The notes under the pieces: model-generated
Told to the model about the DNA's origin: nothing
What the model saw: only the letters and a program-made list of their open reading frames with translations
Databases searched by the model: none
Made by a program: the position numbers and the translations under genes
Part shown: piece after piece, positions 1 through 64,000 of the stretch
How the letters are laid out: the number at the start of each line of letters is the position of its first letter
Position numbering within the stretch: the first letter of the stretch is position 1
Source: Ignavibacteria bacterium
GTDB lineage: Bacteria > Bacteroidota > Ignavibacteria > Ch128b
DNA: 64,000 bases
NCBI GenBank assembly: GCA_026415235.1
Contig: JAOAHM010000062.1
Location: forward strand, 32,788-96,787
Reading direction: 5' to 3'

Positions 1-2538
1 GTTTCGGCAATTGGATATGAGAAGAAGATAATAAAAAATGTTAAAGTGTCTGTTGATTTTACCACAAGAATAAATGTGGAACTGAATGAGGAAGCAGTTA
101 CTCTCCAAGAAATTGTAGTTGAAGCTCAATCGCCTTTAATAAGAGAAGATTTAACTTCTACGCAATCAACAATAGATGCAGGACAGATAGATGCATTACC
201 AGTCGAAAGTGTTCATCAAATATTAGCATTGCAAGCTGGAATTACTCAAGGTGTAGGAGGTGAATTACATATTCGTGGTGGTAGAACAAATGAAATTCTC
301 TACACGGTTAATGGTGTATCTATTTCAAATCCATTTGATAGCTCACCTATGGTCGAGATTGCAACAAATGCTGTTCAAGAAATTTCTGTTGTGAGCGGAA
401 CATTTAACGCTGAATATGGGAATGCATTAAGTGGAGTTGTTAATACAATCACAAAGGAAGGAACTCAGGAATATAAAACTCATCTTTCATTTTATACTGG
501 AGATTTCTTATCAACTCGAAAAAATATTTTCTTTAATGTTGATGATGTTGAGCCATTAAGTAATAATGTAACTGAGCTCACCTTTAGTGGACCTTTTCCG
601 TTTTTGAAAAATAATCTTCTCTTTTTTGTTTCGGCAAGAAATGAAAATAATAAAGGTTGGCTCTTTGGAGTTCGACAGCATATGCCTTGGGATTCAGTTT
701 ATATTAATCCTGCAAATCCAAATGATATTCGAATTTCAAAATCAGGTGATGATGCAATAGTACCAATGAATCCAAGTAGAAAATTTAGTGGAACAATAAA
801 ATTGACATTTAAACCAACCTCAACAATAAAAATCAATTACGATTTACTCTACTCAGATAACTATTTCAAATATTATTCTCATGATTTCAAATACAATCCA
901 GAAGCAGATTATAATTATTACGAAAAAGGTTACATCAATTCTTTAGATTTTAGACATGCAATTAGTAATAGAACTTTTTATTCGCTCAAATTAATGTACA
1001 ATTTCAACGACTACAAACAATATCTTTATCCTTTACTTGATCAGAATGGTAATGCAGTTGATTACTATCCAGGTTTGGGAACACAGAATTTAAAACCAGA
1101 TCCAAGATATCAACCAATAGAAAAATTGACACGTCCTGTTACATACACTTTTTATTTTGGCGGAACAAGGAATGGTCACAGTTATGAACGTGCAAGAACT
1201 TATGGATTGAAATTCGACATGACAAGTCAAGTTACAACCGAGCATGAGTTAAAATTTGGTGCTGAATATAAATCTCACATTCTTGATTACGAAAGTTTTA
1301 CGATACAAAGAGATACTGTACGATATCTTGTTCCAACCATTCCAGATTTAACAACACCATATCACGATTTGTACACAAAGAAACCAGTTCAATTTTCAGC
1401 TTATATTCAAGACAAAATGGAATATGCTAATTTTATAATGAACATTGGCTTAAGATATGATTACTTTAATTCAAGGTCTAAATATTCAACTAATACATTC
1501 TATCCTTCACCAAATGACCCAGCACTACCAGTTTATATCGACAAGAATTCAATCCTTGCTGATGCAACACCTAAACATCAATTAAGTCCAAGATTTGGTA
1601 TATCGTTTCCAATAACAGATCGTGGAATAATTCACTTTAGCTATGGTCATTTCTTCCAGATGCCACCATTCCAGTATTTGTATACAAATCCAAATTTCAA
1701 ATCAAGTTATGCGGTAGGTACGCCAATCTTCGGTGATGCCAATTTGAATCCCGAAAAAACAGTAACTTATGAAATAGGTCTACAACAACTTTTACTCGAT
1801 GATTTGGCTATGACTGTTACAGGTTACTATAAAGATGTTCGTGATTTGCTCGCACTTCAAACAATTCGTGTTAGTAGTGATAGAACTTATCTAAAATATG
1901 TAAACAAAGATTACGGTAATATTAAAGGAATCACTCTTTCACTTGTGAAGAGAAGAACACCTGCAAGTCCTCTTGGAGTTACTGTTGATTATACATTTCA
2001 AGTCGCGGAAGGGAACGATACCGATCCCGATGCATTCTTCCTTGATTTATCCTCAGGTAGACAGAGCGAAAAAATTCCTGTCTTCCTTGCATGGGATCAA
2101 ACTCACACTTTAAATACAACCTTTACTTTTGGTAAGATTGATAATTGGACAATTACAGTGGTAAACCGATTCGGAACTGGATTACCTTATACTCCTCAAA
2201 TAACTGGTAAGCAAGTCTATGTTCGAACAAATAGTGGTAGAAGACCAACACAATTTTATGTTAATCTTTTCGCTGAAAAAATCATGAAAATATTTGGTGC
2301 AAGACTCACTGTGTTTGCTAAGATTTATAACCTCTTTGATAATTTAATCGAACGACTTGTTTATGACGATACAGGAAGAGCGACTTATACATTACTTCAA
2401 ACAAGTGGAGCTACAAAGTCAGCCAAAGAATTATCAGATAAAATACCATTGGTTCGTCCACCTGAAGAATATTTCAATCGTCCACATTATTATCAACCTC
2501 CACGAGAGGTACGAATTGGTTTTGAAATTGATTTCTAA
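1..2538 (+). CDS. TonB-dependent-receptor-like outer-membrane beta-barrel (cassette 1, gene A); 5-prime end lies upstream of the window
   Basis: Frame 1 is open from base 1 (VSAIGYEKKIIKNVKVSVDFTTR...). It aligns with the intact paralog at 36719..39562 (SVVGYQKKSITDVRVNVDFTTR...). There is a plug-like block LHIRGGRTNEILYTVNGVSISNPF and a long strand-rich body. The C-terminus ...PREVRIGFEIDF ends in an aromatic residue, as in OM barrels. Confidence 0.8.
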   Translation, partial: VSAIGYEKKIIKNVKVSVDFTTRINVELNEEAVTLQEIVVEAQSPLIREDLTSTQSTIDAGQIDALPVESVHQILALQAGITQGVGGELHIRGGRTNEILYTVNGVSISNPFDSSPMVEIATNAVQEISVVSGTFNAEYGNALSGVVNTITKEGTQEYKTHLSFYTGDFLSTRKNIFFNVDDVEPLSNNVTELTFSGPFPFLKNNLLFFVSARNENNKGWLFGVRQHMPWDSVYINPANPNDIRISKSGDDAIVPMNPSRKFSGTIKLTFKPTSTIKINYDLLYSDNYFKYYSHDFKYNPEADYNYYEKGYINSLDFRHAISNRTFYSLKLMYNFNDYKQYLYPLLDQNGNAVDYYPGLGTQNLKPDPRYQPIEKLTRPVTYTFYFGGTRNGHSYERARTYGLKFDMTSQVTTEHELKFGAEYKSHILDYESFTIQRDTVRYLVPTIPDLTTPYHDLYTKKPVQFSAYIQDKMEYANFIMNIGLRYDYFNSRSKYSTNTFYPSPNDPALPVYIDKNSILADATPKHQLSPRFGISFPITDRGIIHFSYGHFFQMPPFQYLYTNPNFKSSYAVGTPIFGDANLNPEKTVTYEIGLQQLLLDDLAMTVTGYYKDVRDLLALQTIRVSSDRTYLKYVNKDYGNIKGITLSLVKRRTPASPLGVTVDYTFQVAEGNDTDPDAFFLDLSSGRQSEKIPVFLAWDQTHTLNTTFTFGKIDNWTITVVNRFGTGLPYTPQITGKQVYVRTNSGRRPTQFYVNLFAEKIMKIFGARLTVFAKIYNLFDNLIERLVYDDTGRATYTLLQTSGATKSAKELSDKIPLVRPPEEYFNRPHYYQPPREVRIGFEIDF

Positions 2539-2559
2539 ATCATTGAGGAGTGTTTAATC

Positions 2560-5500
2560 ATGAAATTCTTCTTACTTCAAATTTCTTTTTGCTTTCTAAT
2601 TTCAATGAGTCTTTTAGTTGCTCAGACAAATTCAAGTAAACAAAATGAACATCAATCGGTTAAGAATTTAATCAATACTGTTGATAATAAATCATTAAGC
2701 ACAAAGTCATTTACAACAATTCAAGATTTCCAGAAAGGAGTAATAAAAAAGCTTGAAAAGATAAAAGCTCATAAAGATCGTAAGTACTACTTCATGAATG
2801 GAAATAAAATTAGCACTAATATCTACAATTATGGTGGTATTGCACCTGGCTATGGATTGCTTCGCAATGTGAATAATGTAGTCTGGCGTGGTGTTTCCTA
2901 TGTTTTTCAATTTTGTCCATTTGTAGCTGCTTCAGTTCCAAGTGGATATGATTCGACAAAAAGGTTACATATTGTTTCAGATGGATTATGGGATTATCCT
3001 AATTTAAGAGATGTAAGTCCTACGGGAGATACTCTTTGGGCATGGCAACCACTTCCTGGTTATGCTGACCCAAATCAAGAATTTATGGCTTCAAATCCTG
3101 CACCTGATAAAGATAATGATGGCAAACCAGATTCCTGGCCCAGAGAATGGTACAATCCAACTCTTGGAAAATATGTCTGGCCTGGTTACTTAGCTCAAGA
3201 TGCAACAAATGCAGACCTTGAAGTTTTCTGGGCAATGGACGATAGAGACAATTCTGAATTCCCTTACTGGCCCTTTGTAAAAGATTCAACAAGAAGAGGT
3301 TTAGGTGTTCAAGTAGATGGTAGAGCATTGCAATGGAGTAATGCTCTTGCAGAAAACACAATATTTTTTGTTTATACAATAGCAAATGTGAGTGACAAAA
3401 ACTTAGACTCAGTTTATTTTGGAATGTATGGTGACCCTGATGTTGGTGGTGGTTTACCCGCCGATCCAGGTGATGAAGTAAGAGATGATTTAGGTTTCTT
3501 TGTTGCACCACACAATTATTCTGTACCTGTTTATGCTCGAAGTATGATGTATTTGTGGGATAACGATGGCAAAGGTCATCTCGGTTTGCCAGTTGGATAT
3601 CTTGGTTGTAAATACCTGGAATCTCCTTCAAATCCTGGAAATAATTATGATGACGATGGTGATGGTTTAGTTGATGAAAAACAAGATGATGGAATTGATA
3701 ACGATAGAGATTGGAATCCACTTGTTGACGATGTTGGAATTGATGGAATTCCAAACACTGGTGATTTAGGTGAAGGTGATGGAGTGCCCACTCCGGGAAA
3801 AAGATTACCTGATGGCTCACTTGACCCACTTTATCCCGGTGAACCAAATTTCGAGTTAACTGACCTTGATGAATCAGATCAAATTGGTTTGACAAGCTTT
3901 AACAGTTGGACTTGGAATACAGATAAAGTTGCAAACGATGAATCGATGTGGTATCGAGTTCAAGCTGGTAATTTTAGTGATATTCGTCAACTTGAAGATA
4001 TTGTATTCATTTTTGGAAGTGGTCCAATTACTCTTTCAAAAGGCGAGATAAAAAGATTTTCAATGGCTTTACTTCTTGGTGAAAATTTAGATGATTTATT
4101 AACAACAGCAGAAACAGTTCAGAGAATTTACAACGCCAATTACAGATTTTTCCGTCCTCCGCTAAAACCAAATGTTGTTGCTGTTCCAGGTGATAGAAAG
4201 GTTACGCTTTATTGGGATTCAAGAGCAGAAGAGAGTATTGACCCAATTACAGGAAAGGATTTTGAAGGTTATGTCATTTATCGAAGTACAGATCCAACTT
4301 TTAATGATATTCAAACCATTACAGATGGTAAAGGAGCAAAATTTTTATATCAACCATTAAAAGATTTGCAAGGGAATGAATGCAGATGGGATGTTGATAA
4401 AAGACCTGAACCATTCAATGATAAAAATGGAAATCTAAAGTACGATGTTGGCGAAGAATATGTAGATATTAATGGAAATGGTCAGTGGGATCCAATCGCA
4501 CCTGATTATTGGAAAGGTTATCATCCTGTTCCTTATCAAGGTAGAGGTATTCAGTATTTCTTAGGGAACAATCGTGGATTGGTTCATTTTTATGTTGATT
4601 CAAATCAAGTAGTGAATGGTCAAACTTATTATTACGCAGTTGTGGCTTATGACCATGGAGACTCACTTGGAATACCACCAACTGAGACAACTAAGAAAAT
4701 CACTGTTGATCCTATTACAAACCAACTTCAATTCGATGTTAATACAGTTATGGTTATACCAGGACCACGAGCAAGTGGATATGTTGTAACTCCAACAAGC
4801 ACTAAGAGTTTAGTTCATGAAAGTGGAGTTGGAAATGGTGATGTAACATTGGAAGTAATTAACGATTTAATTGTAGAACAAAATTCAGAATTTAGATTAT
4901 TTTTTAGAGATACTTTAATTAGTGGTAATAGAAAAATTCCAGGCAAAAATTATTCTGTTTTGAAATTAACTCCAGTGATTGATAAAAACATCAGTTTTTA
5001 TGATACAAACTTCACAAAACTATCTTATCAAAACATAAGTGATGATAACTTTTTTGTTGTAAAAGATGAAAACGGAAATACTTATACAAAAAATATTGAC
5101 TATGTCGTTAACTTCGAAAGGGGAATAATTCGAAGAACTTCAACAAGCTCAATGGCAGTTAACAAAAAATATTCAGTTCAATATAGATACTATCCAATAT
5201 TTCAAAGTCAATTATTAAAAGGTGAAGATGGTAATCCTGTTTTTGATGGATTGAAACTAAAAATTGTTGATAATCCAGTTCTAAAAATTGACTCAATCAA
5301 AACAAACTGGATAAAAGGTAAGTGCAACTATACATTCAGAGTTGATAGAGCATCAATAGGTGGACGTATCATTCCAAATGAAGCCGATTACGAAATTCAT
5401 TTTTCTAATACATTTATCGACTCTGCAATGGTTTTGGTCTCAGGAAGATTAGTCAAAGTTCCTGTAAAGTATTCAGTAAAAGATGTAACTACTGGAGTTC

Positions 5501-6099
5501 CAAGAAATATTCTAACTTACTTAAAAGAAAATGCTCTCACCCGTGACTCAAATTACACTGCTGGTGAAGAAATTGTTTTCTTCAAACCTGGTTCAACTGG
5601 AAGAACAACTGATACAACAACATGGGGAGTAATTTTCTATGAACCAGCGGGAAAAACTCCAATTCCACCTTCAGCTGGAGATGTTTTCTACATCAGAACA
5701 TTAAGACCATTCAAACCTGCCGATGTATTTTATTTCAAAACAGAAGCATCAAAATTTGATGCAAACTTAGCAAAGTCAAGACTTGACGAAATAATCGTTG
5801 TTCCAAATCCTTATGTTGTTGTAAATGATATAGAACCAACGAATAAACTACCTGGACAAAATCGAGGTGAAAGAAGAATTTATTTTGAAAATCTTCCACC
5901 AGAATGTACTATAAGAATTTTCACTCTCGCAGGTGAACTTGTTCAAGTAATTCACCATTCTTCACAACTGGATAATGGAAGAGAGTTTTGGAATTTGTTG
6001 AACAGAGATGGATTTAGTGTTGCTTATGGAATTTATTTCGCTCACATCGAAGCTCCAGGAATTGGAGAGAAACTCTTAAAATTTGCAATTATTAAGTAA
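2560..6099 (+). CDS. Large secreted multidomain protein (cassette 1, gene B): DxDxDG-type acidic loops, FN3-like domain, T9SS-CTD-like C-terminus; family not recognised
   Basis: GAGGAG RBS lies 9 nt upstream of the ATG. Signal peptide MKFFLLQISFCFLISMSLLVAQ. Acidic loops include DKDNDGKPDSWP and DDDGDGLVDEKQDDGIDNDRDWNPLVDDVGIDGIPNTGDLGEGDG. FN3-like block VTLYWDSRAEE...GYVIYRS...NGQTYYYAVVAYD. Tail is VVPNPYVV...CTIRIFTLAGELV...GIYFAHIEAPGIGEKLLKFAIIK. It starts 21 nt after gene A. Confidence 0.75.
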   Translation: MKFFLLQISFCFLISMSLLVAQTNSSKQNEHQSVKNLINTVDNKSLSTKSFTTIQDFQKGVIKKLEKIKAHKDRKYYFMNGNKISTNIYNYGGIAPGYGLLRNVNNVVWRGVSYVFQFCPFVAASVPSGYDSTKRLHIVSDGLWDYPNLRDVSPTGDTLWAWQPLPGYADPNQEFMASNPAPDKDNDGKPDSWPREWYNPTLGKYVWPGYLAQDATNADLEVFWAMDDRDNSEFPYWPFVKDSTRRGLGVQVDGRALQWSNALAENTIFFVYTIANVSDKNLDSVYFGMYGDPDVGGGLPADPGDEVRDDLGFFVAPHNYSVPVYARSMMYLWDNDGKGHLGLPVGYLGCKYLESPSNPGNNYDDDGDGLVDEKQDDGIDNDRDWNPLVDDVGIDGIPNTGDLGEGDGVPTPGKRLPDGSLDPLYPGEPNFELTDLDESDQIGLTSFNSWTWNTDKVANDESMWYRVQAGNFSDIRQLEDIVFIFGSGPITLSKGEIKRFSMALLLGENLDDLLTTAETVQRIYNANYRFFRPPLKPNVVAVPGDRKVTLYWDSRAEESIDPITGKDFEGYVIYRSTDPTFNDIQTITDGKGAKFLYQPLKDLQGNECRWDVDKRPEPFNDKNGNLKYDVGEEYVDINGNGQWDPIAPDYWKGYHPVPYQGRGIQYFLGNNRGLVHFYVDSNQVVNGQTYYYAVVAYDHGDSLGIPPTETTKKITVDPITNQLQFDVNTVMVIPGPRASGYVVTPTSTKSLVHESGVGNGDVTLEVINDLIVEQNSEFRLFFRDTLISGNRKIPGKNYSVLKLTPVIDKNISFYDTNFTKLSYQNISDDNFFVVKDENGNTYTKNIDYVVNFERGIIRRTSTSSMAVNKKYSVQYRYYPIFQSQLLKGEDGNPVFDGLKLKIVDNPVLKIDSIKTNWIKGKCNYTFRVDRASIGGRIIPNEADYEIHFSNTFIDSAMVLVSGRLVKVPVKYSVKDVTTGVPRNILTYLKENALTRDSNYTAGEEIVFFKPGSTGRTTDTTTWGVIFYEPAGKTPIPPSAGDVFYIRTLRPFKPADVFYFKTEASKFDANLAKSRLDEIIVVPNPYVVVNDIEPTNKLPGQNRGERRIYFENLPPECTIRIFTLAGELVQVIHHSSQLDNGREFWNLLNRDGFSVAYGIYFAHIEAPGIGEKLLKFAIIK

Positions 6100-6121
6100 G
6101 TCATTCTTAAGGAGTTTTGAA

Positions 6122-7144
6122 ATGAAGAAAATTATAATCTTAATTCCATTGATATTTTTAATTTTAATTTGCCATGCATTCTCGCAAATTGGTGCAAGCT
6201 TAACTAAAACAGGAACAACAGCAGCGCAATTTTTGAAAATTGGAATAGGTTCGAGAGCATTAGGAATGGGTGGTGCCTTTGTTGCATCATCCAACGATGT
6301 TTCGGCGATTTATTGGAATCCTGCTGGAATTGCTTTAATTGAAAATCGTGAAGCTGCTTTTAATCATGTTGATTGGTTGATGGATGTTAGTTTTGATCAT
6401 GCATCTTTTGCGATGAATTTCGGTGATTTTGGAACAGTAGGCGCTTTCGTTGGAGTGATGTCCATGGGCGAAATGTTAGTTCGAACTGTTGAAAAACCTG
6501 AAGGTACTGGTGAATACTTTGGTGCTGGTGCAATGACAATTGGATTATCTTATGCAAGAAACTTGACGCAAGATTTTGCTATTGGATTTAATGCAAAATA
6601 CATTCGTGAATTCATCTGGCATGAAATTGCCCAAGGTTTTGCTTTAGATATTGGAACGCTTTATAGATTACAATTTCTAAACGAAACAAGACTTGCTGCA
6701 AGTATTTCAAATTTTGGTACAAAGATGAAACTTTCAGGAAGAGATTTACTTGTTCTAACAAATACAGGTCCTGGTGGTGCAAATATTATTAATACGGAAC
6801 ATCAAGTTGATGAATATGATTTGCCTTTGTTGTTCAGAATTGGTGTTGCAGTTGATGCAATTAAATCGGAACAAATGCGTCTAACCATCGAAACTAACGC
6901 AATTCATCCAAATGATAATACAGAATATTTGAACACAGGTTTTGAATATGCATGGAATGAAAAAATTTTCATTAGAGCTGGCTACAAATCTTTATTCGAA
7001 AGAGATTCTGAACAAGGTTTGACTTGGGGATTGGGTTTAAATTATCGTCTTGTTGATTTTGTTAATCTTAAGTTCGATTATGCTTACCAAGATTTTGGTA
7101 GATTGAAAAATGTGCATTATTTGACTTTAGGAGTAAACTTCTGA
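6122..7144 (+). CDS. PorV/PorQ-family (FadL-like) outer-membrane beta-barrel (cassette 1, gene C)
   Basis: AAGGAG RBS precedes ATG 6122; the track ORF starts at an in-frame upstream TTG at 6083. Signal peptide MKKIIILIPLIFLILICHAFSQ. Motif GSRALGMGGAFVASSNDVSAIYWNPAG is characteristic of PorV/PorQ-type barrels. C-terminus is ...YLTLGVNF. Confidence 0.7.
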   Translation: MKKIIILIPLIFLILICHAFSQIGASLTKTGTTAAQFLKIGIGSRALGMGGAFVASSNDVSAIYWNPAGIALIENREAAFNHVDWLMDVSFDHASFAMNFGDFGTVGAFVGVMSMGEMLVRTVEKPEGTGEYFGAGAMTIGLSYARNLTQDFAIGFNAKYIREFIWHEIAQGFALDIGTLYRLQFLNETRLAASISNFGTKMKLSGRDLLVLTNTGPGGANIINTEHQVDEYDLPLLFRIGVAVDAIKSEQMRLTIETNAIHPNDNTEYLNTGFEYAWNEKIFIRAGYKSLFERDSEQGLTWGLGLNYRLVDFVNLKFDYAYQDFGRLKNVHYLTLGVNF

Positions 7145-7217
7145 TGAATTAAAATAATTCTGATTAACTAAGAGAATTTATTTTGACTAAATATATTAAT
7201 TCATCAAAAAATTTTTG
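7142..7217 (+). terminator. Possible intrinsic terminator of cassette 1 (long AT-rich hairpin)
   Basis: There is a perfect 11-nt inverted repeat, TGATGAATTAA (7142..7152) and TTAATTCATCA (7196..7206). Further imperfect pairing lies inside it, and AAAAAATTTTT follows. The stem is AT-rich and the loop is large, so support is weak. Confidence 0.3.
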
Positions 7218-7327
7218 CATTAAAGTTTTTAAGAGTGAATTTGGAATTATAGTTTGAGTTGAAGTTAGTTGGTTTGTTAGAAAAATTTTTGGGACTTAAA
7301 TTGCAACCGAAAATTTGTTCTTTCAAA

Positions 7328-7411
7328 GCCGAAGTGGCGGAATTGGCAGACGCGCATGATTCAGGGTCATGTGGGAGTAATCCCGTAGGGGTTCGAGTCC
7401 CCTCTTCGGCA
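7328..7411 (+). tRNA. tRNA-Leu (anticodon CAG), type II with long variable arm
   Basis: Manual fold. Acceptor GCCGAAG/CTTCGGC. Anticodon stem CATGA/TCATG with loop TTCAGGG. Variable arm GGGA-GTAA-TCCC. T arm GGGG-TTCGAGT-CCCC. Discriminator is A and no CCA is encoded. Confidence 0.9.
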
Positions 7412-7427
7412 CTAAATCTAATCTACA

Positions 7428-8285
7428 ATGAATAATCAATCCTTAGAGAGCTCTTATCAGTTTTGCTTAAATCTGGCAAAAAAACATTACGAGAATTTTC
7501 CTGTTGCTTCTATTTTAATTCCGAAGGAGAAAAGGAAATTCGTTGCGGCAGTTTATGCTTTTGCCAGAATTGCTGACGATATTGCTGATGAAGGAAATTT
7601 ATCAAACGAATTTAAAGTTACTCAACTGATTAAATACAAAGACATTTTTGTTAACAAGATTATCACCACAGAATATCCTTATCTCGAAGCGGTGTATGAT
7701 ACAATTCAAAAAAATAATCTGACCGAAAAAAATTTTATTAATCTTATTGAAGCATTCATTCAAGACAATCAAATAAATAAATACAAAACTTTTAGTGAAA
7801 TTTTTGAATACTGTTCTAAATCAGCCAATCCAATTGGAAGAATTTTACTTGAACTATTTGATATTCGAGATAATCAAGCATTAACTCACTCTGACGAAAT
7901 TTGTACAGCTTTACAGTTAACTAATTTCTATCAAGATTTGAGCATTGATATCAATCGAAATAGGTTTTATATCGCAGAGGAAATTCTAAACAAGTTTGAA
8001 CTTACTTTTGATGATTTAATCAATTTTAACCAAACAAAAATTATAAACGAAAATTTTAAATGGATGATGAAATACTTACTTGATGTGAATTATAAACTTT
8101 TTCAAAGCGGAGAAAATCTTCTGAAATATTTAAGTGGTCTATTCAAGTTTGAGATAAAATTGACAATTAACGGTGGCAGAGAAATATTAAACAAAATTAA
8201 GTTGGTTGAATACAACACATTCTTAATTCGTCCTACCCTAAAAAAATTTGATTGGATAAAAATTATTTTGAGAGGATTAGTTTAA
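7428..8285 (+). CDS. hpnC: Squalene/phytoene synthase family protein, HpnC-type (hydroxysqualene synthase)
   Basis: Asp-rich motifs YAFARIADDIADE and NFYQDLSID. It is the first of two tandem SQS/PSY paralogs followed by an FAD amine-oxidase gene, which is the hpnC-hpnD-hpnE order. Confidence 0.7.
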   Translation: MNNQSLESSYQFCLNLAKKHYENFPVASILIPKEKRKFVAAVYAFARIADDIADEGNLSNEFKVTQLIKYKDIFVNKIITTEYPYLEAVYDTIQKNNLTEKNFINLIEAFIQDNQINKYKTFSEIFEYCSKSANPIGRILLELFDIRDNQALTHSDEICTALQLTNFYQDLSIDINRNRFYIAEEILNKFELTFDDLINFNQTKIINENFKWMMKYLLDVNYKLFQSGENLLKYLSGLFKFEIKLTINGGREILNKIKLVEYNTFLIRPTLKKFDWIKIILRGLV

Positions 8286-9133
8286 TGGGCAGGTCAATTG
8301 AAGAAAACATAACAAGAAGAAGTGGAACAAGTTTTTATTACACTTTCATGTTTTTACCTAAACATCAAAAAAAAGCAATGCACACAGTCTATGCTTTTTG
8401 TCGCTTAACGGATGATATCGCTGACTCAGAAGACGAAACAAATGAAGAAAAACTTCAAAAGTTAGAAGAATGGAAAGAGGAATTATCAAATGCACTAACT
8501 CATAAATCGAAATACGAAATACTGAATCATTTAGCTGAGGTTATAAGAAATTTGAAAATGTCAGTTGAACCATTTTTTGATTTGATTGAAGGTATGAAAA
8601 TGGATTTGACGAAAAAACGATACGAAACTTTTGAAGAACTTAAACTTTACTGTTATCGAGTTGCATCAACTATTGGGTTAATGTCAATCGAACTTTTTGG
8701 ATATAAAAATCCTGCCAGCAGAGATTATGCTTATAACCTTGGAATTGCGATGCAACTCACGAACATTTTAAGAGATGTAAAAGAAGACATGAAACGAAAC
8801 AGAATTTATATTCCCAAAGAAGATTTAGATAGATATAATTATTCAGAATATGATTTGCTTAATCAAGTTCAAAACAATTCATTTAAAGAACTAATGAGAT
8901 TTGAAGCAGAGCGAGCTGAATATTTTTATAATGAAGCAAATAAATTTTTTCTACCAGAAGAGTACAAAGTGTTAGCTATGGGTAGAGCAATGCAAGAAAT
9001 TTATTGTAAAATTTTGAAAAAGATTAAAGAAAATAATTTCGATGTATTTAATAAAAACAATAATCTCAGCAAAGTAGAACGATTATTTTTAACCCTCAAA
9101 AATTACTTCAAGTATTCCTTCATAATGAGATGA
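8285..9133 (+). CDS. hpnD: Squalene/phytoene synthase family protein, HpnD-type (presqualene diphosphate synthase)
   Basis: Motifs YAFCRLTDDIAD and NILRDVKED. The likely start is ATG 8285, forming a TAATG overlap with the hpnC stop; the track ORF begins at 8252. Confidence 0.7.
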   Translation: MGRSIEENITRRSGTSFYYTFMFLPKHQKKAMHTVYAFCRLTDDIADSEDETNEEKLQKLEEWKEELSNALTHKSKYEILNHLAEVIRNLKMSVEPFFDLIEGMKMDLTKKRYETFEELKLYCYRVASTIGLMSIELFGYKNPASRDYAYNLGIAMQLTNILRDVKEDMKRNRIYIPKEDLDRYNYSEYDLLNQVQNNSFKELMRFEAERAEYFYNEANKFFLPEEYKVLAMGRAMQEIYCKILKKIKENNFDVFNKNNNLSKVERLFLTLKNYFKYSFIMR

Positions 9134-10413
9134 AAAAAGTAATCATTGTCGGTGGTGGATTAGCGGGAATCTCAGCAGCTATTCATTTGGTTGATAAAAA
9201 TTATGATGTAGTATTAATTGAAAGTTCGGCTCAACTTGGAGGAAGAGCAAAATCTTTTTTCGATGATGAATGGGGATGTTACATTGATAATGGGCAACAT
9301 ATCCTCATTAATGCTTACACAAATACAATTGAATTAATAAAAAAGATTGGCGCAGAAAAATTTTTCGATTTTCGGGATGATTTCGAGATTACTTTTCGAG
9401 ATAAAAATCTAAATGAATGGCGATTAAAGGTTAGTGAAAGTTCTAATTTGATTTTTGAAATATTCAAGTTTCAAAATTTAAATTTTATAGAGAAACTCTT
9501 TCTTATTTACTTCTTCGTTAAACTGAAATACATCAACATCGAACAATATCATGAATTCGATACTTATTCATTCCTGAAACAAAATTTTCAAACAGAAAAT
9601 GTGATAAATAATTTTTGGAGGCTCGTTGTTGAATCAGCATTGAATACTTCACTTGAGCAATCTTCGGCTAAAGTATTTCTAAGTACAATTAAGAAAATGT
9701 TTCTTGAATCCAAAAGCAATGCGAATATTATTCTTCCAAAAAAATCATTACACGAGTCTTTGATTAATCCTGCTGAAAATTTTCTCAATAGCAAAGGAGT
9801 AAGAATTATTAAAAACTATGTGGTAAATGAAATTAAAACTCAAGAAAATGTTGTGAGCGAAATTAAATCAAATTCAGGAGAGACTATATCAGGTGATTAT
9901 TTCATTTTAGCAGTTCATCCTTCAATGATTGGTAGATTAATTAAAAATTTTGCCGTGGATTTAAATTATCAAACGATTATCAATGTTCACTTTAAATTAG
10001 AAAATCAAACTTATAAGAATAAATTTTTTGCACTTTGGAATTCGGAAATTCATTGGGCATTCTTTCACGAAAATATTTTGACAGCTTTCAAAAGTTCAGC
10101 AAATGATTTATTAAGCTTAACAAACGATGAATTAGTTTCGATTTTTATTGATGAGTTAATTCAGTATTTCCCAGAATTGAGGAATGATTTAACAAAAATT
10201 CGTAGAAATAAATCAGATTATAGAATCATTAAAATCAAACGAGCAACTTTTATGTCCGATATTGCTTCAACAAAATCTCGACCAAAAATATTTACTGATT
10301 ACAAAAATCTCTTTCTTGCTGGTGATTATATTGAAACTGGTTTACCATCAACAATCGAAAGTGCTGTATTTAGTGGAAAGATGGTAGCAGAGAAAATTAT
10401 TAGTAATGCTTGA
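9130..10413 (+). CDS. hpnE: FAD-dependent amine-oxidase-family oxidoreductase, HpnE-type (hydroxysqualene dehydroxylase)
   Basis: N-terminal dinucleotide-binding motif VIIVGGGLAGISAA. ATGA overlap with the hpnD stop. C-terminal LAGDYIETGLPSTIESAVFSG is typical of this fold. Confidence 0.65.
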   Translation: MKKVIIVGGGLAGISAAIHLVDKNYDVVLIESSAQLGGRAKSFFDDEWGCYIDNGQHILINAYTNTIELIKKIGAEKFFDFRDDFEITFRDKNLNEWRLKVSESSNLIFEIFKFQNLNFIEKLFLIYFFVKLKYINIEQYHEFDTYSFLKQNFQTENVINNFWRLVVESALNTSLEQSSAKVFLSTIKKMFLESKSNANIILPKKSLHESLINPAENFLNSKGVRIIKNYVVNEIKTQENVVSEIKSNSGETISGDYFILAVHPSMIGRLIKNFAVDLNYQTIINVHFKLENQTYKNKFFALWNSEIHWAFFHENILTAFKSSANDLLSLTNDELVSIFIDELIQYFPELRNDLTKIRRNKSDYRIIKIKRATFMSDIASTKSRPKIFTDYKNLFLAGDYIETGLPSTIESAVFSGKMVAEKIISNA

Positions 10414-10448
10414 TAAGATTGTAATTAAAAATTAATTGAAGTTGAAAA

Positions 10449-11348
10449 CTATCGGTGATATTTCATTTTCATGTAATCGAAAATTGCTTTGCTAATTGAG
10501 CCAATAATTTCTTCACCAATTTTTGAGTTTGATAAATTTTTGGTCATAATCACTAATATGTATTTGAAATTTTTGTGATAATAGATTCCCATCTCGCATC
10601 GTACATCATCAAGCTCACCACCTTTGCTTGCAAGAGTTATTTCATCATCAATTCCTTCTAAGAGTGGCGTTTGTTTAGGTATGCTTAAAATTTTTATCAC
10701 TTCCTTGTTTAATGAATCTGAAAGAAATTTTCCATTATAAATTATGTTGAGCAATTTTAGTTTATCTTCAGGTGTTGATAAATTTTCCTTACCAGCCTTT
10801 CGTGCAGCAAAGTCCATCATCTTTCGCTGTAGTTTTGTATTAAATAATCCGAGTTCCTGAATTGTTCGATTAATGTTTTCCATTCCAAGTGCATCAATTA
10901 ATATGTTTGTAGCTGTATTGTCGCTTTGTTGAATCATAAGAACCGCAAGATTGTAATAACTTAATCTCAGAGAATTAATATCAAAGTATTGAATTAAACC
11001 ACTTCCACCGACTGTGTAATTAACAGGAAGCATCTTATAAATATTCAGTTTTCCTCTTTCGTATTCTTTAAATAAATGAAGCAGTATTTCAATTTTAATC
11101 GCACTTGCTGTTGGAAAGATTTCTTTTTCATTGTAGAAAAACTTCTCTTCGTCATTCAAGTCTTGAAAAACAATTCCAATTGGGTAGGAGAAACTTGATA
11201 TTTTTGATTTAATAATGCTATCAATTTTAACATTTTGATTGTATCTCAATTCATTCGCATTGTCAGTATGTGAAGATTTATCAAAAGAATATGTGAGAGA
11301 ATTAAAATACAATACTAAGATTGAAAATATAATTGAATGAATTTTCAT
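10449..11348 (-). CDS. Class A beta-lactamase-related serine hydrolase (secreted)
   Basis: Signal peptide MKIHSIIFSILVLYFNSLTYS. SxxK motif (SAIK), SDN motif (QQSDNTATN) and a KGG variant of KTG (ASKGGE). Convergent with hpnE. Confidence 0.55.
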   Translation of the reverse strand: MKIHSIIFSILVLYFNSLTYSFDKSSHTDNANELRYNQNVKIDSIIKSKISSFSYPIGIVFQDLNDEEKFFYNEKEIFPTASAIKIEILLHLFKEYERGKLNIYKMLPVNYTVGGSGLIQYFDINSLRLSYYNLAVLMIQQSDNTATNILIDALGMENINRTIQELGLFNTKLQRKMMDFAARKAGKENLSTPEDKLKLLNIIYNGKFLSDSLNKEVIKILSIPKQTPLLEGIDDEITLASKGGELDDVRCEMGIYYHKNFKYILVIMTKNLSNSKIGEEIIGSISKAIFDYMKMKYHR

Positions 11349-11463
11349 AATCTCAACCTCATTTCATTGAATAAGAAAAAAAGAATATTTATGTTTGAAT
11401 TGAATAATATTTATGAAAAAAATAACAAATACAAAAACTATAAACCAACAAAGGGAGGAATAA

Positions 11464-12747
11464 ATGCCCACACTCAAAGAAAAGCTCGCCGAACAAATAC
11501 CCGCACTTCGAGATGAAATTAAAAACTTAGTAAAAGAATTTGGCGACAAAGAAGTGGATAAAATCACCGTTGCCCAAATTTTTGGTGGGCTTCGAGGAGT
11601 TAAGTCTCTTGTCTGTGATACTTCATCTGTTCCACCTGACCGTGGATTATTGATTCGTGGAATTCCAATAATCGAGCTATCTGAAAAATTACCTGAAGAA
11701 ATTTTTTACCTTCTTTTGACAGGAGAATTACCAGATGAAGAGTCACTAAAACTTTTAATGCAAGATTTGAAAAAGCGAAGAAAAGTTCCTGACTATGTTT
11801 GGAAAGTTTTGAAAGCAATGCCAAAAGATTCTCATCCAATGTGCATGTTGAACACAGCAATTCTTGTAATGGAGAAGGAATCAGTTTTCAAGAAAATGTA
11901 TGAAAAGGGAATCAAGAAAGATGATTATTGGATTTATACTCTTGAAGATGCATTAAATCTTGTTGCACGAGTTCCAATCGTTGCAGCTGGAATCTATCGC
12001 ATGAAATACAATAAAGGACCTCGAATTCCGAGCAATCCAAAACTTGATATGGGCGCCGATTTTGCAAATATGCTCGGTATTAAAGATCCAAAAGGTGAAT
12101 TCACAAAGTTGATGAGACTTTATTTGGTTCTTCATTCTGACCACGAGAGTGGTAATGTGAGTGCTGCGACAGTTCAAACTGTTGCTTCTGCTCTTTCTGA
12201 TTTGTATTACGCACTTTCAGCTGGATTAAATGGATTGGCTGGTCCACTTCATGGACTTGCTAATCAAGAATGTTTAAAATTTGTTATTGATTTGAAAAAA
12301 CATTTCAAAGGTGTTCCTACTGATGAACAACTACGACAATTTGCATGGGATTGGTTAAATAGTGGTAAAGTTATTCCTGGTTATGGTCATGCAGTACTTC
12401 GAATTACAGATCCAAGATTTGATGCATTCTTGAAATTTGGTCAAACTTACTGTGCAAAAGATCAAATCTTCCAGATTGTTGAAAAAATATTTAATGTAGT
12501 TCCAAAAGTATTAATGGAGCAGGGAAAAGTTAAAGATCCATGGCCTAATGTTGATGCTGGTAGTGGTGCACTGCTATATCATTATGGAATGAAAGAATTC
12601 GATTTCTATACTGTATTGTTTGCAGTTTCGAGAACACTTGGAGTTACAGCACAAACTGTTATTGCTCGTGCTCTTGGTATGCCAATCGTTAGACCTAAAT
12701 CGGTTACTACTAAGTGGATTAAAGAGCATGTAACTAAACAATCTTAA
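11464..12747 (+). CDS. gltA: Citrate synthase
   Basis: AGGGAGG RBS. Motifs LHSDHESGNVSA, GYGHAVLR and DPWPNVDAGSG. Confidence 0.9.
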   Translation: MPTLKEKLAEQIPALRDEIKNLVKEFGDKEVDKITVAQIFGGLRGVKSLVCDTSSVPPDRGLLIRGIPIIELSEKLPEEIFYLLLTGELPDEESLKLLMQDLKKRRKVPDYVWKVLKAMPKDSHPMCMLNTAILVMEKESVFKKMYEKGIKKDDYWIYTLEDALNLVARVPIVAAGIYRMKYNKGPRIPSNPKLDMGADFANMLGIKDPKGEFTKLMRLYLVLHSDHESGNVSAATVQTVASALSDLYYALSAGLNGLAGPLHGLANQECLKFVIDLKKHFKGVPTDEQLRQFAWDWLNSGKVIPGYGHAVLRITDPRFDAFLKFGQTYCAKDQIFQIVEKIFNVVPKVLMEQGKVKDPWPNVDAGSGALLYHYGMKEFDFYTVLFAVSRTLGVTAQTVIARALGMPIVRPKSVTTKWIKEHVTKQS

Positions 12748-12780
12748 GATTGATTACATAGAAAATATTTTTTCTACTTG

Positions 12781-12814
12781 AGCCCTGAGTTTTACCTCAG
12801 GGCTTTTTGTTTTT
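12781..12814 (+). terminator. Rho-independent terminator after citrate synthase
   Basis: Stem AGCCCTGAG / CTCAGGGCT (9 bp, 6-nt loop) followed by TTTTGTTTTT. Confidence 0.8.
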
Positions 12815-13191
12815 CATATCGAATAACTATCAAACCTTAAATTGAAAATGAGTCTTCGTGCAGATTGAAAATTATATTGATGATTTATTCTTAGTTTAAT
12901 TTAGTCACCCACGCTTATTGATGAATTAATTTTGATTTTGATGATTTAAAATCGTTATCAAATATTTGAATTAGGTTGCTTTAAGTTTTTTTGATTTTGA
13001 TTCTTGAGAATTTCATGTGAATAATAATTTTCAAATTGTCACGCTATTTTTTTCAGGCGTGAATAATCAATTCGAAATAAAAGAAAGAATTTTCCAATGC
13101 TAATTTCAAATCATAATTTCTGTTGAAAAAATAATGAGTTTGATTGAAAAGATTTGTTCTAAACATTTTTTCAAGTTCCAATTTCAATTTT

Positions 13192-13199
13192 TAACTTTG
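13192..13199 (+). promoter_or_regulatory. Candidate Bacteroidota-type -7 promoter element (TAnnTTTG) upstream of nusB
   Basis: TAACTTTG lies 18 nt upstream of the nusB ATG. The consensus is known from Bacteroides sigma-A promoters, and its use in this organism is assumed. Confidence 0.3.
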
Positions 13200-13217
13200 C
13201 ATTAAAAGTAACTGCTT

Positions 13218-13673
13218 ATGGAGATGACAATTTCAAGAAGAAAATTGAGAGAGAAAGTTCTTCAAATTCTTTATGCTTACGAGCTTTCAAATGACTCGCT
13301 GGATTTAATGTTTGATGAATTGCTTCAAGAAGTTACAGATGAAGAAGCAAAGGAATTTGTCAAATCCCTAACGCTTCTCACAATAAAGCATCGTTCTGAA
13401 TATGATGAAATGATAAAGCAAGTTGTGAAAAATTGGGAAATCGATCGAATTGCTGTTATTGATCGTTTATTAATTAGAATGGCAACTTGCGAAATGCTTC
13501 ATTTCCCAGAAATCCCTCCGAAAGTTTCAATCAACGAAGTAATTGAAATTGCTAAAAGATATTCCACTGACCAGAGCGATAAATTCATCAATGGTGTTCT
13601 TGATGCGATACTTAAAAAATTAAAAGAAGAAAATCGCATTATTAAGCGTGGTCGTGGACTAATTGAAACTTAA
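13218..13673 (+). CDS. nusB: Transcription antitermination factor NusB
   Basis: Size and motifs RRKLREKVLQILYAYEL and IDRIAVIDRLLIRMATCEM are typical of NusB. An alternative ATG exists at 13224. Confidence 0.85.
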   Translation: MEMTISRRKLREKVLQILYAYELSNDSLDLMFDELLQEVTDEEAKEFVKSLTLLTIKHRSEYDEMIKQVVKNWEIDRIAVIDRLLIRMATCEMLHFPEIPPKVSINEVIEIAKRYSTDQSDKFINGVLDAILKKLKEENRIIKRGRGLIET

Positions 13674-13692
13674 TTGAATTCAAGGTCAACCT

Positions 13693-14931
13693 GTGCTTAT
13701 CAATTGGAAAAAAATTTTTTCAGAAAAATACAGAAAAGTATTTTACTGGGCTCTTTTTGATTTTGCCAACACTTCTTTTTCAATTACAATAGTCACATTT
13801 GTTTATGCTGTTTACTTCAAAGAGACTGTTGCGAACAATCAGCCTATTGGTGATTTTTATTGGAGCCTTGGCACAGGCATTTCGATGATGATTGTAGCTC
13901 TAATTTCACCATTCTTAGGTGCAATTGCTGATCATTCTGCAGGCAAGAAAAGATTTTTACTCTTTTTTACTTTGCTTTGTATTCTTTCAACTGCTTCACT
14001 GTATTTTATTGATGAAGGAAAAATAATTGAGGGATTGATTCTCTTCATTCTTGCAAATATTGGTTTTGAAGCAGGACTTGTTTTTTACGATGCATTTCTT
14101 CCTGAAATCTCGGATGAAAAAAATTATGGTCGTACATCTGGATTCGGATTTGCAATGGGTTACATCGGTTCTTTTGCATCTTTGATGATTGTTTATCCAC
14201 TGGTTGTGAATGATTTAGTAAGATATTCTTTTCCAGCTTCAGCATTATTCTTTTTAATTTTTTCTATTCCATTATTTCTCTTTTTACCTGATACAAAAAA
14301 GAAAATTCAACTTGAAAAAAGTTATTTCCGAATTGGCTTAGAACGAATAACTTTCACAATCAAACATATTAAAAATTACAAAAATCTTGGACTGTTTTTA
14401 CTCGCATTTTTCTTTTACATCGAAGGAGTAAATACCGCAATTTATTTTTCAGGAATTTATGCGAAATCAACTTTACATTTCAGTTTTAGCGAGTTAACCT
14501 TTTTTTTCATGATTGCTCAGACAACAGCAGTCCTTGGTTCAATTCTTTTTGGAATAATTGCAGACTCAATTGGACAGAAAAAAACAATTTACATGACTTT
14601 AATAATTTGGTTTGTTGTCATTATCTCAGCATCGCTAATTCAATCGAAAATTGGATTTTTTGTAATTGGAATTATTGCAGGTTTAGGTATGGGCTCAACA
14701 CAATCAGTTAGTCGAAGTTTGATGAGTAAACTCACTCCTGAAAATAAAAAAACAGAATTTTTTGGTTTTTACTCTTTCTTCGGAAAATCGTCAGCCATTT
14801 TTGGTCCGATTGTTTTTGGATTTGTTTCTTGGCAGTCGGGAAGTCAACGACTTGCTATACTTACTACTGGATTATTTTTTACAATTGGAATGATTCTTCT
14901 CAGCAAGGTCAAAGAAGAAAGAGCAACTTAA
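13693..14931 (+). CDS. MFS transporter, UMF1/Atg22-like
   Basis: About 12 predicted hydrophobic spans. The N-terminal WALFDFANTSF block resembles UMF1-family transporters. GTG start lies 19 nt after nusB. Confidence 0.6.
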   Translation: MLINWKKIFSEKYRKVFYWALFDFANTSFSITIVTFVYAVYFKETVANNQPIGDFYWSLGTGISMMIVALISPFLGAIADHSAGKKRFLLFFTLLCILSTASLYFIDEGKIIEGLILFILANIGFEAGLVFYDAFLPEISDEKNYGRTSGFGFAMGYIGSFASLMIVYPLVVNDLVRYSFPASALFFLIFSIPLFLFLPDTKKKIQLEKSYFRIGLERITFTIKHIKNYKNLGLFLLAFFFYIEGVNTAIYFSGIYAKSTLHFSFSELTFFFMIAQTTAVLGSILFGIIADSIGQKKTIYMTLIIWFVVIISASLIQSKIGFFVIGIIAGLGMGSTQSVSRSLMSKLTPENKKTEFFGFYSFFGKSSAIFGPIVFGFVSWQSGSQRLAILTTGLFFTIGMILLSKVKEERAT

Positions 14932-15012
14932 ATTAAAAATCTATCAACCGTTCCTTCCTTACTTGCTTCAAACTTTTATTTTGAATAACTTATTTCAGAG
15001 AATTTGATTACA

Positions 15013-16293
15013 ATGAAATTGTTAATTAAAAATATTTTAATTCTAACCTTCCTTGTACAAGTTTCTATTGCACAACCATCGAAAGTTTTTGTTTTAAAAA
15101 TTGATGACCCAATTACTCCACCAATTTCAGAATATATTCATGATGGAATAGAAGCTGCTATTGAAAGCAATGCTGAGTGTGTTGTTATCAAATTAAATAC
15201 ACCTGGAGGTTTGTTGAAATCAACCAGAGTAATTGTTTCTGAAATTTTAGAAGCAAAAATTCCAGTTGTTGTTTATGTTACACCATCTGGTGCGCAAGCA
15301 GCTTCAGCAGGAGTTTTCATTACACTCTCGGGTCATATTGCAGCCATGACACCAGGAACAAATATAGGTGCAGCACATCCAGTTTCTTTAGAAAAAACAG
15401 ATACAGTAATGATAGAAAAAGCTACGAACGATGCAGCAGCTTTTATTCGCACTATTTCAGAGAAAAGAAATCGAAATGTCAAATGGGCAGAAGATGCTGT
15501 TAGAAAAAGTTTATCAATAACTGAAACAGAAGCACTCAAACTAAAAGTAATTGATTTAATTGCTTCTGACTTGACCGATTTACTAAAGAAAATTGATTCA
15601 ATGAAAGTTATTGGGAATTTCGGTGAAAAAATTCTTTCCACAAAAAATGCGCAAGTAATCGAATTTGAAATGTCAATTGGTCAAAAGTTACTTCGATTGA
15701 TAAGTGACCCAAACATCGCATACATACTGTTGATGATTGGCCTTTATGGATTGTTATTCGAATTGTATAATCCAGGTTCAATATTCCCTGGAGTTATTGG
15801 AATAATCTCATTAATTCTTGCTTTTTATGCACTTCATACTCTTCCAGTTAACTTGGCTGGTATTGCATTAATCATTGTTGCTATAATTCTTTTTGTATTA
15901 GAAACACAAATAGTGAGTCATGGACTTTTAACCATTGGAGGTTTAATATCATTTATTTTGGGGTCTCTTATGTTAATTAAAACTGAGTCAGCTCTTGAAG
16001 TCTTTAAGGTTTCATACCAAGTAATTATTGTTTTAGCAATCTTAACATTTTTATTTTTCTCTTTTGCAATAGGATTAGGATTGAAAGCTCAAAAGCGAAG
16101 GACAACAACTGGACTTGAAGGAATGATTGGTGAAATTGGTGAGACAATTACGGATTTGAATCCAGAAGGACAAATTCGTGTACACGGAGAAATTTGGAAT
16201 GCTGTTTCTATTGATAATCAAAAAATAAATGAAGGTACAAAAGTCGAAGTCATTGATTACGAAAATTTGAAATTAAAAGTTAAAAAAATTTAG
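15013..16293 (+). CDS. NfeD-family membrane-bound serine protease (ClpP-like N-domain, TM segments, C-terminal OB domain)
   Basis: Blocks LNTPGGLL and [11 protein letters not shown], central hydrophobic helices, and a C-terminal [14 protein letters not shown] block. ATG 15013 is the likely start; the track uses TTG 15004. Confidence 0.75.
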
Positions 16294-16303
16294 TGAGGTC
16301 GTT

Positions 16304-17080
16304 ATGTTATCTCCAATTCTATTTACAATTTTATTCTTCATCATTTTGATTCTATCAAGTGCAATTAAAGTTTTAAGAGAATACGAAAGGGGAGTTGTTT
16401 TTAGACTTGGTAGATTAATCGGTGCAAAAGGACCTGGTTTGATTCTTCTAATTCCAATAGTTGATAGAATGGTTAGGGTAAGTTTACGAACAATTGTAAT
16501 GGATGTACCTCCACAAGATGTGATTACAAAAGATAATGTTTCCTTAAAAGTTAATGCTGTAGTTTACTTCCGAGTTATTCAAGCTGAAAAGGCAATTGTT
16601 GAAGTGGAAGATTATTTACATGCAACATCACAACTTTCTCAAACTACATTAAGAAGCGTGTTAGGGCAATCTCAATTAGACGAAATTTTAGCAGAACGAG
16701 AAAAGATAAATCGAGAATTACAAAGAATCATTGACCATCAAACTGAACCTTGGGGAATTAAAGTATCCAATGTTGAAATTAAACATGTAGACTTGCCAAT
16801 CGAGATGCAGCGAGCAATGGCAAAACAAGCTGAAGCAGAAAGAGAACGCAGAGCAAAAATAATTCATGCTGAAGGCGAGTATCAAGCAAGTCAGAAATTG
16901 AAAGAAGCAGCTATGATTATTGAAGACCATCCAGTTGCAGTTCAATTAAGATTTTTACAAACACTAAATGAAGTTGCAAGTGAAAAAAACTCAACCACTA
17001 TTTTCCCAATTCCAATTGAATTAATAAAACCATTTCTAAAAGAGAAAGGAAAAGATAAAAAGAAAAAAACAGAAGATTGA
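16304..17080 (+). CDS. SPFH/band-7 (stomatin-like) protein, partner of NfeD
   Basis: [13 protein letters not shown] and the classical band-7 core. It starts 10 nt after the NfeD gene, which is the canonical NfeD-stomatin operon arrangement. Confidence 0.85.
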
Positions 17081-17127
17081 GAAAGCCTTAGAAATTTTTT
17101 AAGATTGCAACAGTTCATTGGAATTTT

Positions 17128-17203
<76 letters not shown>

Positions 17204-17510
17204 TTTGATTTCCACTCAAATTTTCAATCAATTTTTTCATAATAGTTTATAATTCAACTCTCTCTAAGTCCTACCAATCTCTTCAGCAAATTCAAATTTA
17301 GAATTGATTTTCATTAGTAAAATTGAATGACAAGTAAAACCACAAATAAAAGATTTACCATACATAATTTTTTAAGAATTTCTACCAAATTTTCTTTCGA
17401 GATAAATAATTAATCATTCTTCACCTCTCTTACTGTTTTGTATTAAACAAATAGAAATTATCTCAAAATTTTGCGAACTTTGTAACAGAAGTAATTAATA
17501 AAGGAAAATT

Positions 17511-18746
17511 ATGGCAATAATTAAACCATTCAAAGCACTCAGACCAGAGCGAAATGTTGCTCACTTAGTTGCAACTCCACCTTACGATGTTCTAAGTCGT
17601 GAAGAAGCATTTGAACTTGCAGAAGGCAATCCAATTTCGTTTCTGAGAGTAACTCGCTCAGAAATAGAGCTTCCTTCAAATGTTAATCCTTATTCTCAGG
17701 AAGTGTATGATTTAGCTAAGAAGAATTTGGAAAAGATTATTGAAAAAGCTCCGATGGTTCAAGATCAAAGTGATAAATTTTATCTCTATCAATTAGTGAT
17801 GGGTGAACAATCCCAAATTGGAATTGCAGCAACTTTTGCAGTAGATGATTATGATAACAATGTGATACTCAAACACGAAAAAACAAGAAAAGAAAAAGAA
17901 GATGACAGAACAAATCACATCTTAACAACTTCTGCTCAAACCGGACCTGTTTTTTTAACCTATCGAGATTTTAAAACAGTAAATGAAATTGTAGAAAAAA
18001 TTATAATGGAAGTCGCACCGATTTATGACTTCATCGCAAAAGATGGAGTGATGCACAGAATTTGGATTGTACCAGATAACTACAATGAAATGATCATTAA
18101 TGAAATTAAAAAAGTGGATAAGATATACATTGCTGATGGTCATCATCGTGCAGCAAGTGCATCAAGAGTTCGCGCAATTAAAAGAGAGCAAAATCCAAAT
18201 CATACAGGTAACGAAGAATACAATTTCTTCTTGGCAGTTCTGTTTCCGGCGTCACAATTAAAAATTCTACCTTACAATCGAATTGTATTCTCTTTGAATG
18301 GAATGAGTGAAGAACAATTTTTAGAAAAGATTAAAACAAATTTTGATGTTGCTCAAGTTGATTTTTCTTCACCTAAACAAAAAAGACAAATTTGTATGTA
18401 CTTAAACAAAAAATGGTATCTCTTAACTCCAAATGCAAATGTGAAAGAAGGAAAGAGTTATGGTGATAATTTAGATGTTAGTATCCTGCAGAATTATTTA
18501 TTAAATCCAATTTTAGGAATTGAAGATCCAAGAACAAGCAAAAACATAGATTTTGTTGGTGGCATTCGAGGGACAAAAGAACTTGAGAAGTTAGTTGATA
18601 GTGGAAAAGCAGCAGTTGCTTTTTCAATGTTTCCAGTAACAATTGAAGACTTAATGAATATTTCTGATGCAGGCGAGATAATGCCTCCAAAATCAACTTG
18701 GTTCGAACCAAAACTTAGAGATGGTTTATTAATTCACCTTATATAA
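17511..18746 (+). CDS. DUF1015-family protein (function unknown)
   Basis: N-terminus MAIIKPFKALRP and the IADGHHR motif are characteristic of DUF1015. It ends 17 nt upstream of serC. Confidence 0.7.
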   Translation: MAIIKPFKALRPERNVAHLVATPPYDVLSREEAFELAEGNPISFLRVTRSEIELPSNVNPYSQEVYDLAKKNLEKIIEKAPMVQDQSDKFYLYQLVMGEQSQIGIAATFAVDDYDNNVILKHEKTRKEKEDDRTNHILTTSAQTGPVFLTYRDFKTVNEIVEKIIMEVAPIYDFIAKDGVMHRIWIVPDNYNEMIINEIKKVDKIYIADGHHRAASASRVRAIKREQNPNHTGNEEYNFFLAVLFPASQLKILPYNRIVFSLNGMSEEQFLEKIKTNFDVAQVDFSSPKQKRQICMYLNKKWYLLTPNANVKEGKSYGDNLDVSILQNYLLNPILGIEDPRTSKNIDFVGGIRGTKELEKLVDSGKAAVAFSMFPVTIEDLMNISDAGEIMPPKSTWFEPKLRDGLLIHLI

Positions 18747-18763
18747 AAATAAATGAGGTTAAA

Positions 18764-19852
18764 ATGACAAACCGTGTATATAATTTCAACCCTGGTCCTG
18801 CAGTCTTACCTGAACCTGTTTTGAAAGAGGTTCAAGAAAATTTGATGGCTCTTCCTGGTGTAGGAATGTCGATTCTTGAAATAAGTCATCGTTCGTCAAC
18901 TTTTGAAAACATTTTGAATGAGACAATAGAAAATTTGCGAAAGCTTGCTAACATACCTTCGAATTACAAAATTCTGTTCTTAGGTGGTGGTGCAAGTCTA
19001 CAATTCTCAATGGTCCCATTAAACTTAATGCCTCCGAAAAATAAAGCAGATTATATTGTCACTGGTTCATGGAGTAAAAAAGCTGTTAAAGAAGCAAAAC
19101 GAGTTGGGCAAGTTAACATTGCAGCATCAACTGAAGAAGAAAATTTCAAAAGAATTCCAAAACAAGAGGAATTAAAGCTTGATCCTGATGCAGCTTATGT
19201 TCATTACACTTCGAACAACACTATCTTTGGAACTGAATGGCATTACATTCCTGAAGTCGGTGATGTTCCACTTGTTTGTGATATGAGCTCAGATATTTTC
19301 TCATATCCTTTTGATGTTTCAAAATACGGATTGATTTATGCTGGTGCACAAAAAAATCTTGGTCCTGCTGGCGTAACCATTGTAATTATTCGTGAAGATT
19401 TGCTCGAGCGTTCTCAAGATTCATTACATACCATGTTGAATTATAAAATTCACGCAGAGAATAATTCTCTTTACAATACTCCGCCAGTCTTTGCAATTTA
19501 TGTTGTTGGTTTGGTTGCAAAGTGGTTATTAAATTTAGGTGGACTTGAAGCAATTGCAAAAATAAATGATGAGAAAGCAAAATTAATTTATGATGCAATT
19601 GACAATTCAAATGGATTCTATCGAGGTCATGCAGAAAAAGATTCTCGTTCGAAGATGAACATAACATTCCGATTACCATCAGAGGAACTCGAAAAGAAAT
19701 TCGTTAAGGAAGCAACTGAACAAGGTTTAGTTGGATTGAAGGGACATCGTTCAGTTGGTGGTTTGAGAGCATCAGTTTATAATGCTTTCCCAATTGAAGG
19801 TGCAAAAGCACTTGTTGAATTCATGAAAGATTTCCAAAACAAAAATTCCTAA
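18764..19852 (+). CDS. serC: Phosphoserine aminotransferase
   Basis: YNFNPGPAVLP N-terminus and the PLP-lysine region GAQKNLGPAGVTIVIIRED. 362 aa. Confidence 0.9.
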   Translation: MTNRVYNFNPGPAVLPEPVLKEVQENLMALPGVGMSILEISHRSSTFENILNETIENLRKLANIPSNYKILFLGGGASLQFSMVPLNLMPPKNKADYIVTGSWSKKAVKEAKRVGQVNIAASTEEENFKRIPKQEELKLDPDAAYVHYTSNNTIFGTEWHYIPEVGDVPLVCDMSSDIFSYPFDVSKYGLIYAGAQKNLGPAGVTIVIIREDLLERSQDSLHTMLNYKIHAENNSLYNTPPVFAIYVVGLVAKWLLNLGGLEAIAKINDEKAKLIYDAIDNSNGFYRGHAEKDSRSKMNITFRLPSEELEKKFVKEATEQGLVGLKGHRSVGGLRASVYNAFPIEGAKALVEFMKDFQNKNS

Positions 19853-19872
19853 ACTCGAAATTCATCTGAAAG

Positions 19873-19899
19873 TCCCTCTCGTATCTTGAGAGGGATTTT
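19873..19899 (+). terminator. Rho-independent terminator after serC
   Basis: Stem TCCCTCTC / GAGAGGGA (8 bp, 7-nt loop) followed by TTTT. It sits only about 30 nt upstream of the next ATG. Confidence 0.65.
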
Positions 19900-19928
19900 C
19901 ATCTTTAATTAATCTGGAGGAGCAAGCT

Positions 19929-20996
19929 ATGTTAAAAAATGAAATTCTAAATCTTCAAAAAGATGTTGTTTATCCTTCTATTACAATATTGATGCCCACT
20001 TCAAGAATAACAGTTGATACTAATAAGGAGAAAATTCTATTAAAAAATTTGATTAACGAGTTGGAGGAGAAATTAAAACATAAAGTTGATAAAAAGAACG
20101 CAGAAGTTTTATTACAAAAAGTTAGAGATTTAGCAAACGAAATTGATTTTTTTAACATGAATGATGGACTTGGAATATTCGTTAACGAAAAAAAATCATT
20201 CATCATAAAATTCCCATTTACTGTTCCTGCTCTGGTTGTTATTGACGATACTTTTGAGACAAAATATTTAATCAAACAATACAACCGTTCAATTGAATAT
20301 TATCTTTTGAATCTGAATGAGAAAGAAACTTCCTTGTTTCTTGGTTTCAATGAAATAATTGAACCAATTAAAAATGATGATTTTCCATTTTCCATACACG
20401 ACATTGTTGAAATTAGCTATGAACAAGGTACATGGCACTACGACTCAGCAATGATGGAAAAAGTAAAACAGTACTTACGTGAAGCAAATCGAAGAGCTAA
20501 AAATAATATTGAGAATGAGTCACCTTTAGTAATTGCAGGAGTAAACAAAATTGTGTCTCTATTTGAAGATTTAAGTGATTACAAGTTAATCATTGGAAAG
20601 ATTGAAGGAAGTTATGATTCAAAGAGTTTACACGAACTTGGTAAGAAAGCAAATGCAATTGTTCAAAAATATCTAAACGAAATTAGAGAAAAAGTATTTA
20701 AAGAATTTTTAGAAAGTTTTGGATATAAGAAAGCCACATTTGGATTATTGGATGTTTGGAATTTAGCCAATGAAGGTAGAATTGAAACATTACTCGTAGA
20801 AGAAAACTATCATCAACCTGCAAGATTTGAGGGAAATCAACCAATACTTGTGCAAGAAACAAATGATTCGTTACTCATAGAAGATTTAGTTGATGAAACA
20901 ATTGAGCTTGTTTTCAAGCAAAAAGGTAAAGTTTATTTTTATGAAGATGGAAGATTAAATAATTATTCAAGAATCGGCGCAATTTTAAGATACTGA
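19929..20996 (+). CDS. baeRF3-like protein (bacterial eRF1-fold family), function unknown
   Basis: TGGAGGAG RBS. N-terminal SITILMPTSRITVDTNKEKILLKNLINELEEKL resembles the baeRF3 signature (xSIYxPTHR...IxLKNLL). There is a central FETKYLIKQ...YYLLNLNEKETSLF block and a C-terminal DVWNLANEGRIETLLV block. Confidence 0.55.
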   Translation: MLKNEILNLQKDVVYPSITILMPTSRITVDTNKEKILLKNLINELEEKLKHKVDKKNAEVLLQKVRDLANEIDFFNMNDGLGIFVNEKKSFIIKFPFTVPALVVIDDTFETKYLIKQYNRSIEYYLLNLNEKETSLFLGFNEIIEPIKNDDFPFSIHDIVEISYEQGTWHYDSAMMEKVKQYLREANRRAKNNIENESPLVIAGVNKIVSLFEDLSDYKLIIGKIEGSYDSKSLHELGKKANAIVQKYLNEIREKVFKEFLESFGYKKATFGLLDVWNLANEGRIETLLVEENYHQPARFEGNQPILVQETNDSLLIEDLVDETIELVFKQKGKVYFYEDGRLNNYSRIGAILRY

Positions 20997-21109
20997 TTTG
21001 AGATAAATCAATTAAATAAAGTCATAGAGACTTACTGAGAAATTTAAAATTTGAACAACTTAATTTTTTATTAAGGAATCACAATTCACAAAAATTTTTT
21101 TTAAGAATT

Positions 21110-21160
21110 AAGTTCTGTCACTCATATAAACCTATGATGTGACAGAACTTTTAATTTTTT
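21110..21160 (+). terminator. Rho-independent terminator downstream of the baeRF3-like gene
   Basis: 12-bp stem AAGTTCTGTCAC / GTGACAGAACTT with a 17-nt loop, followed by TTAATTTTTT. Confidence 0.6.
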
Positions 21161-21254
21161 AAAGACAGGATAAAATTTGAAAATGAGCTTTTTGAATGAA
21201 AGTTGTATAAACTAAAAAAGGAGGATTTTTAATGTGGAAGGGTTTGAATTATAG

Positions 21255-21327
21255 AGGCGCGGGCCGGATTCGAACCGGCGAATAAAGGTTTTGCAGACCT
21301 CTCCCTTAGCCACTTGGGTACCGCGCC
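21255..21327 (-). tRNA. tRNA-Cys (anticodon GCA)
   Basis: Reverse complement GGCGCGGTACCCAAGTGGCTAAGGGAGAGGTCTGCAAAACCTTTATTCGCCGGTTCGAATCCGGCCCGCGCCT. Anticodon loop is CTGCAAA and the discriminator is U. Confidence 0.9.
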
Positions 21328-21346
21328 AATTTTTCAAAATAATTTA

Positions 21347-21381
21347 TAAAAAAAATCCCGATGATTTCATCGGGATTTTTT
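21347..21381. terminator. Symmetric (bidirectional-type) hairpin between tRNA-Gly and tRNA-Cys
   Basis: Stem ATCCCGATGA / TCATCGGGAT (10 bp) is flanked by an A-run on one side and a T-run on the other. Confidence 0.6.
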
Positions 21382-21382
21382 G

Positions 21383-21455
21383 AGCGGGAAACGGGACTCG
21401 AACCCGCGACATTCACCTTGGCAAGGTGACGCTCTACCAACTGAGCTATTCCCGC
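21383..21455 (-). tRNA. tRNA-Gly (anticodon GCC)
   Basis: Reverse complement GCGGGAATAGCTCAGTTGGTAGAGCGTCACCTTGCCAAGGTGAATGTCGCGGGTTCGAGTCCCGTTTCCCGCT. Anticodon loop is TTGCCAA. Confidence 0.9.
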
Positions 21456-21666
21456 ATGTCATAATTTTAAGAACGTTTTCTTTTCAAATGCAGTGCAAAT
21501 ATAATTTTTATTATGAATTCAATCAAGTTTATCAATCATGTTTTACACCAAGTCAATAATTTTTTGTGACTAATTAAATCGTTTCAAATTGTATAATTAA
21601 AAAATTAAATGGAACTATTTAGCTCAGAATATGATTTTATTCAAAAAATTTAATTACGAGGGAAAA

Positions 21667-23688
21667 ATGAATCAAAGAAAACCGAATAAGTTGATAAATG
21701 AAAAAAGCTTATACCTCAAGCAACATGCATACAATCCAATCAATTGGTATCCGTGGAGTGAAGAAGCCTTTCGAATTGCCGAAGAGCGTGATTGCCCAAT
21801 CTTTCTAAGCATTGGTTATAGTTCGTGTCATTGGTGTCATGTGATGGAAAGAGAAAGTTTTGAAGATGAAGAAGTTGCGAAAATTTTAAACGAGAATTTT
21901 GTTTCTATAAAAGTTGATCGTGAAGAACATCCAGATGTAGATAACTTCTATATGACATTTGTTCAATCATCAATTGGTAGTGGTGGCTGGCCATTGAGTG
22001 TGTTTTTATTACCTGATAAAACTCCATTCTTTGGTGGAACATATTTCCCACCTGAACCGAAGTTCGGAAAGCCATCTTTCAAAAATGTTCTGATTTCTGT
22101 AATTGAAACTTACAGAAATAGAAGAAATGATTTAGAAAAAATGAAATATGAAATTCAAAGTTTTTTAGAAAAAATTTTTGTCGTTCAAGAAAAAGTAGAA
22201 AAAGTTGATATAGAAAATTTGAAAGATGTATTTACAACGATTTCCAATGCATACGATTGGTCAAATGGAGGTTGGGGAAAAGGTTCAAAATTTCCAATGT
22301 TTACCTTACTTAATTTTTTGATTGATTATTTTAATGTATTTAATGACAACACATCATTGGCAATTGTAGAACATAACATAACTAAAATTCTCACTGGTGG
22401 TATTTATGACCATCTCGAAGGTGGAATGCACAGATACACCGTTGATAATAAATGGATTGTACCACATTACGAGAAAATGCTCTATGACAATGCTCAATTA
22501 ATTGAATTGATTTCAAAATTCTTGATTTTAAAAGATGACGAATTCTTTAAATCAAAATTATACGAGACATTTTATTTTTTGAAAAGAGAAATGAAAGATG
22601 ACTCTGGTGGATATCTAACTGCAATTGATGCTGACTCTGAAAATGAAGAAGGAAAATTTTATTTGTGGAACTACAATGAACTTGTAAGTGAAATTAAAAT
22701 CAAATTTAATTCAGATCTATTTTTTGAATTTTATCAATTCAATCTTGTTGAAAAAGAATCGTTGAAAGGAAATCTTTCCATCAAAAAAATTCCAAATGAA
22801 AATGATGTGATTACTATTAACGAACTCAATCTTATCAAAGAACATTTGAGAAAAATCAGAGCACTTAGACCAAAACCAGAGAAGGATAATAAAATATTAA
22901 CAGACTTAAATTCACTTTTAATCTCAGCATTATGTTGGGCATATCGAGCTACTGAAAACCAAGAATTCATAAATGAAGCAAAATCTATTCATCAATTTAT
23001 TTGCTCAAAGTTAGTAGTCGAAAATAATCTCTATCATTCTTTCACCGAAGGTGAGGCAAGAATATCTGGATTCGCAGAAGATTATTTTTCACTTATTCAA
23101 GCTAAGATTGATTTGTATGAAACAACTTTTGAAGATATTTATCTTTTAGATGCTTACGATTTACTTAAAAATGCAATCAATCAATTTTATGATGAAAAAA
23201 ACAAAGCCATATATCAACAAACAGCCAATTCAAATCTTCCATTCCGAACAACTGAGAACAAGGATTATTCAAAACCGTCTTCTACATCTTTAGCCATATC
23301 AGTCGCACTTAAATTAGGTAAAATTTTTGAAGACAATGAATTATTAAAAATTGGCAATGAATTAATTGAGAAAAATTTTGATGAACTCAACAAGTATCCG
23401 TTTGGAGGTGGTAAATTCTTCTCTGGGGTATGCCAATTTGTCGTTCCATCAAAAGAAATAATTCTTGTGGAAGGAACAGAAGATGGAAATTTCAAAGGGT
23501 TCAAGTCCTTTATGTTGAAACAAATTCATCCATCTTTAGTTGTGTTAGTCAAAAAGAAAGAAACACCATTTAAGTTTAGTTATCTATTTGGTAAGGAAAG
23601 TTTGAATGGGAAAGCGACATTGTATATCTGTGAAAACTTTTCTTGCAAAAAACCAATCACTGAAATTAGTGATTTAATGTTTAATTGA
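21667..23688 (+). CDS. Thioredoxin-domain protein of the DUF255/YyaL type (thioredoxin-like N-domain plus alpha/alpha-toroid C-domain)
   Basis: [13 protein letters not shown] and the [16 protein letters not shown] motif. ATG 21667, preceded by GAGGG, is the likely start; the track ORF starts at 21631. Confidence 0.8.
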
Positions 23689-23741
23689 ATGATAAGTCAA
23701 GATATTTTTTTATTAAATTGGAACGACATTTTTGAAATAAT

Positions 23742-24536
23742 ATGATTGAACTGATAAATATAAATTTTAGCTATCCCGAAAGTCCGAATAAGTTTATCTT
23801 ACAAGATATCAATCTAAAGTTAGACAAAAGTAAATTTTCTGTGATACTTGGACCTAATGGCTCAGGCAAAACTACTTTGATAAAGCTTATTGCTCGTCTG
23901 TTGAAACCAACATCTGGGAGAATATTTTTAGATAACATTCCAATTGAAAAAATAAGTTTGAAAGAATTTTATCGTCGAGTTAGTTATGTTCCACAAAAAT
24001 TCTTTTCAATTTATCCATATACAGTTTTTGAAATTGTTCTAATGGGAAGAAGTTTGAACTTTAATTTTTTAGGATTTGAAAGTCGAAAAGATTTAATAAA
24101 AGTTAACGAGATACTTGAACAACTTGAAATTAGTCATCTCGCAAAAAAAAGGATTGATGAAATAAGTGGTGGTGAGTTGCAAAAAGTTATTCTTGCAAGG
24201 TCAATTGCTCAGGAAGCTGATATTCTATTGCTTGATGAACCAAACACTCATCTCGACATAAAACATCAAATCCAAATTTTTGATTTGTTAAGCTCTCTGA
24301 AGAGCAAAGGTAAAACAATAATTGCGGTTTCTCACGATATTAATATCGCTTCATTTTATGCGGATAATTTAATTTTTATTAAAGATGGTAAAATCAGATA
24401 CGAAGGAGATATCAAATCAGTTCTTCGTGAAGAGATTATTGAAGAAATTTTTGAAGTTGAGAACAAAGTTTTAATTGATAACGAAAAAAATATTCCTCAG
24501 TTGATTATTAATCCTTTGAGAAAAAACTTTGAATAG
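23742..24536 (+). CDS. ABC transporter ATP-binding protein (FepC/BtuD-like), with no permease gene adjacent
   Basis: Walker A GPNGSGKTT, signature ISGGELQKV, Walker B LLLDEP and H-loop SHDIN. Confidence 0.85.
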   Translation: MIELININFSYPESPNKFILQDINLKLDKSKFSVILGPNGSGKTTLIKLIARLLKPTSGRIFLDNIPIEKISLKEFYRRVSYVPQKFFSIYPYTVFEIVLMGRSLNFNFLGFESRKDLIKVNEILEQLEISHLAKKRIDEISGGELQKVILARSIAQEADILLLDEPNTHLDIKHQIQIFDLLSSLKSKGKTIIAVSHDINIASFYADNLIFIKDGKIRYEGDIKSVLREEIIEEIFEVENKVLIDNEKNIPQLIINPLRKNFE

Positions 24537-25569
24537 TACATCATTCATAAAAAAATTTTTTTTAATCTTAGTCGGTATCTTGGGTGAAGTTTCTTCACTA
24601 ATCTTTATTTATTTCATTAAATATCGCACGCACAATCTTTCATTAGACAAAATCAATCTGTTTTATTCTGGCAATTTTCTCAATCTTCTCTTGAGTAGTT
24701 TGATTGTTCTAAGTCTTTTAATCAATTTCTTTAGGATTAAAAAAATCAAACTTGTTGAACTTCAAATTTATCTCAACGCTTTGTTCTTGTCAGTCTTGAT
24801 GCTTTTGATTTTAGCAATTTTACTTGCTCGAGATTTTTATGTATTGGGAATGTTAAAAACAGAAGTATACGAAGTCGAAAAAGTTATTAGTGTAATACTC
24901 TGGATAGTTTTCTTCATCATAAAATTATTTAGTCTTAATTACCTTGTTTTGAAAATTTTTGGAATTAAAAGTGGATTAGTACCTAAGAATTTAATTTTAA
25001 TCTCAGCGGTTTTTGCATTGATAATTTCTTTTGCTTTCATGAAAATTTATTTCATTTCAAAAGTTGGAGATGAATTTTATTTGCACAAAGGTGAAAAGTT
25101 TAATGCAATTGTAGTTTTAGGCGCTGCAGTTTGGAAAGGGAATATTCCAAGTCCAATTTATGAGAGAAGATTAATTACAGCATACAATTTGTTGAATAAG
25201 GGTTTTGCTGATAAAATTATTTTGACTGGAAGTAACGCACCTTTTGAATTTTCAGAAGCAAAGGTAGGTGCGATATATCTTAGAAAAATGGGAGTGGATT
25301 CATTAAAGTTAGAATTTGAAGAGAAAACCACAAGTACAATCGAACAAATACATTTCATCAAAAGAGAATTAATTGAAAAGAGAAATTACAAAAAGATTTT
25401 AGTTGTGAGCGATGGATTTCATTTACCACGAGTAATTGAAATTGCAAAATTCTTGAATGTAGAATTGAAAGTAGTAAGGTCACAATTAAAGATTGAATTC
25501 ATAAACAATATTTGGTATCGAATTCGTGAGTCTGTTTTGCTTGCAATTTTTTGGTTGTTCGCTGTTTGA
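24529..25569 (+). CDS. Membrane protein with C-terminal DUF218 (YdcF/ElyC/SanA-like) domain
   Basis: Five to six N-terminal hydrophobic spans, then AIVVLGAAVW ... ILVVSDGFHLPR, typical of DUF218. The TTG start overlaps the ABC gene by 8 nt, and the start position is uncertain. Confidence 0.6.
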   Translation: MNSTSFIKKFFLILVGILGEVSSLIFIYFIKYRTHNLSLDKINLFYSGNFLNLLLSSLIVLSLLINFFRIKKIKLVELQIYLNALFLSVLMLLILAILLARDFYVLGMLKTEVYEVEKVISVILWIVFFIIKLFSLNYLVLKIFGIKSGLVPKNLILISAVFALIISFAFMKIYFISKVGDEFYLHKGEKFNAIVVLGAAVWKGNIPSPIYERRLITAYNLLNKGFADKIILTGSNAPFEFSEAKVGAIYLRKMGVDSLKLEFEEKTTSTIEQIHFIKRELIEKRNYKKILVVSDGFHLPRVIEIAKFLNVELKVVRSQLKIEFINNIWYRIRESVLLAIFWLFAV

Positions 25570-25607
25570 TTGAATCCCATCAAAATTTTTTGAATTATTC
25601 TCAATGA

Positions 25608-27251
<1,644 letters not shown>

Positions 27252-27261
27252 TGCTCATTCT

Positions 27262-28773
27262 ATGAAAATGTTCTTGCCCATCTTTCTCTTCTTAATTTTT
27301 TCTAAAGTCATATTGGCAAATCAAGAACAAGTTAATTCTTATGAAGCAAAACTAACTCGTGCAATTGACTTGGTGTTTAATTTCAAATTCAACGAAGCAG
27401 AGCAACTTTTGCTCGATTTATCTGAGCAGAATAAATCTGATGCAAGACCTTTCCTTTATCTTTCAAATATTTATGTGTGGAAGTTTATTGGAGATAGAGA
27501 TAAGAAAGATTTTGACAAATTTGAATTGTATAGTAAAAAAACAATTGAGCGTGCTGAAAATCAAATCAATAAAAATTCGAATGATCTTTGGTCTTATTTT
27601 GCTCTTTCAAGTGTTAACGGTTATAGGGCATTGATGTATTTTATGAATCGTGATTATTTGGATGGACTTTGGGCGGTTAGGAAATCAATTAATTGGACAA
27701 ATGATTTGGTGGCAAAAAAACAAGATTTTTATGACGGATATCTATGGCGAGGTGTTTTCTACTTTTCACTTCATCAAGTTCCATCAGCTTTCAAGGGTTT
27801 GCTCTCGATTGTTGGTTTCAAGGGAGATATTAAACAAGGATTGAAAGATTTACAACTTGTTTCAAGGCGAGGAACTTTAGCAAAAGTTGAAGCAGATTAT
27901 TTCCTCTCACAATTTTATTCATCATCATTGAATGATAATCAAAAAGCTTACGAGCTATTGAGAGATTTAGTCGCTAAATATCCAGATAATGAATTGTTCA
28001 TGTATTCCACTGCTGTTGAATTAATTAAACTTCATAAAATAGATGAAGCAAAATTTTTACTTAATAAAATTATTAAGAACAAAAATGTTGAAATAGATGC
28101 AATTAGAAAATTGAGCTTCTTTTTGAATGGTGATTGTTCGTTCTATCAAAATGATTTTAAAGAAGCCATAGGTAATTATGAACAGTTTGTCAACAATTAC
28201 AATCAAAATCAATACAAACCTACTGCATATTTTCGAAGCGCTTTAGCTAATTACTACTTGAACGATAAATCAAAAGCAAAAAGTTTATTAGAAAAAGCGA
28301 TTTCAATTGATTCGAAAGTTGGTGAAGATAAGTTTCATCAACGATATGCAAAAAAGATATTGAGTTCCAATTTTGATGAAAGAATAATGAAAATTTTTTA
28401 TGGTTGGAATTTTTTGCGTGCAGGAAAATTCGAAAATGCAATCAATACTTTTGATGAAATACTGAATTCAAATTCAAATAATGATTTCAAGATTGTGGCT
28501 TCTTACTTAAAAGGATTGAGCTTTTATAAACTAAATGATTCTTCTAATGCAAGAAAAATTTTGAGAGAAACAATTAAGCTTGAAACAAAAGATGAATTGT
28601 GGGCAAAAGCATTTGCATATCTTTATTTAGCAAGGATTGAATTTAATTCTAAAAACTATCAAGCTGCTGAAAATTACTTAATTAAAATTGATGAGCTTGA
28701 AAATTACGATTTCGAAAACTCAATCAAATCTCAAGCGAAAAATTTAAAGGATAGAATTGAATTTAAATTCTAA
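27262..28773 (+). CDS. Secreted TPR-repeat protein
   Basis: The signal peptide MKMFLPIFLFLIFSKVILA begins at ATG 27262; the track GTG at 27199 would overlap pyrG. Helical repeats with a TPR-like A/Y/L pattern run throughout. Confidence 0.6.
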   Translation: MKMFLPIFLFLIFSKVILANQEQVNSYEAKLTRAIDLVFNFKFNEAEQLLLDLSEQNKSDARPFLYLSNIYVWKFIGDRDKKDFDKFELYSKKTIERAENQINKNSNDLWSYFALSSVNGYRALMYFMNRDYLDGLWAVRKSINWTNDLVAKKQDFYDGYLWRGVFYFSLHQVPSAFKGLLSIVGFKGDIKQGLKDLQLVSRRGTLAKVEADYFLSQFYSSSLNDNQKAYELLRDLVAKYPDNELFMYSTAVELIKLHKIDEAKFLLNKIIKNKNVEIDAIRKLSFFLNGDCSFYQNDFKEAIGNYEQFVNNYNQNQYKPTAYFRSALANYYLNDKSKAKSLLEKAISIDSKVGEDKFHQRYAKKILSSNFDERIMKIFYGWNFLRAGKFENAINTFDEILNSNSNNDFKIVASYLKGLSFYKLNDSSNARKILRETIKLETKDELWAKAFAYLYLARIEFNSKNYQAAENYLIKIDELENYDFENSIKSQAKNLKDRIEFKF

Positions 28774-29139
28774 TTTGATTTAAGTAAGCAATCAAGGAAA
28801 ACATATTAGTTGATATTAAATTTTTTTCGTGGGACAGGTTGAATTTTTTTCGAAAATTTTTTTTGAATGAATTCAAAGTAATTAAAGCTTTAGGATTGAG
28901 CATTTTTTTGTAAATCATTCATCTTCTTTTTCAAATTAAATCAAAAAAATTAGAGTTTATTTGAAATCAATGCGATGTACTTTCAAAGATTTGTAATTGA
29001 GTTTTGATAATAGGTTAAAATTTTCTGTAAAAAATGATTTTGGAAAAAATATTAGACAAAAGTCAGCTAAAATTTTTCAAAAAATCCTTTGAAAATTGAT
29101 AAAATTTTATGCTTTAACTAAATTGCACGCACAATTGAG

Positions 29140-29748
29140 ATGAATTTGAAAAGATTTAGAATTGGTGTTTTTGCATCGGGAAGAGGTTCAAACTTGCAGG
29201 CAATAATTGACGCAATCGAGCAAGGTGAATTAAATTGTGAGATAGCTTTTGTTCTGAGCAATAATTCAAATTCTGGTGCTTTAGAGATTGCGAGAAGTAA
29301 AAACATTCCCGCTATTCATCTCAGTGAAAAAAAATATCACAAAGAAAATTTTGAATTATCACTGATTGATGTATTGGAAAATTATAAACCTGATTTAATT
29401 GTGCTTGCTGGTTATATGAAACTTGTGCCTTCGATGGTTATTGAAAGATTTAGAAATAAAATCATAAATATTCATCCAGCCTTATTACCAAAATATGGCG
29501 GAAAGGGAATGTTTGGTATTAATGTTCACAGAGCTGTTTTTGAATCAAATGAGAAAGAGAGTGGAGTGACTGTCCATGTAGTGAATGAAAAATATGATGA
29601 AGGAAAAATTCTTTATCAAGAGAAAATAGATATTACAGATTGTAATTCACCAGAAGAAATTGCTCAGAAAGTTTTGAAGGTTGAACATAGAGTTTATCCG
29701 CAAGTAATTCAAAAAATTGTAGATGGTAAAATTTCCTTGGTAGATTAA
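29140..29748 (+). CDS. purN: Phosphoribosylglycinamide formyltransferase
   Basis: GSNLQAIIDA and NIHPALLPKYGGKGMFG. Confidence 0.9.
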   Translation: MNLKRFRIGVFASGRGSNLQAIIDAIEQGELNCEIAFVLSNNSNSGALEIARSKNIPAIHLSEKKYHKENFELSLIDVLENYKPDLIVLAGYMKLVPSMVIERFRNKIINIHPALLPKYGGKGMFGINVHRAVFESNEKESGVTVHVVNEKYDEGKILYQEKIDITDCNSPEEIAQKVLKVEHRVYPQVIQKIVDGKISLVD

Positions 29749-31286
29749 TGATTGATTTTTTACAAATAAGAAGAGCGATAATCAGTGTTTATGATAAGAG
29801 TGGTTTAGAACTTTTAGTCGAAGTTCTTGAGAAATTTGGTGTCGAAATTTTTTCTTCAGGTGGAACATATACTTTCCTTTCCAAAAAGTTTAAGAATGTA
29901 AAATCTTTAAGTGAAATAACAGGAATTGTTTCTATCTTAGATGGGCGAGTTAAAACTCTTCATCCACTTGTGCATGCTTCAATCTTAGCTCGAAAAGACT
30001 CACAAGAACATCTTGATGAACTTAAGAATTTTGGTGTAGAACCATTTGATCTTGTTGTTGTTAACTTCTATCCATTTGAGAACATCTTGGCGAATGAAAA
30101 AGCATCTCAATCGGAAATAATTGAACATATTGATATTGGTGGACCAACTCTTGTTCGTTCAGCTGCAAAAAATTTCGAATCTGTTGCTGTTGTAACAAGC
30201 ATAGAGCAATACAAAATTTTGATTGATGAATTAGAAAAATTTTCTGGCAAAGTTAGTTATGAATTAAGAAGAAATCTTGCTGCTCAAGCATTTCAAAAAA
30301 TCGTTGAATATGATAGTGCAATAAGTAATTATTTCAATTCGAATTCAGTATTGAACATTTCACTTAAACTTGAAAAAGATTTAAGATACGGTGAAAATCC
30401 ACATCAGAAAGCACAATTGTATGGCGAATTTTTCAATTACTTTGAACATTTGCATGGGAAGGAACTTTCTTTTAACAATATTCTTGATATCAATGCTGCT
30501 ACTGAACTTGTATTTGAATTTGATGAAATTGCTTGTGCAATCATTAAGCATAATTCACCTTGTGGAGTTGCATTAGGTAAAACTACTCTTGATGCGTATC
30601 AAAAAGCACTTTCATGTGATCCTGTTTCAGCATTTGGTGGAATTGTTGCATTCAATCGCAAGATTGATATTGAAACTGCACAAAAACTCAACGAAATTTT
30701 TCTTGAAGTCATAATTGCACCTGATTTTGAAAATGAAGCACTTGAAATTTTACAAAAGAAAAAAGACAGACGATTAATCAAAGTTAGAAATGACTTCAAA
30801 GGGAAAGTTGGTTTGTTAATTAATAGTGAAATTAAATCAGTAATAGGTGGGTTATTAATTCAATCGAAAGATAATATTATTTACAATCAAGATTCGCTTC
30901 AATTCGTAACTGATTTGAAACCGACAGAAGATGAATTAAAGAATTTACTTTTCGCTTTCACCGTTTCAAAATATGTTAAATCTAATGCAATTGTTTTCGC
31001 AAGAAATTTAATGACAATTGGAATTGGAGGTGGACAAACCTCAAGAGTTGATTCAGTAAAAATCGCAATTATGAAAGCAAAAGAATTTAATCATGATTTG
31101 AATGATTCAGTTGTTGCTTCAGATGGGTTTTTCCCGTTTCCTGATTCAGTTGAACTTGCATCAAAAGCTGGAGCAAAGTTGTTTATTCAACCAGGTGGTT
31201 CAATTCGTGATGAAGAAGTAATTCAATTTGCAAATGAACAAAAATTAAAGATGGTATTAACAAAAATCAGACATTTCAAACATTAG
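29748..31286 (+). CDS. purH: Bifunctional AICAR transformylase / IMP cyclohydrolase
   Basis: KTLHPLVHASILAR, GGQTSRVDS and a C-terminal ...RHFKH. TAATG overlap with purN. Confidence 0.95.
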   Translation: MIDFLQIRRAIISVYDKSGLELLVEVLEKFGVEIFSSGGTYTFLSKKFKNVKSLSEITGIVSILDGRVKTLHPLVHASILARKDSQEHLDELKNFGVEPFDLVVVNFYPFENILANEKASQSEIIEHIDIGGPTLVRSAAKNFESVAVVTSIEQYKILIDELEKFSGKVSYELRRNLAAQAFQKIVEYDSAISNYFNSNSVLNISLKLEKDLRYGENPHQKAQLYGEFFNYFEHLHGKELSFNNILDINAATELVFEFDEIACAIIKHNSPCGVALGKTTLDAYQKALSCDPVSAFGGIVAFNRKIDIETAQKLNEIFLEVIIAPDFENEALEILQKKKDRRLIKVRNDFKGKVGLLINSEIKSVIGGLLIQSKDNIIYNQDSLQFVTDLKPTEDELKNLLFAFTVSKYVKSNAIVFARNLMTIGIGGGQTSRVDSVKIAIMKAKEFNHDLNDSVVASDGFFPFPDSVELASKAGAKLFIQPGGSIRDEEVIQFANEQKLKMVLTKIRHFKH

Positions 31287-31294
31287 GAATAACT

Positions 31295-32320
31295 ATGGGA
31301 TTATTTAACATTTTTTCGTCAGATATAGCAATTGATTTAGGTACAGCAAATACTCTGATTTACATCAGAGGAAAAGGAATTGTGCTGAATGAACCTTCAA
31401 TAGTTGCATTTGATAAAAACACAAAAAGAATTATTGCAGTTGGAAATCAAGCAAAAGAAATTCAAGGACGAGAACATCGAGATATCAGAGTGAGCCGTCC
31501 GTTAAGAGATGGAGTGATTGCAGATTTTGAAATTGCAGAAGGAATGCTAAGAACCTTTATCAGAATGAGTAAAGGTGGATTGTTACCAAGTCGAAGAATT
31601 GTTATTGCAGTTCCAACTGGAATCACAGAAGTTGAAAAACGAGCAGTGAGAGATTCAGCTGAACATGCTGGAGCGAAAGAAGTACATTTGATTGCTGAAC
31701 CTATGGCTGCAGCTATTGGTATTGGATGTGATGTTGAGTCTCCAGTTGGTAATATGATAATTGATATCGGTGGAGGTACAACTGAAATTGCTGTTATTGC
31801 ATTATCAGGAATAGTTACTGATGAATCGATTCGAATAGCAGGTGACGAGATGAATAATGCAATTCAACAATTCTTCAAAAAGAATTACAATATCTTGATT
31901 GGTGAAAGAACTGCAGAGATGATCAAAATTCAAGTTGGTTCGGCAATGCCTCTAAGAGAAGAAATCACAATTCAAGTCAAAGGACGAGATTTAGTTCAAG
32001 GTATTCCAACTTCAGTTGAAGTCAGTTCTGAAGAAATTCGTGAAGCATTACGTGAACCAGTTGATCAAATAGTTGAAGCAATTAAAGTAACTCTTGAGAA
32101 AACTCCACCTGAACTCAGTGCTGATATTTTGGATAGAGGGATTATGCTTACTGGTGGTGGTGCATTACTTAAAGGATTGGATGAAAGAATTAGATTGGAG
32201 ACAAATCTTCCTGTCCATGTTGCTGAAGATCCATTAACAGCAGTTGTGAGAGGCGTTGGAAAAGTTTTAGAGAATTTTGATAAGTACGAGAAAGTTTTAA
32301 TCCGAAGTAGAAGATATTGA
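31295..32320 (+). CDS. mreB: Rod-shape-determining actin homolog MreB
   Basis: DIAIDLGTANTLIY, DIGGGTTEIAVI and GIMLTGGGALLKGLD. Confidence 0.95.
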   Translation: MGLFNIFSSDIAIDLGTANTLIYIRGKGIVLNEPSIVAFDKNTKRIIAVGNQAKEIQGREHRDIRVSRPLRDGVIADFEIAEGMLRTFIRMSKGGLLPSRRIVIAVPTGITEVEKRAVRDSAEHAGAKEVHLIAEPMAAAIGIGCDVESPVGNMIIDIGGGTTEIAVIALSGIVTDESIRIAGDEMNNAIQQFFKKNYNILIGERTAEMIKIQVGSAMPLREEITIQVKGRDLVQGIPTSVEVSSEEIREALREPVDQIVEAIKVTLEKTPPELSADILDRGIMLTGGGALLKGLDERIRLETNLPVHVAEDPLTAVVRGVGKVLENFDKYEKVLIRSRRY

Positions 32321-32321
32321 A

Positions 32322-33143
32322 ATGTTATATTGGTTAATCAAGTTCATCAATAATTACAGGCAATATGTTATTCTTGCATTGTTAATTTTATTTTCTTTAT
32401 TCCTTCTGACATTGAATGATTCCAACAGAATCACAAACCTTAGAAAATTATCTTTCGTAGTTTATGGATTAATTGATTATCTGAAATCACCATTAGATGA
32501 TTTTTTCTACTACAAAAAAGAGAATGAAAGATTAAGAAGAGAGAATACCGAACTAACCAAAGAATTACTTGAATTAAAAAAATACGATATAGAAAGAGAT
32601 GAATTGTACAATCTTCTTAACTTCAAGAAAACTAATAGTGCAAGTTTCATAACTTCAAGAATCGTTTTAAAATCGGTTGATGTAGTTGGTACTAAGTTTG
32701 TTTTAGACAAAGGTGCGGAAGATGGTGTGCATGTAAATTCAATTGTTCTAACACCAAGTGGTTTAGTTGGTTATGTTTCCGATTTGTCTGACCACTATTC
32801 AATAGTTCATTCTATTGCAAATTACAATGTACGAATTAGTGTGATTAATCAACGCACTGGTGCGATTGGAATTTTAAGTTGGGATGGTGAAAAATTTAAA
32901 GTTTATAATGTGAACAAATCTTCTGATGTTAAAGAAGGTGATATTTTTACAACTTCACAATTCAGTTCTCAATTTCCTTCAGGAATTCCAGTTTTAAAAG
33001 TTACTTCCGCTTTCAGAGAAACTGAATTACTTTTTTATGATATCACAGGAACTCCAACTTCAGATTTAGTCAGAATTAATTATTGCATCATTATGAAACC
33101 AAATCAATTTAACGAAAAAATAAATTTTACATTTGAGAAATGA
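32322..33143 (+). CDS. mreC: Rod-shape-determining protein MreC
   Basis: Position after mreB, an N-terminal TM segment, a coiled-coil ENERLRRENTELTKELLELKK and beta-rich C-terminal domains. Confidence 0.8.
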   Translation: MLYWLIKFINNYRQYVILALLILFSLFLLTLNDSNRITNLRKLSFVVYGLIDYLKSPLDDFFYYKKENERLRRENTELTKELLELKKYDIERDELYNLLNFKKTNSASFITSRIVLKSVDVVGTKFVLDKGAEDGVHVNSIVLTPSGLVGYVSDLSDHYSIVHSIANYNVRISVINQRTGAIGILSWDGEKFKVYNVNKSSDVKEGDIFTTSQFSSQFPSGIPVLKVTSAFRETELLFYDITGTPTSDLVRINYCIIMKPNQFNEKINFTFEK

Positions 33144-33625
33144 GTAATCGTTACTTCTTGCCTGTTTTTGTTCTCTCTGTTCTTTTGATTTTACAACTTA
33201 CATTGGTTGAATTAATTTCATATGAGAATTTCAAACCTGATTTATTGCTAATAGGTTTAATCTACTACACATTAAAATTTGGTCAGATTGAAGGAATTGT
33301 TTCGGCTTTTGTATTTGGACTTTTGTTTGATTTATTAAGTAATGGAGTGATTGGTGCAAGTTCAATTTCAAAAGTTATTGCAACCTTCATTGCTGGATAT
33401 TTTGCTGATACAGAAAATAATCGAGTAGAAATTTCTACAAATCTATTTGCAATTATTTTCTTTGTTGCTTTGGTTGAAAGGATTACATACATTTTAGTAG
33501 CCGTCAATTTAGATTTCAAATCTTTGTTAATTGTTTTAGTACAATTTGGTTTAATACCAGCAGCTGTAACTTTGGTTTTCAGTTTATTTATTTTACTTAT
33601 GCCTCGTGAAACTGAGTTAAGGTGA
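33140..33625 (+). CDS. mreD: Rod-shape-determining protein MreD
   Basis: ATGA overlap with mreC. A small polytopic membrane protein in the canonical position. Confidence 0.7.
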   Translation: MSNRYFLPVFVLSVLLILQLTLVELISYENFKPDLLLIGLIYYTLKFGQIEGIVSAFVFGLLFDLLSNGVIGASSISKVIATFIAGYFADTENNRVEISTNLFAIIFFVALVERITYILVAVNLDFKSLLIVLVQFGLIPAAVTLVFSLFILLMPRETELR

Positions 33626-35412
33626 ATAAGATGAGAGAACTTTCTCCAAGATTAAGAACGACAATTATTTCTATCTTAAATGTAGCGATTTTTATTTCAC
33701 TTGGATTCAGACTTTATCAAATTCAAATTATTGAAACCGAGAAGTATCAAAAGACTTCAGAAAAAAATGCGATTAAAGAAAAAATAATCGAACCATATCG
33801 AGGAATTTTTTATGATAGAAATTGGAAAGTTTTAGTTGACAATGAGCCAGGTTTTACTCTTAGAATCACACCATACTATTTCGATACTTCACTTATTCCA
33901 ATAATTGAAAATTATTTTAAGTTAAAACCAGGTTATATTCGTTATCTACTTCGAGTAAATAAATCTTTCTCTCCATTCATTCCAATAAGAGTACAAAGAG
34001 GATTAACATTTGAGCAAATAAGTTGGTTAGAAGAGAACAAAGAATTTCTTCAAGGAGTTGATTATACCGTTGATATGCAAAGGTCATATCCATCTGGTGT
34101 AAGAGGTTCTCACTTGTTTGGATATTGTAAAGAAATTTCACGAAAGGAATTAGAACAGAAACGAGATTATTACATAATGGGCGATTTCATCGGTCATAAC
34201 GGTTTAGAAAAATATTATGAAGAATATTTAAGAGGAATAAAGGGGAAACAATTTGTTTATGTTGATGCAAAAGGTAGAGAAGTTGGTCCTGTTAATGAAG
34301 GTAAAAATGATATCAAACCTGTTTCTGGTTATAATGCACAACTAACTATTGATGCTGAATTACAAAAGTTAGCAGAAGAATTATTAGAAGGTAAAAGTGG
34401 AGCAATTGTAGCAATTGATCCTAACAATGGTGAAATCTTAACCTTTGTTAGCAAACCTGATTTTGACTTATCAAATTTTGCAAGTATGACTCCAGCTTCA
34501 GTTTGGCGTGAATTAAATTCAGATAAACGAGTACCTTTATTCAATAGAGCGACAATGTCAATTTATCCTCCTGGTTCTTGCTTTAAACCAGTCAATGGTA
34601 TCGCAGCTTTGAATGATGGTCTAATTGATGAGAAATATACCTATGGTTGTGGGGGAGGATTCTCGTTTGGTAATCATTTTTATAAATGTATGGGTACTCA
34701 TGGTGGAATTAATGTAGTCCATGCAATTGAAAAATCTTGCAACACATTCTTCTTCAGTTTAATACTTAAAAATGGATTTGAAAGATGGACAAAATATGGA
34801 AGAATGTTTGGATTTGGTCAAAAAACTGGAATTGATATTTATGAAGAAACCTCAGGCATTCTACCATCAGTTGAGTATTACAATAAAATTTATGGTGTTA
34901 ATCGTTGGACTAAAGGTTATATAGTTAGCTTAGGTGTTGGTCAAGGTGAGCTTGGAGTTACACCATTGCAAATGGCAGTCTATACTGCAACAATTGCGAA
35001 TGGTGGGACTTGGTATCGTCCTCATGCTGTAAGAAAGTTGTTTAATCCAGAAGCAAATCCAAAAGAAATTATCATCCCAATCGAAGGCAAAAAACTTCCA
35101 ATCAAAAGAGAAGCTATGGAATTGATAAGAACAGGTATGTACTTAGTTGTTAATGGAGCGGGAACAGCAACTCATGTTAGAATTCCAGGAATCAATGTAG
35201 CTGGTAAAACTGGAACAGCTCAAAATCCACATGGCAAAGACCATGCTTGGTTTATTGGCTTTGCACCTTTTGAAAATCCAAAGATTGCAATAGCAGTAAT
35301 TGTTGAAAATGCAGGATTTGGTGGTGCAGTAGCTGCACCTATTGCAAAACAATTAATCGAATTCTACTTAAAAGATGAAATTCAAAATAAAAAAGTTTTG
35401 GCTTCAAACTGA
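33622..35412 (+). CDS. mrdA: Penicillin-binding protein 2 (elongasome transpeptidase)
   Basis: SxxK (SCFK), SxN (SCN) and KTG (KTGTA). GTGA overlap with mreD. Confidence 0.9.
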
Positions 35413-36652
35413 TTTAAAGTCTGAAAGCGTTGAGGGAAAAATAACAGATAAACTTGATGTTTATCTATTTGCTTCATCACTACTAATAGTGATAATAGGA
35501 CTTCTTTCGATTTATAGTTCTACATTAAATATCTCAACACTTCATGTTAATTTTTATAAGCAACTCACTTTTGCAATCATTGGTTTATTCGTTGGATTAA
35601 TTATCTATTACCTTCCATTAAAAATTTTCAACTTGGTTGCATTCCCATTTTACATTTTTTCGATTGTTCTTCTTGTGTTGGTTTTATTTTTAGGGAAAAA
35701 AGTTTCTGGAAATCAAGCTTGGATTAATATTGGTTTCTTTTCACTCCAACCATCAGAAATTTCAAAGTTTGCAGTGATATTAGCGTTATCTAATATTTAT
35801 GCACGAAGAAATTTTAATATCAACAGCGTCAAAGGTTTTTTAATAGTAACAAGTTTGGTTCTCTTACCAACTGCATTGATTGTTTTACAAAAAGATATTG
35901 GCACTGCTTTAGTTTTCTTTTCTATATTAATCTTTGGATTGTTTTGGAATGGACTTTCTGGTTTTTCAGTATTCGTATTAATTAGTCCTATCATCGTTGG
36001 TATTTCGTCAATCTTAGGAATAATTCCACTTATAATTTCATTGGTTTTTGTAATAGCAGGATTGTTTTATTTCAAGAGAGAATTGTTTCTATCAATTGGG
36101 ATATTAGCACTTAATATTTCAGCAGCAGTTTTAGTTGAATTATCATTTCATATCCTTTCACCGCATCAGATTAATCGGATAAAAAATTTTCTCGACCCAA
36201 ACTTTGACCCACTTGGGAGCGGATATAACGCACTTCAAGCAAAAGTTGCAATTGGCTCTGGTGGATTATTTGGTAAAGGATTTCTTGCTGGAAGTCAAAC
36301 TCAATTAAAATTTATTCCTGCTCAATGGACAGATTTTATTTTTTGTGTAGTTGGTGAGGAATTTGGATTTGTTGGGGCAATTTTTGTTCTGTTGTTGTAC
36401 TTCATTGTGATTTCAAGATTACTTTACATTGCCAAGTCTACAGACTCAATCTTTCGAAGCAGCGTAGTAATTATGACAGTTTCCGTTTTATTAACACATA
36501 TTTTTATCAATGTTGGGATGACAATTGGTTTAGTTCCAGTAATAGGTATTCCTTTACCACTTATGAGTTATGGTGGAAGTGCTCTCGTGACTAATATGAG
36601 CATGATTGCAACTGCCTTAAACTTTTATCGTCATCGAACTTCTTTAGCTTGA
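35375..36652 (+). CDS. rodA: SEDS-family peptidoglycan polymerase RodA
   Basis: [25 protein letters not shown] and PLMSYGGSA. The ATG overlaps mrdA by 38 nt, and there is no alternative start in frame. Confidence 0.9.
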
Positions 36653-36672
36653 AGAATTTTTAATGAATTCTT

Positions 36673-36680
36673 TAATTTTG
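36673..36680 (+). promoter_or_regulatory. Candidate TAnnTTTG -7 promoter element upstream of cassette 2
   Basis: TAATTTTG lies 38 nt upstream of ATG 36719, in the 66-nt gap after rodA. Confidence 0.25.
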
Positions 36681-36718
36681 AAAAAATTTTATTTCAAAAA
36701 CTTCATAGTGAGGTAGAG

Positions 36719-39562
36719 ATGCTAAACAAATACTTCTTTTCCTTCCTTACATTAGTTCTAATGGTATCCTATTTAATTGCAGGGAATACTGGCAAAATTG
36801 CTGGTAAAGTAATTGATAAAGAAACAAAAGAACCGATTCCATTTGCTAATGTAATCGTTGAAGGAACTCAACTTGGTGCTGCTACAAATCTTAATGGGGA
36901 GTTTGTTATTCTAAATGTTCCACCAGGAGTTTACACAGTAACAGCATCAGTTGTTGGTTATCAGAAAAAATCAATTACTGATGTTCGAGTTAATGTTGAT
37001 TTTACAACAAGACTCGAATTTCAATTAACTCAAGGCTCTATTGACTTACCACCTGTTATTGTTCAAGGTGAGAGAAATCCTTTAATCCGACAAGACCTCA
37101 CAAATCCTGTAGCTTCAATTACAAGTGATAAGATTGACGAATTGCCAGTGGATCAAATTGCCGATGTAATTAAGCTCCAAGCTGGTGTTGTTGTAGGTAA
37201 TGATGGTGATATTCATATCCGTGGTGGATATGGAAATGAAATCGCTTACACATTAAATGGAATTACATTAAATGACCCTTACGGTAACCGTAGGTCTGTT
37301 GGACTTGCAACAAATGCAGTTCAAGAAGTTTCTGTTTCAAGTGGAACTTTTAGTGCTGAATATGGAAATGCTCTTAGTGGTGTAGTTAATTATGTAACCA
37401 AAGAAGGTCCATCGAAATATACTGGAAGTATTAAAGCATATTCTGGTGATTATCTCACAAGTAGAAAAGATTTGTTTGAGAATATTGATGAGGTAAATCC
37501 ATTAAACAGAGCGAGAACTGAGTTTACATTTGGCGGACCTTTGCCTTTATTGTTTAGCAAAAGTGTTAACTTTTTCATTTCATCTGTTTATGAAGACTTC
37601 AAAGGTTCACTTTATGGAAAAAGAATTTATCGTCCTACTGATTCTTACTTAGAACGAAATAACTTCCGCTCTGGTGACCCAAGAAGTGGTAAATCTACTG
37701 ATCCATATTTCTTCAATCCTTACTCGAAAGATAGCTCTGGATTACCCACTGGTGATGGTGCGTGGGTTCCAATGAATTGGTCAAGGTCTTTCAATTTTCA
37801 AGGTAACTTGATTATAAAACCGCTTCCAACCATCAAATTCAAATATGAATATGTTTATGAAAAAGGTTCATCACAAGATTATGACAGGTCATACAAGTAT
37901 AATCCTGACGGAAGACCTACGAACTATTCTAATGGTTATATTCATGCATTTGATTGGACACATACAGTTTCAAACAACTTATTCTACACATTGAAGATGT
38001 CCTATTCGGATAATTATGCAAAAACATATTTGTATGAAAATCCTTTTGATGAAAGATATCTACCTTCCCTTTATGCAAGGTCATTGGGTAATACAACATT
38101 CTTGACTGGAGGAACAGATAACTCAAGATTTTACAGAAGAACACAAACCTTAGGTGTGAAAGGTGACTTAGTTGCACAATTGTTTGATGTTCATGAAATT
38201 AAAATGGGATTTGAAATTCGTAAACATAGATTGAATGTAGAAAGTTACACCGTTCAAGTTGGTTATATTAATCAACAAGGTTTATTTACAACATTAACTC
38301 CAGCAACTTTACTTTATGACTCAGTTCAATTAGTAAGAAGAATTCCAAACGACACTTCTCTTTATACAAGTTATGAGCGATTACCTTTACAAGCAGCTGC
38401 TTACATTCAAGATAAAATTGAGTTAGCTTCTTCAATGATTTTAAATGTTGGTGTACGATATGAGTTTTTCAATCCAGCTGCTCAATACAATCCTTTTGTT
38501 AGCAAAGATTTGAGTGAATTAAAAGCAGGTTCAATTACAAAAAGCGCAGTTGATGCAAAACCAAAGCATAGATTGAGTCCAAGAGTTAGTGTCTCTTACC
38601 CAATTACCGATAGAGGTGTAATTAGATTTTCCTACGGACATTTTTATCAGATACCATCGTTGGCAAGCCTTTATCGAAATCCATTCTATTATGTTGCGAA
38701 CTTTGGAGAGAATCCAACTTTTGGAAATCCAAATGTAGAACCACAAAAAAGCGTTCAGTATGAGTTAGGATTACAACAACTTTTATTGGATGATTTGAAA
38801 CTCGAAGTGACAGGATTTTATAAAGATGTAAGTAATTACATTTATACTCAACAGATTTTCACAAATGAAGGGCGAGCATTTTATCTTTTAACAAATCTTG
38901 CGTATTCGAGTAGTAAGGGAATAACAGTCTCGCTACTTAAGCGCAGGTCACCACAAGATTTCTTCTCTGCATCTTTAGATTATACTTTTTCACTTGCTGA
39001 AGGTAATAGAACCTATCCAGCCGATGAAATTTTCTTTAGCGAAAAAAGTGGAAAACAAAGTGAAACATATCTTGTACCATTTAGCTTTGATAGAAGTCAT
39101 GTGATTAATGCAACATTAACATTTACAAAACCAAACAATTGGATTGCATCTTTTGTCGGTTATTTCCAGACAGGTACACCATACACACCAGTTTTTCCTT
39201 CGAACATAGTTGACATTACTTTTGAACAGAACTCTGCTCGTCAACCAATTCAATGGAATGTTGATTTTAAGTTCGAAAAATTCTTTATGCTCGGAAATTT
39301 GAAATTGTCTTTATTCGCTCAAATAGAAAATTTGTTTGATACTCAAAACGAACTTTATGTGTATGCTTCAACAGGAAGAGCGTTAAGTGCAATTGAAGAA
39401 AAAGATATTTCAATTGTGTTCTCCGATATGTTACGAAGAATTAATCGAGGTGATGCTGGATTAATTCCAAAGAAGGAAATCGAGCGCTATTACTCACTTC
39501 GACCTGAAAGGGTCAATAGACCAAGAGAAGTCCGATTAGGATTTCAAATAATTTTTAACTGA
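36719..39562 (+). CDS. TonB-dependent-receptor-like outer-membrane protein with N-terminal carboxypeptidase-regulatory-like domain (cassette 2, gene A)
   Basis: Signal peptide. The block GKIAGKVIDKETKEPIPFANVIVEGTQLGAATNLNGEFVILNVPPGVYTVTASVVGY is CarboxypepD_reg-like. Plug-like block IHIRGGYGNEIAYTLNGITLNDPY and a long barrel follow. The C-terminus is ...PREVRLGFQIIFN. Confidence 0.85.
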   Translation: MLNKYFFSFLTLVLMVSYLIAGNTGKIAGKVIDKETKEPIPFANVIVEGTQLGAATNLNGEFVILNVPPGVYTVTASVVGYQKKSITDVRVNVDFTTRLEFQLTQGSIDLPPVIVQGERNPLIRQDLTNPVASITSDKIDELPVDQIADVIKLQAGVVVGNDGDIHIRGGYGNEIAYTLNGITLNDPYGNRRSVGLATNAVQEVSVSSGTFSAEYGNALSGVVNYVTKEGPSKYTGSIKAYSGDYLTSRKDLFENIDEVNPLNRARTEFTFGGPLPLLFSKSVNFFISSVYEDFKGSLYGKRIYRPTDSYLERNNFRSGDPRSGKSTDPYFFNPYSKDSSGLPTGDGAWVPMNWSRSFNFQGNLIIKPLPTIKFKYEYVYEKGSSQDYDRSYKYNPDGRPTNYSNGYIHAFDWTHTVSNNLFYTLKMSYSDNYAKTYLYENPFDERYLPSLYARSLGNTTFLTGGTDNSRFYRRTQTLGVKGDLVAQLFDVHEIKMGFEIRKHRLNVESYTVQVGYINQQGLFTTLTPATLLYDSVQLVRRIPNDTSLYTSYERLPLQAAAYIQDKIELASSMILNVGVRYEFFNPAAQYNPFVSKDLSELKAGSITKSAVDAKPKHRLSPRVSVSYPITDRGVIRFSYGHFYQIPSLASLYRNPFYYVANFGENPTFGNPNVEPQKSVQYELGLQQLLLDDLKLEVTGFYKDVSNYIYTQQIFTNEGRAFYLLTNLAYSSSKGITVSLLKRRSPQDFFSASLDYTFSLAEGNRTYPADEIFFSEKSGKQSETYLVPFSFDRSHVINATLTFTKPNNWIASFVGYFQTGTPYTPVFPSNIVDITFEQNSARQPIQWNVDFKFEKFFMLGNLKLSLFAQIENLFDTQNELYVYASTGRALSAIEEKDISIVFSDMLRRINRGDAGLIPKKEIERYYSLRPERVNRPREVRLGFQIIFN

Positions 39563-39579
39563 ATTTCTTGAGGAGAAGA

Positions 39580-42500
39580 ATGATGAGAAAGAAAATTTTC
39601 ATTTCATTCATTCTGGTTCTAATTCTTGCAATCAATTTAATTGCACAGAAAAAAGATCAGTATGGAAATTACATCTTAAAAGAATTAACAGAAAAACAAG
39701 CCCTGGAACTTTTTGGAAAACCAGGTGAGCGATTAGCTAAAGCTCTTGGCAATCCTAAGATTATTAAAGAAAGTATAATTCAAGGAAATAAAGTAAAGAC
39801 CGTTCTCTTCAATTACGGCTCAATTTGTGCACCAAATTATCTTGGAAATATTGCAGACCTCGTGTGGAATGGATTGGGATACGGTTTCGAATTTGGTCCT
39901 CTTGCTGCAGCAGAAGTTGTTAACGATCGTGGCGATACACTACACATTGTTGATGATTCATTTATTAGAACTTTTCAAGGTGATTACAATCCAGCAGGAA
40001 CATTGAAATGGGGTTGGTTACCAAAAGATGGATATGTTGACCCAAATCAGAATGAAATTGCAAGACTAAATTCTCCCGATAAAAATGGTGATGGTAAACC
40101 AGATAGCTGGCCTGAAAACTGGTATAATCCAGGTGCTGGAAAATATCTCTGGCCTGCTTTCTTAGGTGATCAAGCAACTGCTCCTGATGAAGAAGTTTAT
40201 TTTGTGATTGATGATTTTACAAATGCTGAATTTCCATACTATCCATTTCCAAATGATTCTTCTAAACGTGGACTTGGACTTGACATGGAAGTTCGTGTGC
40301 TTCAATTTAACAATCCACTTGCTGAAGATATCATCTTCTTAGTCTATCAAACTACTAATGTAAGTCCAAAAACCTTACCGAGAGTTTATTTTGGTATGCA
40401 TGGTGACCCGCATGTTGGTGGACCAAGTAATTACAACGATGATAGAGCTTATTTTATTCCACCGTTAGGACCATTAGCTGATCCATATCCACAAAGAGCA
40501 CGAAGCATGGTTTATGCTTGGGATGATGATATGAAAGGTGATGGAGGTAAATGGTGCGGATACTTCGGTTGGAAATTTTTAGAAAGTCCAAGTCAACATA
40601 CAGATGTAAAAGATAACGATGATGATGGTATCACAGACGAAAGTCCATTCAACGATGCAGGTTTTTTCATTGATGGTGTTGTTTATCCACTAACTTATGG
40701 AATATCGAATTTAACAAAGTACACAGAAGTTTATGGTGCACCAAAGCCAAGATGGTCTGGTGACGAAGATGGCGATTGGGATCCTTCAATTCATGATATT
40801 GGAATTGATGGAATTGGTCCAGACTCTCCCAATTATCCTGGTCCTGATTATGGTGAAGGTGATGGCAAACCAACTCAAGCTTGGTACATCGATCTTAACA
40901 ACAACAATAAATATGATGTTGGAGAACCACTTTCAGAAACAAGATTACCAGGTTACAAATGGGCAGGCTCTGAACCACACTTTGGTTTAAGAGATATTTC
41001 AGAATCAGATCAACTTGGTTTAACAAGTTTCCACGCAGCAGTTTACACTAACTCACTTCCAAATGTCCCAATGAATGACGAGTTGATGTGGGAATGGTTA
41101 TCGAGTGAGACAATTGATCCTAATCAAGAATTACTTAATCAACCAGGTGACAATGTATTTAATTTTGGAACTGGACCATTCAAACTCGAACCTGGTGAAA
41201 CACAAAGATTTTCGATGTGTATTTTGTTTGGTGAAAATCTTAATGATTTGGTATTAAATGCAGAAATTTCTACTCGTATTCTTGAAGCAGATTATCGCTT
41301 TGCACAACCACCAGCAAAACCAATTGTTTATGCAGTTCCTGGTGATGGAAGAGTTACACTTTATTGGGATACAAGAGCAGAAAATTCAGTTGACCCATTG
41401 ACTTTAAGTAAAGATTTCCAAGGTTATAAAATTTATCGAAGTCAAGATCCTAAATTTTCTGATGTATTTAAGATAACAGATGGAAATGGTGTTCCTTATC
41501 TTGGTGTTCCTTTGTTTGACCCAAACACTGGTAAATATGCACAATTCGATTTAGTTGATTCGTTGAAAGGATTTCATCCAGTTGAGTATGCTGGTAGAGG
41601 TATAAAATATTGGATAGGTAATAATACTGGATTAGTTCATGAGTATGTGGATTCAACCGTTAAGAATGGAATAACTTATTACTATGCAGTAGTTTCCTAC
41701 GATGGTGGTTCATTAGTTCCAGGAAAAGAACTTCCTCCATCTGAATGTCCAATGGTTATTTCACAAGATCCAATCACTGGCGAATTAAAATTTGATGTTA
41801 ATACCGTAATGGTTGTACCTGGACCACGTGCAAAAGGTACATTAACTGATTTAAATAAAAATATTAATGTTGAACACCTTAATGGAATTGCAACTGGAAG
41901 AATTTTTGTTAAGACTTATGATAGCAAAGCTGTGAAAGATAACAATGTTTACATTGTTGAATTCACAACGAATACTAAGTTTAATGTTTTGAATGAAACA
42001 GGTGTAACCGATAAAATAATATCAAAAGATACTGTTCTCGTAAATCTTTCAAATCAGAATATCTTACCAGGAAGTGTTATTGTCAAAGACGAAGCTGGTA
42101 ATATTGTTCCATCAAATAAATACATAGTTAATACTATTTCAGGAAAAATCAGAAGTGCAAACTCTGGAGATTTACCTGCTGGAAAAGAATATTCTGTTTA
42201 TTACAAGTATTATCCTGTTTATCAAAGCAGCAACATAAAAGGTGAAGATACAAATCCAATTTTTGATGGAATGCGAATTTTCTTGTACAACGATACTCTT
42301 GGAATTGATCGGAAGAATTCTGGTTGGGCACCTGGAAAGAAAACGAATTTAAGAGATACAATTATTTGGGTACCAAGAACCGTTTCTCCTGCAAATCCAC
42401 ACCTACCAACCGACCTTGACTTTAAGATTGAATTTACAAGCATGGATACAACTTCTACAGGAAAATATTCTTCTCCTGGTGATACTGTTAATAACCAATC

Positions 42501-43140
42501 AAATCAAAGAACCGTTTGTCCATTTAGAATTACTATTGCAACTCAAGACTCAATGCTGGGCAGAAAAGCTGATTATATAATTTTTGAAGGAATTGCTGCA
42601 ACTCGAGGTAATGGTCGTTGGGATCCAGGTGAAGATATTATTTTCTTCCCAAGAGTAAGAGAAAGACTAAGAACTTCATATCAAATTACATTTTCTTTAC
42701 CTTCGGGCACATTCATCCCACCGCAAGGTGATGTTTATTATTTAAAGACGACAAAACCATTCAAAGCTGGAGAGAAATATTCTTTCAAGACAATTGGCGA
42801 AAAGTATGATAAAGAACTTGCTAAGAGTCAGCTTGAAAATATTTATGTAGTTCCAAATCCTTATGTCGCATATTCCGATGCTGAGCAACCAGCTCGTCAA
42901 CCAAATAGAAGAGGTGATAAGGTTATTCAGTTTAGAAATCTACCGAAAGAATGTACAATTAGAATTTATACTATTGCTGGTGAACTTGTTCAAACACTTT
43001 ATAAAAATGATGATGGTAGTATCATCAGTTGGGATTTATTAAGCTACGAAGGACAAAGAATTGCTTACGGTGTTTACATTTATCATGTTGATGCACCTGG
43101 AATAGGTGAGAAGATTGGTCGATTCGCAGTTATAAAATAA
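39580..43140 (+). CDS. Large secreted multidomain protein (cassette 2, gene B), paralog of 2560..6099
   Basis: GAGGAG RBS, with ATG at 39580 or 39583; the track uses TTG 39568. Signal peptide ...LILAINLIAQ. The blocks are collinear with the paralog: DKNGDGKPDSWP, VYFGMHGDPHVGG, DIGIDGIGPDSPNYPGPDYGEGDG, VTLYWDTRAEN...GYKIYRS...GITYYYAVVSYD, and the tail VVPNPYVA...CTIRIYTIAGELV...GVYIYHVDAPGIGEKIGRFAVIK. Confidence 0.75.
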   Translation: MMRKKIFISFILVLILAINLIAQKKDQYGNYILKELTEKQALELFGKPGERLAKALGNPKIIKESIIQGNKVKTVLFNYGSICAPNYLGNIADLVWNGLGYGFEFGPLAAAEVVNDRGDTLHIVDDSFIRTFQGDYNPAGTLKWGWLPKDGYVDPNQNEIARLNSPDKNGDGKPDSWPENWYNPGAGKYLWPAFLGDQATAPDEEVYFVIDDFTNAEFPYYPFPNDSSKRGLGLDMEVRVLQFNNPLAEDIIFLVYQTTNVSPKTLPRVYFGMHGDPHVGGPSNYNDDRAYFIPPLGPLADPYPQRARSMVYAWDDDMKGDGGKWCGYFGWKFLESPSQHTDVKDNDDDGITDESPFNDAGFFIDGVVYPLTYGISNLTKYTEVYGAPKPRWSGDEDGDWDPSIHDIGIDGIGPDSPNYPGPDYGEGDGKPTQAWYIDLNNNNKYDVGEPLSETRLPGYKWAGSEPHFGLRDISESDQLGLTSFHAAVYTNSLPNVPMNDELMWEWLSSETIDPNQELLNQPGDNVFNFGTGPFKLEPGETQRFSMCILFGENLNDLVLNAEISTRILEADYRFAQPPAKPIVYAVPGDGRVTLYWDTRAENSVDPLTLSKDFQGYKIYRSQDPKFSDVFKITDGNGVPYLGVPLFDPNTGKYAQFDLVDSLKGFHPVEYAGRGIKYWIGNNTGLVHEYVDSTVKNGITYYYAVVSYDGGSLVPGKELPPSECPMVISQDPITGELKFDVNTVMVVPGPRAKGTLTDLNKNINVEHLNGIATGRIFVKTYDSKAVKDNNVYIVEFTTNTKFNVLNETGVTDKIISKDTVLVNLSNQNILPGSVIVKDEAGNIVPSNKYIVNTISGKIRSANSGDLPAGKEYSVYYKYYPVYQSSNIKGEDTNPIFDGMRIFLYNDTLGIDRKNSGWAPGKKTNLRDTIIWVPRTVSPANPHLPTDLDFKIEFTSMDTTSTGKYSSPGDTVNNQSNQRTVCPFRITIATQDSMLGRKADYIIFEGIAATRGNGRWDPGEDIIFFPRVRERLRTSYQITFSLPSGTFIPPQGDVYYLKTTKPFKAGEKYSFKTIGEKYDKELAKSQLENIYVVPNPYVAYSDAEQPARQPNRRGDKVIQFRNLPKECTIRIYTIAGELVQTLYKNDDGSIISWDLLSYEGQRIAYGVYIYHVDAPGIGEKIGRFAVIK

Positions 43141-43157
43141 AATTATGGAGTTTGAAA

Positions 43158-44189
43158 ATGAGAAAAATTATTATAATCTCAGCCATAACATTAATATTCG
43201 TTAATCTAAATCTTTTTGCTCAGCTTGAAAGAAGCACCTCGAAAGTTGGAACAACAGCAGCAACATTTTTGAAGATTAATGCTGGTGCTCGTGCGATTGG
43301 AATGGCAGGTGCATTTGCTGCAATGGAAAATGATATCTATTCTATTTATTACAATCCAGCTGGTATTTCAAGAATATCTGGGACAGGGGCTGCAGCTTTC
43401 AATCATGCTAATTGGCTTGCTGATATGTCTTATGATTTTGCTGCGCTTGCACTTAATCTTGGTGATATTGGAAGTATTGCATTGAGTTTAACTTCCTTTA
43501 GTGTCCCTGAAGAAAAGGTTCGCACTTTTGATAATCCCGAAGGTGATGGTAGATATTGGGATGCATCTTCATTATCCCTTGGTGTTTCTTATGCAAGAAA
43601 TTTGACTGATAATTTTTCGATTGGTTTTAATTTGAAATATATTCGTGATCAAGTTTGGGATATGAGCGCAAGTTCAATTGCAATTGATGCGGGTACAATG
43701 TACACAACACCATTCAATGGATTGAGGATTGGTGCGAGCATTTCAAACTTTGGTACTAAAATGAAATTGGAAGGAAGAAATACTTACATCAATGTTGACC
43801 CAAATAATAATCCAAATTCAGGTCCAAATAATATTCCTGCAGAATACCGATTAGCATATTATGATATTCCTCTTTCTTTCAGAGTTGGTTTAGCGATGGA
43901 AGTTGTTAAAAGCCAATTAGTAACAATCACTACTTCTCTTGACGCTGTTCATCCCAATGATAATACAGAATATCTTAATCTTGGTTTGGAGTTTAATTTT
44001 AATAATAATTTTTATGCAAGAGGTGGTTATAAATCTTTATTCTTAAGAGATAGTGAACAAAGCTGGACATTTGGCTTTGGTTTGAATTATCCTATAATAA
44101 ACGATATTGGTCTATCGCTGAATTATGGTTTTGCTGATTATGGTAGATTGAAAAATGTTCAGTTCTTCGATTTAGTAGTAAATTTCTAA
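43158..44189 (+). CDS. PorV/PorQ-family outer-membrane beta-barrel (cassette 2, gene C), paralog of 6122..7144
   Basis: TGGAG RBS lies 7 nt before ATG 43158. There is a signal peptide ending ...NLNLFAQ. Motifs GARAIGMAGAFAAMENDIYSIYYNPAG and HPNDNTEYLN are shared with the paralog. The C-terminus is ...FFDLVVNF. Confidence 0.7.
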   Translation: MRKIIIISAITLIFVNLNLFAQLERSTSKVGTTAATFLKINAGARAIGMAGAFAAMENDIYSIYYNPAGISRISGTGAAAFNHANWLADMSYDFAALALNLGDIGSIALSLTSFSVPEEKVRTFDNPEGDGRYWDASSLSLGVSYARNLTDNFSIGFNLKYIRDQVWDMSASSIAIDAGTMYTTPFNGLRIGASISNFGTKMKLEGRNTYINVDPNNNPNSGPNNIPAEYRLAYYDIPLSFRVGLAMEVVKSQLVTITTSLDAVHPNDNTEYLNLGLEFNFNNNFYARGGYKSLFLRDSEQSWTFGFGLNYPIINDIGLSLNYGFADYGRLKNVQFFDLVVNF

Positions 44190-44198
44190 GGTGTGTTG

Positions 44199-44954
44199 AT
44201 GGCAGTCAAATCGAAAGAACTTGCTTCTGATTTGACTGCCGATTTTATTTTAAAGGTCAATAATATTCTATTAAAAAAATTTGGTAAACCTCCTCGTAAC
44301 TTCAACTCAAATCCACTTGATATTTTAGTCGCTACAATACTTTCTCAAAATACAAACGATTTAAATTCTCATAAAGCATTCGTTAATCTAAAAAATGAAT
44401 TTCAAAATTATGATGAATTAATCGAAGCTGATTTAAGACAAATAGAAAAATTAATCAGAATAGCAGGACTTGGTAAACAAAAAGCGAGAACAATTAAAAA
44501 ATTTCTTATATCTCTTAAAAAGAAAAACAAAAAGTTAGACCTTGATTTTTTAAAGAATTATTCAATTGACGAGGCACTTGATTTTTTAGTTAAACATGAT
44601 GGAATAGGAATAAAAACAGCTGCTTGTGTACTTTTGTTTGGTTTGAATAAAAATGTGTGTCCAGTTGATACGCATGTTCATCGAGTGATAAATAGACTTG
44701 GAATAGTTAAAACAAAAAATCGTGATAAAACTTTTGAAGAATTAAAAAAACATTTACCAAATGGTATCGCACATGAGTTTCATACGAATTTAATTAAACT
44801 TGGTCGGATAATTTGCCTTAGTCAAAATCCAAAATGTTATGAATGTCCACTTAAAAAACTTTGCTTATATGAACATAAAAACTTAGAAAAGCCTAAAATG
44901 AAAAACAAAGCTCCAACTAAGAATTCTGACTTTATGTTATTAGACTCTGTTTGA
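44199..44954 (+). CDS. Endonuclease III-family HhH-GPD DNA glycosylase with Fe-S cluster loop
   Basis: ILVATILSQNTND, the helix-hairpin-helix GIGIKTAACVLLFG, the catalytic region VDTHVHRV and CLSQNPKCYECPLKKLC. ATG 44199 lies 9 nt after the PorV-like gene stop. Confidence 0.75.
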   Translation: MAVKSKELASDLTADFILKVNNILLKKFGKPPRNFNSNPLDILVATILSQNTNDLNSHKAFVNLKNEFQNYDELIEADLRQIEKLIRIAGLGKQKARTIKKFLISLKKKNKKLDLDFLKNYSIDEALDFLVKHDGIGIKTAACVLLFGLNKNVCPVDTHVHRVINRLGIVKTKNRDKTFEELKKHLPNGIAHEFHTNLIKLGRIICLSQNPKCYECPLKKLCLYEHKNLEKPKMKNKAPTKNSDFMLLDSV

Positions 44955-45084
44955 TTGATTAGATAATTGAAATGATTGAGATCCTGTGATTTAAGTTTTC
45001 TTTTTTATATAGCTTGATTTCTAATTTGATATAAAAGATAATTTGGGTTTAAGAAATCAACATTCAAATTTTTTATTGACATCG

Positions 45085-45122
45085 AAAAAATTTAAAATAA
45101 ATAACCCCACCGAAGTGGGGTT
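45085..45122 (-). terminator. Rho-independent terminator of the cold-shock gene
   Basis: On the minus strand, stem AACCCCAC-TTCG-GTGGGGTT is followed by a T-rich run. Confidence 0.8.
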
Positions 45123-45144
45123 TATAGTTCTTATTAAATCAATA

Positions 45145-45357
45145 TTATCGTATAATTTTGACTTCAGCAGCTTGTAATCCTTTTGGACCTTGCTTTACTG
45201 AAAATTCGACCTTGTCATTTTCGGCTAAGGTTCTGTAACTATTACCAAGAATTGATTGATAATGAACGAATACATCCTCACCATTTTCTTGAGTGATGAA
45301 TCCGTAACCTTTAGAACTGTTGAACCATTTTACGGTTCCTCTTCTGCGCTCTGACAT
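45145..45357 (-). CDS. cspA: Cold-shock protein (CspA family)
   Basis: GTVKWFNSSKGYGFI (RNP1) and VFVHYQSI (RNP2). AAGGAG RBS. 70 aa. Confidence 0.95.
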   Translation of the reverse strand: MSERRRGTVKWFNSSKGYGFITQENGEDVFVHYQSILGNSYRTLAENDKVEFSVKQGPKGLQAAEVKIIR

Positions 45358-45641
45358 ATCAGAAGCTCCTTTAATAATTTGTTAATGATTATGTTATGAG
45401 ACAGGTTTGAAGTTGATGCTTAGAAGCTTACTGAAGGTTCGAAAAAATTTGTTTCTACTACTACAGACTTACAAAACAACTGTCTGCTAATTCAATATAG
45501 ACATAATTATTACTAAAACCTAATTTAAACTAAAAATTTTTCATTCAATCTAATTTCAAACCAATTAAAGTTGAAATTTGATAAAAAGTTATTCTTTTAT
45601 ACTTTGCATTCAACTAAGAATAAATTGAAAGGAAAAATAAA

Positions 45642-46076
45642 ATGGATAAAACTATCATTGATAAAATTATTAATCTTGTAGGCGAGCAAGTTGCACTCAA
45701 AGCAGTTTGCAATATTTCCGATAAAGGACCTATCGACGAAAAATTACACGCAGCTAAAATTGATAGAGCCAGATGGTTTGGATTAATTGAAAAAGATTCT
45801 TTAGCTCTCACAGAAATGGGAAAAATTTTCGCTTGTAAACTCTTTTTTGACTATGCAGAGAATGCATTTGAAGGAAATGAAACAGATGAAGATGATGAGA
45901 ATGAAAAAGAAAATGCAGAAAACGAAGATTGGGACGACGAGTTAGATGAATTAGAAGATTTAGATGATGAATTTAATGACGATGATTACGGTCTTGATGA
46001 TTGGGATGAAGATGATTGGGATGATGAAGATGATGATGATTTTAAACCAAATAAAGGCCCACGTAGAAGAAAATAA
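45642..46076 (+). CDS. Small protein with an extremely acidic W/D/E-rich C-terminal tail ending in a basic KGPRRRK; unknown function
   Basis: The ORF has a GAAAGGAAAA purine-rich stretch upstream and its own terminator. The tail reads ETDEDDENEKENAENEDWDDELDELEDLDDEFNDDDYGLDDWDEDDWDDEDDDDFKPNKGPRRRK. Confidence 0.55.
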   Translation: MDKTIIDKIINLVGEQVALKAVCNISDKGPIDEKLHAAKIDRARWFGLIEKDSLALTEMGKIFACKLFFDYAENAFEGNETDEDDENEKENAENEDWDDELDELEDLDDEFNDDDYGLDDWDEDDWDDEDDDDFKPNKGPRRRK

Positions 46077-46097
46077 TTTACTTCAAACTGATTAATT

Positions 46098-46135
46098 AAA
46101 GCTGAGATAAATTTTTATCTCAGCTTTAATTTTCA
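46098..46135 (+). terminator. Rho-independent terminator after the acidic-protein gene
   Basis: Stem AGCTGAGATAAA / TTTATCTCAGCT followed by TTAATTTT. Confidence 0.7.
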
Positions 46136-46162
46136 CTCCTTTGTAAATTTTTCTTGCTTTCT

Positions 46163-46170
46163 TAACTTTG
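46163..46170 (+). promoter_or_regulatory. Candidate TAnnTTTG -7 promoter element upstream of asnS
   Basis: TAACTTTG lies 21 nt upstream of ATG 46192. The octamer is identical to the one upstream of nusB. Confidence 0.3.
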
Positions 46171-46191
46171 TAAAAGTTTTTGCTAAAATTT

Positions 46192-47487
46192 ATGAAGAAA
46201 ATATACATAGAAGAACTTAACAACTATATTGGACAAGAAATAGAACTTTCAGGTTGGGTAACTCACAAAAGGTCAAGCGGTAAAATCCGTTTTATTGTAA
46301 TGAGAGATGGAAGTGGTATTTGTCAACTTGTATTAATTAAAAACCAACTTCCCGAAGAAACATTTAATAAGTTTGATGAGCTTACGCAAGAATCTTCCTT
46401 TAAAGTATTTGGTTTGGTGAAGAAAGAAGAGAGAGCGCCTGGTGGTTTTGAAATTGAAGTTAGAAATTTAGAAATCATTCATATCGCAAAAGATTATCCA
46501 ATAACTCCAAAAGAACATGGTGTTGAATTTTTGATGGACCACCGCCATCTTTGGCTTCGGTCGAGTCGTCAACATGCAATATTGAGAGTTAGACACGAGA
46601 TTATTAATGCTATCAGAACATTTTTTAATAATAAAGGATTTATTTTAGTTGATGCACCAATCTTAACTCCAGCAGCATGCGAAGGTACAACAACTTTATT
46701 TGAAACAGAATATTTTGATTTAGGAAAAGCTTATTTGACTCAATCTGGTCAACTGTATGCGGAAGCCGCTGCAATGGCTTTTGGAAAAGTTTACACTTTT
46801 GGTCCTACATTCCGTGCAGAAAAATCAAAAACTCGAAGACATTTAACTGAATTTTGGATGGTTGAACCAGAAGTGGCTTTTGCTGATTTGAACGATGATA
46901 TGGATTTAGCTGAAGAATTTGTTGAATATATTGTTCAAACAGTTATTAAAAATCGTCGTAAAGAACTTGAATATCTTGAAAGAGATATTTCAAAACTTGA
47001 AAAAGTTCAGAGACCATTCCCAAGAATTCATTACGAAGAAGCAATTGAAATCTTGAGAAAGAATGGAATTAACTTCGAGTGGGGTAATGATTTTGGTGGA
47101 ACTGATGAAACAGTTATCTCCGAGCAATTCGACAAGCCAGTGATGGTTCATCACTATCCTGCGCAAGTCAAAGCATTTTATATGAAACGTGACCCAAATG
47201 ATGAAAGATATGCATTAGCTGTTGATATGCTTGCACCAGAAGGATATGGTGAGATTATTGGTGGTAGTCAACGAGAAGATGATTACGAAACTTTATTAAA
47301 AAGAATTGAAGAACATAACCTACCTAAGGAAGCTTTCGAATGGTATCTCGATTTAAGAAGATATGGTTCTGTTCCACATGCTGGTTTTGGACTCGGAATT
47401 GAAAGAACCGTTGCGTGGATTTGTGGACTTGAACATGTTAGAGAAACAATTCCATTCCCAAGAATGATTTACAGAAATACACCTTAA
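46192..47487 (+). CDS. asnS: Asparagine--tRNA ligase
   Basis: Class IIb architecture with an N-terminal OB fold, motif 2 [21 protein letters not shown] and motif 3 [15 protein letters not shown]. The track start TTG 46180 is probably too early. Confidence 0.9.
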
Positions 47488-47505
47488 GGAGAAACTGAAG
47501 TTTAT

Positions 47506-48021
47506 ATGAGCATTGAGATAATTACTTTTATAATCTTAGGAATAATCGGGCTTGCCTCGGCTATTCTTTTAGTTCTTCAAAAAAATCCTGTCTATTCAGC
47601 TTTATTATTAATACTTCATTTTCTTGCACTTGCTGGTTTGTATTTATTACTGAATGCGCAGTTTCTTGCAGTGCTTCAAATTCTGGTTTATGCTGGTGCA
47701 ATAATGGTACTATTCGTTTTCGTAATAATGCTGTTGAATCTTCAGAATGAAGAATCGCTAAAAGATCCTTTTAATCTTAGAAAAATTATTGCAACAGTAT
47801 TGGGCTTTGTATTATTACTTCAATTTGGTGTATTCTTTTTTATTAAAGCTAAAGATGATTTGGCAATTCAACCTTCACCAAATTCTATTGAAGCAGGTTC
47901 AGTTAAGAAAATAGGTGAGTTATTATTCTCAGTTTATTTAATTCCTTTTGAAGTTACATCATTTCTGCTTTTAGTTGGAATTATTGCTGCAATTGTTTTA
48001 GCAAAGAGGAAGTTCGAATGA
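47506..48021 (+). CDS. nuoJ: NADH-quinone oxidoreductase subunit J
   Basis: [49 protein letters not shown]. Size and position before nuoK also fit. Confidence 0.85.
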
Positions 48022-48320
48022 TACCATTAAGTTTCTATTTAATATTAAGCGCTGCTTTTTTTGCAATTGGAATTGTAGGTGTATTAACAAGAAGAAATGC
48101 AATAATAATTTTTATGTGTATTGAATTGATGCTAAATGCTGTGAATTTAACTTTTGTTGCTTTTGCATCATTCTTTGGGGATAGCAGCGGTCAAATCTTC
48201 GTCTTTTTCGTGATGGCAGTTGCTGCTGCCGAAGCTGCAGTAGGTCTTGCAATTATTATTGCTTTGTTCAGAAACAAACTCACAATTAATGTAGATGAAG
48301 TAAACATTCTTAAATGGTAA
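48018..48320 (+). CDS. nuoK: NADH-quinone oxidoreductase subunit K
   Basis: A 100-aa, three-helix protein with [12 protein letters not shown] and [13 protein letters not shown]. Confidence 0.9.
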
Positions 48321-50263
48321 GCATAATAATGATTACAAATTATATTTATCTCACTGTAATTTTTCCTCTAATTGGATTTTTAATTAATGGACTTTTAGGT
48401 CCAAAAATCAAAAACGAAAAAACAATCGGTATAATTGGAAGTGGTGTAGTAGGAATAGCATTTATTATTTCTCTTCTTGCATTTTTCGAGCTATTAGGTT
48501 TACCTGCTGAGGAAAGAAAAGTTATTGTCCCGCTTTTTAATTGGATTTCAGTTGAAAGCTTGAATGTTTCTTTTAGTTATCAGGTTGATCAACTTTCTTT
48601 GATAATGGCTTTAGTTGTAACGGGTGTAGGTTTTTTAATTCATGTTTATAGTATTGGTTATATGCATGGTGATAAAGGTTTTTGGAGATTCTTTGCTTAT
48701 TTGAATTTATTCATTTTCATGATGATGAATTTAGTTCTGGCTGATAATTTTGTTTTGATGTTTCTTGGTTGGGAAGGAGTTGGTTTGTGTTCATATCTAT
48801 TAATTGGTTTTTGGTATGATAGAAAATTTGAAAATAGTACAACAGCAGATGCAGCAAAGAAAGCATTCATCGTAAATCGAATTGGTGATTTTGGATTCCT
48901 ACTTGGAATGTTTTTGATTTACAAGACATTTGGAAGTTTAAATTTTGATGAAGTATTCACACTCGCAGGTAAAATTCCAGTTGCAGAAGTCACCATTACT
49001 TTGATTACAATATTTTTATTCATAGGAGCAACTGGGAAGTCTGCACAAATTCCACTTTATGTATGGTTACCTGATGCGATGGCAGGTCCAACTCCTGTTT
49101 CTGCATTAATCCATGCTGCAACGATGGTCACTGCTGGTGTTTACATGGTATCGAGGGCATCGGTACTTTTTGTTCAATCAGAAATTACGATGATGATTAT
49201 TGCAACTATTGGTGCTTTAACTGCAATTTTTGCTGCATCCATGGGACTTGTTCAAAATGATATCAAAAAAGTTTTAGCTTATTCTACCATAAGTCAACTT
49301 GGTTATATGTTTTTAGCCTCAGGAGTTGGTGCCTTTACTGCTGCAATTTTTCATTTAATGACGCATGCATTCTTTAAAGCATTATTGTTCCTTGGTGCAG
49401 GGTCAGTAATTCATGCAATGCATGAGGAACAAAACATTAAAAATATGGGTGGATTAAAACATCATCTTCCAACTACATACAAAACATTCTTAGTCGCTTC
49501 TCTTGCAATTGCTGGAATCCCACCACTCTCTGGTTTCTTCTCAAAAGATGAAATTTTATGGGAGACTTTTGCCACTGGATATACTTTCCTTTATCTGATT
49601 GGTTTAGTAACTGCATTCATGACCGCTTTCTATGTCTTCAGATTGTTCAACCTTACATTTGAAGGTAAACCACGATATCCTTCTCACATTCATCCACACG
49701 AATCACCAAAAGTTATGACTATCCCATTAATCATTCTTGCGATACTATCGGCTATTGGTGGTTTTGTTGGTATACCTGCAGTATTTGTTGGTGAAAGTGG
49801 AAACTTATTTAAGAACTGGTTAAACCCAGTTTATGAGCCAGCGGAAATGTTTTTGTTGCATGTTAGTTTGCACTCCCATGCGACTGAGATTTTATTAATG
49901 GTGATTTCAGTTGCGATTGCTATTTCAGGTATTTTGCTTGCAAGACATTTTTATTTACAAAATATCAAACCTATCGAATGGCTTATTGATAAATTTAATC
50001 GTCTATACAAATTAGTGTTTAATAAATATTATGTGGATGAAATTTATAACTTTCTTTTTGTTAATCCTATTGTAAAGTTTTCTGAAAAATTCTTATGGAA
50101 GATTAATGATACTATTATTATTGATGGTTTCATTAATGGTACAGCTGAGATGATTGATGAAATTGGAAAGCGAATTAGAAAAGTTCAAACAGGAATTGCT
50201 CAATTCTACGCTCTAATTATGATTTTTGGTATAACTCTAATAATCTTTCTACTATTGTTATGA
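48314..50263 (+). CDS. nuoL: NADH-quinone oxidoreductase subunit L
   Basis: [29 protein letters not shown] and a long C-terminal extension. An alternative ATG exists at 48329. Confidence 0.9.
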
Positions 50264-51792
50264 TGCATATGAAACATTACTTATTAACTTTAACAATATT
50301 TTTACCGCTAATTGGAGCAATCTTACTTCTTTTCATTAATAGCGAAAAGAAAAATCTTCTGAAGTATTTTGCTCTCGCTGTTTCAGCATTAACTTTTTTA
50401 ATTTCACTTGGTTTGTTTTTCGGATTTAGAGATAATCAAGTTGGTTTTCAATTTTTAACGAAAATAGAGTGGATTAAAAGTCTTAACATCAGTTATCACA
50501 TTGGAATTGATGGCATTTCATTGCTTTTAATATTACTTACCACTTTTCTAACGCCTTTAACGATTCTCTCATCATGGGAAAGTATTAAACATCGTGTGAA
50601 AGAATTTTTATTCTTCTTCTTGGTTCTTGAAACTGGAATGATTGGTGTTTTTGCATCATTAGATTTATTACTTTTTTACATATTCTGGGAAGCTATGCTC
50701 ATTCCAATGTATTTTATAATTGGTGTGTGGGGTGGTGAAAATAGAGTTTATGCTGCTATTAAATTCTTTTTATACACGATGTTCGGAAGCCTGTTGATGT
50801 TAGTTGCTATTATCGCACTTGGCGTCTCGGCAATGGAAAAGCTCGGATACTTTACTACAGATTACACTTTGCTTAAAACTATTTCACCAACTTTGGTTCA
50901 CTCAACTCAATTACTGATGTTTTTAGCTTTTGCTTTAAGCTTTGCAATTAAAGTCCCAATCTTTCCATTCCATACTTGGTTACCTGATGCTCATGTTGAA
51001 GCACCTACAGCTGGTAGTGTTATCCTTGCAGGTGTTTTACTTAAGATGGGAACTTATGGATTACTAAGATTTTGTCTAACTCTATTTCCACAAATCTCAA
51101 TTGAACTTGCTCCTTATCTAAGTGTCTTAGGAATAATTGGTATTATTTACGGTGCATTAGTTTCGATGGTTCAACCTGATATGAAAAAGTTAATTGCTTA
51201 TAGTTCTGTATCACATCTTGGATTTGTGGTATTGGGAATTTTCGCATTAACAGTTGAAAGTAATCAAGGTGCTTTGATTCAAATGATTAATCATGGTTTA
51301 TCAACAGGTGCCTTGTTCTTGTTAGTTGGGATGATTTATGATCGACGACATACAAGATTAATTTCTGAATTTGGTGGTATTGCTAAAGTTGTTCCAATTT
51401 ATTCAACGATTTTGTTGATTGTATCACTTAGCTCAATTGGTTTGCCTGGATTAAATGGTTTTATCGGTGAATTTTTAATTTTAATTGGTGCCTTTAAATC
51501 CTCCACATTGAATAGTCATTGGTATGCAGCATTTGCAGCAACTGGAGTTATCTTTGCTGCTGTTTATCTTTTATGGATGTATCAAAGAGTAGTTTTTGGT
51601 AAGCTCGAAAATCCACATAACAAAGAATTGAAGGATTTAAATAAACGAGAAATTGGTTTATTAATCCCAATTCTTTTGTTTATTGTTTGGATTGGAATTT
51701 ATCCTTCCACTTTTCTTAACAAATCAGAACTTTCAATTAAGAGTATTTTGAAAGAAGTTAATTCACAAAAAATTGAATTGATTAAAAGGTGA
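50260..51792 (+). CDS. nuoM: NADH-quinone oxidoreductase subunit M
   Basis: HTWLPDAHVEAPTAGSVILAGVLLKMGTYGLLRF. ATGA-type overlap with nuoL. Confidence 0.9.
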   Translation: MMHMKHYLLTLTIFLPLIGAILLLFINSEKKNLLKYFALAVSALTFLISLGLFFGFRDNQVGFQFLTKIEWIKSLNISYHIGIDGISLLLILLTTFLTPLTILSSWESIKHRVKEFLFFFLVLETGMIGVFASLDLLLFYIFWEAMLIPMYFIIGVWGGENRVYAAIKFFLYTMFGSLLMLVAIIALGVSAMEKLGYFTTDYTLLKTISPTLVHSTQLLMFLAFALSFAIKVPIFPFHTWLPDAHVEAPTAGSVILAGVLLKMGTYGLLRFCLTLFPQISIELAPYLSVLGIIGIIYGALVSMVQPDMKKLIAYSSVSHLGFVVLGIFALTVESNQGALIQMINHGLSTGALFLLVGMIYDRRHTRLISEFGGIAKVVPIYSTILLIVSLSSIGLPGLNGFIGEFLILIGAFKSSTLNSHWYAAFAATGVIFAAVYLLWMYQRVVFGKLENPHNKELKDLNKREIGLLIPILLFIVWIGIYPSTFLNKSELSIKSILKEVNSQKIELIKR

Positions 51793-51805
51793 GGTTAATT
51801 GATTG

Positions 51806-53245
51806 ATGAACAAATATATCTTCTTCCTACTAATCGCAACTGTTCTTTTAATTTTCCAACCAACACAACTAAGTGCATCAGAGAATCCTCAAAAGTCACA
51901 AAATACAGAAGTTACACAATCAACTGAACACAACATTTTTGATACACCACCATCACCTTACATGGTAATTCCTTTTATCGTTCTTTTACTGATGATTTCT
52001 ACTGGTCCTCTTTTTTATAAACATTTTTGGGAACATAACTATCCAAAAATTTCGATTACTCTTGGTTCGATAACAGTTCTTTATTATATATTTATCTTTC
52101 AAGATACTGCGAGTTTAATCCATACACTTGAAGAGTATATTTCTTTTATTGCTTTATTGACCTCGTTGTTCGTTGCATCAGGTGGAATTCTGATTAAGAT
52201 TGACCGTAAATCAACACCATTTGCAAATGTTCTTTTGCTTTTATTTGGTGCTGTTATTTCAAATTTGATTGGTACTACTGGTGCTTCGATGCTTTTGATT
52301 CGTCCTTACATCCGAATGAACCGAAATCGAATTAAACCTTATCACATTATCTTTTTCATTTTCGTTGTAAGTAATATTGGTGGTGGATTGACTCCAATTG
52401 GTGACCCGCCACTTTTCCTCGGTTTCTTGAAAGGAATAGAATTCTTCTGGGTCATTAAGCATGTATGGCATATTTGGTTATTAACTATCTTTTTGGTTCT
52501 AAGTGTTTTCTTCTTGCTTGATTATTTTAATTACAAAAAATCAGTTAGTGGTGTTGATAAAGAATATTCAGGTAAAATTGAGTTAAAAGGAAAAAAGAAT
52601 TTCATTTATCTTTTAATAATCATTATTTCAGTATTCATCGACCCAGCAGTTATGAGTTGGGTACCATCTTTACATCCATTACCATTTGGAATAAGAGAGA
52701 TAATAATGTTTACTGTTGCGTTTGTTTCATACAAACGAGCAGATAAAGAAGCATTGAAAGGAAATGAATTTAATTTCGATCCAATTAAGGAAGTTGCCTA
52801 TCTTTTCGTTGGAATTTTTGCGACGATGATTCCTGCACTTCAACTTGTTGCTTATGAAACTCACAAGTATGGAGAAAAATTAACTGCAGATATTTTTTAC
52901 TGGGGAACAGGTCTGCTTTCTTCAATTTTGGATAATGCTCCAACATATCTCAATTTCCTAAGTGCAGCGATGGGAAAATTTGGTTTAAATATTGATAACT
53001 ATCAGCATGTCAAGATTTTCGAAACACACGACCCAATTTACTTAATGGCAATTTCTGTTGCTGCTGTTTATTTTGGTGCGATGACTTACATTGGTAATGG
53101 ACCAAATTTTATGGTAAAATCTATTTCAGAAAGTTCGGGAATTAAACTACCATCTTTCTTTGGTTATGTAGCTAAGTATTCTATTCCAGTTTTATTGCCA
53201 ATTTTTACTTTAATTTGGTATTTATTCTTCTTTGGAAGAGGTTAA
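51806..53245 (+). CDS. ArsB/NhaD-superfamily ion transporter (putative NhaD-type Na+/H+ antiporter) embedded in the nuo operon
   Basis: AAGGTGAGG RBS. Polytopic membrane protein with blocks GGGLTPIGDPPLFLGFL, ILDNAPTYLNFL and GNGPNFMVKS, typical of this transporter superfamily. Confidence 0.6.
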   Translation: MNKYIFFLLIATVLLIFQPTQLSASENPQKSQNTEVTQSTEHNIFDTPPSPYMVIPFIVLLLMISTGPLFYKHFWEHNYPKISITLGSITVLYYIFIFQDTASLIHTLEEYISFIALLTSLFVASGGILIKIDRKSTPFANVLLLLFGAVISNLIGTTGASMLLIRPYIRMNRNRIKPYHIIFFIFVVSNIGGGLTPIGDPPLFLGFLKGIEFFWVIKHVWHIWLLTIFLVLSVFFLLDYFNYKKSVSGVDKEYSGKIELKGKKNFIYLLIIIISVFIDPAVMSWVPSLHPLPFGIREIIMFTVAFVSYKRADKEALKGNEFNFDPIKEVAYLFVGIFATMIPALQLVAYETHKYGEKLTADIFYWGTGLLSSILDNAPTYLNFLSAAMGKFGLNIDNYQHVKIFETHDPIYLMAISVAAVYFGAMTYIGNGPNFMVKSISESSGIKLPSFFGYVAKYSIPVLLPIFTLIWYLFFFGRG

Positions 53246-53249
53246 TAAT

Positions 53250-53612
53250 ATGAAAGTTAAAAATGCAATCGAACAAAAAAAGAATGGAATTTATTACAAT
53301 AATAGAATTTTACTTCCATTCAAATGTGAATTCCTCAAAGTAATTTTTGAAGACAAGATTATTACAAATTTCTCTTCTTCAAATCCTGATATTGAAATAG
53401 TTGAGCATGAAAACTTCACAGATATTTACTTTAAAAAATACAAAGACATACAAAACGAATTTTCACAATACGAACCGATTAAAATTATTGTCTGTGAAAA
53501 AGACGAAGACATCTTTGACTTCAAAAATCATATTAAGTTACTTCTTTATCTTGAAAATGAACACTTAATAAAAATTGAACTACCTGACGAAAACCAAATT
53601 ATCATAGATTGA
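53250..53612 (+). CDS. Small soluble hypothetical protein between the transporter gene and nuoN
   Basis: ATG 53250 lies 4 nt after the transporter stop; the track uses TTG 53232. It has no hydrophobic span and no motif I recognise. Its stop overlaps the nuoN TTG and lies 2 nt before the nuoN ATG. Confidence 0.45.
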   Translation: MKVKNAIEQKKNGIYYNNRILLPFKCEFLKVIFEDKIITNFSSSNPDIEIVEHENFTDIYFKKYKDIQNEFSQYEPIKIIVCEKDEDIFDFKNHIKLLLYLENEHLIKIELPDENQIIID

Positions 53613-53614
53613 TT

Positions 53615-55042
53615 ATGGAACTACAAACTTTATACAACATTCTGCCATTGATTCTTGTATCAACTGCTGTGATTATTACAATTCTTCTTGAAGCATTTTT
53701 GAAGAAAAGTGAAAATGTTATTTATTGGTTCTCCATAATTGTGTTGGTCATTACATCAGTTTTTTCCCTTCTAACTATTGAAAATCAAACTCTAAATTTT
53801 TCAAACACTTTGCATAGTGGTGGAATAACAAATCTGGTCTACTTTGTTCTAAGTATTACTGCTTTATTGGTTACTGTTTCATCAAAAAATTATTTTGAAA
53901 GATTGAACTACCATCATGGTGAGTTTTATATTCTGGTTCTTAATTCATTGCTTGGTATGATGTTGATGGCTGGTTCAAGAGATTTGATGTTAACTTTCAT
54001 TTCACTTGAATTGATGTCTTTAAGCTTTTATGTACTCGCTGGATTCAACAGAAAAGTTTTAATTAACAATGAAGCATCAATTAAATATTTTCTTTTAGGA
54101 GCTTTTGCAACAGGATTTCTTTTGTATGGAATTGCTTTAATCTATGGTTCAGCTCAAACAACAAATATTACTTTCATTATAGAAAAGTTTAGTGATTTAC
54201 TTTATAAACCTTTGTTTAGTCTTGGTTTGATATTATTGTTGATTGGATTTTCATTTAAAGTTGCATCAGTTCCGTTTCATATGTGGGTGCCTGATGTTTA
54301 TGAAGGAAGTCCAACTGTTGTAAGTGCTTTGATGTCAACTGCTGGTAAAACTGCTGCATTCATTGCAATGATAATCACATTGTACGGTTCTACATCTGTT
54401 CAAGTTAATTATGAAACGGTAATGAAAATTATCTCATTCCTTTCAATTGCTTCAATGCTTATTGGTTCTCTTATAGCTTTAGCTCAAACAAGTATTAAAA
54501 GAATGTTAGCATATTCAAGTATTGCTCATGCTGGTTATATGTTAATAGGAATTGCATCGGCAAATAAATTTGGAATGAGCGGAGTAATTTTTTATTTGAT
54601 CGTTTATTCTTTTATGAATGTTGCAGCTTTTGTTTTGGTTTCTTTACTTGAAAATGACTCTGAGAAATTAGTTACATTAGATGATTATTCTGGTTTAGCT
54701 GAGACACACCCTTGGTATGCTGCGGTTATGTCATTGATAATGTTTGCATTATCAGGTATACCACCGTTCGGTGGTTTCTTCGGTAAGTATTATGTGTTTT
54801 TAGCAGCTATAAAAGCAGATTTAACCTACCTTGCTGTGATAGGTGTAATATCAAGTGTAATTTCCGCTTATTTTTATTTACGAATTGTAATCTACATGTA
54901 TTTTAGAAAATCAACTGAAAGGCAGATTGTTTTCTCAAAACCTTCTGAAAATTTTGTTTTAACTATTTGTGTTTTATTTGTAATTCAACTTGGACTTACA
55001 CCAAATTTAATACTTGATCAAATCACAAAGTTTTTGCCGTAA
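53615..55042 (+). CDS. nuoN: NADH-quinone oxidoreductase subunit N
   Basis: HMWVPDVYEGSPTVVSALMSTAGKTAAF. The start is ATG 53615 or TTG 53609. Confidence 0.9.
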   Translation: MELQTLYNILPLILVSTAVIITILLEAFLKKSENVIYWFSIIVLVITSVFSLLTIENQTLNFSNTLHSGGITNLVYFVLSITALLVTVSSKNYFERLNYHHGEFYILVLNSLLGMMLMAGSRDLMLTFISLELMSLSFYVLAGFNRKVLINNEASIKYFLLGAFATGFLLYGIALIYGSAQTTNITFIIEKFSDLLYKPLFSLGLILLLIGFSFKVASVPFHMWVPDVYEGSPTVVSALMSTAGKTAAFIAMIITLYGSTSVQVNYETVMKIISFLSIASMLIGSLIALAQTSIKRMLAYSSIAHAGYMLIGIASANKFGMSGVIFYLIVYSFMNVAAFVLVSLLENDSEKLVTLDDYSGLAETHPWYAAVMSLIMFALSGIPPFGGFFGKYYVFLAAIKADLTYLAVIGVISSVISAYFYLRIVIYMYFRKSTERQIVFSKPSENFVLTICVLFVIQLGLTPNLILDQITKFLP

Positions 55043-56628
55043 TGATAAAGGTCACAAAGGCTGGGGAAATTAAAGAGCTCGACCAAAAGGCAACTGAGAT
55101 TTTTAATATTCCTTCTCTCGTTTTGATGGAAAATGCTGCTATCGGAGTTGTGGATTTCATTTCTAAATTATCCAATGAAAAATCAGTTGAAAATGTTTTG
55201 ATAATGTGTGGAGTGGGTAATAATGGTGGTGATGGATTTGCCGTTGCTCGTCATCTCACAAATAGGGGATATAATGTTTGCGTGGTTTTAATTGGTGATA
55301 CAAACAAACTCCGTAATGACGCTAAAATCAACTTCGATATAATTCAAAAAATTTCTAAAACTGAAACAAACTTAAAACTATTTATTAATCCTTCATCGTT
55401 TAATAAAATTAAAAATTTATTTGACGCTCCATTTGACTTACTTGTTGATGCATTATTTGGAACTGGATTGAATTCCGAAATTCGTGAGCCTTATCGTTCA
55501 GCCATCAATTGGATGAATGAATACAAAGCAATTAAAATTAGTGTTGATGTTCCCTCTGGACTTTCAAGTGATACAGGTAATGTATTAGGAACTTCTTTTA
55601 TTGCAGATTTCACTCTCACAATGGGATTGCCAAAAGTCGGTCTTTTCATAAATGATGGACCAAAAGTAAGTGGGCAGATTGAAATAATTGATATTAGTTA
55701 TCCTAATTCTTTGAGTAATTCAAATGAAATAAAAGTCAACTTAGTTGAAGACATTGATGTAGCTGAGAGATTACCACAAAGACCTTACAATGCTCATAAA
55801 TATTCTGTTGGAAAAATTTTTGCGATTGCTGGTTCTACGGGATTGACAGGTGCAGCTAAAATGTCGTGTGAAGCTGCTTTGAGAACTGGTTGCGGAGGTG
55901 TTTTGCTTTTAACCACTCAAAAACTCTTGAATGTATATGCTAAAAGTTTAAAGGAAATAATGACCTTTCCACTTCCAGAGAATAATGGCGATTATTTCGT
56001 AGAAAATGATTTTAATAAAATTATTGAAAAGATTATTTGGGCAGATGTATTAATGATTGGTCCAGGTTTAGGTCAGAATGATGAAACATTAAAATTCTTA
56101 AAAAAACTACTTTCTAATTTTCCAGATAAGAAAAAAGTTATTGATGCTGACGGATTAAATTTATTAGCAAAAATCTTAAATGAAAAAAAACTATCATTAA
56201 AAAATTCTATATTAACTCCGCACCTAGGAGAGTTTTCAAGATTAATCAATAAATCGGTTGAAGAAATTAAAGAAAATCTTTTTGAATTTGGAAAAGGATT
56301 TAGTCAGAAATTTAAATGTATTTTGGTTTTGAAAGGTGCACCAACTTTTGTTTTTGATACGGAAGGAAATTCATTTATTAATCCTACAGGTAATAGTGGA
56401 ATGGCTACAGTTGGTATGGGAGATGTTTTAACAGGTATGATAAGTAGTTTATTTGCTCAGGGATTAAAACCACTTGATGCTGCTATTGCTGGAGTGTATT
56501 TGCATGGTTTAGCAGGTGACATTGCTGCACTTAAAAAAGGTAAACTAAGTTTAATTTCGAGTGATGTTCTTAATCACATCCCTGATGCAATTAAATTAAT
56601 TGAATATCAACAAATGGAACATGAATAA
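55042..56628 (+). CDS. nnr: Bifunctional NAD(P)H-hydrate repair enzyme (epimerase / ADP-dependent dehydratase)
   Basis: N-terminal YjeF_N motif GVGNNGGDGFAVARHL. C-terminal kinase-fold blocks GPGLG and GMATVGMGDVLTG. TAATG overlap with the nuoN stop. Confidence 0.85.
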   Translation: MIKVTKAGEIKELDQKATEIFNIPSLVLMENAAIGVVDFISKLSNEKSVENVLIMCGVGNNGGDGFAVARHLTNRGYNVCVVLIGDTNKLRNDAKINFDIIQKISKTETNLKLFINPSSFNKIKNLFDAPFDLLVDALFGTGLNSEIREPYRSAINWMNEYKAIKISVDVPSGLSSDTGNVLGTSFIADFTLTMGLPKVGLFINDGPKVSGQIEIIDISYPNSLSNSNEIKVNLVEDIDVAERLPQRPYNAHKYSVGKIFAIAGSTGLTGAAKMSCEAALRTGCGGVLLLTTQKLLNVYAKSLKEIMTFPLPENNGDYFVENDFNKIIEKIIWADVLMIGPGLGQNDETLKFLKKLLSNFPDKKKVIDADGLNLLAKILNEKKLSLKNSILTPHLGEFSRLINKSVEEIKENLFEFGKGFSQKFKCILVLKGAPTFVFDTEGNSFINPTGNSGMATVGMGDVLTGMISSLFAQGLKPLDAAIAGVYLHGLAGDIAALKKGKLSLISSDVLNHIPDAIKLIEYQQMEHE

Positions 56629-56708
56629 TAACTAAGAGTTAAAAAATTACAAATTTGATTAAGTAACTTTGAAAAATTATTTTTGAACCAAATTAAAAGG
56701 AAATAACA

Positions 56709-57368
56709 ATGCCAGTATATAAAACACCAAAAGCAGATTTAAGACGGAAATACACAAGATATGTTGAAATAAGTTTAATTCTTTCACTGGCTTTATTAAT
56801 AATTGCATTCAAGTTTTTCCCAAAGGTCGAAGCTGGTGAAAAACAAGTTCAAGCAGCACAAGAACTTGTTAATGTCGAAGATATCGTAAAAACTAAGCAA
56901 GAGAATCGTCCTCCACCTCCACCAAAACCTCCAATACCTATTGAATCTCCATCTGACAATGTTTTAGAAGATGTGGAGATTGGAAGCACAGAAATTGACT
57001 TAACACAACAAATCGAAGCACCACCTCCACCACCAAAAGAAGAAAAGAAAATAGTTGAGGAAGATATTCAATATTTTGAAGTAGTTGAGGAAATGCCTGA
57101 ACCTATTGGTGGTATTGAAGCAATTCAGAAAAAAATTGTATATCCTGAAATTGCAAAACGTGCTGGTGTTGAAGGTAAAGTTTATATATTAGCTTATGTT
57201 GATGAAAATGGAAATGTAACTAAAACAGAAGTCTTAAAAGGTATTGGTGCTGGTTGCGACGAAGCAGCTGAAAAAGCTGTTAGAGAAACAAAGTTTAAAC
57301 CTGGTAAACAAAGAGGAAAACCAGTAAGAGTTAAAGTTGCAGTTCCAATCATCTTCAAATTGAATTAA
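56709..57368 (+). CDS. tonB: Energy transducer TonB
   Basis: N-terminal TM anchor, Pro-rich spacers RPPPPPKPPIPIE and APPPPPKEEKK, and C-terminal domain YPEIAKRAGVEGKVYILAYVDENGNV...KFKPGKQRGKPV. Confidence 0.85.
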   Translation: MPVYKTPKADLRRKYTRYVEISLILSLALLIIAFKFFPKVEAGEKQVQAAQELVNVEDIVKTKQENRPPPPPKPPIPIESPSDNVLEDVEIGSTEIDLTQQIEAPPPPPKEEKKIVEEDIQYFEVVEEMPEPIGGIEAIQKKIVYPEIAKRAGVEGKVYILAYVDENGNVTKTEVLKGIGAGCDEAAEKAVRETKFKPGKQRGKPVRVKVAVPIIFKLN

Positions 57369-57393
57369 GTTTGTTTAGACGCTTTTTTAACAG

Positions 57394-57422
57394 AAGCCTC
57401 AGAGTTTTCTGAGGCTTTTTTG
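57394..57422 (+). terminator. Rho-independent terminator after tonB
   Basis: Stem AAGCCTCAGA / TCTGAGGCTT (10 bp, GTTT loop) followed by a T-run. Confidence 0.85.
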
Positions 57423-57540
57423 TTTTAATGAATTAATATGACATTCAAATTGGTAATCAGAAAAAATCATATCAATTTCAAACTACTTTCCTTTCTAAAA
57501 TCTTTTTAAGATGAAATCAATCATTTCTTTTATCAAGAAA

Positions 57541-57759
57541 AATATAACTCAAATTCTGGTTAACAAGACTTACCTCTAATTTTGTTTATGTGTTTATTAG
57601 AGTAGAAAAATTGCAACTCTTACTGATGAAAACAGAGAAGCGGGTAAATATGTTTATAAATTTTATGCTGCAAGACTTAGTTTACCATTGAGTGCGTATC
57701 TGTATGAATTAAAAAGCGGGAAGAGAATTCAGACTAAAAAAATGATATATTTAGAGTAG
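57541..57759 (+). pseudogene. Orphan, decayed T9SS C-terminal sorting domain (CTD) fragment
   Basis: My own translation in one frame gives NITQILVNKTYL*FCLCVY*SRKIATLTDENREAGKYVYKFYAARLSLPLSAYLYELKSGKRIQTKKMIYLE*. The last ~50 residues align with the intact CTD of the next gene (RKISNLLNEEKEIGDYLYFFDASRFGLSSGIYFYEVRYKDYQSVKKMVYVK). There are two in-frame stops and no upstream coding body. Confidence 0.5.
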
Positions 57760-57869
57760 AAGAAAATAAGAATTAATTTTGATTGTTAATTAATTGAGAT
57801 AGGGTGATTTTAGGTTAGGTCTTTAGTTAGTTCTTTATAAAATTTTTTGAAATAAAATTGGGAGGTACA

Positions 57870-60707
57870 ATGATAAAATTTATTTTTATCTTGTTGTTTA
57901 TTTCTTTCCCGCTACATCTTTCAGCCCAATCATTCCCCACACAAAAAATAAATGTTAATAGTTTCGATACTGCATATTGCAAGGTGGTTCATCTAAGCGG
58001 AGAAAATCTTTTGCTTTTTTTAACTCAAAACAAATCGCTAATGTTATTGCGTTCAAGTGATAATGGAAAAAGTTGGAAGATGAGTTCCACGATTTTACCA
58101 TCAGTTGAAGCGAATCATTGGGATGTTATTAAAAAAGAAAATGAATTGTATCTGGTGTATAAAAGCATAAATTTGGTCAATATACTTCGTTCGACTGATT
58201 TTGGAACGAGTTGGTCAGAATACTCTTCTTTTAATTTGAGTTCAAGTATTCAATTTCTTAGAGTTACAAAGTTCATTAATAATACCTATGGAATTTATTA
58301 TTTCTCTTCGAATAAGATGTTTATGAGTTACTCACTTTCTGGACTTTCAGGTTGGTCAGCACCAGTTCAAGTTTTTTCAACAACTTCATTAAATGTATTT
58401 GGCAGTGTAGGTCAGATGAATAATGGAAGATACTTTGCTGTTTATACTAGAGGAACTTCTCAAAAAGATATTTACATAACTTACAGTGATAATGGAACAT
58501 CTTGGTCAACGCCAACTCCGTTACTAAACTCATTAGAAATTGAAGATAAACCAATCATTGTTGACGATGCTTCTGACAAAAAAAGAATCTATTTCATCAA
58601 ATCATTTCCGACAACAATCACAAATTTTAAACAGTTCGACATTTGTTACATTCAAACTACCGACAATGGAGCTACATGGTCTTCGCCAATCAAAGTAACA
58701 ACTCATGTCTCAAACGATATTTTACTTTCTTACTTTAAAATTCAAAATGATGATTATGTTTTATTTACTACTGACCGATATAAAGGTTATGGAGAAATTG
58801 ACTTAGCTTACAAAAAAGTAACCGATGGAATTGAAAGTGAAACAGTCCCATATTTTTATAATGTCTTATGGGAATATGTTGGAAATTCTTCGGCAATAAA
58901 ATTCAAAGCTTATTTTCTTGAAACATCATCTCCCTTAAGAGTGTTTATAAAAACTTACAATGGTGAACTTGAACTTTTTGATAATGGAGTTAGTCCAGAT
59001 ATTACTGCCAATGATAATATTTATACAAATCAAATCAGCTTATCTTCCTTGGCTTTTGAGAATCATATTGGAGTAAATTCTATTTTTACTCATATAAGTA
59101 ATTTTGGAATTCCAGTTCAATCAAAAAATGATTTGACCGTTGAAATTAAAGCGATTGTAAATAATCAAAATCAATTTACATTCAAGCGAAACATATATTT
59201 TTCATTAGATGGAATGTTTGAAGATGTTAACTTCTTGTTTAGTGGTGGATTTATGTTAAGTGGTTATCATAACAATTTTATTTGGGCAAATGGAAATTTT
59301 GGTGGTATAAGATTGCAAGATTATCAATTTGGAAAATTTGGTTCTTCACCATCTGATCCGAAGAACAAAGTTTATAAAATCAGAAAAACAGATCCATTAT
59401 TTGGAAGTTCTTGGCAAGAATGGAAAAATGCAGTTGAACTTGGTGCTTATTTTTATGACGGAGATAACGATGGAAAGTACAATCCAATTGATAAGAATGA
59501 AAATGGTAAATGGGATTTTAACGAAGATATGCCTGACTTGATTGGTGATGTAACAATTTTCACAACAATTAATGATGGTGTTCCTGCGTCCGAAAGATTT
59601 TATTCTGATGTCAATCCTTTGGGTATTGAAATCAGGTCGACAATTTTTGCGTCGAACCAGAATAATTATTTGAAAAATACAGTCTTCGCTCGATATTCAA
59701 TTCTAAACACTGGTGCTGTTGCAAGTGTATTAGATAGTGTGATTTTTTCGTTTATTACAGATCACGATTTAGGTTATTATGGTGATGACCTTGGTGGATG
59801 TGATACAACCTTAAGTGCAGCTTTTACTTATCATATTCACCCTGATCAAAATTTTGGAGAAAACATTCCTGCAGCTTTTCAAATTATAATTCAAAAACCT
59901 TGGTATTATACTGGAAATCCAAATGATACTGCTTATAATTATTTAGGAAAACATATTGGATTAAGAAAATTAGTTGGATATAAACATGCAAAATTAAATT
60001 CATATTTCAGAGCTTATGCTTGTATGTCAGATACAAATGGAACTCCGAGGAATCGAATTGCTGCGAGAAGATTTATGTTAGGTAGACTTGGTACTGGTGC
60101 TTATGCTAATCCATGTTCATATTTAGGAATTGTTCGTGGTCCTGTTAATTGTAATCAAATTAATCCTATGTTTCATTATTCAGGTGATCCTGTAACACAA
60201 ACTGGTTGGCTCGATACAACAAAAAGAGATATTCAATCTTATTTGAATGTAGGACCTTTCAAGTTAGAAGCAGGTAAACCAGTTGATATTATTGTTGCTC
60301 ATGTTGTTGCAAAACCAGAAAATCAAATTCATCCAATTACAAATGGAAGAAATTTAATTCAAAATATCTATAATGAATATTACTCAAACTTTCAAACTAT
60401 AACGAGTATAGATAGAAACTGGATTGCCAATCCACCAACTACTTTTATTGTTACTCAAAATTATCCAAATCCATTTAATAGTACGACAAAAATTCGTTAC
60501 TCAATTCCTGAAAAAGGTTCAGTCAAAATTGATTTGTATGACATACTTGGTAGAAAAATTTCAAATCTTCTTAATGAAGAAAAAGAAATCGGTGATTATT
60601 TGTATTTCTTTGATGCTTCGAGGTTTGGCTTATCAAGTGGAATTTATTTTTATGAAGTGAGATACAAAGATTATCAATCTGTTAAGAAAATGGTTTATGT
60701 GAAGTAA
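57870..60707 (+). CDS. Secreted BNR/Asp-box repeat protein with a module shared with the cassette giants and a canonical T9SS C-terminal sorting domain
   Basis: GGAGG RBS lies 5 nt before ATG 57870; the track uses TTG 57858. Signal peptide MIKFIFILLFISFPLHLSAQ. Asp-boxes SSDNGKSWK, STDFGTSWS, YSDNGTSWS and TTDNGATWS. DxDxDG loops FYDGDNDGKYNPIDKNENGKWD. CTD QNYPNPFNSTTKIRYSIP...GIYFYEV...KKMVYVK. Confidence 0.8.
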   Translation: MIKFIFILLFISFPLHLSAQSFPTQKINVNSFDTAYCKVVHLSGENLLLFLTQNKSLMLLRSSDNGKSWKMSSTILPSVEANHWDVIKKENELYLVYKSINLVNILRSTDFGTSWSEYSSFNLSSSIQFLRVTKFINNTYGIYYFSSNKMFMSYSLSGLSGWSAPVQVFSTTSLNVFGSVGQMNNGRYFAVYTRGTSQKDIYITYSDNGTSWSTPTPLLNSLEIEDKPIIVDDASDKKRIYFIKSFPTTITNFKQFDICYIQTTDNGATWSSPIKVTTHVSNDILLSYFKIQNDDYVLFTTDRYKGYGEIDLAYKKVTDGIESETVPYFYNVLWEYVGNSSAIKFKAYFLETSSPLRVFIKTYNGELELFDNGVSPDITANDNIYTNQISLSSLAFENHIGVNSIFTHISNFGIPVQSKNDLTVEIKAIVNNQNQFTFKRNIYFSLDGMFEDVNFLFSGGFMLSGYHNNFIWANGNFGGIRLQDYQFGKFGSSPSDPKNKVYKIRKTDPLFGSSWQEWKNAVELGAYFYDGDNDGKYNPIDKNENGKWDFNEDMPDLIGDVTIFTTINDGVPASERFYSDVNPLGIEIRSTIFASNQNNYLKNTVFARYSILNTGAVASVLDSVIFSFITDHDLGYYGDDLGGCDTTLSAAFTYHIHPDQNFGENIPAAFQIIIQKPWYYTGNPNDTAYNYLGKHIGLRKLVGYKHAKLNSYFRAYACMSDTNGTPRNRIAARRFMLGRLGTGAYANPCSYLGIVRGPVNCNQINPMFHYSGDPVTQTGWLDTTKRDIQSYLNVGPFKLEAGKPVDIIVAHVVAKPENQIHPITNGRNLIQNIYNEYYSNFQTITSIDRNWIANPPTTFIVTQNYPNPFNSTTKIRYSIPEKGSVKIDLYDILGRKISNLLNEEKEIGDYLYFFDASRFGLSSGIYFYEVRYKDYQSVKKMVYVK

Positions 60708-60749
60708 TTCTCTGAGAATTAATTAAAAATTTTTTTGATAGAAGTTTTT

Positions 60750-61091
60750 TCATCCTGGAGGCCAGGACATTACTCGACCACCAATCAAATGTAAGTGAAT
60801 GTGAAAAACAGCTTGTCCTGCATCACGACCAGTATTAAAAACTAATCTGTAACCACTATTGTTTAATCCGATTTTTACTGCATACTCTTTTGCTTGATAG
60901 ATTAATTCACCAAGCAAATTAATATCATCTAACTCTGCATTGTCGAGTCGTTCAATGTGTTTCTTTGGAACGAAGAGAATGTGAGTTGGAGCAACAGGAT
61001 TTATATCGCTAAATCCAACTACATTCTCATTTTCAAAAACTATGTTTGAGTTAATTTCTTTCTTGATGATTTTACAAAATATGCAATCCAT
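60750..61091 (-). CDS. HIT-family (histidine triad) nucleotide hydrolase/transferase
   Basis: HIHLHLIGG triad and N-terminal CIFCKII. The ATG immediately follows the stop of the upstream regulator gene, and its RBS AAGGAGGA lies inside that gene. Confidence 0.9.
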   Translation of the reverse strand: MDCIFCKIIKKEINSNIVFENENVVGFSDINPVAPTHILFVPKKHIERLDNAELDDINLLGELIYQAKEYAVKIGLNNSGYRLVFNTGRDAGQAVFHIHLHLIGGRVMSWPPG

Positions 61092-62450
61092 TTATAACTC
61101 CTCCTTTTCAATTCCGTATTTTTTCATTTTGTTGTAAAGGTGACTTCTTTGAATTCCAATAGCTTCTGCTGTTTTTGAGATGTTCCAGTTATACTGTTTC
61201 AACTTTTTTAGAATGAAAATTTTTTCCATTTGATCTTTGAAGTCCTGAAAAGAGTCTAAACTAAAATCAATTTCAGTTTCATTTTTGAGGTAGGGGAATA
61301 ATTGCTCTTTAACATCTTGAGTAGTGTAGATTGGTTTTGAATTCATGATTATTATTCTTTCAACGAAATTTCGAAGCTCTCGGACATTTCCTTTCCAATC
61401 TAAATTTTTCAAATATTCAATTGCATCTTCAGTAAATTTCTTAAGTGGGAATTTGTTTTCTTCACAAACTTTTTTTGTAAAATGTTCAACCAATAATGGG
61501 ATATCTTCTCTTCTCTCACGAAGTGGAGGAACATTAATAACAATTACACTCAGACGATGAAATAAATCTTCTCGAAACCTTCCTTCAGCAATTTCTTTTG
61601 GGAGATTTTTGTTTGTTGCTGCAATAATTCGCACATCAACAGGAATTTTGTTTTTCCCTCCAACTCTTTCAATTGCACCTTCTTCAATTGAACGAAGTAC
61701 TTTTGCTTGTGCATTTAGAGACATATCTCCAATTTCATCTAAGAAGAGAGTTCCACCATTGGCTTGTTCAAATTTTCCAATTCGTTGAGAAGTCGCTCCA
61801 GTGAAAGCACCTTTCTCATGTCCAAAAAGTTCCGACTCAATTAATTCATTTGGAATTGCTGCGCAATTGACTTCAATAAAAGGTTTATTTGCTCGACTGC
61901 TTAAACGATAAATCGCACGAGCAACTAATTCTTTGCCTGTTCCGTTTTCACCAGTAATCAAAACTCTTGAATTTGTAGGAGCAACTTTTTTAATCGTTTC
62001 AAGAATATTTTTTATTGCTTCACTTTCACCAATGATTTCGTATTTGCTTTCAACTTTTTCTTTGAGCTGTTTATTTTTCTGAAGCAAATCGGATTGTTGG
62101 ACTGCATTTCGAACTGTGATTAGAAGTTTATCTCTATCAATTGGTTTTTCGATGAAGTCGTAAGCGCCTTTTTTAGTAGCTTCAACTGCGTTGCCCAAAC
62201 TCGCATGTGCAGAAATCATTATCACTGAAACTGTATCATCTATCTCTTTGATTTTACTAATAGCTTCAAGTCCATCCATCTCAGGCATTTTGATATCAAG
62301 CAAAATTGTTTTGTATGAATTTTGCTTAATCTTAGAAATGCCGTCAATTGCGTTGTGGGCAACATCTACTGAGTAATTTTCATACTCGAGTATCATTTTG
62401 ATTGAATCGCAGATGTTTTGATCGTCGTCAATTATCAGAATTTTTTCCAT
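61092..62450 (-). CDS. Sigma-54-dependent response regulator (NtrC family)
   Basis: REC domain ILIIDDD...LLDIKMPEMDG. AAA+ motifs GENGTGKE and ESELFGHEKGAFTGA. C-terminal HTH NISKTAEAIGIQRSHLYNKMKKYGI. Confidence 0.9.
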   Translation of the reverse strand: MEKILIIDDDQNICDSIKMILEYENYSVDVAHNAIDGISKIKQNSYKTILLDIKMPEMDGLEAISKIKEIDDTVSVIMISAHASLGNAVEATKKGAYDFIEKPIDRDKLLITVRNAVQQSDLLQKNKQLKEKVESKYEIIGESEAIKNILETIKKVAPTNSRVLITGENGTGKELVARAIYRLSSRANKPFIEVNCAAIPNELIESELFGHEKGAFTGATSQRIGKFEQANGGTLFLDEIGDMSLNAQAKVLRSIEEGAIERVGGKNKIPVDVRIIAATNKNLPKEIAEGRFREDLFHRLSVIVINVPPLRERREDIPLLVEHFTKKVCEENKFPLKKFTEDAIEYLKNLDWKGNVRELRNFVERIIIMNSKPIYTTQDVKEQLFPYLKNETEIDFSLDSFQDFKDQMEKIFILKKLKQYNWNISKTAEAIGIQRSHLYNKMKKYGIEKEEL

Positions 62451-63066
62451 AACTCAGACTTTTTTCTTTTGCTAAAATAAAAGATGGAAAGATAATTTTA
62501 TAATGAAGCATTTCACCAAATTCCGCACCGAGTTGATTTATCTTTAAATCTCTTTCATCAATTCTTCCATCAATTTTGAAATCTTCTTCAAAAACTTCAA
62601 CAAATTTTCCTATTTCTTCAGAAAAATTTTTACCAAAAACATAGCTCAAATATGCTGTTAAGAAGAAATGAACTAGTTTATCTTTATCTCCAAATTCCGT
62701 TGAAGGTGAATCTTCGAAAAGTTTTGATGGAAGATTTTTAGTTTTTCTTTTTAACAAATCTTCATTGTATTTGGTAAAAAAGGAGAAGGGTAGTGTTAAA
62801 CTAATAAGAGGAATTTTTGCTTTGAAAACAGGATAGGTCATTGTCCCAATGCTGCAAAAAAGTAATGCATCAGCAATGTTTGAATCAGCAATAGAAAGAG
62901 CAAAGGAAAATATTTTGTCAACTTGATTAATATTATTTTCAATGTTTGCCGAAATAGAAAACTCTCTTGCGATTAAATCGTTCACTTTGCTTCCGTATTC
63001 AAATATATCTTTAACTTGTGATTGCAAAGAAGCGAAAGAAAGAAGTATAATTAAAAAAGCTTTCAA
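62428..63066 (-). CDS. Hypothetical secreted or membrane-associated protein
   Basis: The ORF has signal-like MKAFLIILLSFASLQSQ. Both ends overlap the neighbouring genes, by 4 nt upstream and 23 nt downstream. I recognise no motif. Confidence 0.4.
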   Translation of the reverse strand: MKAFLIILLSFASLQSQVKDIFEYGSKVNDLIAREFSISANIENNINQVDKIFSFALSIADSNIADALLFCSIGTMTYPVFKAKIPLISLTLPFSFFTKYNEDLLKRKTKNLPSKLFEDSPSTEFGDKDKLVHFFLTAYLSYVFGKNFSEEIGKFVEVFEEDFKIDGRIDERDLKINQLGAEFGEMLHYKIIFPSFILAKEKSLSYGKNSDN

Positions 63067-64000
63067 GTTTGAATTACACCTGTGATAAATTGTTTTTCGA
63101 TTGGTGCATGATTTGCCATTTCAATTCCAAGAGAAATTATTTTTCGAATTTCTCTTGGATCAACAATCTCATCAACCCAAAGTCTTGCTGCAGCGTAAAG
63201 TGGTTCACTTTGTTTTTCATATCTCTCTGAAATTTCTTTTAGAATTTTCTGTTTCTCTTCTTCAGAAATTTCTTTTCCTTCTTTCATCATTTGGTTTATT
63301 TTAATGTTGAGTAAAGTATTGCTTGCTTGAGCGCCACCCATCACAGCAATTCGTGCATTTGGAAAGGCAAAAATTAATCTTGGGTCATAAGCTTTTCCAC
63401 ACATTGCGTAGTTGCCTGCACCGTAAGAATTACCAACGATGAAAGTAAATTTAGGTACAACTGAATTTGCAACTGCATTTACCATTTTTGCGCCATCTTT
63501 GATAATACCACCATGTTCAGCTCTCGAACCAACCATAAATCCTGTTACATCTTGAAGAAAGACAATAGGAATTTTTTTCTGATTACAATTCATAATAAAT
63601 CTTGTAGCTTTATCAGCACTATCAGAATAGATTACTCCACCAATTTGAATTTCACCACTTTTAGTTTTCACAAGTGACCTTTGATTTGCAACTATTCCAA
63701 CCGCCCAACCATCAACTCTTGCATAAGCAGTAATTAATGTCTTTCCATAATTTTTTTTGTATTCATCAAATTCACCTTCATCCACAATGCAACTTAATAC
63801 ATCATACATGTCATAAGGAGTTACAGTATCTTTTGGAAGAATTCCAAGAATATCTTCTGGTGAATTCTCAGGTGGTTTTGGTGTTGAACGATTGAAACCT
63901 TCGAATCTTTGTCCAGAGATTTTATCAACAATATTTCTGATTAATTGAATTGCTTCATCATCATTTTTCACTTTATAATCAGTTACGCCACTAATTGAAG
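63063..64000 (-). CDS. Acyl-CoA carboxylase carboxyltransferase (beta) subunit, N-terminus beyond the window edge
   Basis: FLQDVTGFMVGSRAEHGGIIKDGAKMV and GNSYGAGNYAMCG. The frame stays open upstream of the track's GTG at 63971 (…SISGVTDYKVKNDDEAI), so the gene continues past base 64000. Confidence 0.85.
   Translation of the reverse strand, partial: SISGVTDYKVKNDDEAIQLIRNIVDKISGQRFEGFNRSTPKPPENSPEDILGILPKDTVTPYDMYDVLSCIVDEGEFDEYKKNYGKTLITAYARVDGWAVGIVANQRSLVKTKSGEIQIGGVIYSDSADKATRFIMNCNQKKIPIVFLQDVTGFMVGSRAEHGGIIKDGAKMVNAVANSVVPKFTFIVGNSYGAGNYAMCGKAYDPRLIFAFPNARIAVMGGAQASNTLLNIKINQMMKEGKEISEEEKQKILKEISERYEKQSEPLYAAARLWVDEIVDPREIRKIISLGIEMANHAPIEKQFITGVIQT

Follow-up and report, generated by a model that had tools for sequence, protein, structure and literature searches.

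A conserved operon encoding a predicted TonB-dependent transporter, a giant secreted protein and a PorV/PorQ-family barrel in an Ignavibacteria bacterium, and its possible role in nutrient capture

In the stretch of 64,000 nucleotides analysed here (the window), we found a genuine three-gene outer-membrane operon, in which a predicted TonB-dependent transporter (A1), a secreted protein of about 1180 residues (B1) and a barrel of the PorV/PorQ family (C1) are encoded on one strand. The arrangement occurs a second time in the window as a paralogous cassette (A2, B2 and C2), and it is conserved in several phyla. We give about an even chance to the hypothesis that the three products form one outer-membrane assembly, which would resemble SusC/SusD in working by capture and uptake, and would be built differently.

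Organization and conservation of the cassettes

The three genes of cassette 1 are separated by 21 nt (A1–B1) and 22 nt (B1–C1). The ATG of B1 is preceded by GGAG, and the likeliest start of C1 lies behind AAGGAG. A first-pass annotation of this DNA had described three tightly packed genes on the same strand lacking the SusD-like lipoprotein of classical loci, and the list of open reading frames, as well as the inspection of the neighbouring genes, agree with that description. Neither a SusD-like gene nor a regulator adjoins the triad.

Cassette 2 occupies positions 36719–44189, with gaps of 17 nt at both junctions and identities of 40, 40 and 49% for A, B and C, respectively. The B2 reading frame opens at TTG 39568 and that of C2 at TTG 43152, and likelier ATG starts for both genes are given in Table 1. 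No regulator or degradative enzymes were found near either cassette in the window, housekeeping genes lying around both; nutrient loci typically hold a regulator together with degradative enzymes, and this difference speaks against the capture-and-uptake hypothesis.

Table 1. Positions of the cassette genes, of the B1 domains and of the TonB gene in the window
Feature	Position	Strand	Basis or remark
A1, predicted TonB-dependent transporter, 5'-truncated	1..2538	+	Pfam Plug and TonB_dep_Rec_b-barrel
B1, secreted multidomain protein of 1179 aa, almost entirely beta	2560..6099	+	large unannotated family
B1 signal peptide, MKFFLLQISFCFLISMSLLVA, followed by Q	2560..2628	+	read from sequence
B1 N-terminal beta-sandwich domain, aa 70-355	2767..3624	+	sequence alignments, secondary structure of the model
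B1 acidic DxDxDG-type loops, aa 356-445	3625..3894	+	invariant or near-invariant D/G/E columns
B1 FN3-like domain with insertion, aa 531-735	4150..4764	+	weak profile match, strands of the model
B1 C-terminal domain, aa 1079-1179, VVPNPY...KFAIIK	5794..6099	+	homologue of the C-terminal domain (CTD) of type IX secretion system (T9SS) cargo, PorZ/PorU type
C1, 340-aa PorV/PorQ-family outer-membrane barrel	6122..7144	+	NCBIfam PorV_fam, Pfam PorV; start ATG 6122
A2, full-length A paralogue, 947 aa, CarboxypepD_reg, Plug and barrel	36719..39562	+	Pfam, NCBIfam; 40% identical to A1
B2, B paralogue, 40% identity	39580..43140	+	likely start ATG 39580 behind GAGGAG
C2, C paralogue, 49% identity	43158..44189	+	likely start ATG 43158; PorV_fam 205.7 bits
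TonB-family protein, outside the operon	56709..57368	+	Pfam TonB_C 75.8 bits

Synteny was assessed in 79 loci, taken from species genomes that belong to Ignavibacteriota, Calditrichia, KSB1 and Kryptonia. In 72–74 of them, that is, in all those with enough flanking sequence, B is preceded by A and followed by C on one strand, and the same order was observed in seven further loci, including ones from Rhodothermaceae and Marinimicrobia. Distant relatives of B are also flanked by A and C, the triad being found in Rhodothermaceae, Marinimicrobia, Caldithrix and KSB1, and B2-type genes sit in an A-B-C triad too. In addition, the two cassettes are adjacent and convergent in 7 loci. The expectation that, in other genomes, B homologues should have a gene for a TonB-dependent transporter on one side and one of the PorV family on the other is borne out in nearly every locus and in several phyla. 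Since the arrangement is both duplicated in the window and conserved in independent loci, we conclude that it is not due to chance.

The conserved unit often comprises four genes. Specifically, an FG-GAP protein with a CTD is encoded upstream of A in 46 of the 61 loci that have room for such a gene; for cassette 1 this position lies beyond the window edge. Downstream of the triad, several lineages encode T9SS-secreted N-acetylmuramoyl-L-alanine amidases, D-Ala-D-Ala dipeptidases and NamZ, as well as carboxypeptidases of the LD and DD types and enzymes of GH18 or GHL10. Such peptidoglycan-related neighbours were counted in about 23 of 86 loci, a raw figure inflated by shared ancestry.

Gene A is a predicted TonB-dependent transporter

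As frame 1 is open from the first base of the window, A1 is truncated at its 5' end, and its CarboxypepD_reg domain lies almost wholly outside. What remains of A1 comprises the last part of that extension, the octapeptide LQEIVVEA (similar to a TonB box), the Plug and, with GFEIDF at its end, a barrel of the 22-strand type. Both the Plug (PF07715) and the TonB_dep_Rec_b-barrel (PF00593) models were matched over their cut-offs by A1 (44.8 and 103.5 bits) as well as by A2 (45.0 and 97.2 bits), in accordance with the plug and barrel features recognized earlier by eye. The full-length orthologue of A1 in a 91%-identical relative has 916 residues with CarboxypepD_reg, Plug and barrel, and the N-terminal layout of A is conserved in an alignment. 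Between CarboxypepD_reg and Plug, nine orthologues carry an E(E/I)VVxAERP motif, corresponding to the octapeptide of A1, whose resemblance to a TonB box is at the level of the motif only. The Plug and barrel matches assign A to the TonB-dependent transporters. The SusC/RagA family (TIGR04056) was considered and rejected, as A1 and A2 scored 40.5 and 65.1 bits against a cut-off of 368, in the N-terminal part only. The Pfam model OMP_b-brl_4 was matched by A2 and by several A orthologues. The TonB-family gene located outside the operon indicates that the organism possesses the energising system.

Gene B encodes a giant, almost all-beta protein ending in a probable T9SS C-terminal domain

The first-pass annotation could not place B in a named family, saw no lipoprotein cysteine, and pointed to acidic loops, an FN3-like domain and a CTD-like tail; all these observations are supported. 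The Pfam search of B1 matched no family, and no characterised enzyme family was matched in Pfam, NCBIfam or the PDB profile search. More than 1302 close homologues of B1 were found, and all those named by a source are called 'hypothetical protein'; the B2 subfamily counts more than 1276, and the whole B family amounts to 7299 clusters at 50% identity (E<=1e-3). B is conserved in full length across phyla, with about 60% identity between families of Ignavibacteriota. A glutamine directly follows the predicted signal-peptide cleavage site in B1, B2, C1 and C2, and B1 has no lipobox, its sole N-terminal cysteine being located inside the hydrophobic core (ISFCFL).

The AlphaFold2 model of B1 (pLDDT 86.7, pTM 0.81) is almost all beta, and its top Foldseek match in the PDB is PorZ (5m11, E 1.1e-7). 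Apart from PorZ, the Foldseek matches are generic beta-sandwich domains; they include the beta-supersandwich domains of GH94, GH116, GH174 and YidC P1, the matched part of B not being specified. The N-terminal beta-sandwich carries conserved W, P, D and E residues, including DGKPDSWP and QWSNALAE. The acidic region that follows (DDDGDGLVDE...DNDRDW...DDVGIDG...GEGDG) shows the highest conservation in the family, with a mean top-residue frequency of 0.61, and its loops probably bind calcium. The FN3-like domain is indicated by a weak profile match to the Fn3-like 3mpc over VDxxVxNGxxYYYAV, along with beta strands in the model. SusD was rejected as an identity for B, given the lack of any SusD or other Pfam match and of a lipobox, and the almost all-beta model.

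The T9SS type A CTD, described by the models TIGR04183 and PF18962, is a C-terminal Ig-like beta-sandwich of about 75–100 residues. In the NCBIfam search the B tail matched the C-terminus of PorZ (E 9.2e-5 for B1, 2.7e-7 for B2), and also that of PorU and TIGR04183, the latter with 13.9 bits (B1) and 21.1 bits (B2), under the curated cut-off of 23. Among 38 members of the B family, PorZ was matched by 16, TIGR04183 by 7 (best 7.4e-10) and the PorU tail by 7. The PDB profile search likewise aligned the B1 tail with the extreme C-terminus of PorZ, and also with PorU; over its last 280 residues or so, B can be aligned to further cargo of the T9SS as well. The tails of B1 and B2 themselves being under the curated cut-off, the assignment as a T9SS CTD depends on structural evidence and on that from the family, at whose level homology is well supported; the closest matches are the CTDs of PorZ and PorU, both of the retained kind. 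With a conservation of 0.60 and 19 of 101 columns at >=90%, the tail is one of the two best-conserved segments of B. A CTD conserved as strongly as the best segment of the protein fits a lasting binding role and not a discarded signal. CTD-bearing neighbours are present in related loci, and a canonical T9SS cargo with Por_Secre_tail is encoded elsewhere in the window (57858–60707).

PorZ consists of two beta-propellers and a CTD, and PorU has a C25/gingipain-like peptidase domain. B itself was rejected as PorZ (NF052228, cut-off 260), the match being limited to the tail (21–29 bits) and the Reg_prop repeats being absent from B1 and B2 in Pfam; some distant B relatives do carry Reg_prop propeller repeats and match the PorZ model (E 5.6e-18). 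Also rejected was PorU sortase (NF033707, cut-off 420), matched in the tail only with 16–21 bits, as no C25/gingipain-like peptidase domain is present and the fold is all beta. In conclusion, B is a Sec-exported all-beta protein of about 1180 residues ending in a probable T9SS CTD.

Gene C belongs to the PorV/PorQ family

The signature already noticed in C1 (GSRALGMGGAF...IYWNPAG) is accompanied by matches to PorV_fam (NF033709, cut-off 90) over the full model length in both C1 (232.7 bits) and C2, and by a match of C1 to Pfam PorV (39.1 bits). A plain FadL channel was rejected, Toluene_X scoring 24.6 bits where its cut-off demands 29.7. The structure expected in the PorV/PorQ family, a 14-stranded, FadL-like barrel that binds a CTD, is suggested for C1 by sequence similarity to its sole PDB relative, F. 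johnsoniae PorV (6h3i_F, E 5.8e-10). As for the equivalog models, C1 scored 90.6 bits with PorQ (NF033711, cut-off 220), 87.8 with PorV (NF033710, cut-off 250) and 84.7 with PorV2 (NF052325, cut-off 325), and C2 scored 82.4, 83.4 and 71.8 bits in the same order, all under the cut-offs. Judged from these scores, C forms a branch of its own within the PorV/PorQ family.

A possible capture-and-uptake assembly

The CTDs of PorU and PorZ are retained, bound to PorV and PorQ, and cognate PorV-like barrels have been proposed to shield CTDs from cleavage (PMC10202324). By analogy, B would pass the outer membrane via the T9SS and its CTD would stay uncleaved and remain on C, its cognate barrel, in the way that the PorZ CTD does on PorQ and the PorU CTD on PorV. 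Through this bond B would be kept at the cell surface with no need of a lipid anchor, a step indirectly supported by the PorZ/PorU-like tail and its unusually high conservation. The B–C pair would lie beside or over A; the calcium-loop, beta-sandwich and FN3 domains of B would bind a macromolecular substrate and pass it, or its fragments, to A, which would import the material powered by TonB. The FG-GAP-CTD protein encoded upstream of A is probably a further surface component. The presence of B on the surface, its binding to C, the association of the pair with A and the import by A of what B has captured are all inferred.

The first-pass annotation had suggested a surface capture-and-uptake module of this kind. 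What stands of that suggestion is its framework, namely that B homologues are flanked by TonB-dependent and PorV-family genes, that B matches no known enzyme family and that C belongs to the PorV/PorQ family; capture and uptake themselves stay conditional. Since cell-wall hydrolases follow the triad in several lineages, the substrate may be peptidoglycan or other cell-wall debris, a suggestion that we make tentatively. Equally speculative is the broader possibility that the triad, usually with the FG-GAP-CTD protein, represents an undescribed class of nutrient-capture machine of the non-Bacteroidia FCB phyla (Ignavibacteriota, Calditrichota, KSB1, Rhodothermales, Marinimicrobia and Kryptonia), in which a giant T9SS protein would be permanently seated on its own PorV-like barrel through an uncleaved CTD and would serve a TonB-dependent transporter, perhaps dedicated to scavenging peptidoglycan and other bacterial necromass.

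Alternative explanations

The resemblance of the B tail to those of PorZ and PorU, the propeller-bearing distant relatives of B and the membership of C in the PorV/PorQ family would also be compatible with cassettes acting as lineage-specific T9SS machinery, in which the B–C pairs would process or anchor other cargo like PorZ–PorQ and PorU–PorV, and A would be an accessory barrel instead of a nutrient importer. Two paralogous cassettes per genome, in some loci adjacent and convergent, are reminiscent of the attachment complex with its two pairs, and the housekeeping context and high protein conservation point the same way. We consider this explanation unlikely, however, as B1 and B2 have neither propellers nor a C25/gingipain-like peptidase domain in an almost all-beta model, whole-B scores fall far under the PorZ and PorU cut-offs, C is under the PorV and PorQ equivalog cut-offs, and A is invariably present with its plug and TonB-box-like motif intact; no TonB-dependent transporter is known to be a T9SS component. 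A coupling of A to B could also run in the opposite direction, with A exporting B across the outer membrane, C then holding it and the T9SS being dispensable. A always lies directly upstream of B, OMP_b-brl_4 is matched as reported above, and A has the CarboxypepD_reg, Plug and barrel architecture of Oar, a TonB-dependent transporter needed for secretion of the protease PopC in Myxococcus xanthus (PMC6434023). This architecture cannot discriminate export, however, because it is the commonest among the import transporters of Bacteroidetes (PMC6434023). The recognisable T9SS CTD on B and the other T9SS cargo of the organism further make such a route very unlikely. In addition, a folded protein of 1180 residues far exceeds anything known to cross a 22-strand barrel.

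Finally, B could chiefly be a surface coat, an adhesin or an enzyme (S-layer-like or glycan-active) anchored by C, with A merely co-expressed and uncoupled. The Ig-like, FN3 and beta-sandwich domains that make up B are typical of adhesins and of glycoside hydrolase accessory domains, Foldseek gave weak matches with an S-layer protein, adhesin repeats and the GH174, GH94 and GH116 domains, and the FG-GAP-CTD protein is a frequent neighbour. Nevertheless, the identity between Ignavibacteriota families and the full-length conservation across phyla would be unusual in a coat or an adhesin, no catalytic family was matched, and the A-B-C order, strictly preserved in the duplicate and from phylum to phylum, argues for functional coupling with A, so that this reading appears quite improbable to us.

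Comparison with known systems

The closest likeness of the B–C pair is with PorZ–PorQ and PorU–PorV of the Porphyromonas gingivalis T9SS attachment complex, which also combine a large surface protein bearing a T9SS-type CTD with a PorV/PorQ-family barrel, and the tails of PorZ and PorU are the best match of the B tail by both sequence profile and structure. In contrast, B lacks the two propellers of PorZ and the C25-like peptidase domain of PorU, B and C share an operon with a TonB-dependent transporter, C remains under the equivalog cut-offs, and the cassettes occur in Ignavibacteriota, Calditrichota, KSB1, Rhodothermales and Marinimicrobia and not in the classical model organisms.

SprB–SprF of Flavobacterium johnsoniae, with type B CTD cargo, similarly places the gene of a giant T9SS cargo beside that of a dedicated outer-membrane barrel, and PorP/SprF-like barrels are thought to handle or anchor one cargo each (PMC10202324). 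Here, however, the barrel is of the PorV/PorQ and not the PorP/SprF family, the CTD of B is similar to those of type A, of PorZ and of PorU (the type B model, CHU_C, gives no more than 15 bits), and a TonB-dependent transporter belongs to the unit. C2 faintly matches BamG of the Bacteroidota BAM complex (20.5 bits), but this score is far under the cut-off of 250, the BamG partners (as in BamG–BamH) are lipoproteins and the cassettes have no BamA context. Oar, whose domain architecture A shares, is also tied functionally to one specific protein (PMC6434023), whereas PopC has no T9SS CTD and its secretion involves no PorV-like barrel.

With SusC/SusD (RagA/RagB) and the 'utilisomes' of Bacteroidota the cassettes share a gene for a CarboxypepD_reg TonB-dependent transporter followed directly by that of a surface partner, the repetition of the locus as paralogues, and the addition of secreted hydrolases in some lineages. 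Unlike in those systems, A is outside the SusC/RagA family (40–65 bits against 368), neither a SusD gene nor a regulator adjoins the cassettes, and B is an all-beta protein of about 1180 residues with its own barrel and no lipobox, while SusD is an alpha-helical lipoprotein of about 500 residues. If the proposed assembly proves true, it would correspond to the lipoprotein-based SusCD utilisome, with a barrel-tethered protein in the place that the SusD lipoprotein takes in Bacteroides.

Organization of the Two Cassettes

The coordinates of the features discussed here, including the two A-B-C triads of the window (A, TonB-dependent transporter gene; B, gene for a protein of about 1180 residues; C, PorV/PorQ-family barrel gene), are collected in the table. 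Cassette 1 (A1, B1 and C1) consists, as the first-pass annotation had proposed, of three same-strand genes separated by two very short gaps, and every motif quoted in that annotation is present in the sequence. Specifically, A1 matched the Pfam models Plug and TonB_dep_Rec_b-barrel, and C1 matched PorV. The description of A1 as a CarboxypepD_reg-type transporter holds for the plug and the barrel, but the CarboxypepD_reg extension lies almost entirely beyond the window edge, with only its last residues inside; the full domain is present in A2 and in the 916-aa A orthologue of the closest relative (91% identical). Scans for sigma-70 promoters and intrinsic terminators gave no signal beyond the shuffled background. 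An antisense ORF inside B1, with similar ORFs in the B genes of other loci, is most likely a by-product of the codon composition of B and not a gene.

Features of the window (nucleotide positions) and segments of protein B (residues)
Feature	Position	Strand	Description
Gene A1	window edge to 2538	same as B1 and C1	frame 1 open from base 1; 5' end cut by the window
Gene B1	2560-6099	same as A1 and C1	1179 aa; GGAG upstream; 21 nt past the A1 stop codon
Antisense ORF	3083-3895	minus	270 aa; inside gene B1
Gene C1	6122-7144	same as A1 and B1	most likely start ATG 6122, AAGGAG before it; 22 nt past the B1 stop codon
Two SQS_PSY-family genes, then an amine-oxidase-type flavoprotein gene	7428-10413		directly 3' of cassette 1
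Beta-lactamase-family protein	10449-11348	minus	class A, secreted, 299 aa; PF13354, 181.6 bits
Release-factor-like protein	19929-20996		355 aa; bacterial archaeo-eukaryotic type (baeRF family 3)
Cassette 2	36719-44189		A2, 947-aa transporter; B2, ~1186 aa; C2, ~343 aa
Signal-peptide Gln site, B1	2560-2640		VA↓Q
Signal-peptide Gln site, C1	6122-6200		FS↓Q
Signal-peptide Gln site, B2	39580-39660		IA↓Q
Signal-peptide Gln site, C2	43158-43230		FA↓Q
TonB-family protein	56709-57368		219 aa; TonB C-terminal domain; gene just 5' of the T9SS cargo gene
T9SS cargo protein	57858-60707		949 aa; BNR repeats and canonical Por_Secre_tail (type A CTD)
B segment	residues 1-23		signal peptide without lipobox
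B segment	residues ~70-355		beta-sandwich domain
B segment	residues 356-445		acidic DxDxDG loop block
B segment	residues 446-530		sandwich continued
B segment	residues 531-735		FN3-like domain with insertion
B segment	residues 736-1065		more beta-sandwiches
B segment	residues 1079-1179		C-terminal domain

The paralogous cassette 2 (A2, B2 and C2) is 40% identical to cassette 1 in A, 40% in B and 49% in C, and its packing is as tight, the likely starts of B2 (ATG 39580) and C2 (ATG 43158) each lying 17 nt past the preceding stop codon. It is found directly 3' of mrdA (PBP2) and rodA, and an HhH-GPD glycosylase gene follows 4 nt beyond it. The mrdA-rodA adjacency is not kept in three other B2-type loci and was dropped as incidental. 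In B1, B2, C1 and C2, a Gln directly follows the predicted signal-peptidase I site, the position addressed by the 'Q-rule' described for Bacteroidetes (PMC5837995).

In addition, the genes directly 3' of cassette 1 look, by sequence, like an HpnC/HpnD/HpnE-type squalene synthesis trio, and a baeRF gene lies further along the window.

Fold of Protein B and Homology of Its Tail

An AlphaFold2 model of B built from a 91-sequence alignment was nearly all beta (pLDDT 86.7, pTM 0.81); it was used instead of a model from 12 sequences, which was poor (pLDDT 50) and made its Foldseek search meaningless. Conservation in the B family peaks in two segments, the C-terminal domain and the acidic loop block, with top-residue frequencies of 0.60 and 0.61, respectively, compared to 0.27-0.35 in the middle sandwiches.

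The first-pass annotation had noted a tail resembling the C-terminal domain (CTD) of type IX secretion system (T9SS) cargo, and this homology is now well supported by four independent lines. Isolated B tails matched the C-terminal ends of the NCBIfam models for PorZ, PorU, TIGR04183 and T9SS-dependent M6-like proteins, the B2 tail reaching E 2.7e-7 with PorZ and 2.3e-4 with TIGR04183; the B1 and B2 tails score slightly below the curated TIGR04183 cut-off. Among 38 diverse family members, PorZ was matched by 16, TIGR04183 by 7 (best 7.4e-10) and the PorU tail by 7. When a profile was run against all PDB sequences, the hits were limited to the PorZ and PorU CTDs, an Fn3-like protein and, weakly, a transthyretin-like protein (E 0.26), and the B CTD aligns through to the final residue (...RFAVIR opposite ...KFAIIK). 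Finally, PorZ (5m11) was the best Foldseek match of the B model (E 1.1e-7, probability 1.0). The last ~280 residues of B also align with other CTD-bearing proteins.

As regards the rest of the protein, there was no family-level match in Pfam or NCBIfam, and PDB sequence-profile searches with B, using 12 and 91 sequences, gave a best E of 0.02. Foldseek with the good model returned no enzyme-level match and, beyond PorZ, only generic beta-sandwich or supersandwich domains, namely the N-terminal domains of GH94 and GH116, GH174 and YidC P1; these model-based matches suggest glycan binding at most. B was rejected as an S-layer protein, its sequence being highly conserved, and as a sortase-like enzyme, no peptidase fold being present. 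The phage tail-tube model NF052337 matches a stretch of ~60-75 aa in the beta-rich middle of B (residues 818-878 in B1), which was not taken as evidence of a phage origin.

The partner barrel C belongs to the PorV/PorQ family of NCBIfam (232.7 bits; cut-off, 90), in line with its initial description and not with an unrelated FadL-type channel. It scores well under the equivalog cut-offs of PorV, PorQ and PorV2, and forms a distinct branch of the family. Its sole relative of solved structure is Flavobacterium johnsoniae PorV (6h3i_F, E 5.8e-10).

Conservation and Distribution of the Triad

A profile search for the B family yielded 7299 clusters (50% identity) at E<=1e-3 and 939 at E<=1e-30, and all homologues named by their source are called 'hypothetical protein'. 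A species-level scan, with one genome per species, detected 327 stretches encoding B relatives. From these, 79 loci were fetched, covering Ignavibacteriota (Ignavibacteriaceae and Melioribacteraceae), Calditrichia, KSB1 and Kryptonia, among others, and were searched by tblastn with A, B and C. Wherever the contig was long enough (72 loci for A, 74 for C), B was immediately preceded by A and immediately followed by C, all in one orientation. The triad also surrounds B2-type genes and distant B relatives, and is present in a cultured Rhodothermaceae strain, Marinimicrobia, Caldithrix and KSB1. Roseithermus sacchariphilus RA (CP020382) has it as well, and it is expected in the cultured species Ignavibacterium album, Melioribacter roseus, Rhodothermus/Roseithermus and Caldithrix abyssi.

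In seven loci (L011, L012, L013, L016, L017, L066 and L078) two cassettes adjoin in convergent orientation, suggesting a functional link between the paralogous systems. One locus (L068, 7998-18859) has the order B-A-B-C, the extra B being without its own transporter or barrel.

Neighbouring Genes

Of the 61 loci with room for it, 46 (for example L082, L083, L085, L086 and L088) have a gene for an FG-GAP-repeat protein with a CTD no more than 3 kb upstream of A, and in 41 of these it is on the same strand; its product is probably a further, fourth component. In the closest relative (L084) it lies at 4600-6456 on the minus strand, divergent and ~770 bp upstream of A, a place that would fall just beyond the window; it is not in the window because A1 is cut at the window edge.

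Directly 3' of C, a T9SS-secreted Amidase_2 is encoded in Melioribacteraceae (L043, 7752-10313) and Marinimicrobia, and a periplasmic M15 D-Ala-D-Ala dipeptidase with a CTD protein in several Ignavibacteria and Caldithrix. The Rhodothermaceae triad has a neighbouring Amidase_2 with no CTD on record, and other peptidoglycan-directed neighbours, in varying combinations, include S13 DD-peptidases, NamZ, an S66 LD-carboxypeptidase, GH18 with a CTD and GHL10 (further loci: L011 12650-15564, L080, L082, L083 and L085). At least one such gene occurs within 8-10 kb in ~23 of 86 loci, a raw count raised by shared ancestry. Beside the two cassettes of the window there is none, the lone candidate being the beta-lactamase-family gene, whose position is conserved in the closest relative. 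Altogether, there are hints that the substrate of the triad is cell-wall material. Other frequent downstream neighbours in Ignavibacteria (EF-P, AccB/AccC, GuaA, GcvH and TPR proteins) were set aside as housekeeping genes whose position reflects inherited synteny.

Elsewhere in the window are genes for a TonB-family protein and a Por_Secre_tail protein, so that energising and secretion contexts both exist in this organism; the latter protein shows that it has ordinary T9SS cargo.

Discussion

Domain identities, operon structure, duplication and cross-phylum synteny of the triad are shown by these data. The first-pass annotation had suggested that B may be a secreted surface protein held by the PorV-like C beside a TonB-energised A, and this interpretation is supported in part. 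All three findings named there as contrary to it failed to appear: B homologues lie beside TonB-dependent and PorV-like genes in other genomes, B stands outside any well-characterised enzyme family in Pfam, NCBIfam, PDB profile and Foldseek searches, and C is of the PorV/PorQ type. The mechanism itself is a further step. B would be exported through the Sec system and then the T9SS; its CTD would be retained and held by C; and the tethered B would capture, together with A, a substrate that A would import on TonB energy. From the analyses combined, we consider this whole sequence of events evenly poised between right and wrong.

Three other readings were weighed. The triad could be a lineage-specific attachment-type module of the T9SS, a reading compatible with the CTD of B and the family of C, which we regard as unlikely. 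Less probable still, B could be a surface coat, an adhesin or an enzyme without direct coupling to A; the generic sandwich folds leave room for a coat or adhesin. Export of B through A, as for Oar (PMC6434023), appears very improbable. The architecture of A is indeed of the Oar/SusC type, with a CarboxypepD_reg extension, a conserved TonB-box-like motif (E(E/I)VVxAERP), a Plug and a barrel, and A falls outside the SusC/RagA family of NCBIfam; B carries a tail homologous to T9SS CTDs.

If capture by a C-held B for import through A is true, TonB-dependent uptake and type IX secretion, fields studied apart, become joined, and PorV-family barrels would be permanent, cargo-specific surface anchors far beyond PorU/PorV and PorZ/PorQ. 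It would also explain surface capture complexes free of SusD lipoproteins in Bacteroidota-related phyla, and give a first functional handle on thousands of 'hypothetical' proteins of ~1200 residues. Triad-bearing organisms abound in sediments, hot springs and bioreactors and, in the case of Marinimicrobia, in the ocean, and a dedicated uptake route for cell-wall debris would bear on the recycling of bacterial necromass.

The TonB-dependent transporter, the T9SS CTD cargo and the PorV/PorQ-family barrel are known kinds of protein, and retention of a CTD on a PorV-like barrel is likewise known. A literature search found no description of the gene arrangement or of the function inferred for it. 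The obligatory union of a TonB-dependent transporter, a CTD protein and a private PorV-like barrel is described in no source searched, and the same holds for the B family and for the wide spread of the triad beyond the classical model organisms of Bacteroidota.

In comparison with known systems, B differs from PorU in having no peptidase domain, and B1 and B2 differ from PorZ in having no propellers, whereas some distant B relatives share its Reg_prop beta-propeller repeats. Specifically, P0139, P0143, P0144 and P0150 (L080 8001-12488), proteins of 1350-1590 aa, carry Reg_prop repeats inserted ahead of the CTD in a PorZ-like manner, and are still encoded between a transporter gene and a PorV-like gene. 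Cognate PorV-like barrels have been proposed to protect CTDs from cleavage (PMC10202324). The B-C pair, as proposed, would resemble PorZ-PorQ and PorU-PorV in that the CTD is retained on the barrel.

What the first reader, a model, noticed from the sequence alone, without database searches (positions are those of the whole stretch)
5782..7144. Giant proteins end in a T9SS-CTD-like beta-sandwich, and each is followed by a private PorV/PorQ-like barrel
Seen directly: the tail VVPNPYVV...ECTIRIFTLAGELVQV...GIYFAHIEAPGIGEKLLKFAIIK follows the same pattern as the canonical CTD in this window (NYPNPFNSTTKIRYSIP..VKIDLYDILGRKIS...GIYFYEVRYKDYQSVKKMVYVK). It differs by an insertion after the PNP motif. 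Established knowledge: in Porphyromonas and Flavobacterium T9SS, PorV binds cargo CTDs, and the PorV-like barrel PorQ permanently holds the CTD protein PorZ at the surface. Inference: each giant protein may be a dedicated, stably docked client of its adjacent barrel (a PorQ-PorZ-like pair) rather than a cleaved, LPS-anchored cargo.
Basis: partly seen in the sequence, partly recalled or inferred. Interest (0 to 1): 0.65.

Follow-up and report, generated by a model that had tools for sequence, protein, structure and literature searches.

The report
Receptor, big surface protein, private barrel
Two copies of a three-gene operon each encode a TonB-dependent outer-membrane receptor, a 1,180-residue surface protein ending in a PorZ-like type IX secretion tail, and that protein's own PorV/PorQ-type barrel; this widespread, unstudied module probably captures and imports nutrients, with the surface partner held by a barrel rather than a lipid anchor.

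Summary
Both ~1,180-aa proteins end in a seven-strand beta-sandwich homologous to type IX secretion (T9SS) C-terminal domains (CTDs). A profile comparison with canonical CTDs of the same lineage gives 93.5% probability. The only significant match among solved structures, by sequence and by fold, is the uncleaved CTD of PorZ. A fixed insertion of about 15 residues follows the PNP motif. Each protein is followed by a PorV/PorQ-family barrel (233 and 206 bits against a cutoff of 90) that is neither a PorV nor a PorQ equivalog.

A TonB-dependent receptor always precedes the pair. The order receptor, big protein, barrel holds in essentially all of 161 related loci, down to about 30% identity. In 19 divergent loci the trio sits between a LacI regulator and a sugar ABC importer. 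Rhodothermus alginate and xylan loci show similar receptor/CTD-protein gene runs.

Best reading: a SusCD-like uptake module whose surface partner is delivered by T9SS and held by a cognate barrel. Docking, CTD retention and cooperation with the receptor are all inferred. No complex model could be run. The window holds no core T9SS gene.

This is a new variant of known kinds, and of moderate to high interest.

The parts
1..2538 (+). TonB-dependent receptor A. Its 5' end is cut by the window edge, because the frame is open from base 1.
   Evidence: Pfam Plug and TonB_dep_Rec_b-barrel above cutoffs. Frame open at position 1. 40% identical to receptor B. The full-length orthologue is 916 aa and adds a CarboxypepD_reg domain.
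2560..6099 (+). Large surface protein A (1,179 aa). It has a Sec signal peptide, all-beta domains, an Asp-rich calcium-type stretch, an FN3-like domain and a C-terminal CTD.
   Evidence: Translation. No Pfam hit for the body. At least 1,302 homologues, every name given by a source being 'hypothetical protein'. AlphaFold2/Foldseek: strings of beta-sandwich domains. RBS GAGGAG 21 nt after the receptor stop codon.
5794..6096 (+). CTD of protein A (residues 1079-1179), a divergent T9SS C-terminal domain closest to that of PorZ.
5809..5874 (+). Loop between strands beta1 and beta2 (residues 1084-1105). It carries the family-specific insertion of about 15 residues (EPTNKLPGQNRGER).
   Evidence: Low pLDDT in the model. 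Fixed spacing in diverse relatives. Residues 1086-1105: majority-residue fraction 0.78 across the 30-sequence alignment, but only 30% identity between paralogues A and B.
6122..7144 (+). PorV/PorQ-family outer-membrane barrel A (340 aa).
   Evidence: NF033709 232.7 bits against cutoff 90. PorQ 90.6 against 220, PorV 87.8 against 250. Pfam PorV 39.1 bits against 27. The only PDB sequence hit is F. johnsoniae PorV, E 5.8e-10. The ATG start is confirmed by an identical 340-aa database protein.
36719..39562 (+). TonB-dependent receptor B (947 aa): CarboxypepD_reg domain, Plug and barrel.
   Evidence: Pfam PF13715, PF07715, PF00593 and PF25183 above cutoffs.
39580..43140 (+). Large surface protein B (the ORF opens at TTG 39568; the likely start is ATG 39580), a 40%-identical paralogue of A.
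42835..43137 (+). CTD of protein B.
   Evidence: NCBIfam PorZ C-terminus E 1.1e-5, PorU CTD 1.5e-3, TIGR04183 0.035. 51% identical to tail A.
43158..44189 (+). PorV/PorQ-family barrel B, 47% identical to barrel A.
   Evidence: NF033709 205.7 bits. Aligns end to end with the PorQ model (residues 9-341 on model positions 5-331 of 335) but scores 82 bits against a cutoff of 220. Paralogue comparison.
60459..60704 (+). Comparator only: the canonical type A CTD at the end of a BNR-repeat protein (57858-60707).
   Evidence: TIGR04183 34.5 bits against cutoff 23; PF18962 36.1 bits against 27.

Best explanation
Each cassette is a co-transcribed three-gene module that builds an outer-membrane nutrient-capture and import complex.

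The large protein is exported by Sec and crosses the outer membrane through the T9SS translocon by means of its C-terminal domain. That domain is a divergent type-A-derived CTD with a lineage-specific loop. It is collected by the barrel encoded next to it rather than by the general PorV shuttle. It stays bound there, which tethers the ~130-kDa all-beta protein at the cell surface. This is how PorQ holds PorZ and how SprF holds SprB.

The tethered protein then works with the TonB-dependent receptor encoded just upstream. It acts as the receptor's substrate-binding partner, a functional counterpart of SusD or surface glycan-binding proteins. The substrate is probably an oligosaccharide or another polymer fragment.

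Shown: the domain identities, the homologies, the gene order and its conservation, and the sugar-locus context in relatives.

Inferred: passage through the T9SS, binding of the tail to the barrel, retention of the tail, physical or functional coupling to the receptor, and the substrate class.
For: (1) The tail is a T9SS CTD. hhalign gives 93.5% against canonical CTDs. PorZ is the only significant PDB match, by sequence and by fold.

(2) The barrels are PorV/PorQ family members well above cutoff, and are not the housekeeping PorV or PorQ equivalogs.

(3) Tight operons. Intergenic gaps are 17-22 nt, each with an RBS. The whole trio is duplicated as a unit (40%, 40% and 47% identity).

(4) Linkage is conserved.
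- Among 80 genomic loci, the receptor is present in 74 and the barrel in 76, and every miss is at a contig end.
- 78 of 80 barrels lie directly after a big protein.
- Among 80 divergent metagenomic loci (about 30-35% identity), 64 of 68 have the barrel directly downstream and 54 of 56 have the receptor upstream. All but one of the exceptions (L133) are rearrangements inside the cluster or a slight gene overlap.

(5) Context. In 19 of the 80 divergent loci the trio adjoins a LacI regulator, a sugar ABC importer, or both. The fullest examples run LacI, (FG-GAP CTD protein), receptor, big protein, barrel, solute-binding protein and two permeases, all on one strand.

(6) Literature.
- The Rhodothermus marinus alginate locus contains a TonB receptor, a T9SS type A sorting-domain protein and a PorV/PorQ family protein, in that order (PMC9530828).
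- Its xylan locus has a receptor (Rmar_1070) followed by a CTD protein (Rmar_1071) and two more hypothetical proteins (PMC6987092).
- Cognate FadL-type barrels are known to hold PorZ, PorU and type B CTD proteins.

(7) The insertion loop is conserved among orthologues but differs between paralogues A and B. A specificity element would be expected to behave this way.
Against: There is no direct evidence of tail-barrel contact. A multimer prediction could not be run.

The mirror-tree analysis of 99 trios does not single out tail-barrel. Partial r is 0.43, against 0.41 for tail-receptor.

Tail conservation and the PorZ-like hairpin are not specific to retained CTDs.

The tails fall below the curated cutoffs of every T9SS CTD model.

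The body of the protein has no recognisable carbohydrate-binding or catalytic domain, and its model has only moderate confidence (pLDDT 64).

The two cassettes in this window sit among housekeeping genes, not sugar genes.

Core T9SS genes were not seen in the window. One survey found only SprA, PorV and Plug in cultured Ignavibacteria.
Confidence: 0.5

Rival explanations
1. The barrel is a dedicated carrier only. It collects this unusual CTD at the translocon, as PorV does for ordinary cargo. The CTD is then cleaved, and the protein is released or linked to lipopolysaccharide. The barrel is a private shuttle, not an anchor.
For: PorV works in this way for type A cargo, and CTD affinity for PorV is expected to drop once it leaves the translocon (PMC10994853). 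The tails are homologous to type A CTDs. Nothing measured here distinguishes transient from stable binding.
Against: The closest CTD is that of PorZ, which is retained. A one-to-one gene ratio and strict co-inheritance of cargo and barrel fit a stoichiometric partner better than a recycling shuttle. The known cases of private barrels (SprF, PorP, PorQ) are anchors.
Confidence: 0.2
2. The trio is a self-contained export device. The TonB-dependent barrel acts as the exit channel for the big protein, as the Oar receptor is reported to do for PopC in Myxococcus (from my own knowledge). The PorV-like barrel receives the tail. The pathway is independent of, or parallel to, SprA.
For: Receptor B matches PF25183 and has a CarboxypepD_reg domain. 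One survey did not detect the T9SS motor and ring genes in Ignavibacterium or Melioribacter. Big-protein body and receptor distances are the most tightly correlated pair (r 0.96). SurA-like chaperone genes lie in or beside some cassettes.
Against: The receptors have ordinary Plug domains. The LacI and ABC-importer context points to import. Canonical CTD proteins with no adjacent receptor occur in the same genomes, so a general T9SS route exists. The correlation is confounded by protein length.
Confidence: 0.08
3. The barrel is an ordinary FadL-type channel for a hydrophobic or amphipathic substrate, and the beta-sandwich tail is just a structural Ig-like domain. The adjacency reflects a shared metabolic pathway, not protein-protein docking.
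For: PorV, PorQ, PorP and BamG all belong to the FadL superfamily, and the barrels give weak Toluene_X hits. Ig-like folds are common (lower ranks).
Against: The barrels score far above cutoff on the PorV/PorQ family model and only marginally on FadL/Toluene_X. The tail sits at the extreme C-terminus and carries the PNP motif and the C-terminal K/R signature. It matches PorZ specifically, by both sequence and fold.
Confidence: 0.05

Closest known systems
PorQ-PorZ pair of the Porphyromonas gingivalis T9SS attachment complex
   Same: A CTD protein is held by a PorV-family barrel other than PorV. The tail here is closest to the PorZ CTD, by sequence and by fold. Barrel B aligns end to end with the PorQ model. 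The PorZ CTD is not cleaved, and PorQ is proposed to collect it directly from the translocon.
   Different: The big protein is not a PorZ orthologue. It lacks the PorZ beta-propeller domains (Foldseek matches PorZ only over a short stretch) and scores 23-24 bits against a cutoff of 260. The barrels fail the PorQ equivalog cutoff. Here the two genes are adjacent, are accompanied by a TonB-dependent receptor, and occur in multiple copies per genome. The tail has an extra loop of about 15 residues between beta1 and beta2.
Type B CTD proteins with cognate PorP/SprF-like barrels (SprB-SprF; PG1035-PorP)
   Same: A cargo gene sits next to a private FadL-family barrel gene. The barrel is specific for its cargo and anchors it at the surface. 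A genome can hold several such pairs (PMC9143113).
   Different: The tails give no hit to the type B CTD model, and the barrels give none to a PorP/SprF model. They belong to the type A/PorZ side and to the PorV/PorQ family. No receptor gene is mentioned beside those pairs in the paper read.
SusC/SusD-type polysaccharide utilization loci of Bacteroidota
   Same: The gene order is receptor first, then its surface partner. The receptor has an N-terminal CarboxypepD_reg-type domain. In relatives the module lies in loci with a sugar-responsive regulator and an inner-membrane sugar importer.
   Different: There is no SusD homologue and no lipoprotein signal. The partner has a Sec type I signal peptide (read by eye) and a T9SS CTD, and comes with a barrel. 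The receptors fall far below the SusC/RagA cutoff (65 against 368 bits).
Receptor / T9SS type A protein / PorV-PorQ gene run in the Rhodothermus marinus alginate locus (a similar run in its xylan locus)
   Same: In the alginate locus the three gene types occur in the same order, inside a characterised polysaccharide locus (PMC9530828). The xylan locus has a receptor followed by a CTD protein (PMC6987092).
   Different: The genes are only annotated there and have not been studied. The middle protein is smaller (2,181 nt) and passes the type A CTD model, which the tails here do not. Homology of its body to this family was not tested.
BamG-BamH of the Bacteroidota BAM complex
   Same: A 14-strand FadL-type barrel serves as a platform that holds a surface-exposed protein through its extracellular loops (PMC12578637).
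   Different: BamH is a lipoprotein, not a CTD protein. The barrels here score 20 bits against a cutoff of 250 on the BamG model.

Membership tests
T9SS type A CTD (TIGR04183 / PF18962) | Score at or above the curated cutoff of the family model | tested here: not met
   Tail B 14.1 bits and tail A 13.0 bits against cutoff 23. No PF18962 hit. 15 of 25 family tails hit with best E 4.4e-4.
T9SS type A CTD (TIGR04183 / PF18962) | Homology to bona fide type A CTDs | tested here: met
   hhalign of the tail profile against a profile of 21 canonical CTDs from related loci and this window: 93.5% probability, E 2.3e-7, over strands beta3-beta6.
T9SS CTD (any class) | Seven-strand Ig-like beta-sandwich at the extreme C-terminus | tested here: met
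   The AlphaFold2 model has seven strands (pLDDT 73.8) and ends at the last residue. The top Foldseek hit is PorZ 5m11, with PorU and a NucA CTD also listed.
T9SS CTD (any class) | N-terminal Sec signal peptide on the same protein | tested here: met
   Read directly from the translations: MKFFLLQISFCFLISMSLLVA|Q and MMRKKIFISFILVLILAINLIA|Q. No signal-peptide predictor was run.
T9SS CTD (any class) | Secretion depends on the T9SS translocon, and core T9SS genes are present in the genome | not testable with these tools
   The window has no core T9SS gene. Canonical CTD proteins are present. The literature reports SprA, PorV and Plug in Ignavibacterium and Melioribacter.
T9SS type B CTD (TIGR04131) | Match to the type B model | tested here: not met
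   No hit at E up to 1 for either full protein or for any of 25 tails.
PorZ (NF052228 equivalog) | Full-length match above cutoff (two beta-propellers plus CTD) | tested here: not met
   Only the last ~100 residues match, at 23-24 bits against cutoff 260. Foldseek with the full-length model matches PorZ over only 284 columns (TM-score 0.07 normalised to the query, 0.11 to PorZ).
Retained (uncleaved) CTD, as in PorZ and PorU | The CTD remains on the mature protein | not testable with these tools
   Needs proteomics. The shared beta5-beta6 hairpin is not diagnostic.
PorV/PorQ family (NF033709) | Score at or above the curated cutoff | tested here: met
   232.7 and 205.7 bits against cutoff 90, aligned over the full model. 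Pfam PorV 39.1 and 45.6 bits against cutoff 27.
PorV equivalog (NF033710), PorQ equivalog (NF033711), PorV2 (NF052325) | Score at or above the equivalog cutoff | tested here: not met
   PorV 88 and 83 bits against 250. PorQ 91 and 82 against 220. PorV2 85 and 72 against 325.
PorP/SprF family (type B carriers) | Match to the family model | tested here: not met
   No PorP/SprF model is listed among the NCBIfam or Pfam hits at E up to 1.
TonB-dependent receptor | Plug domain plus 22-strand barrel domain | tested here: met
   PF07715 and PF00593 are above cutoffs in both receptors.
SusC/RagA subfamily (TIGR04056) with a SusD partner | Score above the subfamily cutoff and an adjacent SusD gene | tested here: not met
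   65 and 37 bits against cutoff 368. The adjacent gene has no SusD domain.

The most novel reading that the evidence does not exclude
Ignavibacteria and related lineages build their main polymer-uptake machines differently from the SusC/SusD paradigm. A TonB-dependent receptor is paired with a large partner that is delivered by the T9SS and fastened to the membrane by a dedicated PorV/PorQ-type barrel instead of a lipid anchor. This would make the trio a third class of T9SS surface attachment, after lipopolysaccharide linkage and PorP/SprF docking, and a new marker for finding nutrient-utilization loci outside the Bacteroidia.
Probability: 0.35. Interest if true: 0.8.

Novelty: new variant of a known kind. 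Interest (0 to 1): 0.62.

Why it matters
Polysaccharide utilization loci are recognised by SusC/SusD gene pairs. Lineages such as Ignavibacteria and Rhodothermota are major polymer degraders in sediments, hot springs and reactors. If they use a receptor plus a barrel-anchored T9SS protein instead, their uptake loci are currently invisible to standard annotation.

The family is large. A profile of the tail region finds 3,004 representative clusters at E<=1e-10, and at least 582 genomic stretches in species-representative genomes encode a relative. Every name that a source gives these proteins is 'hypothetical protein'.

For T9SS biology, the module would extend the cognate-barrel principle, known for PorQ-PorZ and SprF-SprB, to a new CTD subclass. 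It offers many natural paralogue pairs for working out what makes a CTD choose one barrel over another, and what protects a CTD from cleavage.

Tried and rejected
(1) Tail conservation as a sign of retention. The CTD has a majority-residue fraction of 0.81, against 0.55-0.59 for the neighbouring domains. However, the canonical CTD of the adjacent FG-GAP protein is also more conserved than its body (0.74 against 0.59). The measure does not discriminate.

(2) The PorZ/PorU-type beta5-beta6 hairpin as a marker of uncleaved CTDs. It also occurs in canonical Ignavibacteria CTDs (WDGTNNAGQGVASG). It was shown experimentally not to control cleavage.

(3) Mirror-tree and partial-correlation analysis on 99 complete trios. 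All pairs correlate at 0.89-0.96. Tail-barrel is not distinguished from tail-receptor. The body-receptor pair is highest, but this is confounded by sequence length.

(4) An intermolecular disulfide between tail and barrel. The mature barrels and the receptors have no cysteine, so this is rejected.

(5) Function of the body. There are no Pfam or PDB sequence hits. Foldseek on a moderate-confidence model gives only generic multi-Ig/FN3 matches.

(6) Promoter and terminator scans were at chance level.

(7) Looking up the window's own contig by exact protein failed. A 91%-identical relative was used instead.

Full report
**What is in the window**

The window is AT-rich (about 32% G+C) and comes from an Ignavibacteria-type genome. 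The closest relatives of its proteins are Ignavibacteria MAGs.

It contains two paralogous cassettes, both on the + strand.
- Cassette A: a TonB-dependent receptor (1-2538, cut by the window edge), a 1,179-aa protein (2560-6099) and a 340-aa barrel (6122-7144).
- Cassette B: a 947-aa receptor (36719-39562), a protein of about 1,186 aa (39580-43140) and a 343-aa barrel (43158-44189).

The three proteins of A and B are 40%, 40% and 47% identical, so the trio was duplicated as a unit. Inside each cassette the genes are 17-22 nt apart, and each gene has its own ribosome-binding site. The window holds no third copy of any of the three.

**Checking the observation**

Single-sequence searches barely see them as CTDs. 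There is no Pfam hit, and TIGR04183 scores 13-14 bits against a cutoff of 23.

Profile and structure methods are clear.
- Every one of 25 diverse tails hits the C-terminal ~100 positions of the NCBIfam PorZ model (best E 5.6e-8). 16 hit the PorU CTD and 15 hit the type A model.
- The tail profile finds one PDB sequence below E 0.01. It is PorZ (5m11), aligned to its very last residue.
- An AlphaFold2 model (pLDDT 73.8) shows seven strands. Its only Foldseek match below E 1e-3 is PorZ. PorU and a translocon-bound NucA CTD rank lower.
- Against a profile of 21 canonical type A CTDs, taken from neighbouring genes in related loci and from this window, hhalign gives 93.5% probability.

The tails are therefore real T9SS-type CTDs. 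They derive from the type A class and are nearest to the PorZ CTD.

The insertion after PNP is also real and fixed. The distance from PNP to the cysteine that opens strand beta3 is 32-35 residues in 129 of 131 representatives from clusters at 50% identity or less. In the two canonical CTDs the corresponding distance is roughly 22 residues, counted by eye. The loop is modelled with low confidence. It is conserved among orthologues but only 30% identical between paralogues A and B.

**The barrels**

Both barrels pass the PorV/PorQ family model by a wide margin. Both fail the PorV, PorQ and PorV2 equivalog models. Their only relative among solved structures, by sequence, is Flavobacterium johnsoniae PorV. 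Databases name the orthologues 'PorV/PorQ family protein', 'UPF0164' or 'opacity protein-like'. They form a distinct subfamily.

A TonB-dependent receptor with Plug and barrel domains precedes each pair. Full-length copies also carry an N-terminal CarboxypepD_reg domain.

- In 80 loci from species-representative genomes, the order receptor, big protein, barrel is kept wherever the contig reaches. These are mostly Ignavibacteriales and Melioribacteraceae, with a few Calditrichia, and were taken from at least 582 matches.
- 78 of 80 barrel genes lie directly after a big-protein gene. The other two are cut by the locus end.
- I then searched metagenomes with deliberately divergent family members, about 30-35% identical to protein A. 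The barrel is directly downstream in 64 of 68 loci with room, and the receptor is upstream in 54 of 56.
- The exceptions are a receptor and big-protein overlap slightly beyond my threshold (L102), a swapped order of receptor, barrel, big protein (L154, L160), an inserted SurA-like gene (L139), and one locus with no barrel or receptor detected (L133).

**What the module does**

The body of the big protein has no Pfam or PDB sequence match. It models as a chain of beta-sandwich and FN3-like domains with an Asp-rich, calcium-site-like stretch.

Context is more informative.
- In 19 of the 80 divergent loci the trio adjoins a LacI-family regulator, a sugar-type ABC importer (solute-binding protein plus two permeases), or both. 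In the fullest examples all the genes lie on one strand, as in L088 and L094.
- An FG-GAP beta-propeller protein with a canonical type A CTD accompanies the trio in 56 of 81 genomic and 47 of 80 metagenomic loci.
- The Rhodothermus marinus alginate utilization locus is drawn with a TonB receptor, a T9SS type A sorting-domain protein and a PorV/PorQ family protein, in that order (PMC9530828).
- Its xylan locus has a receptor followed by a CTD protein and two further hypothetical proteins (PMC6987092).
- None of these papers discusses the arrangement, and seven full-text searches found no study of it.

**Mechanism**

Established knowledge:
- PorV collects type A CTDs inside the SprA pore (PMC10994853).
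- PorQ holds PorZ, whose CTD is not cleaved, and is proposed to collect it directly from the translocon (PMC10947112).
- PorP/SprF-like barrels bind and anchor their own type B CTD proteins (PMC9143113).
- A review proposes that cognate PorV-like barrels protect CTDs from cleavage (PMC10202324).

By analogy, I propose the following. The big protein leaves the translocon bound to its own barrel and stays on it. The barrel-tethered protein then serves the upstream receptor as a substrate-capturing partner, in the place that SusD and surface glycan-binding lipoproteins occupy in Bacteroidia.

This rests on homology, gene linkage and context. Binding, CTD retention and cooperation with the receptor are inferred.

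**Weaknesses**

- No complex prediction could be run.
- Three indirect tests for stable docking did not discriminate: tail conservation, the PorZ-like hairpin, and mirror-tree correlation.
- The two cassettes in this window are surrounded by housekeeping genes, not sugar genes: hpnCDE, mreBCD, PBP2, rodA, nuo, pur and asnS.
- The window holds no core T9SS gene. One BLAST survey found only SprA, PorV and Plug in cultured Ignavibacteria (PMC11705866). This leaves open how secretion is powered in this lineage. It also keeps alive, at low probability, the idea that the receptor takes part in export.

**Verdict**

It is a new variant that combines two known principles: a cognate FadL-type barrel for a T9SS CTD protein, and a receptor with a surface partner. 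The family is very large and unannotated. Interest is moderate to high.

Noticed in passing
related loci, e.g. L011:924-2762, L081:4600-6456 (minus strand), L088:1325-3160: An FG-GAP beta-propeller protein of about 550-640 aa (longer in some loci) with a canonical type A T9SS CTD lies next to the receptor gene in 56 of 81 genomic and 47 of 80 metagenomic loci. It is probably a fourth, optional member of the module. The region upstream of cassette A lies outside this window.
   Followed up: partly
window 3607 and 5905 (Cys350 and Cys1116 of protein A); Cys330 and Cys1129 of protein B: The big-protein family keeps only two cysteines. One is in the N-terminal domain. The other is invariant and lies in CTD strand beta3, where canonical CTDs have Val or Ile. 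The receptors and mature barrels have no cysteine. An intramolecular disulfide tying the CTD to the body is conceivable but could not be checked.
   Followed up: partly
window 2560-2640, 6122-6190, 39580-39650, 43158-43220: All four signal peptides end ...A/S|Q, with Gln at +1. This is the pattern known as the Bacteroidota 'Q-rule' (recalled from my own knowledge; read by eye, no predictor run).
   Followed up: no
window 7428-10413: The hpnC, hpnD and hpnE genes (squalene synthesis, the hopanoid precursor route) follow cassette A directly. The same arrangement occurs in the 91%-identical relative (L081).
   Followed up: no
window 51803-53245: A CitMHS_2 (putative citrate transporter) gene sits between nuoM (50260-51792) and nuoN (53609-55042), inside the NADH dehydrogenase gene row.
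   Followed up: no
window 56709-57368 and 57858-60707: A protein with a TonB C-terminal domain lies just upstream of a 949-aa BNR-repeat protein that carries the window's one canonical type A CTD.
   Followed up: no
window 19929-20996: A protein of the bacterial archaeo-eukaryotic release-factor-like family (baeRF family 3) lies among housekeeping genes.
   Followed up: no
L139:5981-7396; L112:2077-3942 (minus strand); L094:13138-14688: Genes for SurA-like or PPIase periplasmic chaperones lie inside or beside the cassette in a minority of the 80 divergent loci (a BLAST cluster spanning 19 loci; about 7-8 by direct search). In L139 the gene sits between the big protein and the barrel.
   Followed up: partly
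L154:1845-9546 and L160:2-6833: A variant gene order of receptor, barrel, big protein. Linkage matters, but the order is not absolute.
   Followed up: partly
protein P0082 (homologue of protein A): This protein carries a precomputed Pfam accession, PF27730.1, which is absent from the Pfam copy available here. A recent Pfam entry may already cover part of this family.
   Followed up: no
literature: PMC11705866: A BLAST survey states that Melioribacter and Ignavibacterium have SprA, PorV and Plug but no other detectable T9SS protein. If true, the energy source for secretion in this lineage is an open question.
   Followed up: no

Follow-up and report, generated by a model that had tools for sequence, protein, structure and literature searches.

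SusD, the partner of the SusC transporter, is an alpha-helical, TPR-like lipoprotein of ~550 aa. Among type IX secretion proteins, PorZ has a propeller domain of the Reg_prop kind, and porU and porV are adjacent genes in P. gingivalis. The C-terminal tail of PorU remains bound to PorV and that of PorZ to PorQ, and cognate PorV-like barrels have been proposed to protect such retained tails (PMC10202324). A secreted surface protein can also be anchored by its own co-encoded outer-membrane barrel, as in SprB/SprF (PMC9143113, PMC10202324). BamG, a 14-strand barrel of the FadL family, packs onto a larger barrel, where it forms an attachment platform for extracellular proteins (PMC12578637). Type IX systems have been reported as possibly present in Ignavibacteriota (PMC11285876).

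Here we describe a trio of genes encoding a predicted TonB-dependent transporter (A), a secreted surface protein (B) and a predicted PorV/PorQ-family outer-membrane barrel (C). The trio is conserved over Ignavibacteria, Marinimicrobia, KSB1 and related phyla. Its annotation is nevertheless no more than hypothetical, and our literature search found no paper describing it.

Two paralogous three-gene cassettes

The window analysed is a 64,000-nt stretch of an Ignavibacteria bacterium (contig JAOAHM010000062.1), which carries cassette 1 at positions 1-7144 and cassette 2 at positions 36719-44189. The features are as follows.

1..2538, + strand: A1, paralogous predicted TonB-dependent transporter; frame open from window base 1, 5' end cut by the window
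2560..6099, + strand: B1, paralogous surface protein, 1179 aa; domain order and kind of C-terminal tail as in B2
6122..7144, + strand: C1, paralogous predicted PorV/PorQ-family barrel, 340 aa; ORF opens at TTG 6083
36719..39562, + strand: A2, predicted TonB-dependent transporter, 947 aa; signal peptide, CarboxypepD_reg N-terminal extension, TonB-box-like LPPVIVQG, plug and barrel
39580..43140, + strand: B2, secreted surface protein, 1186 aa; type I signal peptide without lipobox
39751..41307, + strand: B2 N-terminal domain; beta-supersandwich with an inserted acidic loop region of Ca-binding type (DxDxDG motifs)
41320..41712, + strand: B2 FN3-like domain, PPAKPIVYAVPGDGRVTLYWD...YKIYRS, with an insertion
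41818..42717, + strand: B2 Ig-like beta-sandwich region, the lowest conservation in B; probable stalk or spacer
42820..43140, + strand: B2 C-terminal domain, predicted PorZ/PorU-like type IX secretion tail; last residues ...GRFAVIK
43158..44189, + strand: C2, predicted PorV/PorQ-family outer-membrane barrel, 343 aa
44199..44954, + strand: HhH-GPD gene (endonuclease III-like, Nth-like; Pfam HhH-GPD, 1.3e-18), starting 9 nt after C2
45103..45122, no strand: GC-rich hairpin with T-runs on both strands, the first terminator-like site downstream of cassette 2

The ORF of B2 (39568-43140) opens at TTG 39568, and its probable start is ATG 39580, which has a GAGGAG ribosome-binding site upstream. Similarly, the ORF of C2 (43152-44189) opens at TTG 43152, with ATG 43158 as the probable start. 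A1 lacks ~70 aa relative to a 916-aa ortholog (locus L081), in which the CarboxypepD_reg extension is present. The gene order, sizes and paralogy of the two cassettes given in a preliminary description of this DNA are confirmed by the coordinates and alignments, and the motif blocks quoted there are found in the sequences. The spacing of 17 nt that it gave for both cassettes is correct for cassette 2 (17 and 17 nt) but not for cassette 1 (21 and 22 nt).

In BLASTP comparisons, A1 and A2 are 40% identical over 882 columns (E = 0), B1 and B2 are 40% identical over 1261 columns at full length (E = 0), and C1 and C2 are 47% identical (E = 1e-111). Identities over the columns aligned by MAFFT are 44%, 45.5% and 49%, respectively, so that the earlier estimate of roughly half identical was slightly high yet fair. 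No repeat was seen at the DNA level, as had also been stated. B1 and B2 fall into separate ortholog groups, each 57-91% identical across Ignavibacteria, which places the duplication before the radiation of the class. At all 80 cassette-2-type loci, A and C resemble A2 and C2 more closely than they do A1 and C1, and the distance matrices of A, B and C correlate at r = 0.88-0.95 over 118 triads. Thus, the three genes were duplicated and inherited jointly, and the claim that they are old paralogs maintained as intact three-gene units stands. Partial correlations, which are suggestive only, are 0.54 between A and the B N-domain, 0.43 between C and A, and -0.04 between C and the B N-domain. All six genes are under strong purifying selection, with dN/dS values of 0.03-0.08 (0.06-0.08 for B2) that are below that of rodA and approximate since dS > 1. 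The two cassettes are ancient paralogs, presumably for different substrates.

Domain content of the three proteins

A2 matches the Pfam models CarbopepD_reg_2 (5.8e-21), Plug (1.8e-11), TonB_dep_Rec barrel (2.5e-27) and OMP_b-brl_4 (1.1e-20). In A1 and A2 alike, a plug (45 bits, cut-off 23.9) is followed by a barrel (97-103 bits, cut-off 27), and by these profile matches A is a TonB-dependent transporter. The region linking the N-terminal extension to the plug contains a TonB-box-like stretch, L-x-x-V-V-V-x-A-E-R-P, that is conserved in 24 family members. Searched against the PDB, the A family profile finds generic TonB-dependent receptors only. We rejected A as a SusC/RagA protein, as TIGR04056 gives 65 bits for A2 and 37 bits for A1 against a cut-off of 368 and matches the N-terminal part only. 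The pair A-B was likewise rejected as a SusC/SusD pair because the adjacent B is not SusD-like.

B matches no Pfam family. Its signal peptides end in ...LIA/QKK and ...LVA/QTN and the lipobox cysteine is absent, and the AlphaFold2 model of B2 (pLDDT 74) is almost all-beta. B was rejected as a SusD on both counts, the SusD family consisting of helical lipoproteins. The N-domain is the best-conserved part of B (B2 model pLDDT 77, pTM 0.79). Foldseek matched it to the non-catalytic N-domains of GH94, GH116 and dextran dextrinase, and also to the YidC P1 domain (probability 0.99-1.0, TM ~0.3, 6-10% identity), a generic fold match in which no binding site was found. In the family alignments, the N-domain has invariant D and E columns, and outside the tail neither Cys nor His is invariant at any position. 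The FN3-like domain has highly conserved columns and matches fibronectin type III arrays in Foldseek.

The Ig-like region is all-beta (pLDDT 85-95), with Foldseek matches to Ig domains of the adhesin type. Its conservation is 0.35-0.59 within a type, compared with 0.65-0.88 elsewhere in B, and 0.22-0.38 between types. The stretch least similar between B1 and B2 comprises residues ~750-1050 (window 41818-42717), with further indels at 334-393 and 633-659. It overlaps what the preliminary description had called the most divergent middle third, but it lies in the third quarter of the protein. The ligand specificity ascribed to this region is not supported, as orthologs of a single type vary there too; because it is also the least conserved part among same-type orthologs, it looks like a relaxed spacer. 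Type-specific divergence in B is greatest in the N-domain and the C-terminal tail.

Among NCBIfam models, those of the PorZ and PorU tails match locally within the last 116 aa of B2, at 9.7e-8 and 2.9e-5, respectively, and the B1 tail matches that of PorZ (2.9e-5). These matches are better than that of the generic cargo model TIGR04183, which gives 20.6 bits for B2 and 13.5 bits for B1, against a cut-off of 23. In contrast, an ordinary cargo tail in the window gives 7e-11 with TIGR04183, 3e-3 with PorU and no match with PorZ. The sole PDB sequence match of B is the PorZ tail in 5m11; PorZ is also the top Foldseek match of B, and the model shows a C-terminal beta-sandwich. We read the B tail, from these matches and the model, as a putative type IX secretion tail that most resembles those of PorZ and PorU, which are not cleaved. 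It was missed in the preliminary description, and it ties B to the PorV-like gene C. B as the PorU sortase was rejected, since the C25 cysteine peptidase domain is missing and the family alignments show no Cys/His pair that is conserved. B as PorZ, which has two beta-propellers, was rejected as well, since the window B model contains no propeller and the PorZ and PorU models match the tail only.

C matches the PorV_fam model NF033709 with 205.7 bits (C2) and 232.5 bits (C1) against a cut-off of 90. The only significant PDB match of the C family profile is F. johnsoniae PorV (6h3i_F, E = 6.4e-23). Judged by these scores, C is a PorV/PorQ-family barrel. It was rejected as PorV, PorQ or PorV2 proper, with 83-88, 82-91 and 72-85 bits against equivalog cut-offs of 250 (NF033710), 220 (NF033711) and 325 (NF052325), respectively. 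On the same basis, C forms a subfamily of its own, at roughly the same distance from PorV as from PorQ.

Genomic context and distribution

Cassette 2 lies downstream of the genes for MreB, MreC, MreD, PBP2 and RodA and upstream of the HhH-GPD glycosylase gene, so that its reported position after the rodA elongasome operon and 9 nt before an endonuclease III-like gene is correct. No convincing terminator was seen between rodA and A2 or within cassette 2. The HhH-GPD gene lies 3' of C in ~45 of the 80 Ignavibacteria loci, its flank-gene cluster occurs in only 2 of 80 distant loci, and its dN/dS is 0.19-0.25; it is probably a conserved neighbour and not part of the module. Cassette 1 is flanked by tRNA-Leu and squalene synthase genes.

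We fetched 165 loci from Ignavibacteria, Marinimicrobia, KSB1 and Delongbacteria. Independent occurrence of the homologs in other genomes had been named beforehand as grounds for refuting the unit, and this refutation failed: at the testable B loci, A is present in 134 of 135 and C in 135 of 137, in the order A-B-C, with one real exception (locus L146). The order is also held in KSB1, Marinimicrobia, Delongbacteria and propeller-bearing relatives, and the trio is near-universal in Ignavibacteria. Some loci contain tandem A-B-C-A-B-C arrays, which are duplications of the whole unit. The family comprises thousands of clusters at 50% identity, and every one of the 1276 B homologs is named 'hypothetical'. 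Some B relatives carry a Reg_prop propeller.

Of the 560 ORFs with 300 aa or more in the flanks of related loci, 139 carry a type IX tail, and the tailed proteins include GH16, GH18, GHL10, CBM9, Amidase_2, M23 and FG-GAP proteins. Cargo genes of the GH16, GH18, GHL10 and CBM9 kinds adjoin some triads in other genomes. Canonical cargo tails also occur in the window and were matched in 72 of 81 proteins from the flanks of related loci. No regulator recurred in those flanks. The suggestion that the cassettes resemble polysaccharide utilisation loci is only partly upheld. No CAZyme, hydrolase, regulator, sensor or SusD was found near either cassette in the window, where the neighbours are housekeeping genes, and no locus there unites a transporter pair with CAZymes and a regulator of its own; elsewhere, by contrast, type IX-secreted hydrolases and FG-GAP proteins abound in the flanks.

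A proposed import complex, its alternatives and known systems

We consider the chances even that the A-B-C cassette encodes a three-part outer-membrane complex for nutrient capture and import, in which B, a type IX export tethered to C by its tail, feeds A. B would leave the cytoplasm through its Sec signal peptide, and its C-terminal domain would then direct it through the type IX system to the cell surface; the genome presumably encodes a complete such system, as the cargo tails and the literature suggest. The tail would then be retained as in PorZ and PorU, unlike that of ordinary cargo, and would stay on its cognate barrel C, which would sit beside A as a non-covalent membrane anchor. Held on the less constrained Ig-like stalk, the N-domain would bind substrate at the surface, pass it to A for energised, TonB-dependent import, and possibly serve as a lid. 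The substrate would probably be a glycan or other polymer fragment freed by type IX-secreted hydrolases. Such a module would work like SusC/SusD or TbpA/TbpB, with a secreted, barrel-anchored partner in place of a lipoprotein. The parts of this model that we infer are the physical A-B-C complex, a tail kept on C, the transport direction and the substrate. The N-domain fold, common to accessory domains of carbohydrate enzymes, and the pattern of a conserved N-domain and tail with a variable stalk support this reading, as do the family assignments of A and C, the PorZ/PorU-like tail of B, the conserved gene order with its whole-unit duplications, the low dN/dS and the type IX tails in the flanks; the partial correlations are suggestive. 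The generic nature of that fold match, the score of the B tail just below the TIGR04183 cut-off and the housekeeping setting of the window cassettes, which have no hydrolase, regulator or sensor near, count against it, and the very strong conservation and near-universality in Ignavibacteria also fit a housekeeping envelope machine.

An alternative is lineage-specific type IX machinery, with the B-C pairs as counterparts of PorU-PorV and PorZ-PorQ that process, sort or anchor other cargo, and A as an accessory. The closeness of the B tail to those of PorZ and PorU, the family of C, the two ancient paralogous pairs per genome (compare PorUV and PorZQ), the very strong conservation in a housekeeping context, the type IX cargo enriched in the flanks and the Reg_prop propeller of some B relatives are consistent with this. 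However, B has neither a C25 peptidase domain nor a conserved Cys/His pair, the window B proteins have no propeller, and the transporter gene is always present and tightly coupled, whereas no TonB-dependent transporter is known to be a type IX component. The thousands of clusters and the tandem arrays look like substrate diversification and not like one machine part, and we regard this explanation as unlikely. It is similarly improbable that B has a structural or adhesive role at the surface (surface layer, adhesin or envelope stabiliser) and is anchored by C, with A co-encoded for assembly or structure. FN3 and Ig-like domains, Ca-binding loops, Foldseek matches to Bap, SdrD and UafA, the adjacent elongasome operon in a housekeeping context and near-universality in the class would suit such a protein. 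Adhesins, however, are usually variable at the tip and not locked to a transporter, while the B tip domain is the most conserved part of the protein and dN/dS is as low as in core genes (approximate, dS > 1); moreover, A retains a plug and a TonB-box-like motif, and degradative enzymes are neighbours in other genomes.

The position of A directly upstream of B in every case, its strongest co-variation with the B N-domain, and an architecture exactly that of Oar (CarboxypepD_reg extension, plug and barrel, with the OMP_b-brl_4 match; PMC6434023) raise the question of whether A is instead a TonB-powered channel for the export or assembly of B, as Oar is for the protease PopC in Myxococcus, with C as the surface receptor for B. 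If so, the cassettes would represent a secretion-and-anchoring pathway that does not depend on the SprA translocon and occurs widely in the FCB superphylum. This is very unlikely: the Oar architecture occurs in 28% of all TonB-dependent transporters, SusC included (PMC6434023), the recognisable type IX tail on B and the abundance of such cargo in the window and related loci mean that a known export route for B exists, and a folded 130-kDa protein fits a 22-strand barrel poorly.

Returning to the import complex, its parts can be compared with several known systems. Oar of Myxococcus xanthus has a domain architecture identical to that of A (PMC6434023), but its role is tied to the export of protein, and a PorV-like or tail-bearing partner is not described for it. 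BamG in the Bacteroidota BAM complex, a FadL/PorV-like barrel, resembles C as proposed here, a barrel beside a larger one (A) that anchors an extracellular protein. Unlike C, BamG has BamA and lipoproteins as partners, and C gives only 20 bits with the BamG model against a cut-off of 250 (E = 2e-4). In SprB/SprF, where type B tail proteins go with PorP/SprF-like barrels, the gene for the surface protein also adjoins that of a dedicated anchoring barrel, but the B tail is closer to the type A/PorZ kind than to the CHU_C type B, and C belongs to the PorV/PorQ family and not to PorP/SprF. PorU-PorV and PorZ-PorQ share with B-C a large protein with a C-terminal secretion domain, retained there and, as proposed, also in B, together with a PorV/PorQ-family barrel, and the B and C genes are adjacent like those of PorU and PorV. 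They differ in the PorU peptidase and PorZ propellers, which the window B proteins lack, in the scores of C below the PorV, PorQ and PorV2 equivalog cut-offs, and in the transporter gene that is always attached to B-C. SusC/SusD (RagA/RagB) systems likewise have a transporter with a CarboxypepD_reg extension directly upstream of the gene for a large surface-exposed partner, several paralogous sets per genome and often degradative enzymes adjacent, for A-B-C in other genomes. In contrast to SusD, B is all-beta, of ~1,180 aa, with a type I signal peptide and a predicted type IX tail, and is no lipoprotein; A scores below the SusC/RagA cut-off (65 versus 368 bits), the third gene, for barrel C, is obligatory, and the window has no regulator or CAZyme nearby. 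It is an evenly balanced proposition that B works in the manner of the SusD partner of SusC, while not being homologous to SusD.

Gene layout and paralogy of the two cassettes

The ORF map of the window contains two co-linear three-gene sets, both on the plus strand, each encoding a transporter (A), a surface protein of about 1,180 residues (B) and an outer-membrane barrel (C).

Genes of cassette 1 (1-7144) and cassette 2 (36719-44189)
A1: frame open from window base 1 to 2538, plus strand; transporter gene, cut by the window
B1: 2560-6099, plus strand; surface protein, 1179 aa
C1: 6122-7144, plus strand; barrel, 340 aa
A2: 36719-39562, plus strand; transporter, 947 aa on the ORF map
B2: ORF 39568-43140, plus strand; surface protein, 1186 aa, likely start ATG 39580 behind GAGGAG
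C2: ORF 43152-44189, plus strand; barrel, 343 aa, likely start ATG 43158 from reading of the junction

A1 is short of about 70 residues relative to the 916-aa ortholog of a close relative. The gaps inside cassette 2 are 17 nt each, from which we infer its co-transcription, and the next gene starts 9 nt past C2. The preliminary description had given the 17-nt spacing to both sets; the gaps inside cassette 1 are 21 and 22 nt. A promoter and terminator scan of cassette 2 gave counts at the level of shuffled sequence, and only a strong bidirectional hairpin (45103-45122), 3' of the nth-like gene, stood out. It is followed by a 144-aa ORF (45642-46076) with no Pfam match.

Housekeeping genes surround both cassettes in the window. 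As had been claimed, cassette 2 is preceded by genes for MreB, MreC, MreD, PBP2 and RodA, the elongasome operon (31295-36652) lying directly 5' of it, and is followed by an HhH-GPD glycosylase gene. Cassette 1 is followed by a tRNA-Leu(CAG) gene and then by two squalene/phytoene synthase genes and an amine-oxidase-type flavoprotein gene (7328-10413), which look like an HpnCDE-type squalene pathway and have an identical order in a close relative (L081). Predicted signal-peptide cleavage exposes an N-terminal glutamine in B2 (LIA/QKK; stretch 39580-39660), C2 (LFA/QLE; 43158-43225), B1 (LVA/QTN; 2560-2630) and C1 (AFS/QIG; 6122-6190), a feature described as typical of Bacteroidetes (PMC5837995).

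All three protein pairs align end to end, which confirms that the sets are paralogous. Identities by BLASTP are 40% for A1/A2, 40% for B1/B2 and 47% for C1/C2, and over MAFFT-aligned columns 44%, 45.5% and 49%, respectively. In genomes of Ignavibacteria, B1 and B2 fall into separate ortholog groups, each at 57-91% identity, and therefore the duplication predates that radiation; both types of B are also present together in one metagenome-assembled genome. The window thus illustrates neatly how one genome can carry two ancient copies of the module. Since an amino-acid identity of only 40% makes dN/dS meaningless for the paralog pairs, the ratio was computed on close orthologs instead. A, B and C of both cassettes gave 0.03-0.08 against their closest relatives, compared to 0.08-0.10 for rodA and 0.19-0.25 for the nth-like neighbour, all of which are approximate because dS exceeds 1.

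Distribution of the trio and its neighbours in other genomes

At least 584 loci were detected when one genome per species was scanned, and we examined the best 80. All of these are labelled Ignavibacteria or Melioribacteraceae, bar a few odd bin labels, and in 80 of the 80 B is flanked by A and C, both nearer to A2/C2 than to A1/C1. Ignavibacteria-type triads also occur in bins labelled Syntrophomonadaceae, Acidobacteriota, Paceibacterota and Methanosarcinaceae (L038, L052, L057; protein P0494), which most likely reflects misbinned contigs in public metagenome-assembled genomes.

Searching 1.84 billion cluster representatives (50% identity level) with a profile recovered 8,706 relatives of B at E <= 0.001, of which 1,237 reach E <= 1e-30. 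Named relatives come from Marinimicrobia, Fidelibacterota, KSB1, Delongbacteria, Zhuqueibacterota and the 'FCB group', and every named relative among the matches listed is annotated as 'hypothetical protein'. At least three relatives (P0202, P0251 and another) carry the precomputed Pfam accession PF27730.1, which may be a recent family built on a B-type protein. The A-B-C arrangement was found again in eighty metagenome loci just 32-41% identical to a Marinimicrobia member, and the order was confirmed with Pfam labels in gene-called contigs from KSB1, Marinimicrobia, Delongbacteria and a lineage with a larger B. With all loci pooled, 134 of the 135 testable sites have A, and 135 of 137 have C. 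Of the misses, two are explained by a frameshift in B and by the insertion of a small ORF, leaving one true stand-alone B (L146:726-4016). This weakest scorer (425 bits) is the only relative found without A and C; a partial tail-bearing protein precedes it and opposite-strand genes follow it. Tandem A-B-C-A-B-C arrays recur among the loci, and therefore the trio duplicates as a whole unit. Together with the separate ortholog groups and the near-invariant gene order, this bears out the earlier view of old paralogs kept as intact three-gene units.

Inspection of the flanks of 161 loci revealed 560 ORFs of 300 aa or longer, of which 139, across 83 loci, end in a type IX secretion tail. The commonest neighbour is an FG-GAP/VCBS protein with such a tail, about 600-660 aa and at times >1,200 aa in length, with FG-GAP-like proteins in 48/161 loci (L081:4600-6456, minus strand; L033, L036-L047, L091, L094-L101 and others). 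In many loci of near and distant lineages its gene is directly 5' of A on the same strand, so that the unit may have four genes in many genomes. The flanks encode 81 other tail-bearing proteins, of which 72 match Por_Secre_tail; their bodies include Amidase_2 (8), CBM9 (6), GH16 with malectin (5), GHL10 (4), GH18 (4) and peptidase M23 (4). In a KSB1 locus, genes for Amidase_2, NamZ and SLT-LysM adjoin a tandem triad pair. Such flanks are what a polymer-uptake system would be expected to have. The analogy to polysaccharide utilisation loci drawn previously is partially supported by the type IX-tailed hydrolases found elsewhere; it does not extend to the cassettes of the window, which lie among housekeeping genes, and no recurrent regulator was seen in the flanks of the analysed loci.

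Genes related to peptidoglycan and amino sugars recur beside triads, namely type IX-tailed Amidase_2 and M23, NamZ, SLT-LysM, SLT_2 and GH18 (L162:14040-21402; L163:14611-15417; flanks of L091, L094, L095, L098, L100 and L101), and, with the elongasome operon next to cassette 2 in the window, may hint at muropeptide or chitin-type substrates. In about 45 of the 80 Ignavibacteria loci (L001-L080), the trio of cassette-2 type has the endonuclease III-like gene (window 44199-44954) on its 3' side. This gene evolves 3-5 times faster, at a dN/dS of about 0.2, is uncommon in distant lineages, and looks like a conserved neighbour, not a partner. A SurA-like rotamase gene (560-580 aa) adjoins the trio in two distant lineages (L164:18096-19826; L165:4122-5810).

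Domain composition of A, B and C

A contains a CarboxypepD_reg N-terminal extension, a plug and a barrel, with a conserved L-x-x-V-V-V motif at the expected site of the TonB box, and is a TonB-dependent transporter. Membership of the SusC/RagA family was rejected (65 bits against 368 for the NCBI model). Among solved structures its relatives are generic receptors, and the hits in the PDB and NCBIfam (haem, colicin I and enterobactin receptors) give no clue to the substrate. C is a PorV/PorQ-family barrel, scoring 206-233 bits against the family cut-off of 90, and falls far under the cut-offs of the individual PorV, PorQ and PorV2 models. A profile of 44 members of the C family matched Flavobacterium johnsoniae PorV alone in the PDB (E = 6.4e-23). 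A BamG-type role for C was discarded, the BamG model scoring 20 bits against a cut-off of 250.

B has a type I signal peptide without a lipobox and matched no Pfam family. It was modeled with AlphaFold2 at full length (pLDDT 74) and as residues 62-580 apart (pLDDT 77, pTM 0.79). The predicted N-terminal domain is a beta-supersandwich with a poorly ordered insert rich in invariant DxDxDG-type acidic motifs, followed by an FN3-like domain, a row of Ig-like sandwiches and a C-terminal sandwich. For the N-domain, Foldseek gave matches in the non-catalytic N-domains of GH94 phosphorylases, GH116 glucosidases and dextran dextrinase, along with the P1 domain of YidC, at a probability of about 1 but a TM of about 0.3 and 6-10% identity. 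The modeled likeness to carbohydrate-associated domains is one of fold and nothing more. We rejected B as an enzyme, since no catalytic domain turned up and the glycoside-hydrolase matches span only non-catalytic N-domains. Some larger relatives (P0425, P0284, P0274 and others, 1350-1600 aa) have an extra Reg_prop beta-propeller (PF07494), the kind of domain that PorZ has. Such relatives still occur in A-B-C triads, in tandem on the gene-called contig L164, where the PF07494 match is faint.

Within each type, conservation of B is 0.65-0.88 in the N-domain (residues 51-750) and the tail (1100-1190). A most divergent stretch does exist as the preliminary description had it, with a small correction of its position to residues 751-1050. 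Its proposed role in ligand specificity is not supported, because conservation there is low within types (0.35-0.59) as well as between them (0.22-0.38). This region therefore looks relaxed in all lineages, most simply a stalk, rather than a type-specific determinant.

The last 116 residues of B match the NCBIfam models for the tail of PorZ (9.7e-8 for B2, 2.9e-5 for B1) and PorU (2.9e-5), with the generic type A sorting domain TIGR04183 ranking after them (20.6 bits against a cut-off of 23). The PorZ tail is also the single sequence match of the whole-family B profile in the PDB, and PorZ heads the Foldseek list for B. The opposite pattern is shown by the tail of a 949-aa protein with BNR repeats encoded at 57858-60707 (TIGR04183 7e-11, PorU 3e-3, no PorZ match). 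Its canonical Por_Secre_tail (E = 8e-9) shows that this organism produces ordinary type IX cargo. The type IX proteins PorU and PorZ keep their tails, that of PorU remaining on PorV and that of PorZ on PorQ, and protection of such tails by cognate PorV-like barrels has been proposed in a review (PMC10202324). Since a tail of the PorZ/PorU kind is encoded 17 nt upstream of a PorV/PorQ-family barrel, the tail of B and the barrel C are best read, from sequence, as a putative cognate pair.

Possible mode of action and relation to known systems

These features suggest a mechanism in which the type IX system would export B, which would retain its tail and bind barrel C through it. C would sit at the side of transporter A, and the conserved N-domain of B would catch the substrate and hand it to A for TonB-driven import. 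We give this proposal about an even chance of being correct. FadL/PorV-type barrels serve as platforms beside larger barrels in SprA-PorV and BamA-BamG (PMC12578637). Across 118 triads, the distance matrices for A, for C and for the parts of B correlate at r = 0.88-0.95. The partial correlations are 0.54 for A with the B N-domain, 0.43 for C with A, 0.31 for C with the B stalk, 0.19 for C with the tail and -0.04 for C with the B N-domain, which fits the proposed geometry but is only suggestive. The trio could instead be a lineage-specific type IX attachment or sorting module, or B could be a structural or adhesive surface protein; we consider both of these unlikely, and to the same degree. An Oar-like export role for A, for which Oar provides a precedent (PMC6434023), appears more improbable still.

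If the uptake mechanism is correct, many bacteria beyond the classical Bacteroidia, including Ignavibacteria, Marinimicrobia, KSB1 and Delongbacteria, build the surface partner of a TonB-dependent transporter differently: not as a lipoprotein like SusD, but as a type IX-secreted protein on its own PorV-like barrel. In the dark ocean, Marinimicrobia are abundant. A physical link would join type IX secretion to TonB-dependent uptake, now separate fields of study, and a very large protein family, the 8,706 clusters related to B, would gain a function. Melioribacter roseus and Ignavibacterium album, both available in culture, would allow a direct test of the hypothesis.

The trio as proposed would work like SusCD. 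However, it is not a member of that system, because A does not reach the cut-off of the SusC model, and B is not helical and not a lipoprotein. M. roseus also encodes Por-tailed CAZymes and a SusCDE operon distinct from the trio (PMC3534657), so the trio is an additional system, not a replacement. The B-C pair resembles PorU-PorV and PorZ-PorQ, but B is without the functional domains of PorU and PorZ, and C fails their equivalog models. Our literature search found no published description of the A-B-C trio. All of its parts are familiar; what is new is their obligatory combination, its breadth and the missing annotation.
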